Positions 1 through 64,000 of a stretch of 64,000 bases of DNA are shown one piece after another; within the stretch, counting starts at the first letter, position 1, and each line of letters opens with the position of its first letter. The notes below the pieces were generated by a model. It did not search any database. It saw only the letters and a list, made by a program, of their open reading frames with translations, and was not told where the DNA came from. A program made the translations under genes and the position numbers. The DNA comes from Squalus acanthias (lineage: Eukaryota), in contig CM059432.1 of NCBI GenBank assembly GCA_030390025.1, positions 40,984,001 through 41,048,000 of the forward strand, given 5' to 3'.

Positions 1-1473
1 CGTCATCATTCCTCTCTTCAAAAAACCAACTTGACCCCTCTGTCCTTGCAAACTACCGCCCCGTCTCCAACCTCCCTTTCCTCTCAAGTCCTCGAACGTG
101 CTGTCGCCTCCCAAATCCGTGCCCATCTTTCCCGCAACTCCATGTTTGAATCCTGCCAGTCAGGTTTTCGCCCCTGCCATAGTACCGAAACGGCTCTTAC
201 CAAAGTCACAAATGACATGCTATGTGGCTGTGACCATGGTAAACTATCCCTCTTCATCTTTCTCGACCTGTCTTCAGGCTTTGACACGGTTGACCACACC
301 ATCCTCGTCCAACGCCTCTCATCTGTCGTCCAGCTGGGTGGGACTGCACTCCCCTGGTTCCATTCTTATCTACCCAGTCGTAGCCAGAGAATCACCTGCA
401 ATGGCTCCTCTTCCCGCTCCCACGCCGTTTCCTCTGGAGTCCCCCAAGGATTTATCCTTTGCCTCCTTTTATTTCTCATCTACATGCTGCCCTTCAGTGC
501 CATCATCCGAAAGCACAATGTCGGTTTCCACATGTACGCTCACAACATCCAGCTCTACTTCACCACCACCTCTCTCGACCCCTCCACGAACTAAATTGTC
601 AGACTGCTTGTCCGACTGTATTGGATGAGCAGAAATTTCCTCCAACTAAATATTGGGAAGATCAAAGCCATTGTCTTAGGTCCCTGCCACAAACTCCATT
701 CCCTAGCTACCGACTCCATCCCTCTTCCTGACAACTGTCTGGGGCCGAACCAGACTGTTCACAACCTTGTTGTCATATTTGACTCCGATATGAGCTTCTG
801 ATCACATAGCCGCGCCATCACTAAGGCCGCCTATTTCTACCTCCGTAACGTTACCTGACTCCGCCCCTTCCTCAGCTCATCTGCTGCTGGAACCCTCATC
901 CATGCCTTTGTTACCTCTAGACTTGACTATTCCAATGCACTCCTGGCCAGCCTCCCATCTTCCACTCTCCATAAACTTAAGCTCATCCAAAACTCTGCTG
1001 CCCGTATCCTAACTCGCAGCAAGTCCCATTTGCCCATCACCCCTGTGCTCGCTAACCTAAATTGGCTCCCGGTTAAGCAGTGCCTCAATTTTAATATTCT
1101 TATCCTTGTTTTCAAATCTTTCCATGACCTCGCCCCTCCCTATCTCTATAACCTCCTCCAGCCCTACAACCCTCCGAGATATCTGCGCTCCTCCAATTCT
1201 GGCCTCTTGCGCATCCCTGATTTTAATTGCTCCACCATTGGCGCAGTGCCTTCAGCTGCTGAGGCCCTAAGCTCTGGAATTCTCTCCCTAAACTTCTCCG
1301 CCTCTCTGTCTCTTTTTCCTCCTTTAAGACGTACCTTAAAACCTACCTCTTTGACCAAGCTGCCCTATTATCTCGTGGTTCAATGTCAAATTTTGTTTGA
1401 TAATGCTCCTGTGAAGCGCCTGGGGTGTTTTACTACGTTAAAAGTGCTATATAAATGCAAGTTGTTGTTGTTT
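1..1473 (+). mobile_element. L2-clade LINE, 3' portion (degenerate RT and 3' tail)
   Basis: ORFs 31..594 (QSGFRPCHSTETAL, LDLSSGFDTVDH, SGVPQG) and 1030..1536 (HITPVLANLNWLPV); ends ataaatgcaa(gtt)n at about 1451-1473. Confidence 0.9.
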
Positions 1474-1734
1474 GAAATTTATTTTGTTGTTAAGAACACC
1501 TCATATTTTATTCCATTTATTGTGCCAAATGTTTAATAAGATCAAGGGTGCTCCTCATTTCCCAGTGTCCCAATAACTCCATTTCAAGTGCACTGTTAGA
1601 GGTTTTGTTCATAAACTTGTTAGTGTAAACAAATGGGGCAAAGTACTGAATAATTGTAGTGACAATCTGAGTCCAGCATTTGTTTTTCCCTTATGTCATC
1701 TCGCAGTGCATTAACATTATGACTTTAACATTAT

Positions 1735-2613
1735 GGGGGAGAAATTCAGTATTGTCCCATTTGGGGCGCAATTATCGGCCGGGCGCAAAGATTAGCGCCT
1801 GGCGCTAATTATCGCCACCGACTGCAAACTTGACTTTTATCGCCCGTGGAGGTGATTGGAGCGCTAAATCAGGTGCTTCACACCTGTCTTAAGGCGCAAA
1901 GGCCGAGGAGCGAGGCGCTACCTCAGAGCGCTGGCGAAGCTCATGTGATGTCAGTCAGCAATGGAACACAGACACACTGGCGCGGCCAGTTCTTAAAGGG
2001 GAGGGTTGATCTTGCTTTCCATCCACATCCTGCTCATTGCAGCCTTGAATCTCGGCCTGGAGAGACCTGCACATCAAATCTGCTGGAAAGAACAATGGAG
2101 AGTACCAGGGAAAGAGGTCAGAGTGCAGCCCCCACAGTCTCTTCTAAATCGATACAAGGAATGGCAAATCAAAATGAACCTGCAAAGTGCTGCTCAGTAC
2201 CCAAAACTCCTTCACACAGCGTTGAATCTCTCCATAAGTCTCAGTCTCTCTCTCTCTCTCTCTCTCAGAAAGCGTGGTTCTAAAATGTCACCAACAATAA
2301 AAGGCAGGAAGCGGTCGCCTTTAAATAGCGCTCCCCTGTCCCTTCCTGACTGCAAAACGCTCCCCTCAACCTGTCGTTGCGGTAAGGCAGGGGGCGCCAC
2401 TCAATATCCGCTCCGGGGCGTTGCGCACTCGACTGACGTCACGATCTGCCGGCGCAGGAGATCGTGGCGGTAATGTTTAGCGCCACCGCAAAATGTCTAG
2501 TTAATTTCGCGAGCGGTGCAAACATCGCCGCGCCCGGGCGCTAGATGCTTTGCGCCCCATTAGCGCCCTCTTAAGGCGCTAACGGGAGGCGCAACCAACT
2601 GAATTTTTCCCCC
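1735..2613. mobile_element. CpG-rich MITE, probably PIF/Harbinger-type
   Basis: 16-bp TIRs GGGGGAGAAATTCAGT / ACTGAATTTTTCCCCC (1 mismatch); TAT on both flanks; many subterminal GGCGC/GCGCC motifs. Confidence 0.75.
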
Positions 2614-4346
2614 TATGACTTTAACATTATGACTTTAGCATTGACGTAATGCTGTTTCACCAGTGTACAGATGCTAAACTTGTCTAGTGTAAATCAGATA
2701 TCAAGGTCTGAATTGACTCCAAAGTGGGACTCCCTTCTCTCGGCGGGGGGTGACTCCACTTCAATCTGGTGTCAGGTCATAAGAATTAATTGGAATAACA
2801 GCAAAATATAATTTGATTGAGTAGCTTGCAATTATTACTATTGCACATGATTTAGGGTTTATGAACATAACTTCTAGCACTATTATTTACAATTTGGTGT
2901 TGGGATATGCTTCTCAGTTTGAGGTTAAAGCGCATTGTTTGAGGAGAGTAAAGGGAACATTTCTATACATCTAACCTGGGAATGTTTAATGCTGACATGG
3001 TGTGTCAAAAATAGAAAAGTGTTCCATTCCCCAGCACTAACGTGCCTCACCTTGATGAGCACAAATATTTGCCAAAGATACAAATGAAAACCTGTTCAAA
3101 GTAAAGTTTAACTGCTGATTAGATGATGCACATGTGTGTGAACTTGTGTGCATGCCTGACTTGTTTAGATAGGCAAACTACTGTACAGTTCAGGGAGGGC
3201 TATTTCTCTCCAGCACTTTGAAAATAGCATAGCGATAGGAATATTTGTTTCAAATAAAATGCAGTACTAATAAAGGTGGATAGCAATGATTTTCTAGTGC
3301 TGCAACAGAAAGCCGTTGTAGTATGACCTTGGAATTAATGAACGTTATAAATCTTAACAGTGAATAAACCACTTGTCTGTTCTATGATTGCAATTTCAGT
3401 AAAATTTTTGTAAATTTTACTGTTTTATAAGTCACTTCCCTATATTTACAGAAAATAAAGCCTACATTAAAGTGGAGCATTTTTTTTTTAACCTCGAGCT
3501 TATTTTTTATTTGCCAAGCCGGTCAACAGCAACATTATCGCCAGTATCCAGAGATGATTTTGTGTCAGGTGCTGTGCATAGACACCCTTACAAGTGCCTA
3601 TAATTTAAAGTTTACTCCAGAGAAAGACCTTTCAATTGCTTCATCCTCAAAGTGCATTCATCTGAAAAATGCACAGATCATTTTGTAATATTTTTCAAAA
3701 ATAGATCATACCAATTGGCCTCCATCTTTAACACCATTGTGAGGTTGGTCTGAAAACCATGATGTCTTGGTTTAGCCTCAGCCCTCACCACCCATCCCCA
3801 ATCTCTGAAGCATTCCTACAATTAAGTTAGCTTGGCATATATTTAAGGAAATAGGACTGGTGTTTATTTCATGCTTCAGTGATCATAATGAAAGCAGTGA
3901 CCTGTTGTTGTCATTGACTTGAAATAACAACTAAGTTCTAAACCAGCACAGAGTGGGGAAACTGGAACACTCAAATGGAGCATTATACAGTACCTGGAAT
4001 GCGATGCACACCTCCACTGTCCTTTCACATTGTACAAGAAAACCAAGCCTTTAATTCGCAAGTGCAATCCAGAAGAAACCTCTTGTGGTTTTGTGTATGA
4101 CGCTACTTGTCATGACTTGAACAAAAGATTTTTTACCACTAAATCATAGATGAGAGTGGGTGGTGCTGAGTCATTTGAATCTGTACAACTAATCTAAGGC
4201 TAGTTGTCCTAAAGCTGCCTAACAAACTACTTTTGTAGCTTTTTCAATTATTAGAAAGGAGTTGCTCTAGTTTTTTAACCACTTGGTTAAATGCTTCAAA
4301 AAATTGTCTTAGCATGCAGTATTACATAGTTTGTGTTAGGTGTACA

Positions 4347-6801
4347 TAAACATAGAAACATAGAAGCATAGAAAATAGGTACAGGAGTAGACCATTCGGT
4401 CCTTCGAGCCTGCACCGCCATTCAATGCGTTCATGGCTGAACATGCTACCTCAGTACCCCATTCCTGCTTTCTCGCCATACCCCATGATCCCCTTAGTTG
4501 TGAGTGTTATATCTAACTCCCTTTTGAATATATTTAGCGAACTGGCCTCAACAACCTTCTGTGGAAGAGAATTCCATAGATTCACCACTCTCTGGGTGAA
4601 GAAGTTCCTCCTCAGCTCAGTCCTAAATGGCTTCCCCTTAATCCTTAGACTGTGACCCCTGGTTCTAGTTTTCCCTACCATTGGGAACATTCTGCCCGCA
4701 TCTAATTTGTCTAAACCAGTCAGGATTTTAAATGTCTCTATAAGATCCCCCCTCATTCTTCTGAACTCCAGAGGATACAAGTTCAGTTGACCCAATCTTT
4801 CTTGATATGTCAGTCCGGCCATCCCAGGAATCAATCTAGTGAACCTTCGCTGCACTCCCTCAATAGCAAGAATGTCCTTCCTTAAGTTAGGAGACCAAAA
4901 CTGCGCACAATACTCCAGGTGTGGCCTCACCAAGGCCCTGTACAACTGTAGCATCACCTCCCTACTCCTGTACTCAAATCCCCTTGCTATGAAGGCCATC
5001 ATTCCGTTTGCTTTCTTGACTGCCTGCTGCACTTGCATTCCCACCTTCAGTGACTGATGTACCATGACGCCCAGGTCTCGTTGCACGTCCCCTTTCCCTA
5101 ATCTGCCACCATTCAGGTAATAGTCCGCCTCTCTATTTTTACCACCAAAGTGGATAACCTCACATTTATCCACATTGTACTTCATCTGCCATACATTTGC
5201 CCATTCACCCAACCTGTCCAAGTCACTCTGTAGCCTCCTAGCATCCTCCTCATTGTTCACACTGCCTCCCAATTTAGTGTCATCCGCAAATTTGGAGATA
5301 TTACATTTAATCCCTTCGTCCAAATCATTAATATATAATGTAAACAGCTGGGGTCCCAGCACCGAACCCTGCGGTACCCCGCTGGTCACTGCCTGCCATT
5401 CTGAAAAGTACCCATTTACTCCTACTCTTTGTTTCCTGTGTGCCAACCAGTTCTCAATCCACGTCAACACATTACCCCCAATCCCATGTGCTTTAACTTT
5501 GCTCACCAATCTCTTGTGTGGGACCTTGTCGAAGGCCTTCTGAAAGTCCAAATACACCACATCTACTGGTTCCCCCCTGTCCACCCTATTGGAAACATCC
5601 TCAAAAAATTCCAGAAGATTTGTCAAGCATGATTTCCCTTTCACAAATCCATGCTGACTTGGACCTATCATGTCGCCACTTTCCAAATGGTCTGTTATGA
5701 CATCTTTAATAATTGCTTCCATCATTTTACCCACGACCGATGTCAGGCTGACCGGTCTATAATTCCCTGCTTTCTCCCTCCCTCCTTTTTTAAAAAGAGG
5801 GGTTACATTGGCCACCCTCCACTCCATCGGAACTGATCCAGAGTCTAAGGAATGTTGGAAAATGATCGTCAATGCATCCACTATTTCCAAGGCCACCTCC
5901 TTAAGTACTCTGGGATGCAGACCATCAGGCCCCGGGGATTTTTCAGCCTTCAGTCCCATCAATTTCCCCAATACCTTTTCCCGACTAATAAGGATTTCCC
6001 TCAGCTCCTCCCTCTTACCAGATCCTCTGACCCCTTTTATTTCCGGCAGGTTGTGTGTGTCCTCCACAGTAAACACCGAACCAAAGTACTTGTTCAATTG
6101 ATCTGCCATTTCCTTGTTCCCCATTACGACTTGCCCTGTTTCCGACTGCAGGGGACCTACGTTTGTTTTTACTAACCTCTTTTTACATATTTATAGAAGC
6201 TTTTGCAGTCCATTTTAATGTTCTCTGCAAGCTTCCTTTCATATTTTATTTTCCCTGCCCTAATCAAACCCTTCGTCCTCCTCTGCTGAGTTTTGAAGTT
6301 CTCCCAGTCCCCGGGTTTGCTGCTACTTCTGGCCAATTTGTATGCAACTTCCTTGGTTTTAATACTATCCCTGATTTCCCTTGTTAGCCATGGTTGAGCC
6401 ACCTTCCCTTTTTTATTTTTACGCCAGACCGGGATGTACAATTGTTGTAGTTCATCCATGCGATCTCTAAATGTCTGCCATTGCCCTTCCACTGATAGCC
6501 CCTTAAATATCGCTTGCCAATTTAACCTCGCCAATTCATGCCTCATACCCTCAAAGTTGCCCTTATTTAAGTTCTGGACCATGGTCTCTGACTTAACTGT
6601 TTCCTTCTCCATCCTAATGTAGAACTCCACCATACTATGGTCACTCTTCCCCAGGGGGCCTCGTACCACAAGATTGCTGATTAGTCCCTCCTCATTACAC
6701 AACACCCAGTCCAGGATGGCCTCCCCTCGAGTTGGTTCCTCAACATATTGGTTTAGGAAACCATCCCTTAAACACTCCAGGAAATCCTCCTCCACCGTAA
6801 A
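4347..6801 (-). mobile_element. CR1/HER1-type LINE, 5'-truncated, nearly intact ORF2
   Basis: ORFs 6172..6795 (APE C-terminal part) and 4451..6124 (RT with PQGSVLGP and FADD), joined by one frameshift; (ATAGAAAC)n-type tail at about 4347-4372; possible TGTACA TSD. Confidence 0.95.
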
Positions 6802-7471
6802 TGTACAGATTCTGCACTGTTTAATAGGTTGAGTTTTTAATTTTTATAGAACTGTTCTCTTTCAATGGACTCACCAGTTTCGATAAGGAAACTTTGTTTC
6901 TTGCAATCCATAAGTTGTATTTTTTTAAGTGATCTGGCTTTTGCAAAGCTGCATGACATTTGGCTTGACTTCACATGCAGTATTCTGCTTGGTGAATTAA
7001 GTGTAATCATAATAAAATATGACAGTACAACAAAGAAAGTTATTTGAATAAATGCGTTCATGCAGGTGTGCAATTCATCCAAACTTGCACCTTATACAGC
7101 AGAAAACAAATTTCTGTCTGTGCAGCTCCCACATCTGTCACATGTTTCTAGACAAACCAGTTTATCAACTAAGTGTCGCAAGAAATTGATCGTGGACAGT
7201 CATTCAGAGGAATGAAAGCATCTGATCTGTCTAACTAATACTATCCGCTATTGCAGTATCCATGTTTTGTGATGTTGGTGTTTAATGTATTAAAAATACA
7301 TATTGTTGGAGTCAGATAATCTGGGAGAAAGACTTGAATAATTGGGAAAATGTTCTTTTGTTTTTAAAGTGAAACATTTATCATTGCCATTGATAGTTTT
7401 AGTATATTAAATCCATTTTTGGTTACTTCAGATTCAAAGATTGTTGTGTGTAATGATTTAATGTTCTGCAG

Positions 7472-7624
7472 GCCAGTTGTGGAGATGAAGGTGCTCCTAT
7501 GGAAGTAGATGGGCTCCAGACTCCCCGCTCATCAGCACTCAGTGCTGCGGAAGTGAAGCAGCTATTAAAGTGGAAGGAATCTACTGATGATCATTTGCTG
7601 TTTGAACTGGATAAGGTTGTAACG
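7472..7624 (+). CDS. VIRMA: VIRMA (KIAA1429, m6A writer complex subunit) coding exon
   Basis: ag|GCC...ACG|gtatga, 153 nt; ASCGDEGAPMEVDG...SAAEVKQLL...LFELDKVVT resembles human VIRMA (CGDDNGLMEVEG...AAELKQLL) as I recall it. Confidence 0.9.
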
Positions 7625-9104
7625 GTATGAGTTTTTACAATAAAAGACACTATAGAGTGGTTTATAACGATTCAGCCATTTTATGTATACATTTTTCAGA
7701 AAATACAAGTTCTTTGACAACGAAGCATCTATATAATAATTTTTGAATAGGTTGTGCACCGCATTGAAAACTGCTATGCAAACATTTCTTGTGAGAATTG
7801 GACATCACTTGTCTTAAGCTTACCTATGACATTTTCCTGTAACACCATCATAGGAACGTAGGAATTGTTAGATGAATAGGTAATTTTTCATGGATCGGTA
7901 TTAGTGGGCTGCCAGTACATTTTTTACTTGACGCTATATCAGCTTGAGTCAGTGCCTTCAAGAAAGGAGGGAAAAAATTTGAAAGGGGGGGAAATTAAAA
8001 TTTCCTGCTTATAGATGCAACAGGACATGCATTTCACAATATGTGCAAGATCCTGATCAAGAGGAAAGATTTTTTTTAATGTTCTCAGTGCATTGCCAGT
8101 GCCATTATTGCACTGGCCACCTTGTGATTTGAGAGATTGTAAGTTCACTTCTTCACCTATATGGAAGTTCCCAATTAAAATAACTTTCTGACACATGCAT
8201 TCATGGCCCAGAACACAAAGTTGTCTTTCCACTAACATTCTTCTAATAATCTTTAAGGTTACTGTCCTATTATGATCCTTATATGACAGATTTTATTAAT
8301 TACAAATGCATTTTTCAATTTGGAGACATTCTTTTTGAGCAAAATAAGTATTTTGCTATTGTTGTTTGGAGTTCTGTCGCAGATGGCCGAACTGCACATT
8401 AACCTTTTGACTTCTGAATTTCCTTTGGAAGAAATGTTTCTTCCAAAGGAAAGACTCACAGCTGTCATTCTAGTGAGACTTACCACAGTTCATTTAGGTT
8501 TCTAAAAAAGCAGGTAAAACATAGCCTGTCACATATTTTACCTTATTATCCCCTGATATGTATCCATTCTAAACTTCTGTCCATTATATCCATCCCATAC
8601 TAATTTCTGAATCCTGCATTACTCAAAAATGACATTGGGTGATGTGAAAATGCATTGAGTCTAATATTATCCTGACTTAAGTGCTGGCTGAAAATAGCAT
8701 TATATTCATATAGTAACCCCTTAGCATGAAAGGAGTTTACACTTTGCACTCCCATGTTATCCTGTGTCAGTTTTGAATGGCACTGAATCTAAAACTGGAT
8801 GTATGTTTGGGAATTAAAACGTTTCAGCTGATTTTTTTTTAAACCTAATAAACTTGAGAATGGATGAGGTAATATTTATAAAAATGAGCAGTATATTACA
8901 GCCAAGAAATGGCCACATTTTCAATTGTATATTGTTTATGGTAAATATTACGGAAGAGAAATATTCCAAACTAAACATTTTTAACCTATATTCTGTGAAT
9001 AAATTCGTCTTGATTTTAACTTAGATTTTACTGCAGTCTTCCAGTTCTTATAAGTATGTGCGGTAAGAGGGCAGCTTTGTAAAAAAAAATTCTTTTTGGC
9101 GCAG

Positions 9105-9265
9105 GAGCTGTGTAAAGAGGATGATAGTTTTGACTCTTTATTAGAAAATGTTGTTGGATTGCGACAGATGTTAGAAACAACTCCAGATGTATTGCCGGTC
9201 ACTGAGCAGGATGTGGAGCCTGTCCTTCCAGTCTCGGAGTCTCTTCCAATCCAGTTTAACAACAG
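9105..9265 (+). CDS. VIRMA: VIRMA coding exon
   Basis: ag|GAG...AACAG|gt, 161 nt (phase 0-2); DSLLENVVGLRQMLE...QDVEPVL...FNNR. Confidence 0.95.
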
Positions 9266-9652
9266 GTACAGAATCTATATGTTTGAAACTATCACTTTTG
9301 CAGATTCAGTTTCAGTTGGTCACTTATTGGGACCACCAGTATGTTTTGCCGTAAAATCTTGCATCGTTTAAAGAAAAAAGAAATTTCATTTTTTGCTAGG
9401 AATGTTAACACGGTGATGGCTTTGAAACCTAGTTATGTAATACAAAAGGAACATTAAAAATATTTTCTATGAACCACTCCCTTGTGAAGCTCTAATTTTA
9501 TAACAATGTCCTACTAGGCCACTTATACTGCATAGTTTGTATTAATTCGAAGCAGTTTTAATATTACAATGATTCCACTTGTACAATATAATTCAGGTGT
9601 GACGTTACCTGAATCTCAATGAGGCAAGTAGTGTGCGATGCAGAAGCATAGT

Positions 9653-9932
9653 TTTGGAAAATCCTTCAGATATTTTCGGACCTTTAATTTTTATTTGGAA
9701 ATTAATTAGCAAATCCCTATTTTAAAAATCAAATCTTTACGAAGAATTATTTGTAAATTCCTATTGTATTCTTGTCTTTCTTTTTGAAATGATGGCTTTG
9801 GAAAGTCCTTAAGATATTTTTGAACCTTTAATTTTTATTTGGAAGTTAATAATTAAATCCCTATTTAAAAAAAACAAATCATTACAAAGAATTATTTGTA
9901 AATTCCTATTGTTGTCTTGTCTTTTTTTTAAG
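9653..9932. repeat. Tandem duplication of an AT-rich unit of about 145 bp
   Basis: tttggaaa.tcctt.agatatttt...gaattatttgtaaattcctattgt occurs twice, starting near 9653 and 9797. Confidence 0.85.
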
Positions 9933-10961
9933 TTTGAGTAGTCATTGCTAGTGACTAAATCATTGTTGCGGGCTTGGAGGAGATCTGGGGTTGAAGGGAG
10001 TTGAATTAATTCAGTCATGTTTCAAAGTCAATTCTTTATCATAATTCAGCTCTCAAGAATCACTCCAAACAGTCACTTTAATCCCAGCGATATTCACTGT
10101 TTGAACAAAAAAGTATTGCAAGAAATCAAGAAAGAAATAAACAAAAGTATATTATAAGTTACAGCTCTCTAAGCACACATGGGAGATTTTGCTGCTAATG
10201 AAAAATACTGTTCCAAGCAGGTTGCTGATTTAAAATTTAAATATTCCAAAATAGGAACGAATGAACTGGCTTCGATCTGGATAGGCTATACTCGCTGAAG
10301 CCTGTTGAACCAGGATTCAGGACGGAACAGCTAAATTAGAAATTTATTCATCACTGCTTGCCTGTTGGCCATTATTGAAATGATAGTGTCCTCATCAAAC
10401 GGGGCTGTACATCTAACAAACTGACCTCATGAAACTGAATTACAAACCAGTATATGATTCTCTTCCATGTTTTTCACTCGCTGCTCTAGTAGGAAAAGTA
10501 AAAAAAAAAAGTTGAATTAAAGTTTTATAAATTGTCATTCTAATTTGAAGGCTAACTATATGATTGAAACTAAACCAGTATCAGCTTCACACATTCTTGT
10601 GGGGAAAAGCTGATTGAAGAGACAAATTTAAAGTAAATATAAACTTGTTCAAATTGGGACTGTGATATTCCCAAATGAATTGAAGTGGCTGTAAATTGTT
10701 TTCCTCAGGTATGCTTTTTGCATTATATAGCGAAATATAATGCAGTGTCACAAGATTTCATTTAAAAACAATCTTTTACAGGCTTGTAAACCTGAGTTGT
10801 GGTTCACTAGTATTCCAGAATCTTGAGTCAGATTTAAAATAGCACTCGAGTATTTTCATGTTTTGAAAAAGGAATATTCTTTGAACGTTAAAAGATTTGT
10901 TCATCAGCCAGAGTTTGTATTTCTAGACTGGACAGAAAAAACATTTTGGTTTTTATTCTAG

Positions 10962-11058
10962 GACTGCATATGTGTTGGCAGATGTCCTAGATGACCAGCT
11001 AAAGACACTATGGCTTTCCCCATTCCAAACTGAGGAGCTTGACACAGATTTGGATATG
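10962..11058 (+). CDS. VIRMA: VIRMA coding exon
   Basis: ag|GACT...ATG|gtacgt, 97 nt (phase 2-0); TAYVLADVLDDQLKTLWLSPFQTEELDTDLDM. Confidence 0.95.
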
Positions 11059-11479
11059 GTACGTGCAAAAATAAAAAGCGTATATAAAACAAATATAATT
11101 TTTTATGTAAAAGGTTTATGATGGAAGAGAGAGAGAGACAAGAGAATGTACACACACACACATATGCACACTTGGCAATGTGAGACATGCCAGTGCTGAT
11201 AAATAGAACGTTTTCCAAATTTCAGCATGTCAGGTCAGTAAAGCATAGGTTCATTGTAGAATTAAAGTTGCGCTCTCCTGGTAATGTGCTGTAATTCTTC
11301 AGAAGAACATCACATTAGTGTTCATTTTTCTGTTTCCCTTACCAGTTATGCATTTGACGGTTCTAAGTGAGACTGCCAGTTTATAGGTAGATTTGTGCCT
11401 AGTATGAACTGGACTGTCTGACCAAATTTATTTATTTAACTTGTGAAAATCTCCTATCTCTCATGCGAGTACTGAAATA

Positions 11480-11608
11480 GGAGGATGGAGCAGATTACTG
11501 CATGGCTGGAGAAATTGTGCAGCGGGGAGGGCTTCAGATTCCTGAGGCATTGCGGGGGGGGTGGGACCTGTACAAGCCAGAGGGGTTGCACCTCAACAGG
11601 GCAGGGAC
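11480..11608 (+). mobile_element. CR1 ORF1 (SGNH esterase) fragment
   Basis: Degenerate reading AWLE..C..EGFRFLRH...DLYKPEGLHLNRAGT; same sequence family as 43190-43440. Confidence 0.7.
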
Positions 11609-12284
11609 CATAGGAACAGGAGTAGGCCATTCAGCCCTTCGAACCTGTTCTGCCATTCAATGAGATCATGGCTGATCTGCCACCTAATTCCATATACCCA
11701 CCTTTGGCCCATATCCCTTAATACCTTTGGTTAACAAAAAGCTATCAATCTCTGATTTAAAATTAACAATTGATCTAGCATCAGTTGCCATTTGCTGAAG
11801 AGAATTCCAAACTTCTACCACCTTTTGTGTGTAGATGTGTTTCCTAATTTCACTCCTGAAAGGTCTGGCTCTAATTTTTAGACTATGCCCCCATTCCTAG
11901 AATCCCCACCAGTGGAAATAGTTTCTCTCTGCCCTATCTTATCCCCTTAATATCTTGAAAACTTCGATCAGATCACCCCATAACCTTCTAACTTCTAGGG
12001 AATACAACCCTAATTTGTATAATCTCTCCTCGAAACATAACCCTTGAAGTGCGGGTATCATTCTGGTAAACCTACACGGCACTCCCTCCAAGGCCAATAT
12101 ATCCTTCCTAAGGTGTGGTGCCCAGTACTGCTCACAGTACTCCAGGTGTGGTCTAACCAGGGATTTGTATAGCTGCAGCATAACTTCTACCCCCTTGTAT
12201 TCTAGTCCTCTAAATATAATGGCCAGTATTCCATTAGCCTTTTTGATTATTTTCTGTAACTGTTCATAACATTTAGATGATCTA

Positions 12285-14586
12285 GAATATCGAATATAGA
12301 AAGTTCAGAGGAGAAGTGAAAAAGAAAATAAGAGGGGCAAAGAGAGGGTATGAGAATAGAATGGCAGCTAACATAAAAGGTAATCCAAAAGTCTTTTATA
12401 GGCATATAAATAGTAAATGGGTAGTAAGAGGAGGGGTGGGGCTGATTAGGGACCAAAAAGGAGACCTACGCATGGAGGCAGCGGGTATGGCTGAGGTACT
12501 AAATGAGTACTTTGCATCTGTCTTCACCAAGGAAGAGGATGCTGCCATAGACATAGTGAAGGAGGAGCTAGAAGAGATACAGGATGGGATAAGAATAGAC
12601 ACAGACAAAGTACTAGAAAGGCTGGCTGTACTTAAAGTAGATAAGTCACCAGGACCGGATGGGACGCATCCTTGGATGCTGAGGGAAGTGAAGGTAGAAA
12701 TCGTGGAGGTACTGGCCATAACCTTCCAATCCTCCTTAGAAATGGGGGTGGTGCCAGAGGACTGGAGAATTGCAAATGTTACATCCTTGTTCAAAAAAGG
12801 GTGTAAAGATAAACCCAGCAACTATAGGCTGGTCAGTTTAACCTCGGTAGTGGGGAAGCTTTTAGAAACAATAATCCAGGACAAAATTAACAGTCACTTG
12901 GACAAGTGTGGATTAATTAAGGAAAGCCAGCACGGATTTGTTAAAGGCAAATCGTGTTTAACCAACTTGATCGAGTTTTTTGATGAGGTAACAGAGAGGG
13001 TTGATGAGGGCAGTGCGGTTGACGTGGTGTACATGGATTTCCAAAAGGCGTTTGATAAAGTGCCACATAATAGGCTTGCCAGTAAAGTTGAAGCTCATGG
13101 AATAAAAGGGACAGTGGCAGCACGGATATGAAATTGGCTAAGTGACAAGAAACAGAGAGTAGTGGTGAACGGTTTTTCGGACTGGAGGAAGATATACAGT
13201 GGTGTTCCCCAGGGGCCGATTCTAGGACCATTGCTTTTCTTGATATATATTAATGACTTGGATGTAGGTGTACAGGGCACAATTTCAAAATTTGCAGATG
13301 ACACAAAACTTGGAAGTATAGTGAACAGTGAGGAGGATAGTGATAGACTTCAAGAGGACATAGACAGGCTGGTGGAATGGGCGGACACGTGGCAGATGAA
13401 ATTTAACGCAGTAAAGTGCGAAGTGATGCATTTTGGTAGAAAGAATGAGGAGAGGAAATATAAACTTAAAGGTACAATACTGAAGGGGGTATATAGAAAC
13501 ATAGAAACATAGAATCTAGGAGCAGGAGTAGGCCATTCGGCCCGTCGAGCCTGCTCCGCCATTCAATACGATCATGGCTGATCATCCAAATCCAGTACCC
13601 TGTCCCTGCTTTAATCCCCACAGTACACATATCCCACCCTACCCCCGTAACCCCACGTATTTAATTCCCCCTAACATATCCCATCCTATCCCCATAACCC
13701 CACATATTTAATCCCCCCTAACACTAAGGGTCAATTTATCATAGCCAAATCAACCTAACCCACACATTTTTGGACTGTGGGAGGAAACCGGAGCACCCGG
13801 AGGAAACCCACGCAGACACGGGGAGAATGTGCAAACTCCACACAGACAGTCACCCGAGGTCAGATTCGAACCCGGGTCTCTGGCGCTGTGAGGCACAAAT
13901 CGTTGAAGGTGGTAGGGCAGGTTGAGAAAGCAGTTAAAAAAGCTTATGGATCCTGGGCTTCGCGAATAGAGGTATAGAGTACAAAAGCGTGGAAATTCTG
14001 ATGAACCTGTATAAAACACTGGTTCAGCCTCAACTGGAGTAATGTGTCCAATTCTGGGCACCACACTTCAGGAAGGATGTGAAGGCCTTAGAGAGGGTGT
14101 AGAAAAGATTTACGAGAATGATTCCAGGGATGAGGAACTTCAGTTACGTGGATAGACGGCAGAAGCTGGGGTTGTTCTCCTTCGAGCAGAGAAGATTAAG
14201 AGGAGATTTGATGGAGGTGTTCAAAATCATGAAGGGTCTGTACAGAGTAGATAGAGAGAAACTGTTCCCATTGGCAGAAGGGTCGAGAACCAGAGGACAC
14301 AGATTTAAGGTGATTGGCAAAAGAACCAAAGGCGATATAAGAAAAAACTTTTTTACACAGCGAGTGGTTATGATCTGGAATGCACTGCCTGAAAGGGTGG
14401 TGGAGGCAGACTCAATCACCGCTTTCAAAAGGGAGTTGGATAAGTACCTGAAAGAATTTTTTTTTGCAGGGCTACGGGGAAAGGGCGTGGGGGTGGGACT
14501 AGCTGAGGTGCTCTTGCAAGGAGCCGGCACAGTCTCGACGGGCCGAATAGCCTTCTGCTGTGCTGTAACCATTCTATGATTCTATG
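12285..14586 (+). mobile_element. CR1 LINE nested in the previous element
   Basis: RT ORFs 12316..13131, 13162..13512 and 14118..14579; (ATTCTATG)2 tail at 14571-14586. Confidence 0.9.
13493..13893 (-). mobile_element. HE1-like V-SINE, 5'-truncated, nested in CR1
   Basis: Near-identical reverse complement of the SINE at 58415-58834. Confidence 0.9.
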
Positions 14587-15389
14587 TACCTGAACCCCCA
14601 AGTCCCTTTGGACCTCCACTGATTTTAGCCTTTCACCATTTAGAAAGTACCCTGTTCTGTCCTTTTTAGGTCCAAAGTGGATGACCTCCCATTTGCCTAC
14701 ATTGAAATCCATTTGCCACAGTTTTGTCCATTCGCTTAATCTGCCGATATCGCTTTGTAATTTTATCATTTCATACACACTACTAACAATGCTGCCTATC
14801 TTTGTGTCATTGGCAAATTTGGATATGTAACTTTCTATGCCCTCATCTAAGTCGTTACTAAATACTGTGAATAGTTGAGGCCCCAACACAGATCCCTGCG
14901 GGACACCACTAGTCACATCCTGCCAATTTGAGTACCTACCCATTATCCCTACTCTCTGTCTCCTGCCACTCAGCCAATTTCCTAACCAGGTCAATAATTT
15001 GCCCTCAATTCTGTGGGCTTCTTCCTTAGATAACAGTCTCTTATGTGGGACTTTATCAAATGCCTTCTAGAAGTCCATATAAATAACAGCCATAGACATT
15101 CCCCATCCCACTATATAGTCAAAACCTCAAAAAATTCAATCAGGTTTGTCAGGCATGACCTACCTTTCACAAATCCTCTCTGATGAACTGAACATTTTCG
15201 AGCTGTTCAGTCACCCTATCCTTAATTATGACTCTAGCAATTTCCCGACAACAGCTGTTAGGCTAACTGGTCTTTCAGTCCCTGGTTTCCCCCCTCTCGC
15301 CATTCTTAAAAAGCAGAGTGACATGCGTAATTTTCCAATCTAAAGGAACGGTTCCTGAATCAAGAAAACTTTGGAAGATTATAGTTAAT

Positions 15390-18300
15390 CTTATAGATAA
15401 ATCACTGTCAGAGCAGTGGGAGGCATTCAAGGAAGAGATGGTGAGGGTTCAGTGTAAATATATTCCCACAAAGAAAAAGGGTGGGACTCCTAAATCTAGA
15501 GCCCCCTGGATGTCATGGGCATACAGGGTAGGATAAGGCAAAAAAGGGAAGCTTATGTCAGATACGAGAGCTAAATACTGCAGAAAGCCGAGAGGAGTAT
15601 CGAAAGTGCAGGGGTGAAATTAAAAAGGAAATTAGGAAAGCCAAGAAAATGTAGGGCCTATTAGAAACCAAAAAGGTAACATGTATGTGGAGGTGGAAGA
15701 CATGGGCATGGTTCTTATTGAATACTTTGTGTCTGCACAAAAGAGAGGGACGATGCAGACATTGTAGTTAAGGAGGAGGAATGTGAAATATTAGATGAAA
15801 TAAACTTAGTGAGAGAGGAAATATTAAGGGATTTAGCATCTTTGAAAGCAGATAAAAACAGAGTGTAAGAGCTTCTACAAGTATGTAAAAAGGAAGAAAG
15901 TAGCAAAAGTGAGCGTTTCGTCCCTTAGAGGCTGAGACAGGAGAAATTATAATGGGGAATGAGGAAATGGCAGCGATTTTAAACAAAAAATTTGTCTCTG
16001 TCTTGACAGTAGAAGACACAAAAAGCATACCAAAAATAGTGAGGAGCCAAGGGGCGAATGAGAGTGAGAAACTTAAAGTAGTTAAGATCAGTAGAGAAAA
16101 AGTACTTGAGAAACTAAAAGCCGACAAATCCCCTGGACCGGATGACCTACATCCTCGGGTTCTAAAAGTGGTGGCTGCAGAGATATTGGATGCATTGGTT
16201 GTGATCTTCCAAAATTCCCTAGATTTTAGAATGGTCCCAGACGATTGGAAGGTAGCAAATGTAACCTCGCTATTCAAGAAAGGAGGGAGAGAGAAAGCCG
16301 GGAACTACAGGCCAGTTAGCCTGACATCGGTCGTCGGGAAAATGCTGGAATCCATTATTAAGGAAGTGATAACAGGGCACTTCGAAAATCATAATATGAT
16401 TAGGCAGAGACGACATGGTTTTATGAAAAGGAAATCGTGTTTAACAAATTTATTGGAGTTTTTTGAGGATGTAACTTGCAGGGTAGATCAAGGGAACCAG
16501 TGAATATATATTTGAATTTCCAAAAGGCATTCAATAAAGTGCCACATAAAAGGTTGCTACGCTAGATAAGGGCTCATGGGATTGGGGGTAATATATCAGC
16601 ATGGCTAGAGGATTAGTTAACAGACAGAAAACAGAGAGTAGGGATAAACGGGTCATTTTCAGGTTGGTGGGGTGCCGCAAGGATCAGTGCTTGGGCCTCA
16701 GCAATTTACAATCTAAATGACCTAGATGAAGAGACCAAGTATAATGTATACAAGTTTGCTGACGATACAAAGTTAGGTGGGAAAATAAGCTGTGAGGAGG
16801 ACACAAAGAATCTGCAAAGGGATATAGACAGTTTAAGTGAGTGGGCAATAAGGTGGCAGATGTAATAGAATATGGGGAAATGTGAGGTTATTCACTTTGG
16901 TAGGAAGAATAGAAAAACAGAATATTTTTTAAATGGTGAGAAACTATTAAATGTTGGTGTTCACTGAGATTTAGGTGTCCTCGTACAGGAAACACAAAGT
17001 TAGCATGCAGGTACAGCAAGCAATTAGGAAGGCAAATGGTATGTTGGCCTTTATTGCAAGGGGGTTGGAATACAAGAGTAAGGAAGTCTTACTACAATTG
17101 TACAGGGCTTTGCTGAGACCACACCTGAAGTACTGTGCCCCACAGTTTTGGTCGTCTTATCTGAGGAAGGATATACTTGCCTTAGAGGCGTTGCAAAATT
17201 GATTCCTGGGATGAGAGGGTTGTGCTATGAGGAGAGATTGAGTAGATTGGGAGTATACACTCTGGAGTTTAGAAGAATGAGAGGTGATCTCACTGAAACA
17301 TAAGATTCTGAGGGGGATTGACAGGGTAGATGCTGAGAGGTTATTTCCCCTTGCTGGAGAGTCTGGAACTCGGGAGCATAGTCTCAGATTTAAGACTGAG
17401 ATGAGGAGGAATTGCTTCACTGAGGGCTGTGAATCTTTGAAATGTTCTACCCCAAAGGGTTGTGGATGCTGAATCGTTGAGTATATTCAAGGCTGGGATA
17501 GATAGATTTTTGGATTCTAGGGGAATCAATGGATATGGAGATCGGGCGGGAAAGTGGAGTTGAGGTCGAAGATCAGCCATGGTGGAACAGGCTTGAGGGG
17601 CTGTATGGCCTACTACTGCTCCTAATTCTTACGTTATAAATCACCAGGCCCGGATGAAATGTATCCCAGGCTCTAAAGAGAAGCAAGGGAGGAAATAGCG
17701 GAGGCTCTGACCATCATTTTCCAATCTTCTCTGGCTACAGGTGTGGTGCTAGAGGACTGCTAACATTGTACCGTTGTTTGAAAAGAGAGAAAGAAATAGA
17801 CCGAGTTATTACAGGCCAGTCAGCCTAACCTCGGTGTTGGGCAAATTATTAGAAAAAATTCTGAGGGACAGTATTAATCATCATTTAGAAAGACACGGAT
17901 TAATCAAGGACAGTCAGCATGGATTTGTTAAGGGAAGGTCGTGTCTGACTAACTTGATTGAATATTTTGAGGAGGTAACGAGGAGGGTGGATGAAGATAG
18001 TGTGTTTGATGTAGTCTGCATGGATTTTAGCAAGGCCTTTGACAAGGTCCCACATGGCAGGTTGGTCGAAAAAGTAAAAGTCCATGGGATAGTTGGATCC
18101 AAAATTGGCTCAGTGGCAGGAAGCAAAAGGTAATGTCGACGGGTGTTTTAGTGTCTGAATGGCTGTTACCAGTGGGGTTCCACAGGGCTCAGTACTAGGT
18201 CCCTTCCTTTTTGTGGTATATATCAATGATTTAGACTTCAGTGTAGGGGGCATGATTAAGAAGTTTGCAGATGATACAAAAATTGGCCATGTGGTTGATA

Positions 18301-19162
18301 GTGAGGAAGAAAGCTGTAGACTGCAGGAAGATATCAATGGACTGGTCAGGTGGGCAGAAAAGTGGCAAATGAATCCAATCCGGAGAAGTGTGTGGTGACA
18401 TTTGGGTAGGGCTAACAAGGCAAGGGAATACACAATAAATGGTAGGATACTGCAAAGTGTAGAGGAACAGCAGGACCTTGGAGTGCATGTCCACAGATCC
18501 TTGAAGGTAGCAGGACTGGTAGATAAGGTGGTTAAGAAGGCATATGGGATACTTTCCTTTATTAGCCAAGGCATAGAATATAAGAGCAGGGAGGTTATGC
18601 TTGAACTGTATAAAACACGAGTTAGGCCGTAGCTAGAGTACTGCGTACAGTTTTGGTCACCGCATTACAGGAAAGATATGATTGCACTAGAGAGGGTACA
18701 GAGGAGATTTACGAGGATGTTGCCAGGACTGGAGAATTTTAGCTATGAGGAAAGCTGGAGTTGTTTTCTTTGGAACAGAGGAGGGTGAGGGGATTCTTAA
18801 TTGAGGTGTATAAAATTATGAGGGGCCGAGATAGAGTGGATAGGAAGGACCTATTTCCCTTAGCAGAGAAGTCAATAACCAGGGGGCATAGATTTAAAGT
18901 AATTGTAGAAGGATTAGAGGGGAGTTGAGAACATTTTTCACCCAGAGGGTGGTGGGGATCTGGAACTCACTCCCTGAAAGGGTGGTAGAGGCAGAAACCC
19001 TCATTGCCTTTGAAAAGTACTTGGATATGCACTTGAAGTGCCGTAACCTACAGGGCTACGGAGCAAGAGCTGGAAAGTGGGATTAAGCTGGATAGCTCTT
19101 TTTCGGCCGGCACAGACATGATGGGCCGAATGGCCTCCTCCTGTGCTGTAAATTTCTGTGAT
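15390..19162 (+). mobile_element. CR1 LINE (15390-15856 and 17636-19162) containing a second CR1 (15857-17635)
   Basis: Host reads ...gcagataaa | tcaccaggcccggatg (DKSPGPD) across the insert, with ATAAA duplicated; RT ORFs 15952..16503, 17774..18133 and 18159..18398. Confidence 0.85.
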
Positions 19163-19802
19163 TCGTCTCTGCTGGATTGAAACTCAGATACTCCAGGAGT
19201 AGGTTCAAATTCATGACACTAGCCAGACTCCCCAGTATTATGAAGTGGTGATAGTACTGTATATTGAACTCTTCAGATTTCTTCCCTGGAATATCAACTT
19301 TTTTTTTGCAAACTAGCATTTGAAAATATGCTTTTTATTCCTGCTTTTCATTTTTAAAACCAAAGACCATATGGGATTCCCTGAAAACTCTGTTGTGGTA
19401 CTGAGCTATAATCAGGAAGGATTCGGCTTTGTGCTGACCACTGGGCTTATTTTGCACATTAGTGCTAACATGCTATAGGAAAAAATTGTAATCTAGCCAG
19501 TACCCTTTTAATATTGTGGAACATACTTGCCATCACCACTAGAACTTCAGTCTCGTGATGCACAGCTCTAAATATGGTCTCTGTACACAGCTCAAGTTTA
19601 GTAGGACCATATCAACAAATTTACTGCTGAATATTTTCACAGTTCATGTGAAGATCTCACTGAAGTTTCAAATGTCCATCATTATGCTTTCCTAGTGGGT
19701 AGGGGAGGCTGGCTACAGGTCAGCTATGCAAATATTTACCATGTCCACCAATACACTCCACTAAAGTCCTACTGCCAACACTTGTTGCATTACTAATATA
19801 AA

Positions 19803-19920
19803 CTGAAGGAGCAGAGCTCCGAAAGCTCGTAATTTCAAATAAAACTGTTGGACTATAACCTGGTGTTGTGCGACTTTTCATTTTTGTCCACCCCAGTCCA
19901 ACACCGGCATCTCCGCATCA
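19803..19920 (+). mobile_element. Penelope-like element terminal fragment with truncated hammerhead motif
   Basis: GA-A-GGAGC-aga-GCTCC-GAAA-GCTC followed by aataaaactgttggactataacctggtgttg...agtccaacaccggcatctcc. Confidence 0.65.
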
Positions 19921-19929
19921 TAATATAAA

Positions 19930-20230
19930 CCAGGGCAATGGTGAGGGCGTTACAGTTAGCCTCATTGGCCTTCGGCTGGGGAGGTGAGAACAAACCCAGA
20001 GTTGACTAACATTGCTGATTGTTATCCAGTGACCCCTGCTAGAAAGTGTGTGTATGTGAATTTTGGGTTTGGCTGTGATGTTCCCCCTATTCAAATAGGT
20101 TGTGGACACTCATTGTCTAGCTTACACGTAATGAATGGGCACTTAAGCAAGGAACTGGATTGTTACTACCCATGGAGTTTCACCCCAGTATGAGTCGCTG
20201 CCTTTAGGTGAGGAGAGAATTGGAGGAAAA
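19930..20230 (+). repeat. Old SINE-like interspersed repeat, unclassified
   Basis: Shared motifs (ccagtgacccctgct, ggctgtgatg, atggccactt-like) recur at about 22300-22520 and 37710-38100 (+) and about 24530-24670 and 35780-36110 (-). Confidence 0.55.
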
Positions 20231-20989
20231 TAGTACAGTGCAACTGATCAATAATGTGCAAAATAGTTCCCAAAATAAAATTAGTTTAATACTGGCTTAA
20301 TCAGTTTAGGATTACCAGGCATGTAATTGGTGTTCCAGAGATGATTTATGCAACTTGGACATTAATTTCTGTGAAACTTCTTTTCTTATTTTCCTACTTT
20401 AAATCTTTTTGGTTTCTGTTCACCATTTCTTGCCCAAATGCAGTACTGAAATCAGGTAGTGTCCCCGGCCAATACAAATGATGCTTTTGATTGTTGGAGC
20501 CACTTCCAGGCAATCTATTTTACTACAGTAAATGAACAAACAAGCAAACAGAAGTGTATTCTTAAATTACAGTCCTATAACTCATAATTTGGAAATTTGA
20601 ATATAAAGTTACAAGCATGCTAAAATGCCCGAGTCGGTAGTGCTTAACTGAGGAAAAAAATTACATTTCTAAATACAATATGACAGACGTACGTACAATG
20701 TGTTAGTAACCATGGCATGCTGAATATATACTACTGTGAATTTTACATTTATGGTACTCCTATAATTCCTGTACATCAGAAACATCTAAAGTTTATTGAA
20801 TTTACACTGTGTATACAGGTGTATGTTGAAAATTGTTTGTTAGGCAAAAATTTTAAAGCAGAATTCATGTTGATTAAATTTGACTTATGATAAAGATCAT
20901 ACTGGTGATTGTGTTCAATCAGTCCCAGATCCTATAAATATGGTATAGATCTTTTTTAGAACCTTGGTACAGTGCTTTGAGCAAATCAT

Positions 20990-21897
20990 CGAATCTTAGA
21001 ATGGTTACAACACAGAAGGAGGCTATTCGGCCCGTCGAGCCCGTGCCAGCTCTCTGCAAGAGCACTTCAGCTAGTCCCACTCCCCCACCCTTTCTCCGTA
21101 GCCCTGCAAAAAAAAATTCTTTCAGGTACTTAGCAAATTCCCTTTTTAAAGCCACGATTGAATCTGCCTCCACCACCCTTTCAGGCAGTGAATTCCAGAT
21201 CCTAACCACTCGCCGCGTAAAAAAGTTTTTCCTCATGTCGCCTTTGGTTCTTCTGTCAATCCCCTTAAATCTGTGTCCTCTGGTTCTCAACCCTTCCGCC
21301 AATGGGGACAATTTCTCTCTATCTACTCTGTCTAGACCCCTCATGAATTTGAACACCTCTATCAAATCTTCTTTCAACCTTCTCTGTTCGAAGGAGAACA
21401 ACTCCAGCTTCTCCAGTCTATCCACGTAATTGAAGTCCCTCATCCCTGGAACCATTCTTGTAAATCTTTTCTGCACCCTCTCTAAGGCCTTCACATCCTT
21501 CCTAAAGTGCGGTGCCTAGAATTGGACATAATTTTCCAGTTAAGGCCGAACCAGTGTTTTATAAAGGTTCATCATAACTTCCTTGCTTTTGTACTCTATG
21601 CCTCTATTTATGAAGCCCAGGATGCTTTTTTAACCACTTTTTCAACCTGCCCTGCCACCTTCCAACGATTTGTGCACATATACCCCCAGGTCTCTCTGTT
21701 CATGCACCCCCTTTAGAATTGTACCCATTAGTTTATATTGCCCCTCCTCATTCTTCTTACCAAAATGTATCACTTCGCACTTTTCTGCGTTAAATTTCAT
21801 CTGCCACGTGTCTGCCCATTTCACCAGCCTGTCTATGTCCTCTTGAAGGCTATCACTATCCTCCTCACTGTTCACTATACTTCCAAGTTTTTGTCAT
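20990..21897 (-). mobile_element. CR1 LINE 3' fragment
   Basis: ORFs 20919..21494 and 21642..21875; same subfamily as 12285-14586. Confidence 0.9.
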
Positions 21898-22762
21898 ATT
21901 AGGAAATATTAATTTATTTTCATTGAAAATGTTTGTTTCTGCTTTCATTGTAAACAGTTGAGAATACTGAAGGACAAACTTACCTTGAGAAATGATTTAA
22001 TCTTTATACTAGTAGTGTTTTGTGTTTGACTAAGCAAAGCTGCTGCTGATGTCAGAAACTAAAGGCAGTTTGTTTCCTCCGAGACTGTGGCCTGTGGGTC
22101 TTCCTGAAGTGCTGTCAGTTTCACCCAGAGTATAAAAATACATGCTAAAACCATCCAGACTTTCACCATTTGCTCATTGTTCTTTTCCAACCTGATAGAG
22201 AATATCTTTCTCTTCATTCTGTGCCACCCCTCACTCTGTTGGAAATGTACTGAAATCCCATAGAATTCAGTACTGGCTGGTTGGAAGAAGGGCGCTCTGA
22301 ATAGATGCTACAGTTGACCTCTGTGTTTCTGGTTTAAGAGAAGGGAAAGAAGAAAAAAATCAGCCATAAGTGAGCCTCCTCAAAAGTGTGTGTGTGTATT
22401 CATGTCCAGTGAGCAGGATGATTGGCTGTGATGACTTTTGTGGTCCAAATAGCCTACTGACTTGACTGACTGGACTCTGAGGCATGACTTGAGCGAGTTA
22501 TGGAGAGCATACCCCAGCGGAAGTCAATATAATGTCCTTCAGGAAAGGAAGGGAATAAAATTGGGAGACGGAAAGATAATAGAAGAAGACAAAGAAATGG
22601 GCTCTTCCATGGTTCTGGTTTGTTTGGTTCCTAATGAGGATCATAATTACATTAAAGAATAGAATGTTCGATAGACTGAGATACAACTGACATTTAAATT
22701 CTTGTGTACTCGTCATGATTAGGTGCCATGCACTCATCAGTTTGCGGTAATGTTCTTTGTAG

Positions 22763-22929
22763 GTCAAGGTTGACTTGATTGACCTAGCTGAGAAGTGCTG
22801 CTGTGATATGGACCTGAAGGCAGAACTGGAAAGGTCATTCCTTTCAGAACCCTCTTCTCCTGGTAGAGCCAAGGTATCAAAAGGCTTTAAACTGGGAAAA
22901 CACAAGCATGAGACCTTCATCACCTCCAG
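22763..22929 (+). CDS. VIRMA: VIRMA coding exon
   Basis: ag|GTC...TCCAG|gtgaga, 167 nt (phase 0-2); VKVDLIDLAEKCC...ELERSFLSEPSSPGR...KGFKLGKHKHETFITS. Confidence 0.97.
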
Positions 22930-23489
22930 GTGAGATGTCAAAAGTTGAACCTATTTGTTTGAACCACAAGGTAAAGAAACTAGAAAATAGTTTGACTCTT
23001 CTATTGGTCGTCAGTATACTTAAGAGAATTATGCATATAAAACATGTTTAGAATTGCTATAATAGTTGGTTCTAACTGGCTATCTGCTTCTTCACACTGT
23101 TGTGCCAGTTACATAGTTTCAACACATTCATATCTCTATTTTCATAAATATACCCTTTTAACTCTTTAAAAAGGTTTTCTTATTTCACTAGCTATTTTGG
23201 GCAGGTAACTCCATTGTCAAAATGAAATTTGTTGTATCAAAAATACACACCGTAGAATGCATCAAAACTGCCCTATTTATTGGATCTGACCTCCCTCAGC
23301 AATGATATCATCAGGTTTGAGTATTGTCTGTTTTCTTAGTCATCTGGGAATCTATTCCACATTATTTCAACTAGTGGGGAAAATAATTCTTTCCAATCTT
23401 AAATTTTATTTAAGGCTAGTTAAATTTGGTTACGTTGGAAATCTGGAACACCCACCCCCGCCCCACCCAAAGGAAAAAAGCTGTTGCGG

Positions 23490-23660
23490 CTAGGTCAATA
23501 GAAAATTTCAAAACTGAGATTGATAGATTTTTGTTAGGCACGGGTATTAAGGGTTATGGAACCAAGGCGGGTAGATGAATTTAAGATACAGATCAGCCAT
23601 GATCTAATTGAATGGGGAACAGGCTTGAGGGGCTGAATGGCCTACTCCTGTTCCCATAAT
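23490..23660 (+). mobile_element. CR1 3' end fragment
   Basis: gatcagccatgatctaattgaatgg...aatggcctactcctgttcc tail. Confidence 0.8.
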
Positions 23661-24719
23661 ATTAACCTCCTATCCTCTAGTTCTCTACTCCAACGTTAAA
23701 TGCTTCCACCTACGTTATAATTTCCTCTGAGTTGCGATAATTTGATTTGTTTCGGCCAGGAGTACTCATTATATGACCCGGGGGCCAATTTGGGCTCTTG
23801 GCCTCTGTTGCAGCCTTTGGGAGAACCTTGAGAGGACCTGCAACCTTCCCGTCATGAATAAAATCCTGCATGCAACTCAAAATATTATGATGTTACATTT
23901 TGATCAAGAAAACACAATATTCTATTGGTGTTTTTATGAGCAATAGTTTGAACTTTAAAAAAATACGCACCCTTCTCCTTTTAAATAAATGTAAGTTTTA
24001 GTTTTTTAATTTTACTCCCATGCTTTACTTTTTTTCTCAAAGTATTTTTCCTTTTTCTTTACCAACATTGTAGGTGTACTTTAAACCTTTTAAGACAATC
24101 ATCATTTCAACAGTGCTGTTATATACCTTGCAATCAACTGCTATTAACATTCCAGTGCAATGCCACTTTACGTTGATATTTAGTGTTTTGACCTCGGGTG
24201 TTAGTACTGAATAGGAAAAAGAAACACGTTAAGAGTGGAATGTAGCACAAAACACTGAATGCTTTTGTGGAAAACATCTGTGCAGGTGCTGGAAGAACAT
24301 TTGCACTAAAGAGTACCTTCGTTCGCCTGTTTATATTTCTTGTTCAATCTAAAGAAAATCTATGCCCATTTAAACTTCAGGCCCTCCTTCGCTGCACCAT
24401 GAAAAAATAACTGGCTCTCGTTCTGAATGTTTTATTCCTAATCCAAACCAATATATACAAACAACCTCCTTTTATATGCTTACACTGTGTCTCTCTCCAC
24501 AAATATTTTCTTTGGAGGCGTTAACTACACTGGGGAGTTGTTTTATGTGTGCCAACAGCCATCTAGTACCTTTCCCAAATTGCGGTGCTTCATGTGTGAG
24601 CCTGAACGGTGTATGTTGGAAGGCTATTTGGCCATGAGGGCATTAGTTGAGCCCAATCCTGTCTGAAACAAGCAACAATTTCACAGTCGAGCCCAACAGC
24701 CTTTCCAGCAAGGGTCTCT

Positions 24720-27700
24720 GGTTATTTCTGTTGTTATCTCTGGTTATCAGTTGGGAGTTGCTACTCATTTTTGATGTCAGTTTAGTGAGTCTTTGTTGTA
24801 CATTTTCTATGGCCCAGAACTGCGCGCAGTACTCCAACTGTGGTGTAACTGATGTCTTATGCAAAGTCAACATCACTTCCTTTCCTTTATTCTGCAGCCC
24901 ACCTATAACCCAGAATCCCATTTGCCTTTTTTATGGACTTTTATTCCGGCACTGGCACCTTTAAAGATCTGTGTATTTGTACCTATAGAACTCTCTGAAT
25001 CTGTCATCTTTTGTTCTTTTTCCTAAATTGAACCACTTTACATTTCTATGTATTGAACTGCATATTCCATCTGCCTGCCCCTTCTTTTAGCTTGTCTGTA
25101 TTTTCCTGCATTCTTCCTCCATGCCTTCTAATTTGATATCATCAGCAAACTTCCTCTTGTACCTATGTCCAAGTTATTTATATAAATGGAAAATAAGAGG
25201 TCCCAGCACACATTCCCGGGGTGCACAGCACTGCCCACATCCTGAAGCAGTTTGATATACAATGCCCACTGCATTCCCTTTAACTATACACTGATTTCTT
25301 CAAATTCAATTAAGGTAGTCAAGCATGATCTGCCCTTCACATATCCATGCTGACTGTCCCCGATTACAGTTTTCTGATTTATCTCTTTTTCCCTTCTTTT
25401 GAACCGGAATGTAACATTTGCCACCCTCCAGCCCTTTGGTACAATTCTAATTTCCAAAGATTTAAAGATTAGTACCTCCAACTTCTCCTCCCCAACCTCC
25501 TGGGATTCTATAGGAACATAGGAACAGGAGTAGGCCATTTAGCCCCTCGAGTCTGTTCTGCCATTCAATGAGATCATGGCTGATCTGTGACCTAACTCCA
25601 TATACCCGCCTTTGCCCCATATCCCTTAATACCTTTGGTTAGCAAAACACTATCAATCTCCGATTTAAAATTAACAGTTGACCTAGCATCAACTGCTGTT
25701 TGCAGAAGAGAGTTCCAAACTTCTTCTACCCTTTACGTGTAGAAGTGTTTCCTAACTTCACTCTTGAAAGGCCTGGTTTTAACTTTTAGGCCACGTCTCC
25801 CAGTCCTAGACTCCCCAACCAGCGGAAATAGTTTATTTCTCTCTACTCTGATCAGTACCCTTAATGTCTTAAAAACTTCGATCAAATCACCCCATTACCT
25901 TCTAAATTCCAGGGAATACAACCCTAGTTTGTGTAATCTCTCCTCGTAATTTAACCCTTTGAGTCCAAGTATCATTCTGGTAAATCTACGCCGCACTCCC
26001 TCCAAGGCCAATATATCCTTCCTCAGGTATGGTGCCCAGTACTCCAGGTGTGATCTAACCAGGGCTTTGTATAGCTGTACCATAACTTCTACCCCCTTGT
26101 ATTCTAGTCCTCCAGGTGGGTGGGTGTGCTGTGAGGTGGATGCAGAGAAACTCCAGTATGATTTGGACAGGTTGGGTGATTGGGCAGATGCATGGCAGAT
26201 GCAGTATAATGTGGATAAATGCAAGGTTATCCACTTTGGTGGCAAAAACAGGAAGGCAGATTATTATCTGAATGGCAATAGATTGGGAAAAGGGGAAGTG
26301 CAACGAGACCTGGGTGTCCTTGTGCACCAGTCGCTGAAGGTAAGCATGCAGGTGCAGCAGGCGGTTAAGAAGGCAAATGGTATGTTGGCCTTCATAGCGA
26401 GAGGATTCGAGTACAGGAGCAAGGATGTCTTGCTGCAGTTGTACAAGGCCTTGGTGAGACCACACCTTGAGTATTGTGTGCAGTTTTGGTCGCCTTATCT
26501 GAGGAAGGATGTTCTTGCCATGGAGGGAGTGCAGCGAAGATTCACCAGACTGATGCCTAGGATGGCAGGAATGACGTATGAAGAGAGATTGGGTCGATTA
26601 GGCTTATATTCGCTGAGTTTAGAAGAATGAGAGGGGATTTCATTGAAACTTATAAAATTCTAACAGGACTAGACAGACTAGATGCAGGAAGGATGTTCCC
26701 GATAGCGGGGGAGTCCAGAACCAGGGGTCACAGTCTAAGGATAAGGGGTAAGCCATTTAGGACTGAGATGAGGAGGAATTTCTTCACCCAGAGAGTGGTG
26801 AACCTGTGGAATTCTCTACCACAGAAGGCAGTTGAGGCCAATTCATTAAATATATTCAAGAAGGAGTTAGATATATTTCTTAAGGCTAAGGGGATCAAGG
26901 GATATGGGGAGAAAGAAGGGACAGGGTACTGAATTTGGATGATCAGCCATGATCGCATTGAATGGCGGAGCAGGCTCGAGGGGCCGAATGGCCAGCATTC
27001 CATTAGCCTTTTTCATTATTTTTTGTACCTGTCCAGACCCCTAAGTCTCTTTGGACCTCCACTATTTCTAGCTTTTCACCATTTAGAAAGTACTCTAAAC
27101 TAGCCTTTTTAGGTCCAAAGTGGATGTCCTCACACTTGCTAATATTGAAATCCATTTGCCACAGTTTTGCCCATTCACTTAATCTATTAATATCTCTTTG
27201 TAATTTTATGCTTCCTTCTAAACTGCTTACAATGCCACCTATCTTTGTATCATCGACAAACGTAGATATGTGGCTCTCTTATCCCATCATCTAAGTTGTT
27301 AATAAATACGGTGAATAGTTGAGGTCCCGCAGGACATCACTAGTCACATCCTGCCAATTAGAGTACCTGCCTACTATCCTTACTCTCTGTCTCCAGCCGC
27401 TCCGCCAATTTCTTAACCAGGTCAATAATTTGCCTTCAATTCCATGAGCTTCAACTTTAGCTAACAGTCTCTTATGAGGGACTTTATCGAATGCCTTCTG
27501 GAAGTCCATATAAATAACATTCATAGACATTCCCCTAGCCACTACTTTAGCCACCCCTTCAAAAAACTCAAGTATGACCTACCCTTTACAAATCCATGCT
27601 GGCTCTCTGATCATCAGGAAGTTCAGTCACTCTATCCTTAATTGTAGACTCCAGTAATTTCCCGGCAACAGATGTTAGGCTAACTGATCTATAATTCCCT

Positions 27701-28080
27701 AGTTTCCCTGTCTCACTTTTCTTAAATAGCGGAGTGACACGTGCAATTTTCCAATCTAAAGCAACAATTCCTGAATCAAGAGAACTTTGGAAGATTATAG
27801 TTAGGGCATCTGCAATGTCCTCACTTACTTCCTTTCAAACCCTGGGATGGAAACCATCTGGTCCTGGGGATTTGTCACTCTTTAGTGCCATTATTTTCTT
27901 CATTACTGTTATTTTGCTTACGTTGATTTTGGTGAGTCCCTGTCCCTGATTCAATATTAGTTTCTTTGGGACGTCTGGCATGCTATCCTCTTCCTCTTCT
28001 GTAAATACTGACGCAAAGTAATTATTTAACATGTCGCCCATTTCCTTATTTTCATTTACAATATCACCGTTATCTGAGAT
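24720..28080 (-). mobile_element. CR1 cluster: an old fragment (24720-25510) and a younger CR1 (25513-26112 and 26993-28080)
   Basis: RT-like ORFs 24643..24921, 25284..25538, 27291..27554 and 27835..28140; tail ataggaacataggaacagg at about 25510. Confidence 0.85.
26113..26992 (+). mobile_element. CR1/HER1-type 3' fragment nested antiparallel in the previous CR1
   Basis: ORFs 25959..26630 and 26627..26932 closely resemble the C-terminus of 4451..6124. Confidence 0.9.
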
Positions 28081-28773
28081 GCATACCATCTGGGTCAGAT
28101 GACTTTTCTTCTTTTGAGACCATTGCCTTTTTAAATGCACTTTCGTTCTAAATATTTATCTCCAATACTGGTTCTTCCGTATCTCCCTCAGGTATTCCTA
28201 CCATCCCACTTTCACCATCCTTGGTAACCACTGATGTGATATACTTGTTAAGCATCACTATTCTGAATCACAAGTACACAATGGCCCACTTCATCTTGAA
28301 GTGGTCTCACCCTTTATTTTAATTATTTTGGCATTTCCTCACAGACGGAGTAAAAAAAATTGAAGGAGATTTGTCAGTTGGCCATAATTGTATAAATTCT
28401 AGGGCCAGTTCAAAACCACGTTAGAAGTGGGTGTGTGAGCCGATTGTCTTAGTTGCAAGGACCGGGTAGAAGGAAAGTGTTAAGTGAAGTTGCACTTTAG
28501 GGGTAAATTAGTTGGATTAAAATCAGCCCAGTGTAATCCACAGCATATTTATACCAGAAGAGGTGCTCTTTCACCCTTGAAGCCTGAGTTTAAATGCAGT
28601 CAACAGTGATAAGATGAAGATCTCATTGCTTTGTTGGCTGTAAGTGTTAAGGTCCTACATAAAATGGATTTGAGCAATCGCAACTGAGTTTCTAATGGGT
28701 GTGGGCCATAACACAAAATTATCTCATACTTGGTACTAATGACAATCTCATTTAGAGAAGCTACAGATTGCTT

Positions 28774-29682
28774 CCCACCACCAAACACATCTTCCCCTCA
28801 CCTCCCCTTTCAGCATTCCGCAGGGACCGCTCCCTCCGCGACACCCTAGTCCACTCCTCTACCACCCCCAGCACCCCTTCCCCTTCGCCCGGCACCTTCC
28901 CGTGCGCAGGAGATGCAACACATGCCCTTACACCTCCCCTCTTCCCACTGTCCAGGGCCCCAAACACCCCTTCCAGGTGAAACAGCGATTTACTTGTACT
29001 TCCTGCAATTTAGTATACTGTATTCGCTGCTCACGATGTGGTCTCCTCTACATTGGGGAGACCAAACGCAGATTGGGTGACCGCTTTGCGGAACACCTCC
29101 GTTCAGTCCGTAAGGGGGACCCCGAGCTCCCGGTGGCCTGTCACTTTAATTCACCGCTTCACTCCCACTCTGACCTCACCGTCCTCGGCCTATTACACTG
29201 TTCCACGGAAGCGCAGCGTAAGCTCGAGGAACAGCACCTCATCTTTCGTTTAGGCACGCTACAGCCCTCTGGACTCAATATCGAGTTCAACAATTTTAGA
29301 TCATAACCTCAGCTCCAATCACATTTATATTTTATTTTTTCCACCCTTTTATTTGCCCCCCCCCCACCTTTTTTTCCCTCCTAGAAGCTGGCAGCTGTCC
29401 TTCATTCTGCCAGTGGATTTCACACTTTTTTCAGCCTTAATCTGTCACATTAACACCACCTCTAGCCTTGCATATCTCTTAATGTCTCTTAATGTCTCTT
29501 CATCTCCCCTTTGTTCTTTTATCCCCTCCCCCTTTTCCCAGCTTTACTCTGGCCTTAAATCTATTTGATTTCCGGCTCTTCACAGTTCTGACGAAAGGTC
29601 ATCGACCTGAAACGTTAACTCTCTTTCTCTCTCCACGGATGCTGCCTGGCCTGCTGAGTTTTTCCAGCGTTTTCTGTTGTTA
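28774..29682 (+). mobile_element. Penelope-like retroelement, 5'-truncated (GIY-YIG endonuclease and terminal region)
   Basis: ORF 28902..29306 (NLVYCIRC..C...YIGETKRRLGDRFAEH...GLN); 13-bp direct repeat CTACAGATTGCTT at 28761-28773 and 29683-29695. Confidence 0.93.
29584..29620 (+). ncRNA. Minimal type-I hammerhead ribozyme motif of a Penelope-like element
   Basis: AGUU-CUGACGA-A-AGGUC(auc)GACCU-GAAA-CG-UU-AACU. Confidence 0.75.
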
Positions 29683-30124
29683 CTACAGATTGCTTGGTGT
29701 GGGAAATACAAATGTCTGACTGGAACAGTAGTAGAGATTGTGCCTGTTGGCTGTGCCTGATGTGGTCACTAGGTGATTAAAATGTGAATGCATTCCATTC
29801 CCTAGTGCTAATACCTTGTGCTTTCAGGAGATGAAAAATATATAAAACTTGTTTTTAACATTATAATTTGATATAAAATTATGATTTATCCAGAGGGGGA
29901 CAGTTCTGATGGATGAGGTTGTTATGGAAATCAGTCTTTTACAGAAGTATATATTAATTATCTTAACCTCAACTTTGAATATAGTTATCTAATGAAAAAT
30001 ATAACTAAAGTATACTTTTTCTGTAAAATTCAGGATAAATTTTATTTATACTTGTGATGATATGTGTAACATATGTAGACTCATTTTTAAATTTTCTATG
30101 ATCTATTTCTGAACTTTATTTTAG

Positions 30125-30450
30125 TGGAAAATCTGAATATATAGAGCCTGCTAAACGAGCCCATATAGTGCCGCCTCCCCGAGGTCGAGGCAGAGGGGGA
30201 TTTGGGTCAAATTGTAGACCTCATGATATATTTCGGCAACGGAAGCAAAATACAAGCAGACCACCCTCAATGCATGTGGACGATTTTGTAGCAGCAGAAT
30301 GCAAAGACGTTCCCTCCTCTGGCCCACCCCCAGCAAAAAGGACAAATAAAGGACCTCAGAAAGCCCCTCGTGGTGGATTTTCTGGAAATAGAGGAGCACG
30401 AGGTGTCTTTCACAGTCAAAACCGTTTCTTTTCTCCACCTGCTCCCAAAG
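30125..30450 (+). CDS. VIRMA: VIRMA coding exon
   Basis: ag|TGGA...AAAG|gtttgt, 326 nt (phase 2-1); GKSEYIEPAKRAHIVPPPRGRGRGG...HDIFRQRKQNTSRPPSMHVDDFVAAE. Confidence 0.98.
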
Positions 30451-30554
30451 GTTTGTTAATATTTACCATAGATAATTCCCATGTCATTTAGTGTGATACT
30501 GAACAAATTGAAATAATTTGGTTATTTGCATTTTATTTATTAAATTCATTTACT

Positions 30555-32020
30555 GCTTCAGCAAAAGCCATCTTCAATAGCTCAAGAGTCAGGGATAATT
30601 CCCTTAGATTGTAAGGTAGCTCATGTAGTTCCAAGGGGACAAATCAGAGCCAGGGAACTACAGGCCCATCAGCCTGACATCCATCATTGGGAAGATGCTT
30701 GAAGGGATCCTAAGAGATGACCTTTATGATCACTGGGAAAGAGAAGGGGCCATTAGACACACTCAACACGGCTTCCAGAAAAGAAGGTTGAGTCTTACAA
30801 ACTTGATTTGAGTTTTTTTGAAGAAGTTACTCGGTTCGTGAATGAGGGTAATCAGGTTGACATTATCTACCTGGACTTACAGAAAACCTTTGATAAGCTA
30901 CCTCACACTAGGTTACTTCACGGGATAGAACCTTGTGGTATCTGTGGGAATTTGATATGCTGGATTAGGAATTGGCTCCAATTCCACAGCCAAAATGTTC
31001 AAGTCAACGGTTGTGGATCAGCCTGGAGGCAGGTTAGTAGTGGTATCCCCCAGGGAGCGGTGTTAGGCCCGCTACTTTGCACTGTTTTATATTAATGACT
31101 TGGACAGTGGTGTTAGGGATATGATCAGTATGTTTACAAATGATAAAATTTGTTCAAGGGTTAAGACAGTAGAAGAGTATAATCTAATGCAGAGATTTAG
31201 ATGCACTAGGGGAATGGGCCAAACAATGGCAAATTACATTTAAACTCGATAAATGTAGTGTCATGCATGTAGGTAGGACCAACACAGAATACATTTACAG
31301 AATGATACTGAAGGAGTTGCAAGAGAAAAGCATCTGGGTTCACGACCAATGCAGAGAAGCTGTAGCCAAAACAAAATAGGGTATTGGGTTGTATTAATAC
31401 AATCCTTCAGTACAAATCGAAGGACACCATTCTGTCATTATACAGGTCATTGGTTAGACCGCATCGGGAGTACTGTGTCCAGTTCTGGACCCCACACTTG
31501 GTGGGTGATATAGTAGCCTTGGAAAAGGTTCAGAAGAGGGTTACGAGAATGATTTCTAACTTAAAGAACCGTAGTTACTCAGAGGCTTAAAAAGCTGGGT
31601 CTGTTACTTTAGAGCAGCATAGACTTATAGCCGACTTAATATAGGTATATAAAATAATGAAAGGGTCTGATTGTGTGCCTATTTATAGATTATTTCAGTT
31701 TGACAGATTAGGGAGGACCAGGGACATGCATTTAAACTACACAAAAGTAGGAATAGGCTAGATGTTAGGTGCTTCTTCTTTCTGAGTAGTGAGCCTCTGG
31801 AATGCATTGCCGGCTTGTGCGGTGGGTACCGATTCTCTGAATGCGTTCGAGAGAGCTGGACCAGTTCTTGGCTGGGGCAAAATCACATGATATAGAAGGT
31901 AAGTGGATTAACAGTTAACATACGCATGGTCAATGTGATCTCCTGGACTGGTTTTGATTGCCCAAGAGAGTCAGAGAGGAATTTACCAGTTTGGTTTTCC
32001 TCATTGGCCCTGGTTTAGCA
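30555..32020 (+). mobile_element. Old CR1 LINE fragment
   Basis: Degenerate RT ORFs 30808..31095 and 31384..31590. Confidence 0.85.
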
Positions 32021-32169
32021 CACACTTGTCATAGTCCCATCCCGTTCTTGAATAATTTAGTTCTTTCAGTGCCTACAGATGTGCTCTGAAAAGGTTTCTA
32101 GCATACAGATAATTTTTCCAAAATGCAAAACTCATGGTAATTTTGTTCCTACTCTGAACCAATGTAAAC

Positions 32170-33612
32170 AGTTCCCTCCCTTCAGATACTGCTCCCCTCT
32201 AATGTTCCCTTTAAGCTGCGCGGATGTGCAGCCAGTGGGCCAGCTTTTAAATTGAAAAAACCGCGCATGCGCGGACTTTTGAATGGGCCGTGCGGCCCCA
32301 AAAAAATTACAGGGAACATTGCTCCCCTCCCTTTCAAATCTGCCGTCATCACCCTCTTCCTCAGAAAAAACACTCTTGACTCCTCCGTCCTTGCAAACAA
32401 CTATCCAATCTTGCTCTCCTCTCCAAAGCCCTTGAACGTGTTGTTGCTTCCCAAATATGTGTCAATCTTTCCCGAATCTCCATGTTTGAAGCTCTCCAAT
32501 TAGGTTTCCGCTCCTGCCATAGCACTGAAATGGCACTAATCAAAGTCACAAATGACATCCTCTTTGACTGTGACTATGGTGTACTATCCCACCTAATTCT
32601 TCTCAACCTCTCTACAAGCTGTGACACAGTTGACCACGCCATCCTCTTCCAACAACTCTCTTCCATTGTCCAGCTGAGTGGGACTTCCCTCACCTGGTTT
32701 CACTCTTAACTATCCAATTATAGCCAAAGAATTTCCTGCATTGGGTTCTCTTTGCAGCCCTGCACTTTTACCTCTGGAGTCCTCCAAGAATTTATCCTTG
32801 GCCCCCTCCTATTTCTCATCTACATGCTGCCTCTCGGCGACGTCATCCGAAGTCATGATGCCAGGTTCCATATGTATGCTGACGACACCCTGCTCTTCGT
32901 CACCACCATCTCTCTACCCCTCCACTGCCTCTGTGTTGTCAGACTGCTTGTCTGACATCTAGTCTTTGATGAGCCACATTTTCCTCCAATTAAACATTGG
33001 GAAGATTGAAGCATTGCTTGCAGCCCCGCCACAAACTCCGTTCCCTCGCCAACGATTCCATCCCCCCTGCCTGTCCACTGCCTGAGACTAAAACAGACTG
33101 TTTGCATCCTTGGCATTCTATTTGACTCTGAGCTGAGCTGATCCCATATCCTTTCCATCACAAAGACTGCCTACTTCCACCTCCGTAACATCACCCGTCT
33201 CTGCCCCTACCTCAATTTATCTGCTGCTGAAACCCTCATCCATGCTTTTGTTACTTCCAGACTCGACTATTCCAATGTTCTCCTGGCCAGTCTACCATCC
33301 TCCACCCTTCATAAACTTCAGCTCATCCAAAGCTCTGCTGCTCGTATCCTAACCCGCACCAAGTCCCGCTCACCCATCACCCCGTGCTTGCTGACCTACA
33401 TTGGCTCCCGGTCCACCAACGCCTCGATTTTACAGTTCTCACCCTCGTGTTCAAATCCTTCCATGGCCGCACCCCTCCCTATCTCTGTAACCTCCTCCAG
33501 CCCTACAACTATCCGTGAACTCTGCATTCCTTCAAATCTGGCCTCTTGTACATCTTCCACTCCCTCTGCCCCACCATTGGCGGCTGTGCCTTCAGCTGTA
33601 TAGGTCCTGAAT
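32170..33612 (+). mobile_element. L2 LINE fragment
   Basis: Collinear with 1-1270; ORFs 32482..32709 and 32752..32955 (YADD). Confidence 0.88.
32200..32321. mobile_element. 122-bp hAT-type MITE inserted in L2
   Basis: TIRs (t)AATGTTCCCTtTAA / TTAcAGGGAACATTG; 8-bp TSD CTCCCCTC at 32192-32199 and 32322-32329. Confidence 0.85.
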
Positions 33613-34112
33613 GCTTTTTGGTTTGTTTGTACGTGCACAATGTTCTGATGTAAATAGGAAAGTGAGAGTATTCATTTTCATCACAGTGGCACTGTAATGC
33701 TGTTGTGATGAAACTTGAATCCTCTCCCTTTCCTTCAGATGATGTACCTTTTTCATGGAGCTTGTACATATACATATCCAAATTCTCTTGTTCTGTCACA
33801 TTTAAAAAAAAACAAATACTATTAAGGGAAGATGAAATTCAACAGTATTTTATAAAATTTGTGTCATTTTTATTTATACCAACAATCCAAAGCAGTATAG
33901 AGTGGCAATTATAAACATATGCTGAATAAATACTTATTGTGACTTACTCCTGAGCTGTGCCTGTGTTTTTGCTCTGGGAATTGTAATATCTTGTTTCAAC
34001 GAGAATGTGAAATAGTGCACAATGTAAGGGAGGAGTGAATTAGAAGTAAGACATAGCAACCAGGTGTGGTTGGTGGTACTTTTTATTAATCTTTTTCTTT
34101 TTCTCTTTGTAG

Positions 34113-34172
34113 AAGATCTACCTTTTATTCCAGGTCATGCAGTTGGACTCCTGCATCCTAGCACTAGAAATC
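34113..34172 (+). CDS. VIRMA: Candidate alternative in-frame VIRMA cassette exon (60 nt; 57- and 39-nt variants possible)
   Basis: Long pyrimidine tract with TAG acceptor, GTAAGT donor, symmetric phase 1-1, open in the VIRMA frame. Confidence 0.6.
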
Positions 34173-34329
34173 GTAAGTAATTTGTTGTCTCTGTGTCTGT
34201 GTATATATATATTAATTCACATAGACAGTAGAAAGAATTTATAATGCATAATCTGTTATGATCATTGTACACTTGATCACAGTTGAATTTATCTGAAATA
34301 ATATTTGGGCAGTAAGTATCTCTCCTTGT

Positions 34330-34670
34330 AATGGGTTTTTGGTTGTGATTGCTCATACACCATATTCCATCCATGATGGTTATTGGCACAAAGGGGCTTG
34401 AATCCATCCCAGATTAATGGGATTAAATTTGGCTCTAAACTGGCAATCTTAATCAGAGAGGCTCCAAGGATGACTGGTGTGGGAAATGAAAATTACAGTG
34501 GTGTAGTTGGGTGTACTTTTCTAAGATTGAGGCAGAGTAGAGGGAACTTAACTCTGCAGCTGGCTGTGTTAGACCTGGCCCAAGGGTGCTGAGGTGGTAG
34601 ATACTGACACCAGATGCCTGAAATATTAGTGTTCCAAGCACCGGCATTAAATTAAGCACAAAAATTCATC
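34330..34670 (+). repeat. Ancient SINE-like repeat, possibly LF-SINE related
   Basis: tggcaatcttaatcagagaggctccaagga...agcacaaaaattc resembles LF-SINE motifs as I recall them; a related 3' part lies at about 2900-3070. Confidence 0.4.
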
Positions 34671-36129
34671 AAAACAAAATCATTCATGGGCATTAGCTGA
34701 CTACACATTACAGCTCCAGTGTAAACATCTTTCCTCTGGTCTAATTGTTCAAGTTACACAACCTGGATAGAACAGTAGAACACTGCAAGTTGACCACTTT
34801 GCTAAATTGACATTTTTTTATAAATTCCATTTTAAAATCAATATGCAAATCATCTTACTAACTCAACAGCTGGTTATTCAGGAAGTTGATGACTTTAGTC
34901 CTAAGCTGCATTTTTAACTGCTCTAAGTTAAAAGGTAGATAGGTATTTTAAATTGTACCTCAGTAGAAATCAGCTGTTATGGATTCTGGATCTGAAACAC
35001 TTACATTGAAGAGTATTATTGTATTTAAGTCTAAACCTGGTTAACTGGAGGAGTAAATAAGGTCTCATTCATATGGAATTGCCCTCAATTTTTACTTCTT
35101 ACATTGAGAAGCCATGCTACAGATGATCCTCCTGGCATGATCCAAATGTACATGTGGAGAATAAGAAATGTGTTCATAAATTGAAAAGATTTCTACTGAT
35201 GATCAATTTTAAATTTATTTTTTAATTTCCAAGTATTCACCAGGCTGGGTGGGAATTTCATGAGTAAAGTTATTCAGCGTAATTAATTTGCTCCATTGTT
35301 TACTTCAGTGTTCAGGACCCGAATGAACTGTATTCATCCTCCTCTCAAAATCTTTCTGTCTAGGGAGAACCGAGTTAGTTCCCTTAGCTTGTTGCACATT
35401 GAGTTAAGATTTAATACAGTAGTTAACCTTCTGAACAGTGCACAATACTCCCAAATGTGGTCTTTCTGTTAGTCATCTCAATTTTGCAAAATAATACTAT
35501 AATACATCCCGTGTAATATTTGCAAACACTTTTCTTTCAAATAATTTTAAGCTTACTTGGCCTGAAGATTTTTTGAGATCACTGCTCTGTCCTTTCTTGA
35601 AAATGAAATAGTATTTGCTTTTACATGTTCTCTGAACTATCAGTATTTCTTGGCATGCTTCCACAATGTTTCCTCACCCAGTGCTTTTCAAAATTCTGGA
35701 TGAATGCAGTCTGGCCATTAAAAAAAAGTTCTCCATTTTCTTCCCCTTTTTGTCTTGTAACATGATTCATTTGTGTCAGCAGCCCTCCACTACCTCGCCC
35801 AAGTGGGCATTCTTCCTATTTGAACTCTGGGAACATTAGCAGTCTATTATACCATGGGTATGTCACAGACAAACCCAGTCTGGTCCTTAAATAATGCTCA
35901 CACAGGCACTTTCCTGTAAAGTTCACAAGACACCAATCAGGAGCAAGATTCTTAGCTGATTTTTCATCTCGCCGGTGCATGGCTGCTGAGACCATTCATA
36001 GCCTCTACCACCACCCTGGCTGAGATCAGCTAATTCTGTATGGACAAGGAATCGAACTTGGAACTTTTTGACTTCGTACCTAACCATTGGTGCATTTATC
36101 TATTAAGCCATTAGAAAGGACATTAAAGC

Positions 36130-36440
36130 CATAGTGTATTTCACTAGAATTCTACCAGGGATGAGAAACTATATGAGGAGAGACTTGAGATACTGGGATT
36201 ATTTCCACTGGAGCAGAGAAGACTAATATATTTGATCAGGCTTTTTTTAAATTATGAAGTGTTCTGATAGAGTGACTAGGGAAAGACTATGTCCTCTAGT
36301 TGTGAAGTCAGTGACAAGGGGTCACCAATTTAAAATTGTCACCGAGAGGGGTTAGGAGATTTTTTTTTTTTAACAGAGGATTGGTCAAGCATAGAATACT
36401 TTGCCACAGGGAGTGCTTGAGACAGAGTCTAGATGCAGGG
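36130..36440 (+). mobile_element. Old CR1 3' fragment
   Basis: ttcactagaattctaccagggatgag...ggagcagagaagact...acaaggggtcac. Confidence 0.7.
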
Positions 36441-39273
36441 ATTCTTCTTGCAACACCTGCGACATAAAGAGACTCCAGCTTCAAGTGGTAGCATTGGCTT
36501 TGAATTGTTTCAAAGGCAATGTATATAGTGTTGCTACGGAGATAGGAACTGACAGCACAATCGTGTCAACAAGCAGGGCAGGCAAAATGTCATACAAATA
36601 CAGCACTGGTTCAAGGTGCATGAGGAAAAGGCAGTGCTCCGAGAGTGGTGAATGAATTCCATCTGCATACGAAATTCATATAGGTTCCATATATATCTGC
36701 GGAGTTCACCATGGTCAACAGTTTGGATAAACTTGTCATTCAGCAGAAATTGTCTCATTGAATAAATCCACTAACTTACAGCAGAGTTATCTCCTAGTAT
36801 GGTATTCATTCTAGATTCTAAAAGTTGTGTTAGAGGCTAGTTGCATGTGTAAGCTTCAATTTCCTGTAATTGGCTACAAATTGATGTTTACATCAATTGA
36901 TGAGTACAGCTTGAGTTATGCTCGTCCCTGCCAGAGACCAGCCCTCTCTTAATATATACTATTTGGAGAATATTATGTGGACAATGGCTAATGAAGATAA
37001 TGTTCTAATCTTTAGTAATGAGGAATATTGTATCTAAAGTGAATCATTTCTTTTGGTATCACTCAATTTACTTCTGTATGTGATTGGTTTACCTTCCCTC
37101 CCATATCCTTCAAATTACTTAAAGGCTGATTTTGTCCAGTAACATTTACCTTTATGTTTAGCCATTAAAACCAAGTTGTGAAGTTATATTTCTCATAATA
37201 TGCATTTTGATACTGTATTTTTTCCTAATACAATTTCCCATTCACCATCCTCGCCTGACTATAAGAGAATGATCGAGAGTATAATTCAAATGTTCAGCGT
37301 TTACTTGTACCATAGAATTATCTACACCCAAATGTCCCATCTCTAGTTTTTCAACTAGCTTTCACTTGCTTCTGAACACTCCATCCTACACCAGCATCCC
37401 TGCTCCCTTACTGCACGAATTATTAACCACCTTGAACTGGCTCAATTAATTAATTTCTTGAAAGCTGGTTTCTTCCACTTCGTTTCAGAATTGCTGACAC
37501 TTGTGATTATTACCCATTCTTTACCTAGTAGCTTGTTCTCTAAAACTGTTTCCTTTCCCACTCCAAAAATAGCCCAACAATGGCTTTACATCAGCTGGAG
37601 CACCTCCATCCCTAAAAATGAGAGAGAACTTAATATTAACAGTGTTGCCAACTGAGCCAAGCAAATGCACTTAAAATATTAAATACAATATAAAATATTA
37701 AGTACCTGGAGCTCTGCTAATGGCCTTGTGAGTGAAGCCATTATTATAAAGACCACAAAATCCTGGATTTGATTCCTGAGTATGTGCTGATTGAGGTAAT
37801 TATAGTGGGCACTAGAAATGACTCGAATGCCTCTGGGCTAAAGAGGGGGGAAAAAATCAGCCATGCTTTTTGCTCCTCATTGCTTTCCAGTGATCTCTGC
37901 TGGATCATAAATTGTGTAGCCACCGGCTGAGAACAAGACCAGGCTTGGCTATAATGTTTCTTGCAGTCGAACAGGCTTTTGACCCTCGCATTCTAGGCTC
38001 ATACTAGAAGGTGGCCACTTAGAAGAGTTAATGGTGGGTTGCTAGTGCCCATAGAATCACAACCCCAACAACTTGGTGCCTTCATAAGAGGGAGGGAGAA
38101 AATTGGAAACAAACTGTAAACGTAGTACACTTAAATATTCTTGCTGTTGTTTAGGCAAGTGGATGTATTAAATAATATTATTGCAAAGTTGTCGAGCTAT
38201 AAGTCTACACAGTACCTTTTATTTGCTGTGTGTTTTTTAATGACCGTTTCATTTGTTATTCAAGTCGTATCGTTGGTCAGGGACTGGCACATTAACATTT
38301 CTAATTCTAATTTTCCGAGTTTAAATTTCACCTTTTCATAAAATAATTAATGTAGATGTACATTCAAGATGTTGAAAGGATTAACACAATATTATAAGTG
38401 AGTGACTATAATCTCATTTTGACAAAATGCAAAAACTATATTGCCTATGCATACATGAAAATATAACATTCAATGTCACTTCCAGTTATTCTACTGACAA
38501 AATGATATACATACTAACATATGAACACTCATTGTGTCCCATAAATAAACTAATTCCCAGTCTCCAGTCAGCTACAGATACATTTTAAATCTCATGCACT
38601 TGGCTGCAAAATGTAAGAATCAAAATTGGCCACCTTGCTGCAAGAATAAGTTTCACTGCAGCTAAAATGTTTCATCTGCAGATTATTTTGTGAATTTAAT
38701 TTTAACAGTATCACAATTGTGCTTTCTGATGAATAAACAACTTTTTTAAAGTCCCTTTCATTTCTACAGAATTTCATTTGTGCGGTGGTATTTCAAGCCC
38801 TTTTTATGCAGCAAACAGTCTGGATGAATGGGGTACTACAATACTACATTTCATATTTATATCTGTTTGCACAGTATTTAACTGTTAACAAAAGTCAAGG
38901 ATATGCAACAGAAAAGATGGCATCCTCCTGTTGGGAAGGATGCCCACTGCAGCTCTACTTACCCAGGATAGTAGTGGGAAGCATGCTATGGTTTGGCTTG
39001 TAAATCATTCTCCCACTCCTCTGTGCATAGCTGTTTGTCTTCTTGTGGCTTTTTGACCTTCTAAACATGTGCCATTTCCCCACTCCTTGGGAAGCTCTGC
39101 TATGTCTGTGTTTAATGATTGCATGGTGAAGGTATATTCATTACAAAATATTTAAGTACATTAGAGATTGAGGCAACTCTTTTCAGCTGTAATTTGTGTC
39201 CGTTTTTCTAATGCATTGTGTGTTTAATAGTTATTTCTAGAGTGATTTTTGAAGAAAGTTATTTTTACTGTAG

Positions 39274-39408
39274 GAAATTACAGCCGTCGTGAAGGAGGAC
39301 GTGGCTCAAGCTGGAGTGCCCAGAATAGCCCCCGCGGTACATACAGTGAAAATCGAGGTGGTCAAAGCAATTTTAACAAAGGTCCGCCATCAAGACAGCC
39401 TTCAGCAG
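39274..39408 (+). CDS. VIRMA: VIRMA penultimate coding exon
   Basis: ag|GAAAT...GCAG|gtaagg, 135 nt (phase 1-1); NYSRREGGRGSSWSAQNSPRG...RGGQSNFN. Confidence 0.97.
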
Positions 39409-39509
39409 GTAAGGCTGCTGTAGTGAAAATCTAATTGCAGTTCTGCACACACAAGTCCCTACTGCTTACGTTAAAATATTTATATATTTTTAATATGGAT
39501 AAATTACGG

Positions 39510-40212
39510 AAGAAGATTCATGTCCTTGTACATGAATCACAGAAAGTTAACATGCAGGTACAGCAAGCAATTAGGAAAGCAAATGGTATGTTAGCTTTTG
39601 TTACAAAGGGATTGGAGTATAAGAGTAAAGAAGTCTTACTACAATTATACAGGGCACTGGTGAGGCCACACCTGGAGTACTGTGTACAGTTCTGGTCTCC
39701 CTACCTAAGGAAAGACATACTTGCCTTAGAGGGAGTGCAGCAAAGGTTCACTAGACTGGTTCCTCGGATGAGGAGAGATTGAGTAGACTAGGCCTATATT
39801 CCTTAGAGTTTAGAAGAATGAGAGGTGATCTAATTGAAACACATAAAATTCTTAAGGGGCTTGACAGGGTTAATGCTGGGAAAATGTTTCCCCTGGCTGG
39901 GGAATCTAGAACACTGGGTCACAGTCACAGAATAAGGGGTAGGCCATTTAGGACTGAGATGAGAAATTTCTTCACTCAAAGGGTTGTGAATCTTTGGAAT
40001 TCTCTACCCCAGAGAGCTGTGGATGCTCAGTTGTTGAGTATATTCAAGACAGAGGTCGATTACATTTTTGGGAACTAAGGGAATTAAGCGATATGGGGAT
40101 AGTGGAGGAAGGTGGAGTTGAGGTAGAAGATCAGCCATGACCTTGTTGAATGGTGGAGCAGGCTTGAAGGGCCAAATGGCCTACTCCTGCTCCTATTTCT
40201 TATGTTCTTATT
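39510..40212 (+). mobile_element. CR1 3' fragment
   Basis: ORFs 39435..39782 and 39779..40078; tail ctcctatttcttatgttctta. Confidence 0.9.
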
Positions 40213-41527
40213 ATGTAAGAATCCAAATGGCCAGAGATAGATGGGGAAGGCACACAAACCAAAGATTTCAAGTTGGGCAGCTTTTGCTCAGCAGAGGTTT
40301 GGTGCCCTTTGTTTTACAGCAAATACAATCAGCAAATACTGACATTTCTTATTGAAATGTCTTGCGCATAGTAAGCAAAGGAGACAGTGATTTGTTTGGA
40401 AGAGTGGCAACAATTACCAAATGTGTGATGACACACCACTAAAATATTGAGTGGAGAGCATCAAGTAATAAAATATTTTAACATGATGTAAAAGCACAGA
40501 AGAACAATTTACTGGCCTATTCTGCATTTGTAAATATAAGTGTTTAATAATTTACTTGTAAATAAATGTCTGTGTGGTTCTACTTAGCGATCAAAGATTA
40601 CCAGTTGTATCTGAACTAGTATGGATTTCACAGAAAAGCACTGCTGGACCTGTATGTGAACTATACCAATGGAAGTAAAAACTGGGAAAACAGCAATAAA
40701 AAAGAACAGTTAGAACCAATGTTGTCTCACTTCACCCCAGGCAATATATATGATCTCTTGGACACTCACATTTTTGTACCTCCAGAAAAAAGTGTTTTTT
40801 TTTATATAAGGATGCACCAATGCAGTGCCTGCAAAATACAATTTTTTAGTAATATAGGATTAAAGCTGCCTGTTCGGTTCTGAAAGTTTCTGTCCCTGCC
40901 ACCCCACCATTGGATAACTAGTTACTAGGCACTAGTTGGTGATACTACACCACAGCATCAGACTTCTTAATTAGAAGTCAGAGTGCAAATCCAACACTTA
41001 TACTTGGTGCCTGTTGGTCTTCATTTAAACTGATCTCCAGTTTTGATAGAATTTTACATTCTCTGTAAGCGGGGAAGTGACCAGAAACTCCATTCTGATA
41101 TTTATAGTGTGATAAAGAGCAATACCCATATCAGTGAAGATATGCTTTGACTAGAATGTTCATATTTCTATCCCAGGTGGATATTTTTTGAGGTTGGCAG
41201 GAGGAGACAACCTGGAGTACATAGTATAAGGCAGTAGTTACAGTAGGGTTAAGGGTGATATGATCCTCACTCAACTTCATTGAAAAATGGGCTCCTTCAG
41301 AAGATTGTTATAATTTATACCGAATTAAATGATGGATTAGTAACCCCCTTGTGTTTAAAAACCATTAACATTTTTGGGGGTTTTTTTACACCTGGGGAAT
41401 GTTACAAATTAGAACCTGTGATTTGCTTTTGTAGCCAAAGTCACTCTACTCCCTACACTATTTAAATAATTATCCCTGCTTTATAATCGAAACTTGACAA
41501 ATATTTTGCTGGTGTTTTGTTTTTCAG

Positions 41528-41664
41528 GATATCGTCAGAGTCCCCGTGATCGCACATCAAGAGGTCGAGGAGCAGGACCATCATGGGGAGGAGGCGGCTC
41601 AAGAGGAAAGTTTAGTGGAGGAAGTAGCGGAAGGGGTAGACACGTGCGATCCTTTACCCGCTAA
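41528..41664 (+). CDS. VIRMA: VIRMA last coding exon
   Basis: ag|GATAT...CGC TAA; YRQSPRDRTSRGRG...SRGKF...GRGRHVRSFTR* matches the VIRMA C-terminus. Confidence 0.98.
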
Positions 41665-41887
41665 ATGGAGATTTTTGCACGTTTTCTTTATCTGTGAACA
41701 AGTAAATGTTTTTTTCCCCTCAAGACGATGAAGTGTGTGAGAGATTCTGTAGTGGAGTTTGTGGCACTGAAGGACCAATATTTGACTCCAGTAATTTCTG
41801 GTAGTGAGATTTAGTTTCAAGAAAAGTGGATATTTTCGTTGAAGAAATTTGGAAGATGTTGTCCTTTTATAGCAGTATTGAAATTTT

Positions 41888-41893
41888 AATAAA
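41888..41893 (+). promoter_or_regulatory. Candidate proximal VIRMA polyadenylation signal
   Basis: AATAAA about 220 nt after the stop, with a GT/T-rich tract downstream. Confidence 0.55.
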
Positions 41894-43081
41894 ACTGATC
41901 ATCAAAAAAGGCAAGTGTTTTTTTAATTTAATTTTCATAATTGATGAGATCATTAACTGTGAATGAAAGAGGTGCCATACAAAATTTCATTAAGAGATCA
42001 TGGCAGTATGCCATCTTCCATTCAATTACATTGTGCCTTAGAGTTATGTACTGATCCTCAGACATTACAGTCCTGCATTCTCAGAATCCATCCATGCTGG
42101 TTTCCTCAATTTTACTGGAGACTAAATGACAGAGCAGTTCAGACTTGTAAAATACATTTACAGCAAAAAAGTGCTTAAGATTATAGATGACTGAACAGAT
42201 CTGGAACCCCATACTAAACTATTCCATCTGAGCACTTTTTAATCCTACAGATCTCAATGAGGGGATATCCTCTGAAACCAAATAGCTTAAAATCAAGTAA
42301 ATGCCATCTTTTTGCAGGTTTTTATCCTAGAAACCTGGGGATACACTGGTAATTTAAGCATTAGACCAGCTGAACATAAAATTACAGATTTTACATTCTT
42401 CATTCGCAATCCTCCAGACTAGCAGTATAAAAATGTTATACTGTAGATAGGTGGTGCTACACCTGGTGTCCTATTCTTGCTTTGTATAAAGCGTCCAAGA
42501 CCTGCTTCATTGTGCCAGTTTAATATTCCCCAGTTAAGGGATTCTTTGTTTCTTATGTCAGAACTCATGTCCCCTACAGAAATAAGTTAGTCATACATTA
42601 GACCATCAATCATTCTGGTAGTTTGTACAGCTAGTCTGGATCTTTGTGTTTCATTTTTAGGTTGATCAGAGTGTTAAGGCATTAACACCAGTTGGCAACA
42701 GCGCAGAAAATACTATGCTGTTATTTTCAGGACAGGCAGACTAAAGAAAGGCTGCAAGGGGGAATTTACCTAGGTATAGCCCCTGAAAATCAGATATGCT
42801 CAGGAAAAATGGACACTAATCCTTTCTCCCTCCCCCATTATGTGCCTGGATAACAATGCAGCAGAATTTCCAGGCTGGATTTTCAGGTGGTTGAACCTGA
42901 CTGCCTGAAGAGGGCAGAGCAATATAAATCACATGCAGATGACTGTCAAACACCTGTGCACTTAGATTTTCTACTCTGGTGCCTGTTATGGTTCAGGGGA
43001 AAACTGCTCCCAGAGCTGCCACTTTAATGCTACTTGTCTTAAGGGACAAGCTAGTATTGCCAAGAAAGGTCTTTACTTTTT

Positions 43082-43087
43082 AATAAA
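43082..43087 (+). promoter_or_regulatory. Candidate distal VIRMA polyadenylation signal
   Basis: AATAAA preceded by a T-rich tract, at the end of a repeat-poor stretch after the stop. Confidence 0.35.
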
Positions 43088-43189
43088 TTGTTTTGCAGCT
43101 TCAGTACTTGTTACAGAATGCTGTTAGTCCTTTACATGTATTGGAAGCTAGAATGGCAATGAAAGGCTACACAGTAGCAGGTGGCATCG

Positions 43190-43440
43190 GGAGTAGCATT
43201 ACTCCCGGTTTCACGTGCTAGTAAGTACAGGAATAGAAGGATAGAACAGATGAATGTGTGGCTGGAGAGATGGTGCAGGAGGGAGGGCTTTAGATTCTGA
43301 GGCATTGGGACCATTTCTGGGGAAGGTGGAACCTGTACAAGCCGGATGGGTTACACCTCAACAGACGGGACCAATATTTTCGCAGGGAGGTTTGCTACTG
43401 CAGTTGGGGAGGGTTTAAACTAGCTTGGAAGGGGGATGGG
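43190..43440 (+). mobile_element. CR1 ORF1 (SGNH esterase) C-terminal fragment
   Basis: WLERWCRREGF..HWDHFWGRWNLYKPDGLHLN...FATAVGEGLN* with frameshifts. Confidence 0.8.
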
Positions 43441-45699
43441 CACCAGCATGTAGGAGTGGAGGGGAGGAATGGGGTGCATGGAAGAGTTGAGTGTATTGGA
43501 TGGTACTGGGGGGAAAGGTAGTGCTGGAGGCGGAAGTACTACCATATTAGATAGGAGCAGACTAAGAATGACTATCAAAAATGGGTTTAGAATGCATGTA
43601 CGTAAACGCACAAAGTGTGGTGGAGCAGCCGACCATCTGCACATCATAGCAACATTTGTATATGTCTCCCCAGCACCCATCAAGCAAGACTAAATTCCTT
43701 TAAGTATCTGAGATGATTATTTGAAGAATGGAGATCCTGGGGACAAGTTTGTTGGCGGGTGGAGGGTCTCCCACTCCCCCTCCACCATTGTAACTTTAGC
43801 GGAAGATCAGGGTAACCCTGAAGAAACAGCATCAGTGGATATTTTTAGCTGTGTATGCTGTTTCTCCAGGGGTTTTGCTGAAACTCCAGCCACCTACCTT
43901 TACCAGTCTAATTGAAATAATTAATACAAGGGTGTTCATTTATCTCCGTCTCCAGTGGGGTTTAAAAAACCTCAATATATTTACACTTCATTCATTTACT
44001 GCCTAATTACAAACCTGTGATTTAAATAATGTATTTGTATCCAACAAGAGTTATATAAGTTGTATCCCTAAAATTGTCAAAGATAGGCTACTCTAACAAA
44101 AAAATCTACCAAGTGACATCAACTCATCTAGTTAAGGCATTTTTGCCCTTAAAAACACAGACTTCAATGCCTAGACTTGTTGCACTCTGTTTTAGTGTCA
44201 GTGGGAGAAAGGTCAATGCATGGATTGGCATAACTGTCTTTATTTTAAACACCAACAAATATATTGTACCACTTTTAGTTTTGATGTGTTGGCTGGTTTC
44301 TTTAACTACTGATTTTTTGCCATAGGAAGAATAAGTACCTCTTAAGGCTATATGGTTAAAGTGCAAACACAATAGTTGGATCTAATCCATTGATATAATC
44401 AGTGATTGTTGCTTGCTTTGTTTCTATCCAGTTGTGGAAGATGTTTAACAGGCAGTAGAAGTTGTTGCGAGGTAACAATGTCCATCCTCTGGATAACATA
44501 AAAACTTTTAATGATGTTCCACAATATCACCCCAAATTTGATATTCTTTTGTTGACTTCCGGCAGCAATACTTGAAGTGAGATCCTCTGAGAAGTTCAGC
44601 AGAGAATGACTTAGAAATGTCAATTTCTGAGGAAGGAATTACAGAGAAGAAACCAGCATTAAAAAATTGTACTTTAAACTTTGTTGCAGGTGTGAAATGT
44701 ATTTTTTTTTAATTGTCTGGGAGAGTACCTATCTGATACAGTATCCCCTGAAGGGTTTAGCATCCCCATTTTATATAATTAATTTAAATCGGATATGGTG
44801 GAAGAATATATATTAGATAGTATAAGATGCATAGTGGAGTTAGGCTTCAGGTTTGACATCTAGTGGTTTTCACAGCATTTTCTTGTCTTCTTGATTACCT
44901 TATCTTTATCATTTATGTCACCTTTCATTAAACCAATACCTTTACTTGGATCTGATGTGTATTCAAGCACTCTCATCTACAGTGCTCAACCCAGATGTCT
45001 GGATCTGTTGATGGTAGAATGTATACTGGTCCAATGTAGCAACATCTTATTTCACACTGTTCCAATTTGTCTCCATGTAACCACATCCTAATTTTAAAGA
45101 CAATAGCAAAACACTGCATGGATGTAGACTAGTGTTGCATCTGCATTGCCAGTTTTCCACTTTGGCAGTAAACCAATAAATAAAAGCAAGGTAGGCAGCA
45201 CTGCAGCTGTCAGAGCTGATGCACAATGTTCAGAAGTGGTTTCTAGTGACACCTCTGGCAGCACAACCATCCCATTTAAATGGAAAGGCCATTTTTACTG
45301 GCCACAGAGGAATTCTTTTCCTCCCTCCCTAAGTTTAATGACATTCTAAATCCCCCATGATGAACAATTGACAAGGTCACATCTACCCCAACTAGTGCTT
45401 AATTACTTTGTGAAAGAGTTATCAAGGCTGGGACCTTCTCTTTGGATTTATATCAACTTCACCTAATTCCTATCTGGTACGGTAACCCCTTAAGGGTTTA
45501 GCATTACCACATCTATCCATACAGAGACAAATGGCTGATTAGAACTTTCATGGGAAAAATAGTGTTACTCACTGTGTACTTACTATGACCTGGAGTTTCT
45601 TTATAAACCAGTGAAATCGCAACTGGACTCTCTGCAGGATCTTCTGTTCATAAGCATTTGGTTTTAAAGACCTTCAGATTACAAACATCTACATTTTTT

Positions 45700-46915
45700 T
45701 TCATTCATTCATGGGATGTGGCATCGCTGGCAAGGCCAGCATTAATTGCCCATCCCTAATTGCCCTTGAGAAGATGGTGGTGAGCCGCCGCCTTGAACCG
45801 CTGCAGTCCGTGAGGTGAAGGTACTCCCACAGTGCCGTCAGCGAGGGAGTTCCAGGATTTTGATCCAGCAACGATGAAGGAATGGCGATATATTTCCTGC
45901 TGCCCTTGTCCTAGGTGGTGGAGGACGCGAGTTTGGGTGGTGCTTCCGAATAAGCCTTGGTGAGTTAGAATCATAGAATGGTTACAGCACGGAAGAAGGC
46001 CACTCGGCCCGTTGAACCCATGCCGGCTCTCTAAGAGCACTTCAGCTAGTCCCACTCCCCTGCCCTTTCCCCGTCGCCCTGCAAATTTCTTTCCTTCAGA
46101 TACTTATCCAACTCTCTTTTGAAAGCTGTGATTGAATCTGTGTCCACCACCCTTTCAGGAAGTGCATTCCAGATCTTTACCACTCGCTGCGTAAAAAAGT
46201 TTTTTCTTACGTCGCCTTTGGTTCTTTTGCCAATCATCTTGTAGATGGTACACACTGCATCCACGGTGCACCAATCAAGCGGGCTGCTTTGTCCTGGATG
46301 GTGTCGAACTGCTTGAGTATTGTTGGAGCTACACTCATCCAGGCAAGTGGAGAATATTCCATCACACTCCTGACTTGTGCCTTGTAGATGGTGGAAAGAC
46401 TTTGGGGAGTCAGGAGGTGAGTCACTCGCCCCAGAATACCCAGCCTCTGACCTGCTCTTGTAGCCACAGTATTTATGTGGCTAATCCAGTTAAGTTTCTG
46501 GTCAATGGTGACGTCCAGGAAGTTGATGGTGGGAGATTCAGCAATGGTAATGGCGTTGGCTACCAAGGGGAGGTGGCTAGACTCTCTCTTGTTGGAGATG
46601 GTCATTGCTTGGCATTTTTGTGGCGTGAATGTTACTTGCCACTTATCAGCCCAAGCCTGAATGTCATCTCGGTCTTGCTGCATGCGGGCACGGACTGCTT
46701 CATTATCTGAGGAGTTGCAAATGGAACTGAACACTGCTATCATCAGCAAACATCCCCACTTCTGACCTTATGATGGAGGGAAGGTCATTGATGAAGCAAC
46801 TGAAGATAAGCCTAGGACACTACCCTGAGGAACTCCTACAGCGATGTCCTGGAGCTGAGATGATTGGCCTCCAACAACCACAATCATTTATCTTTGTGCT
46901 AGGTATGACTATAGC
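45700..46915 (-). mobile_element. 3' part of the second LINE family (same as 60318-63045), interrupted by a CR1 tail at 45967-46236
   Basis: ORFs 46234..46749 and 45756..46055 (SWNSL...AAHHHLLKGN); tail gccacatcccatgaatgaatg on the - strand. Confidence 0.88.
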
Positions 46916-47109
46916 CAGAGGGCAACTCAGAATAATTTCCTTTGTTCCAAGGCTTCGGTGGAACACTTCCTCGGAACTGGCTGTGGGAATTTAAGTAGTA
47001 TCGGACATTAGGATGCTGGAATTTTTTTTTCCATTAATCACTTTGCACCATGTTAAAAGTTTCTTCCTTGTTAAAATGGGAGCTTACTTGCAAGGCAAAT
47101 GCACCCAAG

Positions 47110-48108
47110 GCTGGTGTCTCCCAAGGATCTATCCTTGGCGCTCTCCTATTTCTCATCTACATGCTGCCCCTTGGCGATATCATCCGAAAACACAGCGTCA
47201 GCTCCACCTCACCCCCACTTCTCTCGCCCCCTCCACTGTTTATAAATTGTCAGACTGCTTGTCCGACATCCAGTACTGGATGAGAAGAAATTTCCTTCAA
47301 CTAAATATCAGGAAGACTAAAGCCATTGTCTTTGGTACCTGCAACAAACTTCGTCCCTCTCCCTGGCATCTGTCTGAGGCCGAACCATACTGTTCGCAAC
47401 CTTAGAGTCATATTTGACCCCGAACTGAGCTTCTGACCACATATCTGTACCATCACGAAGACCGCCTATTTCCACCTCTGTAACATTGCCCAACTCCACC
47501 CCTGCCTTAGTTCATCTGCTGCTGAATCCCTCATCTATGCCTTTGTTACCTCTAGACTTGACTATTCCAACGCACTCCTGGTCGACCTCCACGTTCTACC
47601 CTCTAAACTTGAGGTCATCCAAAACTCTGCTGCCTTTGTCCCAACTCGCACCAAGTCCCGTTCACCCATCACCCCTGTGCTCGCTGACCTACATTGGCTC
47701 CCAGTTAAGCAACGCCTCAATTTCAAAATTCTCATCCTTGTTTTCAAATCCCTCCATGACCTCGCACCTCCCTATCTCTGTAACCTCCTCCAGCCCCACA
47801 ACCCTCCGAGATATCTACGCTCCTCTAATTCTGGCCTCTTGAGAATCCCTGATAATTGCTCAACCATCGGTGGCCGTGCCTTCAGCTGCCAAGGACCTAA
47901 GCTCTGGCATTCCCTCCCTAATCCTCTCTGCCTCTTTCCTCTTTTAAGATGCTCCTTAAAACCTTCTCTTTGACCAAGCTCTTGCTCATTTGCCCTAATA
48001 TCTCCTTATGTGGCTCTGTGTCAAATTTTATTTTATAATGCTTCTGTGAAGCTCCTTGGGACGTTTTACTATGTTATAGGCGCTAGATAAATACAAGTTG
48101 TTGTTGTT
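47110..48108 (+). mobile_element. L2 LINE 3' fragment
   Basis: Collinear with about 430-1473; ends ataaatacaa(gtt)n. Confidence 0.9.
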
Positions 48109-48190
48109 GATGATTCTGAGAAAGTCTCATTGGTATGTCAATCTGTTGGAACCAAGGATTGTTTTGCTCTTATGAAGTTTAAAGATATTA

Positions 48191-48347
48191 GGGTAACTTT
48201 GTGAGATTTCACTCCTGGCCAGGAGCCTCGCTAGACAGAGGAGTATGGTTGGCAGAATCACACCTATAGTATTGCAGCTCTATCTGCAATCCATGCACCT
48301 GTCTAGCGAGGCTACATGCCAGGAGCAAAAACTAACAAAACTACCCC
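48191..48347. mobile_element. Palindromic (foldback) MITE-like element
   Basis: Inverted arms of about 65 bp, with a perfect 15-bp core AGCCTCGCTAGACAG (48224-48238) / CTGTCTAGCGAGGCT (48299-48313). Confidence 0.75.
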
Positions 48348-48664
48348 TTGAGTCTCCAATTAATCTATGCGCCTGTCTACAATCTGACAAGATTCGACAA
48401 TGCAGTTGCAAGACTAGACTCTAAAATTAAAGGCCAGTTTTCCTTTTGGAGGCAGAATTGCTTGCTATTTATGTAGGAAATGCCTTATATTTTGTCCCAG
48501 GAATAAGGAGAGTAGAACTCATGTTTTCAATAGCCTATCTCTGGCTTCGTGTACCCTCAGTTTCCCTCCATCCACAGTATCTTATAGAAATCATTGAAAT
48601 CACAATGCTCAGATTTGAGGCAGATATGTGCCATCTGTTCTCATTGCAGGATTAACATTTGGGT

Positions 48665-49360
48665 ACACTAGCCTAGTAATTGTATTGCTTTAGTAACCGA
48701 GTGACAGTGGGGGAGAAATTCGCAGGCTCCCCATTTTCCAATGTAAAATCGATGTTAGACGTCCAAACTTTGCGTTGTGATCGGCTGTACCAGAACTGCC
48801 CTGGAAGTCTGCCTTAAAAGGGACAGCTGGAGGCTGTTCAAAAAAAGGCCCAGAAAATTATCACTTTTTATTGTTGTGGGCCCAGGAGAAGCAGGAGTGC
48901 TCCTCCTGGGTCCACATTAAAAACTCCGGCCCACTGGCACCTCAGTGTAGGAATCAGTCAATTTCCCGCCCCCTCCAATCTATAGCCTGTTTCGATTGCG
49001 CAACTCAACGATGGCATTAAAATGAGGCCCAATGACAAATTTGTCTGAGGCCTCAAGCTGCACACGTGGAGCCGTTGCTCCACTGACTTTGTGCCAGTCC
49101 GTTTTGGGAACAAATTGAATTTCTTGGCCAATGAGTTCAAATCCCAGCATAGCAAACTGTGAAACTGAATTCAATAAATCTGGTAATTTATTGGGTAGTA
49201 TCAGAAAACTGCCAGATTGTTGTAAACACGTAACTGGTTCACTAATTTCCTTCACTGAAGGTAACCGAGAACCCCAGATGACTCCAGTCCCGCACTGTGG
49301 TTGACTCTCATTGCCCTCGGGTCCCCCAGGGATAGTGCTGCCCACATCCCAAGAACAAAA
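48665..49360 (+). mobile_element. Degenerate tRNA-derived SINE interrupted by a MITE (48709 to about 49128)
   Basis: MITE starts GGGGGAGAAATTC, as at 1735, and ends GAATTTCTTGGCC; the SINE resumes gagttcaaatccc...ggttcactaat...gcccacatcccaagaac. Confidence 0.6.
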
Positions 49361-50228
49361 CTCATTAATATGTGGCAAGATCATGTTTGAAAATGTAGCA
49401 TTCCACTTAGCTTGTTACGGTATTACTGAGATATGATGCATACGGTGACAGTACCTAGTTTGCCCTAGATCAATGTATATATGAGAAATTTGAATTAGTA
49501 TCATAAGAGTTGGATTAATTACCTTAGAATGGAAACATCCTTCACCTATCATTAGGACTCAGCCCAGGTCCCACCTAGGAAGATCATAGTGCTTCATACA
49601 TGTAGAGGGGCTTCTGGAGTGCCCCCTGGGTTGAACCCCCCAGAGAGAAGGTTGAATACTTGTAACACAATATAAGAGTACAGTGGGATCGAGCTGGTTC
49701 CTGCTACTTGAAGGATGCTACCATTCAGAGAATAGAAGGGAAATAATGCTACTTTTTTCTTGATTGTAGTATCATCCAATTATCACTTGGATTTTGACTA
49801 AGTAGTACCCTTTAAGGAAGAGGGTGGACCCTTCACATGAGATGCGACAGTTGCATTCAAAATACATCTATCAAAAATAAAATCTTCATCAAATATTAAT
49901 ATTTGATGGAAATGAACAGGCTGTTTCAAGTAACAGCTTTACTGATTCTCCTCAAAGGAACAAATTTGAGGTTGGCTCAGAACATGGCACTAGAATAAGT
50001 CAAATGACTCCTTTGACTAAATACTAATGCGAAACATAGCTACTTAGTTTCTACTTAGAGAATAGCTTGCCACTTGGTGTTGGGTATTGGAGTTCTGCCA
50101 TTATGCATGAAACTACTTGTTAAATGTTCTGTCCTTTGGGCGAAGAGGAAAAAATTAGAACCATTTTAAAAAAATGAATATTTCTGAGGGAGCTGTTTCC
50201 TATCACCAATTCTGTAACTTACCATTTC

Positions 50229-50468
50229 TTAGATAACAGTGACCTCTTTAGGTTTTCTTTTGATGCTTTCCAATCGGTTGAGAGGTCTGGCACTAGTGTT
50301 TCTTTTGCTACTTCCCTCTCCAGTGGTAACCCTGGGATCTTTATGCAGGCTTTTCAACAACTCCATCAGTTCTCTTTTCTCAAGTTCTGCTTGTTCTAGT
50401 TCCTGACGGTGCTGTCTTTCTTCTGCCATGAGTGTTCGCACATCTGACATCACACATGACATCTGACT
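50229..50468 (-). CDS. RNF151/RNF41-like gene, last coding exon (coiled coil, C-terminus)
   Basis: tttcag|AGT CAG ATG...GTT ATC TAA, 240 nt; SQMSCVMSDVRTLMAEERQHRQELEQAELEKRELMELL...KEVTVI*. Confidence 0.85.
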   Translation of the reverse strand, partial: SQMSCVMSDVRTLMAEERQHRQELEQAELEKRELMELLKSLHKDPRVTTGEGSSKRNTSARPLNRLESIKRKPKEVTVI

Positions 50469-51309
50469 CTGAAAGTACAAATTATGCTCTAAATTTTAAC
50501 ACCAAAAGCAGGGTGTGTAACAGCTATGAATACAACGTAATACTGTATATTCATAATTATGTAAAAAGAATCATCAGATAACTATCAATCAGAGACAATA
50601 CAATATTTTGTATCTTACCAACCTGATTAGTGCTCTGCTTAATGCTTCTCAACCTCTGAATTAGCCAACCAGGAATATGGTCCACACAACAAAATTAGAG
50701 ACTAATGACCAAAATCAGGGCCACTTGTTTTTGACTTTTCATACCACCTCAAGCCTATCTTGTGGCCTAATTTTCACATCTTTGGGCAGTGCAGTAACCC
50801 ACTTCTTAAACCTAAATGTCTTGCAAAAAATCCAAAACTTAGTTTTACAGTAGTTACATTGCTTTTGTGCGGCACTTTTGGTATCCACTTGCCCTTTACA
50901 AGGCCAGTGACGCAGAAGGAGTGGGGGCTCCCTATATAGTGAGTTCTTGCTTCTCCAGCCCATAAGGATCCCGGCGTAAGACTGGAGGCCAACACGCCCA
51001 GTGAGGTGAGGTGTACTGGCATCCAGAAGGGCAGAAATAGGCCTACCGAGGGGGGATAGAGAAACAGCCTAAACCCCCAAATATGGGGAGGGCCTGGGCC
51101 CCTTACCCTCTGATGACAGCTCAGCGCTGCAGTTTGCAGTCAGGCTGCACTGGTTGTGGTGCAGGATGCCAAGCTGGACCCATGCAAATAAGATGCCCTT
51201 GAATTAACCCCATTACTGCCAGGATTGTAGCCTGTGCATTTTCAGAGCATATATATCACACGGATATACGGTTTCATAGAATAATGACCATAAATAAACT
51301 TATACTAAC

Positions 51310-51430
51310 TTTAAGCTCCTCAATTTCATTTTGCAGAAGACTTTCTTTCTGTACCATGTGTCTTCTTTGAGAATCTAAACGGGACTCCATTTCATGCCTT
51401 ACTTCTTCAACTTTACAAATCATCTCAGAC
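51310..51430 (-). CDS. RNF151/RNF41-like gene, coding exon (coiled coil)
   Basis: poly-T-aaaag|G TCT...AAA|gttagt, 121 nt (phase 2-0); SEMICKVEEVRHEMESRLDSQRRHMVQKESLLQNEIEELK. Confidence 0.88.
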
Positions 51431-53949
51431 CTTTTAAAAAAAAAAAAAAAAAAAAATTTATGCACAGTAGTTAACGTTAGATTTATTATTTTTGCCCAAT
51501 TTTCTCCCTTTTTCTATACTTCTTTCCAGTAAGTATTGACTCATTCTGAGGCCATCACAGCCTAATCATGTCTCCACCCCATGTATACATGTGCACTTCC
51601 AGTGGAGTTCCATCAGAAAGATTCATTCCATCCTTAATACAGGATGCCAAGTGTAGCGCCCCTTCCATTGCACCAGCTAAGATCAGAGACCTTATCGTCG
51701 ACCAGGTATCAAACCTGGAATTTTCCTGCCCGTAGAACAAGATTCATCATCATCCATATTGGATTAAAATTGGTATATCCTGTCCCTGTCAAAATTTGTT
51801 TGAGATTTTAATGATACGCCAAAATTTACGCCGAAATTTCCTGACAATCTCATTAGCATATGCTAGAATACAAATGCGACATAAAACAAGTGGAAATCAG
51901 TGTAAACAATCGAGGCCCGAGGAAAGTGCCGGCCATGCCATATTCTTTCTTTCTTTCGAGTTTCCCCCTTATGCATAAAAATTAAACTTTGTAGCTATCA
52001 AACAATAATTTATGCACAGCAGCGGAGAAAATGGATCTTGTTGAACTCATCTGGCATGAGACCGGGTAAAAAGGTCCAATTTCATGGTGCTATGTCTTGC
52101 GTCCCAAGGCACCAGAAATACGTCTGATGCCATTTTGGCCCGAACGATATTCAGGCATCCTTGATGCTGCATTAGGCTCCTTGAATATACTAATAAAGGG
52201 CCTAACACCTGTTTAAGGACCCCTCTTGAAAATTGGTCAGTGTTGTTCTTGCGGGCTAACCAGCGGTACTTAAAGGCCACCAACAAAAAGCTAAGTTTCT
52301 TCTAACTTACCTTCATGTGGAGCCAGGAGGAGCACTGGCTTCACACCACTCTTGAGGACTGCTGCTGACCTGCATTCCCCCTCCCCTCCCGGTTGTCGTC
52401 CTCCCCTCCCAGGGCCTACCTGAGGCCCGCTGCTGGCGTTGCAGCCGGTCCAAATTGGTCAGGAGCCAACCGGCGAGCTGCCTCTAGATGCCCAAATTAT
52501 GATGGTGGCTTGGACTTTATGTAGTAGCCTTATCTGATAGACTTTTCTCATACTCTCTTTTAGTCCTTCCAATATCTCTTTTCAGTGGCCTACTACACTT
52601 TCTATATTCCTCAGGATTTTTCTTAATATTGTTAACCCTAGTTTTATTATATATCTCTCAAGTTTCAGTTTAGTTTTAATCTCTTTATTTATCTTTTTGC
52701 CTTACATGAATATATTTATTTTGTAGTCTGTCCATCTCATTTGAAGATTCCCACTGCTGATCCATTGTCCTGTATGTTAACTTTTCTGCCCAGTTAACTT
52801 GGGCCATAACACCTTATGTCAGTGAACTGTGCCTTTTTCCAGTTCAACACCCTCACCTTTGACTTGACTTTTATTTTCATGTGGAACTATGTTGCGGTTG
52901 CTATTTCCCAATCGTTCTCTTCTCCCATCAGTTCCTTGCTCTAGTTCAATGCTTCTTTCCTAGTTGGACTGGAAAAATAATGATCTAGGAAGCCGTCTTT
53001 GATGCATTTCATCTTTTTCTACTACTTATGTTAAACCAATGCATAATTGTAATGATTAAATTAATTTGTAGGATCAATTCATAGAATTACATCACAGAAA
53101 CAGACCATTCAGCCCAACTGGTCTGTGCCGATGTTTATGCTCCACACGAGCCTCCTCCCACCCCTACTTCATCTAACCCAATTAGCATAACTTTCTATTC
53201 CTTTCTCCCTCCTCATGTGTTTATCTAGCTTTCCCTTTAATTCAGAGCAAAGAAACTGCTGCATCTGCTTCAAATGTTGAATTTCAGGCCTAGAAAGTTA
53301 CCCAACTCCCACATTTGAATATTTCTGCCCATTTTATGCAGCATATTGTGTAGACAAGTAAAAACTATATCATACTAGTTTATCTCCGGTGGCACTGCAC
53401 ACGGGGAGTCAAGACCAAATGTCATCTTCAGGCGATGCGGATTTACAGGCAGCTGGATAACTGGACCAGGACCGGCAGACAGGATTCAGTCCCCATTTAA
53501 AGGTCATGCACTGTGTCCTTTACTTTTTATACATTACTTTTGATTTAATATTCTTTACATAGTTCTGTACCAAAACACCATAAATTTGGAAAGCAGAGGA
53601 GTAAAGTTTGTTGGAGAATAGGAGCTTCTTAGAACAAAAGCTGTGGAACTGGGAGATGCAAGACAGAGGCGCAACAGCATTCCTCTGGCGGGAGGATATA
53701 GTTACAGTGTGACAAGTTTACATAGGTAGATTCCATTATAAATGTTGACATATGAATTTATAATGAGGAAAACAGTTAACAGAAATGTGCCAATAATGTG
53801 ACAACAGTAAGATTTTGTAGAAATGCACACACACATGATGTATATTATAATATATAAAGTTATATAAATACTGTCTACATAAGAACATATCTAACCATAC
53901 ATAGACTTGTTGGCAGCTACAAACCACTCACTGCAATACAATTTATGGT

Positions 53950-54135
53950 AACAACTTGATTTGTATAGCATATTTAATGTACAAAAAGCATGCCAAGGCA
54001 CTTTACAGAAGTATAATCAGACAAAAATGGATGGTGAGCCAAAAGCTTGGTCCAAGAGGTGGGTTTTAAGGAGGAGAGAGCAGTGGAGGTTTAGGATGGG
54101 AAATTCTTGGGGACTATGACCTAGTCTTGCCGAGG
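53950..54135 (-). mobile_element. L2 3' tail fragment
   Basis: acaacttgatttgtatagc...aaagcttggtccaagaggtgggttttaagg is the reverse complement of the L2 end seen at about 1320-1470. Confidence 0.7.
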
Positions 54136-54454
54136 CTAGCACAAGCATTCCAGACGACACGCTTGGGACATCCCGAAGAGTCCTCTGCACGCAAGTTACA
54201 ATCGGTATCAATCTCATGGACACTTCATGTAAGGGGTTGTGTTATATCATTGATTTGACAAATAAAGACCATTCACCATATGTCTCTGTTTTTTCTAATC
54301 CACAAACTTTTATTAGGGGTACAGGATAAATGACTAGTCTATAAAAACCCAACAAGAATCAGGAGTTTGGATTGAAAGTTATGGAGAGGCTCAAATTACA
54401 AATCAATCTATTTCTACAGCTTGATGTTCGGTTCTGAAGTGGCCCATTACATAC

Positions 54455-54617
54455 CTGAGCAATTCCAGTTCTGTCCTCAATTCTGCTATACAGTTGTGTT
54501 GTGCATCATCTGCACTGAGAATAGCATAGCCACATCCATTTGAGCATTCGCGACTTCGATATTCACACACTGCCATGTGTGATTCCAGGTTGCGTCGTTC
54601 TACCTGAACAGTACAAC
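54455..54617 (-). CDS. RNF151/RNF41-like gene, coding exon (TRAF-type zinc finger)
   Basis: ag|GT TGT...CTC AG|gtatgt, 163 nt (phase 1-2); CTVQVERRNLESHMAVCEYRSRECSNGCG...HNCIAELRTELELL. Confidence 0.9.
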
Positions 54618-55634
54618 CTTTGGAGAAAATTGTATAAATATATTAAAAACTTTATAAAAAGTAATTAAAAATTAAAACATTACAAAACACCAACACAGCA
54701 CTACAGCATGCAAACAGTACAAGAAGGAGGTGGTTTTCTGGACTATAGTATAACAGCTTTTAAACTGGGTTCAAATTTAATTTTCCAGTCAAAGAACTTA
54801 ACACCAATATCATGACTTTCCAATTTGATATGCCTACTTACCTTGAAGATGTAGGGATAAGGCAAGTAAATATGGTAATTTTGAAAAGTTGCTGGTGTGA
54901 TCAACTTTTTGTCAATTCTGAAACTGAGGAAAACATCTGCTCAAAGAAGTACACGATATGACATCTTTGTACACTGGTTGGGGAATTGGACCTCGACTGA
55001 TGCACAAGGCGTCATGACACACAAGTGCATTCATGCATTTCCTTGAGCTGGCTTTTAGCCTCAGTTTCAGAATCAGTTGTCCATTTATCATGCATTGTGG
55101 AGTTGGTAATTTTATTTCAGAATCATAAGTTTACAACACAGGAGGAGGCGTTCAGCCCATTGTGCTTTTGCTGGCTCTTTGAAAGAACTTCTCATTCCCA
55201 TTGGAGCTGTTTTCATTACCTTTTGTCTTTTTAATGTCTGTTCACTCACCCTCCCACCGTCACTGCCCCCCCCACCCCGCCCCGCCCCGCCCGCCCGCCC
55301 AAACACACACACACACGAGATATAACCTATATGAAGTAAAAGAAAGTGTTCTAAAATTAGTCAGAATACATAACTTTTTAAGAATTCATTCAACATTTTC
55401 AGGGAGCATCCTCCGAGATCCTCCCCCTAGGATTACCCATCCTGAGGGAAGTATTATTTGAAAGGAATGTGTACAATTTAAAATTTGCTGTCTACATCTT
55501 TGCTTGAAAATTTATCAACTCAGTATACTGATTTGTATACCCATTTTAAGCAACTTAATTGATCCAGCTACCAACCTGCATCATTGATCTTTTACCTACC
55601 CAAGTTACATTATACTTACTTAAAACAATAAATC

Positions 55635-56530
55635 CAGCTTGCATTTATATAGCATCTTTAACACAATACTTTAAAGGGGAAAAAATGTAAATACATAAAT
55701 AGAACTGATGCCAAACATTAGAGTTATGGGGAGGTGACCTAAAGCTTAGTCGAAAAGACGGGTTTTAAGCAAGTTTTTAAAGATGTAGAGAGATGGAAAG
55801 GTTTAGGGAGGGAGCTCCTGTGAGTAGAACTGAGGCGCCTTAAGGCTCTATCAATAGTAATGAGGTGAAAGAAGGCATAGATGTACAGAAGGTCAGAGTT
55901 GGAAGATGGAAGGGTGTGGGGGGTGACAGAAGGCTGGAATAAGCTGCAGAGATAAGATGGGGTTGGCAAGGAGGAAGTTGGAGAACCAGAAAATATGGCA
56001 ACAGTGAGGGAAGGAAGAGAAGCCATTGCTGAAGATGTGTTGGCTATGTTCAGTTAGATAGAAACAGAACCATACAAGGGCAGTCCCAAAAAGCTGAACA
56101 ATAGGAAAAGGTGATAGAGGAGTGTGGCATGTTCTATCATATCAATTGCTACAGAAAGGCCAAGGAGAGATAAAGCACCATGGTCACAGTCACACAGAAT
56201 ACCATTTATGACTTTGGCCATGTCTGTCTCGGTACTGTGAAAAAGGCGCAAGTCCAACTACAGGGATTCAAATGGGAAGTTTTGCGTTAGATGATCATGA
56301 AGCTGGGTGGCGATGAAAATCTTAAGAGAAAAGAAAGGTTAGAAGTGGAATGGTAATTGGAGAGGACAGATGGGTCAAGAGTGGTTCTTTTGAAGAGGTT
56401 GGGTGAGGTCAGTGGTTTTAAAAGGGAGAGGAATGATATCTGAGGAAATGGAACCATCAACAATGTCAGCTAGCATAGGAGCAATGAGGGGGAGTCGAGT
56501 TGAGAAGTGATCAAGGGGAATAAAATCTAG
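55635..56530 (-). mobile_element. Old L2 fragments
   Basis: ORF 56054..56257 (HSTETDMAKVINGILCDCDHG); tail cttgcatttatatagc. Confidence 0.75.
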
Positions 56531-56659
56531 TGAAATATATAGATAATATGAACAGACATTCAATAAGAGATCATCCATATATGATTATGCTGAATGGAGA
56601 AATTGTGGTCATCGAGCACTAAGAATAATTAAATATTATAATTAAGTAAAACTGAAATA

Positions 56660-57020
56660 ATATTTGCATTTATATAGCACATTTCACAATGATATGGCTG
56701 TACTTTATACAATTAATTACTTTTATTTGGAAGTGTTATGTAGGCAAACGTGATAGCCCTTCTCCACAAAGACCCATCTGCTATTTGGTTGAGGAAGGAA
56801 TGTTAAATACTGGGAGATTTTACTGCTCTTGCTTGAATAGTGATGTTGGACCATTAATGTCCAGCTGACCTAATGGGGCAAGCAGACTGGATGTTGATCC
56901 CATCCAAAGGATGATGCTCTTCACAATGCTGCATTCCCTTCTGTACTGGAGTGTCAGCCATGGTGTAGGGCTTGGATCCACAATCATCTGAACCAGAGGT
57001 AAGTGTGGTACTAAGTTAGT
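56660..57020 (-). mobile_element. DeuSINE-like (SacSINE1/AmnSINE1-type) old SINE
   Basis: catccaaaggatg...acaatgctgcattcccttctgtactggagtgtcagcc resembles the Deu domain; a second copy at about 58310-58885 surrounds the HE1 SINE. Confidence 0.6.
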
Positions 57021-57349
57021 CAACCTAGCACAAAAAATCATTCAAATCACTGCACCAAAAATGCACAAAATCAATTTTGAGAATAAAACTTTTTATTGTA
57101 AAATCAAGGATTAAATATTGCACTGCAACAAAATTCATTGTTAAATACATACCACATCCATAACACATGTAAATTCCACCTAAAGAAACATTGGCAAAGG
57201 GATATTTCAAACAATTGGGCTAAAAAATGGAAAGTATGGCTTTACTCTGGTTGCATAAATCTTTTGAATACTACACACATAAGAGACCATGTCTATTATA
57301 ATGCCACTGTTATTACCAACTGAAGAATATTACAGCTCATCCAAGACAA

Positions 57350-58150
57350 CTAAAGTGAGGCATTGGAGGAGGATAGAGTGGTTGACCATTTCAAAGACTG
57401 CAGAGGAGGATGATAAGGTATAATGTAATATGGTCGCAGTTACAGTGAATGCCATTTGTGACTTCGGTCAGGGCCATTTTGGTGCTCTGGGAGGGGCGGA
57501 AATTTGATTGGAGAGATTCAAACAGGGAGTTGCAGGAAAGATAGCAACACAGTCAAGGACTTTGGAGAGGAATGGGAAATGGTTGTTTCAAGGACAGAGT
57601 GGGTAACAATGCATTTATTTGATAAGGAGGTGATGATGGTGGTTCTTAAAGTTAGGAGGACAATATCTGAAGACAAGGAACCATTTATATCAGCTAGCAT
57701 GGTGGCCTGGAAGGGAAGTTGGTGGTCAGCAGTTTAGCTGATTAAGATCAAAGGAGCAGAAGGTGGGTTGCATGAAAAGGGTGAGCTAGAGAGGGCATGT
57801 AGAGAGACGGGAGTAAAATGAGAGCGAGAGAGACGGGGGTTCAGGGCTAGGATGGGGCAAGGAGGTTTTTCTTGATGGGCAAGGGGAAGGGAGGGAAGCA
57901 GCAGCAGCAACTGATGGTCTCTATCTTGGTGACAAAGAAGTCCATAAGCTCCCATCACTTGTTGTTAGAGGTGAGGGTGGAGGGGACAGGAGAGAAGGGG
58001 TTAAGAAGATGGTTGGTAGTAGAGCAAAGAAGCCAGGTATTATCTTTGCTCTCCAGGATGATCCTAGAATAATGAGTGGTTTTGCCAGAGGATAGTGAGT
58101 CTTGGTAGGGTTTGATAATTATTGAATTATTCTTAAGTCTCACTGAATTC
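57350..58150 (-). mobile_element. Old L2 fragment
   Basis: ORFs 57518..57700 and 57955..58236 resemble L2 ORF2 (HYSRIILESKDN, LADINGSLSS). Confidence 0.7.
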
Positions 58151-58414
58151 ACTTTGTGGGGAAGAAAGTTTGCAGGACCTTCTCTCAGGAGACTGAATAT
58201 GTTGAAGTAAGAAATAAAGAAAGGAAGAACTAGCATTTAACTTTATTTATTGATTCTGCTTCCACCACTGTTTCTGGTAAATCATTCCATATCCTAGCAA
58301 TTTTGGTGGTATTGTTTGGCCAGGATACTGTGAGAACTCCCTACTCCTCTTCGAATAGTGACATGGGATTTTTACATATGAACAGTCAGACTTGATTTAA
58401 TGTCTCAGCTAAAA

Positions 58415-58834
58415 GGGCAACACGGTGGCATAGTGGTTAGCACTGGTGCCTCACAGCGCCAGGGACCCGGGTTCGAATCTTGACCTCGGGTGACTGTCTG
58501 TGTGGAGTTTGCACATTCTCCCCGTGTCTGCGTGGGTTTCCTCCGGGTGCTCCGGTTTCCTCCCACAGTCCAAAAATGTGCGGGTTAGGTTGATTTGGCT
58601 ATGATAAATTGACCCTCAGTGTTAGGGGGGGATTAAATATGTGGGGTTATGGGGATAGGATGGGATATGTTAGGGGAATTAAATACGTGGGGTTACGGGG
58701 GTAGGGTGGGATATGTGTACTGTGGGGATTAAAGCAGGGACAGGGTACTGGATTTGGATGATCGTATTGAATGGTGGAGCAGGCTCGACAGGCCGAATGG
58801 CCTACTCCTGCTCCTAGATTCTATGTTTCTATGT
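58415..58834 (+). mobile_element. Full-length HE1-like V-SINE
   Basis: A box TGGCATAGTGG, B box GGTTCGAAT, V domain gtttgcacattctccccgtgtctgcgtgggtttcctccgg, CR1-derived 3' end with a TTCTATGT-repeat tail; short TAAAAG duplication. Confidence 0.93.
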
Positions 58835-59798
58835 AAAAGATGGTATTGTTCCCTAACTACTGCAATGAAGTGTCAGCATAGATATAAAGTCCATGGCAGG
58901 CAAAAATGATATGGTCCACAGAAGGAGGCAAAATATACATGGTTTGTAGAAGGAAAGTGATGAACAGGTCAAATGGTCATTTCTCATCCACTCTGTTAGA
59001 ATGCACTGCTGTTTATTCTCTCCTTTTTCACAGTTAAGACATTCCATGGCATGACTTTGAATACTGCATGTAAGACACAGATATTCAGGTACTCATTGAA
59101 ATCTTTCCTAACATATTAGATAAAAACATACTTTCTGGGGTACAGATTCATTAAAATCTCCATTATTAAGATCTTTAAAACAGAATCAGGCTAAATCTAG
59201 GTTTAACCACCAGGGGGCATGGTTCAGCAGCACTGAGTTACTGTCAGTTACAATGACTAAGGAACTGAAAATCAGAATGAATCAACCTGAAGCACGTATA
59301 ACTTTCCCATGAACCACTTTCCCCATGAATCTATAAATTGAACTTGTGGCTTTTTTCTCCTGACCTAATTCTGAAAATCATAAGATTTACAATTTTAGAA
59401 GACAATAAAAAATATAGTTTCAGGTAATAATAAAGATAAATTTGGCAGAGGATAAAGAGTTTATACAAATATTTTCCACTTCACAAAAGGGAAAGAAAAC
59501 AAATCTCTCTCAAACCATTTAGTATTTCTGTTCTCATGCAAATACAGACCACTTTTTGAAACGCTTATGCCCTAGACGACATTTTAAAGTTGTTTGATGT
59601 ATCCTCTCTTCCTATAATTATTTCCGAAAACAAATGTCTATTCTTGGTTTTAGGTCGCACTCAGAACCAATTTTCAAGAATTTCAATCTGTTAATAGATA
59701 CTCTTCCCTTTCATTAGAAAAAGCAATCTAAAACAAGATATGCAAGTTGCTCTAACTAATAATACTGATTCAAAATAATTTTTTTGCTTTTCACTTAC

Positions 59799-59938
59799 CA
59801 GCATTTGAGCAAGGAACTTGGCTGTATTCACACTCTCTTTCATGTTTGTCAATAGCTTCTAAAGAACAGATCGTTTCACAACCATGCTGTCTATTTTTGC
59901 ACCAAATCTGAAGGCGATTCAGATCATTGCGCATATAC
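59799..59938 (-). CDS. RNF151/RNF41-like gene, coding exon (SIAH/TRAF-type zinc finger)
   Basis: ag|G TAT...GCT G|gtaagt, 140 nt (phase 2-1); YMRNDLNRLQIWCKNRQHGCETICSLEAIDKHERECEYSQVPCSNA. Confidence 0.9.
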
Positions 59939-60317
59939 CTGTCAGAGAAAAAATAAATTTAAGGAACAGGTAAACTTCCTTATTCTTTTCCCATTTAGGT
60001 TTACAGGCAATTTACGTCAGCAAAACTATTTTTATTGGTGAGTACATAGCTAAAAAATAATTTTCTTTCATCATGAAACACCACATCAGTTGCTACATAA
60101 CATATCAGAAAGCATATGTAAAAGTGATGTGATTTATTTCCTCCGCTTTAAAATTTCAATTTTATTTTGTAATCCTGAATATCGCTTATGCATCAGCTGA
60201 TGCAGTTAGTTGCAAATGAAAATCAGTGCTTAAAATAAATTGGATGCCATGTTATCTATCATACAAGTGTGTAACCTAGTATTTCAACAGGGATACAAAA
60301 CTTAAAGTTAATATAAC

Positions 60318-63045
60318 GGGAATGGTAGCGTAGTGGTAATGTCACTGGGCTAGTAATCCAGAGGCCTGGACTAATGATCTAGAGACATCAGTTCAAATCC
60401 CACCACGGCATCTGGGGAATTTAAATTCAGTTAATTAAATAAATCTGGAATAAAAAGCTACTATCAGTAATAGTAACCATGAAACTATCGGATTCTCGTA
60501 AAAACCCATATGGTTCACTAATGCCCTCTGAAATGTAACAAACCGCTACAAAACAAAATAATAAGAATGTGGACGGACCACCTGGCATTGACCTCCTCAC
60601 CAACATCTGGGGGACTTGTGCCAAAATCGGGAGAGCTGTCCCACAGATTAGTCAACCAACAGCACCATAGTCATAGCTTTCAGCCAATGTCCTAAACTCC
60701 TCCATCACCAGGGGTGGCGGCACAGTGGTATACAGTCGGGAAGGAGTGGCCCTGGGAGTCCTCAACATTCACTCCGGACCCCATGAAGTCTCATGGCTTC
60801 AGCTCAAGCACGAGCAAGGAAACCTCCTGTTGATTACCACCTCCCGCCTTCCCACAGCAGATGAATCAATACTCCTCCATCTTGAACACCACTTGGAAGA
60901 AGCACTGAGAGTAGCAAGGGCACAGAATGTACTCTGGGTGGGGGACTTCAATGTCCTGAAGGACATAGCTGCCAGCCTGGGCCTGCGACAGGTGCTGAGA
61001 GAACCAACACGAGGGAAAAACCTACTTGACCTTGTCCTCACCAATCTACCTGTCGCAGATGCATCAGTCCATAACAGTATTGGTAGGAGTGACCACCGCA
61101 CAGTCATTGTGGAGACGAAGTCCTGTCTTCACACTGAAGACACCCTCCATCGTGTCAGGTTAAGCATAGGCAAGGAAACCTCCTGCTGATTACCACCTAC
61201 TGCCCTCCCTCAGCTGATGAATCAGTACTCCGCCATGTTGCACACCACTATGGAAGATGTATGCTATATACAGGGCTAAGCGATCCCACAATCAACGGAT
61301 CAGATCAAAGCTCTGTAGTCCTGCCACATCCAGTCGTGAATGGTGGTGGACCATTAAACAACTAACGGGAGGAGGCGGCTCCATGAATATCCCCATCCTC
61401 AATTATGGTTGAGCCCAGCACGTGTTTGCAACCATCTTCAGCCAGAAGTGCCAAGTGGATGATCCATATTGGTCCCCACCATCACAGAAGCCAGTCTTCA
61501 GCCAATTCGATTCACTCCACGTGATATCAAGAAACGGCTGAGCGCACTGGATACACCAAAGGCTATGGGCCCTGACAACATCCTGGCTATCGTGCTGAAG
61601 ACTTGTGCTCCAGAACTAGCTGCGCCTTTAGCCAAGCTGTTCCAGTACAGATACAACACTGGCATATCTCCGACAATGTGAAAAACTGCCCAGGTATGTC
61701 CTGTCCACAGAAAGCAGGACAAATCCAATCTGGCCAATTACCACCCCATCAGTCTACTCACAATCATCAGCAAAGTGATGGAAGGTGTCATCGACAGCGC
61801 TATCAAGCGACACCTGCTTACTGATGTCCAGTTTGGGTTTCGCCAAGAGCACTCGGCTCCTGACCTCATTACAGCCTTGGTCCAAACATGGACAAAAGAG
61901 CTGAATTCCAGAGGTGAGAGTGACTGCCCTTAACATCAAGGCAGCATTTGACCGAGTGTGGCATGAAGGAGCCCCAGTAAAACTGGAATCGGGGGGAAAA
62001 CTCTCCACTGGTTGGAGTCATACCTAGCACAAAGGAAGATGGTTGTGGTGATTGAAGGTCAATCATCACAGCCCCAGGACATCGCTGCAGGAGTTCCTCA
62101 GGGCAGTGTCCTAGGCCCAACCATCTTCAGCTGCTTCATCAATGACCTTCCCTCCAACATAAGGTCAGAAATGGGGATGTTCACAACTCCTCAGATAATG
62201 AAGCAGTTCATGCCCACATGCAACAAGACCTGGATGACGTTCAGGCTTGGGCTGATAAGTGGCAGGTAACATTCGTGCCACAGAAGTGCCAGACAATGAC
62301 TATCTCCAACAAGCGAGAGTCTAACCACCGCCCCTTGATATTCAATTGCATTACCATCGCCGAATCCCCCACCATCAACATCCTGGGGGGGTCACCATTG
62401 ACCAGAAACTTAACTGGATTAGCCACATAAATACTGTGGCAACAAGAGCAGGTCAGAGGCTAGGTATTCTGTGGCGAGTGTCTCATTTCCTGACTCCCCA
62501 AAGCCTTTCTACCATTTACAAGGCACAAGGAAGGAGTGTGATGAAATACTCTCCACTTGCACGGATGAGTGCAGTTCCAACACCACTCAAGAAGCTCGAC
62601 ACCATCCAGGACAAAGCAGCCCGCTTGATTGGCACCCCATCTATCACCTTAAACATTCACTCCCTCCACCACTGGCGTACCATGGCTGCAGTGTGTACCA
62701 TCTACAAGATGCACTGCAGCAACTCGCCAAGGCTTCTTCGACAGCACCTCCCAAACCCACGACCTCTTCCACCTCGAAGGACAAGGGCAGCAGACGCATG
62801 GGAACACCACCACCTCCAAGTTCCCCTCCAAGTCACACACCATCCTGACTTAGAAGTATATCGCCGATCCTTCATCGTCGCTGGATTAAAATCCTGGAAC
62901 TCCCTACCTAACAGCACTGTGGGAGTACCTTCACCACACGGACTGCAGTGGTTCAAGAAGGTGGCTCACCACCACCTTCTCGAGGGCAATTAGGGATGGG
63001 CAATAAATGCTGGCCTTGCCAGCGACACCCACATCCCATAAAAAC
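60318..63045 (+). mobile_element. Degenerate near-full-length APE-RT LINE (clade uncertain) with a tRNA-derived 5' end
   Basis: A and B boxes at 60326-60336 and 60391-60400; APE (TNIWG, VGDFN, LDLVLTN, SDH) at about 60593-61140; RT (PQGSVLGP) near 62100; ends HHHLLEGN* followed by cccacatccca. Confidence 0.85.
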
Positions 63046-63479
63046 AAATTTTAAAAAAGTTGTTCCAGAACATAGGTCACGGTGAGTTGGAGTTTATACT
63101 GTTGCAAAGGTGGGTGAGTGCCGGAGTGAAGGAGTTGGTGAACAATGCACATCCCCACAGAAATGGTTTGGAAAGATGTTTGTAAGGTATCAGCTGAGAC
63201 ACAGAAATTTCAAATAATTTTTATTGGTTTGTTACAAATAAGCAGTGTCTTGCATCCCCACTGCAGGCACATAAATAAATAAATAACTGTTTTCACACAT
63301 ATCACAGTTATATAAATAAATTAGTCTGTGCATATCTCACGGGGGGAAAGCAAATTTTTACCTAGGTTATCAATGGACACTCTATGGTGTGATTTTTTAT
63401 AGTGAGGGCCAAAAAGTACATGAACTTAAGAAAAGGTTAAACAAGTTTGCATCTTTGTTTCTTTACTAAATATCTTTTC

Positions 63480-63625
63480 AGAGCAGTGTCCGCGGCCCAA
63501 CTATCTTCAGCTGCTTCATGAATGATGTGCCCTGCATCATGAGGTCAGAAGTGAGGCTGTTCGCTGATGATTGCAGTGTTCCTCTCCATTTGCAATTCCT
63601 CAGATAAGGAAGATGTCCAAGCCCG
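63480..63625 (+). mobile_element. RT fragment of the same LINE family
   Basis: GPTIFSCFMND...EVRLFADDC. Confidence 0.75.
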
Positions 63626-63718
63626 AATGTTAAAGTTCGCTCATGTGCAAAACTGCGAATGGGCCGCGCCGCCCCTTAAAGGGGCCGTGCACCCAAAAAT
63701 AAATTAGGGGGAACATTG
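63626..63718. mobile_element. Partial hAT-MITE related to 32200-32321
   Basis: gaatgggccgcg...ttagggggaacattg right end. Confidence 0.6.
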
Positions 63719-63721
63719 CCC

Positions 63722-63922
63722 GAGGGCTCTCTGCTTCTTCCTTAAATGGAGGCCCAACCAGTCCCCATCCACCAACACCCTCAACTGCCTGGCTGAACTT
63801 GTTCTTGCATTGAACAACTTTTCCTTTGACTCCACTCACTTCCTTCAAATAAAATGTTGCTATGGGAACCTGTATGAGTTCTAGTTATACCTGCCTTTTT
63901 GTGGGATAGGTGGAACATTCTT
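63722..63922 (+). mobile_element. Penelope-like RT fragment
   Basis: LAELVLALNNFSFDSTHFLQIK..AMGT.M..SY.CLFVG with a frameshift. Confidence 0.8.
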
Positions 63923-63923
63923 T

Positions 63924-64000
63924 CATAGAATCATAGAAATTTACGGCACGGAAGGCAGCCTATCATGTCTGCGCCGGTCGAAAAAGAGCTATCCAGCCTA
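63924..64000 (-). mobile_element. CR1 3' tail
   Basis: catagaatcatagaaatttacggcacgg...aaagagctatccagc is the reverse complement of the CR1 end at about 19085-19160. Confidence 0.8.

Follow-up and report, generated by a model that had tools for sequence, protein, structure and literature searches.

The 64,000-nt stretch of Squalus acanthias DNA analysed here (the window) carries the last nine coding exons of VIRMA, placed by tblastn with shark and ray proteins at about 7472-41664 on the + strand, and on this homology we identify it as the chondrichthyan VIRMA locus. The exons and splice sites described below lie on the same strand. An upstream coding exon (30125-30450) ends in phase 1, contains the conserved SMHVDDF motif and an RG-rich block, is 99% identical to shark VIRMA in tblastn and is covered by contigs in four of four runs. 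A downstream coding exon (39274-39408), recognised by tblastn, contigs and RefSeq models alike, is RG-rich and contains NYSRREGG, and the coding part of the last exon (41528-41664; tblastn and RefSeq models) runs up to a TAA stop. Between the two flanking exons lies an 8.8-kb phase-1 interval, from the GT at 30451 to the AG at 39273, which contains two short exons, here called A and B. The same interval holds a high-copy repeat (32284-33843) that ends about 270 nt 5′ of exon A and shows a summed contig depth of up to about 36,900 and many loose ends in all four runs, and, in the intron between A and B, a 27-nt inverted repeat (34945-34971 and 35188-35214; 85% complementary, 216 nt apart). Rfam gave no match across 29000-44000, and the single tandem repeat, a 26-nt array, is located outside the region. 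Two bovine RAD54B isoforms (P0200 and P0201) are grouped inside a VIRMA protein cluster; P0201 has no tblastn match in the window.

Exon A, EDLPFIPGHAVGLLHPSTRN, occupies positions 34113-34172 (60 nt, phase 1-1). Its acceptor (34093-34112) has pyrimidines at 17 of 18 positions followed by AG, the most pyrimidine-rich tract among the acceptors scored, and its donor is GTAAGT (34173-34178). A first-pass annotation had proposed this exon from exactly this geometry, with the tract and AG reaching 34112 and the donor starting at 34173, and its boundaries, peptide and phase-1 frame were all confirmed. We aligned to positions 30100-39450 the assembled contigs of four runs (X1, X2, X9 and X13) from four studies, one for each of four organism labels; they come from the 14 among 20 listed runs that at a guess are RNA. 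Over the upstream exon, contigs of X1 and X2 show no difference from the window, whereas 8 letters are different in X9 and 6 in X13. The joint from 30450 to 34113 (GT..AG) is found in the four runs at depths of 21.7, 53.3, 40.8 and 46.9, with 62 letters on its short side in three of them. The joint from 34172 to 39274 (GT..AG) is also found in the four runs (depths 48.6, 21.1, 169.1 and 12.8), its short side of just 28-30 letters lying below the 31-letter bar. In X1, X2 and X13, one unbroken contig comprises the entire upstream exon and the entire exon A and stops at 34172. Exon A is a real spliced coding exon of VIRMA, and the earlier proposal that the RG-rich tail contains such an exon, spliced and in frame, holds at both joints in every run. 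The joint that would skip A, from 30450 to 39274, is absent from the 15 joints listed of 241, and no contig breaks at 30450 in any of the four runs. Because contigs lose rare variants, these data show that inclusion of A is dominant, and rare or tissue-restricted skipping may occur.

The gene models of other cartilaginous fishes give the same picture. We gathered 56 RefSeq models from 17 chondrichthyan species (sharks, skates, rays and the chimaera Callorhinchus) through a homologue search with the upstream exon (best 120 of 293) and through cluster look-ups, in which two clusters were represented by 15 of 18 and 15 of 25 members. Three models were set aside: two stop short of the region, and the third, in a different reading, stops directly after the upstream exon. 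All the remaining 53 models listed, which cross the junction and represent the 17 species, contain exon A, and its open frame is conserved in 17 of 17 species. Exon A is therefore annotated and behaves as constitutive, and two attributes given to it in the first-pass annotation, unannotated and a regulated cassette, are not supported: the contigs pass from the upstream exon into A in the four runs, and the RefSeq models of every species listed include it. An example is Heptranchias perlo, whose RefSeq virilizer isoforms XP_067835352.1 (A and B) and XP_067835354.1 (A only) have the same exons as the window. When the window is translated through four exons with A and B included, 193 of 194 residues agree with XP_067835352.1, A being identical and the whole not, and the A peptide of Heptranchias isoform X3 (P0122) is likewise identical to that of the window. 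These chondrichthyan RefSeq isoforms, named 'protein virilizer homolog', are automatic predictions. The RefSeq count leaves out the UniRef-only Callorhinchus models, one UniRef model with A and five non-RefSeq predictions, two of which have A. Four UniRef-only Callorhinchus models (P0009, P0010, P0170 and P0172) have neither A nor B and P0011 has a different insert of 5 residues; we take these for probable homology-projected models. In Callorhinchus milii, two older models (P0173 and P0175) place an extra 19-residue piece before A, and P0168 has the same piece and then a truncated ending; this piece has no credible match in the window.

Three possible acceptors had been noted for exon A, starting at 34113, 34116 and 34134 and giving 60, 57 and 39 nt, and each of them is indeed open and keeps the frame with the flanking exons. 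The first two form a tandem NAGNAG acceptor (TAG-AAG, with 34113-34115 as its optional triplet), in which the start at 34116 yields the 57-nt form with one residue fewer. This form appears in five of the models listed, from the four species of Leucoraja, Amblyraja, Rhinoraja and Callorhinchus, all of which have the 60-nt form too. The acceptor at 34134 is used in none of the 53 models listed, so this part of the proposal is unsupported. In the four runs, the contigs bear out the predicted junctions of the 60-nt form; the 57-nt joint is not among the joints listed.

How likely is it that an exon with these features arises by chance in an intron of this size? We applied a filter that requires a stop-free, frame-keeping segment of 30-200 nt, at least 15 pyrimidines in 18 positions before AG and a GTRAG donor. 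Exon A was the sole match in the 8.8-kb interval, with none in five other introns and none on the reverse strand; order-3 Markov simulations (n = 200) gave a mean of 0.09 matches, and 8% of them had at least one. Because the filter was designed with A in view, this test gives modest support, and it is the junctions and the orthologues that settle the matter. The UGG-rich and UG-rich motifs described around A exist as short TGG and TG clusters that do not rise above the intronic background: the 250 nt upstream contain TGG 5 times, where the background of 18.2 per kb predicts about 4.6, and the 250 nt downstream contain no (TG)3 run. Neural microexons are typically about 3-27 nt long and have a UGC motif near the acceptor. 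Exons A (60 nt) and B (63 nt) are longer, and no TGC lies between tract and AG in either acceptor. Neither exon has a second copy within the window, and comparisons of A with B, and of both with other parts of VIRMA, show no significant similarity. Contig depth at both exons is in the tens or less, compared with thousands in the repeat at 32284-33843; an old repeat origin would be erased.

The interval from 30451 to 39273 had been read as one intron with one optional exon. This overlooked exon B, QFHLCGGISSPFYAANSLDEW, at 38770-38832 (63 nt, phase 1-1), 4.6 kb downstream of A, which has a CAG acceptor and is an alternative (cassette) exon. Its donor, GGG|GTACTA, is weak, with 4 of 9 positions matching the consensus. 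Among the RefSeq models listed, 34 of 53 have A and B, 19 have A only and none has B only. Models with both exons are found in 17 of 17 species and models with A only in 15 of 17, both exceptions belonging to the two clusters represented in part. The B peptide adds 21 residues after A, or 20 in Callorhinchus. The joint from 34172 to 39274, which skips B, is the one found in the four runs. The alternative exon of the VIRMA tail is B, and A is probably not one.

Joints that include B (34172 to 38770 and 38832 to 39274) are not among the 15 listed of 241, so that, for these runs, the evidence that B is included consists of contig ends and depth. Assuming assembly words of 31 letters, contig ends at 34172, 38770, 38799, 38804 and 39302 are the fork points that we infer would be expected if B were spliced at both ends. 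Contig depth in the bin containing B is 0 in X9 and 5.5-25.9 in the other three runs; depth of contigs measures inclusion poorly, and the species differ between runs. One contig of X1 (depth 5.8) starts at the first base of B, 38770, reads through the B donor and ends at 39131, before a donor-like AAG|GTATAT. This read-through suggests that the B donor may be inefficiently used there. The extended form (38770-39131) would run into a TAA in frame at 38886-38888; it might be an isoform prone to decay or, equally, unspliced RNA ending by chance. Downstream of B, an intronic block (38935-39189) is better conserved than the neighbouring intron and is a candidate splicing-control element. In X9 it differs at 5 letters and has 1 gap in about 255 nt (about 98% identity, from a single comparison), compared with 20-60 other letters over 260-575 nt in other intron pieces of the same run. 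The block contains GCATG (38981) and TGCATG (39120), the RBFOX motif; two occurrences in 441 nt, against backgrounds of 1.0 and 0.3 per kb, are suggestive only. No signal of RNA structure was detected in the block (z = -0.48). That these motifs place B under tissue control is a guess, and an unlikely one.

The distribution of A and B, compared here at the protein level, is restricted to cartilaginous fishes. A search with the 41-residue insert retrieved 8 proteins of 11 candidates, all of them chondrichthyan VIRMA. Among 338 non-chondrichthyan proteins with the anchor motif, the best local score against A or B was 34, whereas genuine copies of A score at least 87; the matches that carry a name include no entry recognised as coelacanth or lungfish. 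Exon A is conserved through the 17 chondrichthyan species, and no counterpart was found in the proteins of bony fishes. The flanking exons are joined directly in three of three lamprey isoforms, in hagfish and in bichir, with 163 of the classified non-chondrichthyan vertebrate entries also showing this arrangement. They include human, as the first-pass annotation had stated and as the human protein P0226 confirms. Since lamprey, hagfish, bichir and most tetrapod proteins have no insert, a gain of A and B on the chondrichthyan stem is the most parsimonious history. Within the 17 species, mean pairwise identity is 0.87 for A, 0.92 for B, 0.87 for the downstream exon and 0.96 for the upstream exon. 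Heptranchias and Callorhinchus, whose lineages split over 400 million years ago, share 20 of 21 residues of B and 17 of 20 of A. Of the segments compared, A has the lowest share of invariant columns (11 of 20).

Other vertebrates have inserts of their own at the same position, and all of them keep the frame and show no significant similarity to A or B. Sturgeons and paddlefish have 33 residues (13 proteins; models P0063 and P0181-P0194), and the first five of these resemble the donor-shift peptide of gar and teleosts. Salamanders have 37 residues in five proteins (P0064, P0269, P0272, P0273 and P0074) that are absent from two isoforms (P0270 and P0271), so that this insert depends on the isoform (P0064/P0270 and P0269/P0271) as B does. 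Teleosts and gar have 5 residues; when genomic sequence is translated straight through, the teleost pentapeptide follows the upstream exon without a break, which indicates a donor shift and no separate exon. Tests of a common origin between A or B and the inserts of sturgeons, paddlefish or salamanders gave nothing significant, the best case, paddlefish against A, reaching p of about 0.05 in 14 comparisons with 5000 shuffles. In the bird Turdus rufiventris, model P0033 runs from the same junction into sequence annotated as PF03221; the prediction has probably taken in part of an intron that derives from a transposon.

What could an insert do at this point of the protein? RNA crosslinks to human VIRMA are reported at P140, E1597 and F1706, and truncation to residues 1-1586 cut RNA binding and left almost no methylation activity, according to PMC9652331. 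In the RFF motif, F1706 is the first Phe; the human exon junction comes after K1713, 7 residues on. We checked this numbering on 10 of 10 published residues in the primate protein P0204 and, allowing for an offset of 2 residues, in the human protein P0226. In the window, the equivalent Phe codon is located at 30426-30428, and the last complete residue of the upstream exon comes 7 residues later. Other reports describe that deletion of both disordered ends of VIRMA abolishes methylation stimulation (PMC9715571) and cite VIRMA, which has an RGG-like motif, among the proteins that interact with RNA G-quadruplexes (PMC8605363). The importance of the tail is restated in PMC11877144 and PMC12453181, the latter calling the significance and specificity of RNA binding by the C-terminal tail unknown. 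The peptides of A and B contain no RG dipeptide, have a net charge of -1 and -2, and have a hydrophobic fraction of 0.30 and 0.38, compared with 0.09-0.18 in the flanking exons. An AlphaFold2 prediction of an A-only fragment (P0001) gives pLDDT below 50 over residues 286-380, including A, and shows no fold there, in a model that is weak overall (mean 47.5). An insert at this point might plausibly affect RNA binding.

Putting these data together, the best explanation, to which we assign a probability of about 0.8, is that A and B were gained in the chondrichthyan ancestor and that A is near-constitutive and B optional. The identity of the exons, the splicing of A, the pattern of A versus A+B in gene models and the restricted distribution are established. 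According to this model, both exons would have been acquired inside one ancient phase-1 intron of VIRMA. The strong splice sites of A would bring it into nearly all mRNAs, with a one-residue wobble at the tandem acceptor, and the weak donor of B would allow it to be included or skipped, giving a protein insert of 20 or 41 residues. Just after the RFF motif, the insert would form a disordered spacer, hydrophobic, slightly acidic and lacking RG, that separates two basic blocks rich in RG. Such a spacer would set the second RG block 20 or 41 residues farther from the motif that contacts RNA, and would add hydrophobic residues. In this way it would most likely adjust the affinity of the tail for RNA or its binding to partners, B being the part that can be switched. 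This functional step is tentative when taken by itself, with a chance somewhat short of even.

Could A nevertheless be a regulated cassette, included at a high level in the tissues best represented in public data and left out in others? Its symmetric phase and its length, a multiple of three, mean that skipping would preserve the frame, and the four UniRef-only Callorhinchus models do without it. However, none of the 53 RefSeq models listed skips A, though the same sets record the skipping of B and even a 3-nt wobble, and contigs unbroken at 30450, a strong acceptor with a GTAAGT donor and proposed motifs that are not enriched all argue in the same direction. We consider this alternative improbable. 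Slightly less probable still is that A goes back to an exon already present in the ancestor of jawed vertebrates, which would share its origin with the insert of sturgeons and paddlefish and would have disappeared from most bony vertebrates. A has a weak local likeness to the inserts of sturgeon (p of about 0.10) and paddlefish (p of about 0.05; 5000 shuffles for both), and each of these pieces is followed by Arg at the junction, but the resemblance is not significant after 14 comparisons, the insert search did not recover sturgeon proteins, and the lack of A in bichir, gar, teleosts and tetrapods would require several losses.

A third possibility competes with the functional step only, namely that the inserts are tolerated filler in a disordered tail and that their conservation reflects slow chondrichthyan evolution together with splicing signals at the nucleotide level rather than a function of the peptide. 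The junction accepts unrelated inserts of 5, 33 and 37 residues in teleosts and gar, sturgeons and salamanders, which suggests that it tolerates varied sequence; the low-confidence AlphaFold2 model around A and the position of A as the least invariant segment are in line with this. On the contrary, the retention of nearly all of B and most of A between Heptranchias and Callorhinchus, the strongly biased composition of both peptides with respect to their flanks and the proximity of the junction to the RNA-contact residue reported in PMC9652331 speak against mere filler. Because the inserts of other lineages are so varied, we regard filler as at least as likely as the functional step, with a chance close to even.

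As it stands, the significance of the preferred explanation, a chondrichthyan gain of A and B, is small: a correct exon call that was already in databases, and the correction that the optional exon is B. Exon A appears to be an ordinary lineage-specific exon gain, already annotated and nearly always included, and it is, like B, already known at the level of database annotation. A published account of either exon was not found in the titles and beginnings of abstracts listed; supplementary splicing tables or splicing databases could hold one. A more ambitious idea is that the junction after RFF is a recurrent point for tuning the m6A writer, with independent additions in cartilaginous fishes, sturgeons, salamanders and teleosts, and with a tissue-controlled B that makes the hydrophobic, acidic spacer longer and so alters the strength or the place of RNA binding by the writer; we hold this to be quite unlikely. 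If true, B would provide sharks and rays with an isoform-level control of m6A deposition that has no equivalent in the mammalian models examined. Natural inserts of 0, 20 and 41 residues beside a mapped RNA contact, kept in sharks, rays and a chimaera, are in addition ready variants for probing the tail.

Lineage-specific, frame-preserving alternative exons in disordered regions are a general known class, and so are NAGNAG tandem acceptors. Exons A and B resemble the former in being short, symmetric and located in a disordered tail, and B also in its weak donor. Unlike such exons, A is constitutive-like instead of belonging to a minor form, and no repeat origin is visible. The TAG-AAG of A belongs to the latter class, with both sites used in relatives. 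With respect to VIRMA itself, the abstract of PMC10198946 mentions two known isoforms, a full-length and an N-terminal form, and neither of the two is an insert at the A/B junction. In human VIRMA (KIAA1429), the scaffold of the m6A writer (PMC9652331, PMC9715571, PMC12453181), the junction is orthologous and the protein retains the RFF motif, including F1706, as well as the two RG-rich blocks, but the two exons are joined directly, whereas in the shark A and B stand between them.

Follow-up and report, generated by a model that had tools for sequence, protein, structure and literature searches.

A tRNA-derived head as the 5' end of the Zenon LINE family in sharks and rays

Can a LINE that codes for its own endonuclease and reverse transcriptase begin with the promoter of a SINE? 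As a working rule, coding capacity and transcription by RNA polymerase II (Pol II) belong to LINEs, and SINEs are non-coding and depend on Pol III (PMC5786205, PMC10886601, available text). A locus of Squalus acanthias raises the question. It lies in a 64,000-nt stretch of contig CM059432.1 (assembly GCA_030390025.1, positions 40,984,001 to 41,048,000), here called the window. An earlier note described an element in it as an autonomous retroposon with a SINE-type promoter for a 5' UTR and could not say whether the family was catalogued.

Anatomy and identity of the element

The element at 60318-63048 belongs to the Zenon LINE of elasmobranchs (CR1 group) and has decayed. Zenon is described by Stuart et al. 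(2026) as an ORF1-less, poly-A-tailed CR1-group lineage of sharks, rays, coelacanth and hagfish (PMC13343379, accessible parts). The element has a single APE-RT ORF and no ORF1, a poly-A tail, identity to the Zenon consensus and, at its 5' end, a tRNA-derived head. All its parts lie on the + strand.

The head (60318..60410) consists of an A box, TAGCGTAGTGG, at 60326-60336, an anticodon-like arm at 60345-60361 with a Thr-like loop AGT, and a B box, GTTCAAATCC, at 60391-60400, both boxes being where the earlier note had placed them. Its match to the Rfam tRNA model is weak (14.4 bits, E 4.8, gathering cut-off 29), ARAGORN calls no tRNA gene in it, and it folds no better than shuffles (z -1.44); judged by its sequence, the head is therefore tRNA-derived without being a tRNA gene. 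Behind it lie a non-coding body (60411..60536, with AATAAA at 60438 and 60449) and a linker to the endonuclease (60537..60592) with three deletions of 21 nt, 4 nt and about 55-60 nt. No ORF was found between head and APE. Between head and ORF there was no T-run, and neither the tail nor the duplication whose absence the earlier note had reported.

The APE endonuclease domain (60593..61160) starts with LLTNIWG at 60593 and is frameshifted, with internal deletions. Its frame into PKxGELSHRLV requires one base fewer near 60609, and most contigs lack that base (contigs from 4 of 21 listed runs were aligned to the locus). A repeated APE stretch of 110 nt (61148..61257), at 82-83% to 60792-60900, displaces part of the ORF. 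The remainder of the ORF (61258..62993: linker, reverse transcriptase and C-terminal part) contains several stops and frameshifts and closes with the stop codon TAG at 62991-62993. A short 3' UTR of 46 nt begins at 62994, with AATAAA at 63002, and the A-rich tail (63040-63048) is followed at once by the first TTTT (63049-63052). Pfam gives the endonuclease E 2e-4, below cut-off, and RVT_1 in two pieces (E 7e-5 and 1.9e-7), and two of the five translated pieces of the element had no Pfam match. Among full-length proteins, APE-RT proteins come nearest, at 35-45% across the C-terminal piece.

A leader of ~440 nt, ~938 codons (taken from P0023 positions 25-962) and a tail of ~55 nt make up the 3,314-letter Zenon consensus. 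That length has no room for an ORF1; full-length copies with a different 5' UTR and an ORF1, which would have spoken against the earlier note, are thus not what the consensus describes. The anatomy and the family identity we regard as established with near certainty; almost surely, too, a complete Zenon element is ~3.3 kb long and consists of a tRNA-derived head and body, one APE-RT ORF, a short 3' UTR and poly-A.

This copy is dead. As the earlier note saw, it is decayed and internally deleted, with frameshifts, stops and a duplicated piece. Compared by hand with the consensus, it lacks 87, 21, 4 and ~55-60 nt before APE, mostly between short repeats; the 87-nt block is absent after 60523, and the 4 letters missing behind 60569 appear in contigs. 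Further deletions lie in the ORF. The earlier note's ~200 nt from head to APE agrees with the 193 nt counted from the B box here, but this spacing is short for the family, since ~170 nt were lost in the four deletions relative to the published consensus (by hand).

In the contigs of the four runs the flanks are single-copy (depth 0-41) and every bin from 60308 to 63115 is repeated, a depth that cannot rank parts of the element. Poly-A loose ends occur behind 63033-63042 in all four. One contig of organism B spans the flank into the head, so the insertion is common to a second organism. None of the 15 joints listed (there are 4,889 further joints) runs from head to tail.

A 5'-truncated sister copy lies on the - strand at 45708..46921 (84-89%). 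It is interrupted by a piece of another LINE, ends in A, has no TTTT and reads AATTAA where the element has AATAAA. A short Zenon RT fragment (63478-63629), 80-84% to element and sister, lies 430 bp past the tail.

The head in the Zenon family

We compared ten Zenon consensus rows (PMC13343379 Table S2) over the first 400 letters of each. Seven are elasmobranch, from five species in five orders (white shark, whale shark, catshark, three from dogfish, and stingray). All seven begin with the A-box/B-box head and body and run into the linker within those letters, two of them visibly extending to the APE start. In every one the 5' end lies 5-10 nt ahead of the A box, and by eye the boxes are kept and the spacer between them varies by indels. 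The B box reads GTTCRAATCC in six of the seven and is degenerate in the stingray consensus; as far as the 1,004-row sheet can be searched, no other row of it has this motif. By hand, the window copy agrees with SquAca_Zenon-1 in 197 of the first 206 nt (nine substitutions, no gap), and its APE start is identical to that in the SquAca_Zenon-3 row. Two further sequences continue the junction: a Heterodontus gene model from an independent locus (P0001) holds body end, linker and APE in one row, and P0066 connects body, linker and APE start.

The head-APE junction thus recurs beyond this locus and, on these sequences, the head is the 5' end of the Zenon family in sharks and rays. Since the junction occurs in both groups, we infer that it is a family trait older than their split. 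The earlier note's retroposon accordingly stands as an ORF1-less LINE of autonomous type, with a tRNA-derived head at the 5' end of its family; the promoter role that the note gave to the head is taken up below.

The three hagfish and coelacanth Zenon rows start differently, without such a head in their first 400 letters. The head also fails to appear in a lepidopteran Zenon derivative and in the DNA upstream of a headless relative, L001, which together with those rows marks it as a derived gain. L001 is stop-free and apparently full-length at 420-3560, 44% alike in RT, with a leader of ~300 nt lacking A and B boxes; no A/B box pair was found upstream of it, and two poor pairs lie upstream of L061. 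ARAGORN found no tRNA in 26 of the 80 related loci, which says little because the program misses the element's own head too. Rfam gave no match on four related loci.

Zenon makes up 0.7-6.8% of the five shark and ray genomes listed, with 4.4% in dogfish and 6.8% in white shark; the elephant shark has 0.018% (PMC13343379, accessible parts). Intact ORF2 copies are rare, at 3/612, 0/2313, 1/1419 and 0/59, with denominators that run from 59 to 2,313 per family. The corresponding cell for SquAca_Zenon-1 reads 675852 (PMC13343379 Table S3, part available), a date conversion (June 3750) of what was probably 6/3750.

An RT tree was built with FastTree from 101 rows (78 of 80 loci, 14 proteins and 9 of 11 window stretches), rooted at the midpoint, with rows of <170 aligned residues dropped. 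In this tree, which holds no labelled Zenon reference, the element's RT grouped with invertebrate-type relatives (0.94) and not with the other LINEs of the window, to which it is 24-27% identical. No relatives were found in viral contigs or in prokaryote genomes. Fragments of the family are present in shark gene models, and Zenon pieces are spliced into predicted host proteins (P0001, P0006, P0010, P0024, P0025 and P0063), among them an immunoglobulin-domain model in Heterodontus and a potassium channel in Heptranchias. These are likely gene-model errors.

Transcription and translation

To explain the architecture, we propose that an ancestral headless Zenon gained a SINE-type head, by template switch or recombination, before the shark-ray split. 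TFIIIC would bind the A and B boxes and Pol III would start 5-10 nt ahead of the A box, reading through the whole element because its sense strand has been cleared of TTTT, until the flank offers its first T run and ends transcription. Translation of the transcript, which lacks a cap, would use a non-standard start (non-AUG, reinitiation, or a frameshift after upstream AUGs), and the APE-RT would copy its own RNA. This copying would proceed through target-primed reverse transcription, as is general among non-LTR elements. Head capture followed by Pol III transcription, taken as a full mechanism, is in our judgement slightly favoured. More tentatively, at a confidence just short of even, we suggest that Zenon, which has come to form 4-7% of some shark genomes, is an autonomous coding retrotransposon whose entire 3.3 kb Pol III transcribes, using a captured tRNA promoter; that its RNA is translated cap-independently, perhaps without an AUG; and that its codons and Phe content have been reshaped against terminators.

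The sense strand of the element holds no TTTT in 2,725 nt. The TTTT-free stretch around it (60169-63048 on +, 2,880 nt) is the window's longest and ends at the tail; the next-longest measure 964 nt on + and 1,151 nt on -. Mononucleotide shuffles lead one to expect 4.39 TTTT on average (P=0.006), and the same protein recoded with L001 codon usage reaches zero at P=0.029. Significance is lost under dinucleotide (P=0.079), trinucleotide (P=0.39) or synonymous-codon shuffles (1.96 expected, P=0.10), but these stricter nulls neither confirm nor cancel the signal, as they partly absorb the effect being tested. All controls contain TTTT: every one of 14 further repeat stretches in the window (strands from BLAST, verified in part) and 38 of 38 related RT stretches hand-picked from 80 loci have at least one; within the 38, the ten equally low in T hold 37 in 17,653 nt (P(0)=0.0065). 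The eight loci in the element's own clade have 2-17 runs each. The comparison sets one decayed copy and 910 nt of its sister against control loci that include near-duplicates. The terminator depletion that the earlier note proposed to look for is therefore seen in the counts and against the controls but fades under the dinucleotide, trinucleotide and synonymous nulls.

Shorter runs and codons show a similar pattern. TTT runs number 9 against 19.9 expected (P=0.005), and Phe is about halved (P=0.019): 12 of the element's 684 codons encode it, whereas in six relatives 158 of 4,655 do. A preference for third-position C in place of T is seen with Phe and likewise with His, Tyr, Asp, Ser and Val; part of the lack of TTTT could then reflect a general strand bias. 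Six contig-supported changes to T, among the 40 of 254 differences listed, create no TTTT.

Alternatively, Pol II makes the coding RNA; the head would then be a 5' UTR that helps Pol II, binds TFIIIC or signals translation, and the Pol III product a short by-product. We consider this a serious possibility, though probably not the answer. LINEs are stated to use Pol II, and Pol III processivity to limit length (PMC10886601, available text); all described LINEs are taken to use Pol II, and 'Pol II (or pol III)' is written of non-LTR promoters with no example in the passage concerned (PMC3894237). The AATAAA 32 nt ahead of the element's poly-A fits Pol II 3' processing, capping would solve the problem of translation, and the weak synonymous-shuffle result and the C-over-T bias leave room for a TTTT-poor strand of other origin. 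Against Pol II, the family's 5' end sits where Pol III would start in the consensus rows, with boxes kept across five orders, and 2.9 kb pass without TTTT. Two further features are awkward for it: an AATAAA only ~110-135 nt from the 5' end in six of the seven rows (first 400 letters, by eye), and, for cap-dependent scanning, eight ATGs ahead of the APE motif in this copy.

Translation poses its own question for a Pol III transcript. Of the consensus rows, HypSab_Zenon-1 alone both has full spacing and extends to the APE start within the first 400 letters. In this one row, by hand, the APE frame runs open for 41 codons upstream to a stop, Arg/Lys-rich and with no ATG, and the ATGs near the APE start are in other frames. 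The headless L001 has a Met directly at the APE start (by eye), and P0066 and the deleted SquAca_Zenon-2 row suggest spacings that would bring an ATG into frame. Among non-LTR elements, a non-AUG start, reinitiation and entry of the IRES type have all been discussed (PMC3894237, available text). The top ORF2 lengths (739 and 747 aa) were considered as support for a missing AUG and dropped, the first Met in a shark fragment giving ~690 aa.

The ATG-less HypSab_Zenon-1 frame and the rarity of intact ORF2 copies would also suit a headed 3.3-kb form that is non-autonomous, a giant SINE made by Pol III, carrying an untranslatable Zenon ORF and moved in trans. We think this improbable: the accessible tables list no headless Zenon consensus for the five species, the full APE-RT frame is kept across sharks and rays, the P0066 and SquAca_Zenon-2 spacings offer a possible start, and few intact copies are expected of an old family. 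A SINE inserted by chance beside a 5'-truncated LINE at this locus only, as might be read from the lack of a bridge between head and APE among the contigs listed and of a recognised target-site duplication around the whole element, can be dismissed, since the same junction stands in all seven published consensus rows, P0001 and P0066, no SINE tail separates head from ORF, and this copy's own deletions account for contigs that fall short of bridging the two.

Related elements and significance

The earlier note also pointed to a short element with the same head and tail and took it for a SINE derived from the LINE by deletion. This old relative (48661..49360, +) has a diverged head and body, a tail remnant and no ORF. 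The likeness holds only loosely, because head and body are 63% alike to those of the element over 156 columns, the tail shares just one 11-nt and one 6-nt stretch, and an insertion of ~420 bp interrupts the element at ~48709-49128. Either an old copy with internal deletions or an older SINE with Zenon modules would account for it. As the head was gained, other Zenons being headless, a SINE donor of the head is as plausible as a SINE offspring of Zenon.

The insertion itself is MITE-like: its ends are 17-nt terminal inverted repeats (76%), and its centre holds a 26-nt hairpin (48868-48923). A second tRNA-headed SINE occurs at 58420-58835 (+) and 13499-13896 (-), with a different body and copies 95.5% alike. 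Its A and B boxes are exact and stand 44 nt from each other; we take it to be of HE1/V-SINE type. Other LINE fragments, nested, lie at 4350-6800, 12295-19165, 20990-21900, 25500-28030, 30600-31700 and 39500-40200. They form one clade apart from Zenon and are probably canonical CR1. A further RT-bearing repeat, presumably L2-type, has three copies (1-1258, 32344-33598 and 47111-48108; 73-78%).

The element shares its 5' sequence, APE start, poly-A and lack of ORF1 with the elasmobranch Zenons (SquAca_Zenon-1/2/3, CarCar, RhiTyp, ScyCan and HypSab_Zenon-1; PMC13343379, accessible parts) and shows no family-level difference from them beyond the decay of this copy. With the Zenons of insects, hagfish and coelacanth it shares the ORF1-less CR1-group organisation and poly-A. 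Zenon gives internally deleted short derivatives, as in SIDE Persaeus, a lepidopteran Zenon derivative with no tRNA homology or Pol III promoter (PMC6740152, available text). Canonical CR1 of the HER1 type has an esterase ORF1, or clusters with such elements, and has a microsatellite tail; the element differs in its poly-A tail, its lack of ORF1 and its separate clade in the RT tree.

Like tRNA-derived SINEs (SINE2), the element carries A and B boxes in a tRNA head, then a body, and ends in a LINE-type tail. SINEs, however, are 100-700 bp long and non-coding, and this element is 2.7 kb (3.3 kb in the consensus) with an APE-RT ORF, so that it has the SINE2 head without being short or non-coding. 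Its Thr-like loop agrees with MetaSINE heads, which are most like tRNA-Thr (PMC4824008, available text); in MetaSINEs the 66-bp Meta domain directly follows that Thr-like head, and motif searches of the searchable supplements gave no match. SacSINE1 (Deu) is reported with an L2-type tail and HE1 (V) with HER1 as tail partner, both unlike the element's tail. The Deu domain is, we assume, a different sequence from the element's body, which matched no named domain in the sources covered.

Small-RNA heads have been joined to LINE or LTR sequence through template switch in three other settings, according to the available text of each source: on ORF-less derivatives among bipartite LINE derivatives (Kojima 2018, PMC5786205), in tRNA/L1 chimeras, which are single dead-end insertions at 21 human loci with mostly antisense tRNA halves (PMC13174262), and on the non-autonomous TRIMs of TRIMp3 (PMC10886601). 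Unlike these, Zenon has the tRNA head on a full coding element of an amplified family. The cited literature, in its accessible parts, covers SINEs with Zenon tails, headed ORF-less LINE derivatives, tRNA/L1 chimeras and Pol III TRIMs. A tRNA head on a family of coding LINEs is not described in the available text of PMC5499810, PMC4824008, PMC6740152, PMC7245038, PMC11481361, PMC5786205, PMC13174262, PMC3747384, PMC10886601, PMC7140322, PMC3894237 or bioRxiv 10.1101/443036, and no report of a tRNA-headed LINE in sharks was found in the full-text literature, a search that lay outside Repbase, Dfam, SINEBase and closed journals. The family that the earlier note could not name is catalogued as Zenon, its head unremarked: the main text of PMC13343379, where available, has no mention of tRNA, promoter or polymerase III, and SINE occurs once, in the references. 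The tRNA-headed Zenon is already catalogued as sequence, its architecture apparently passed over.

A SINE head on a full APE-RT ORF, in a family at 0.7-6.8% of genomes, breaks the structural half of the rule that divides LINEs from SINEs, and some of the SINEs annotated among shark repeats may in fact be 5' ends of LINEs. If Pol III makes Zenon RNA, a vertebrate would have a natural Pol III message of kilobase length; the translation of an uncapped retrotransposon RNA, and the origin of SINEs through plain deletion from a headed LINE, would then become testable.
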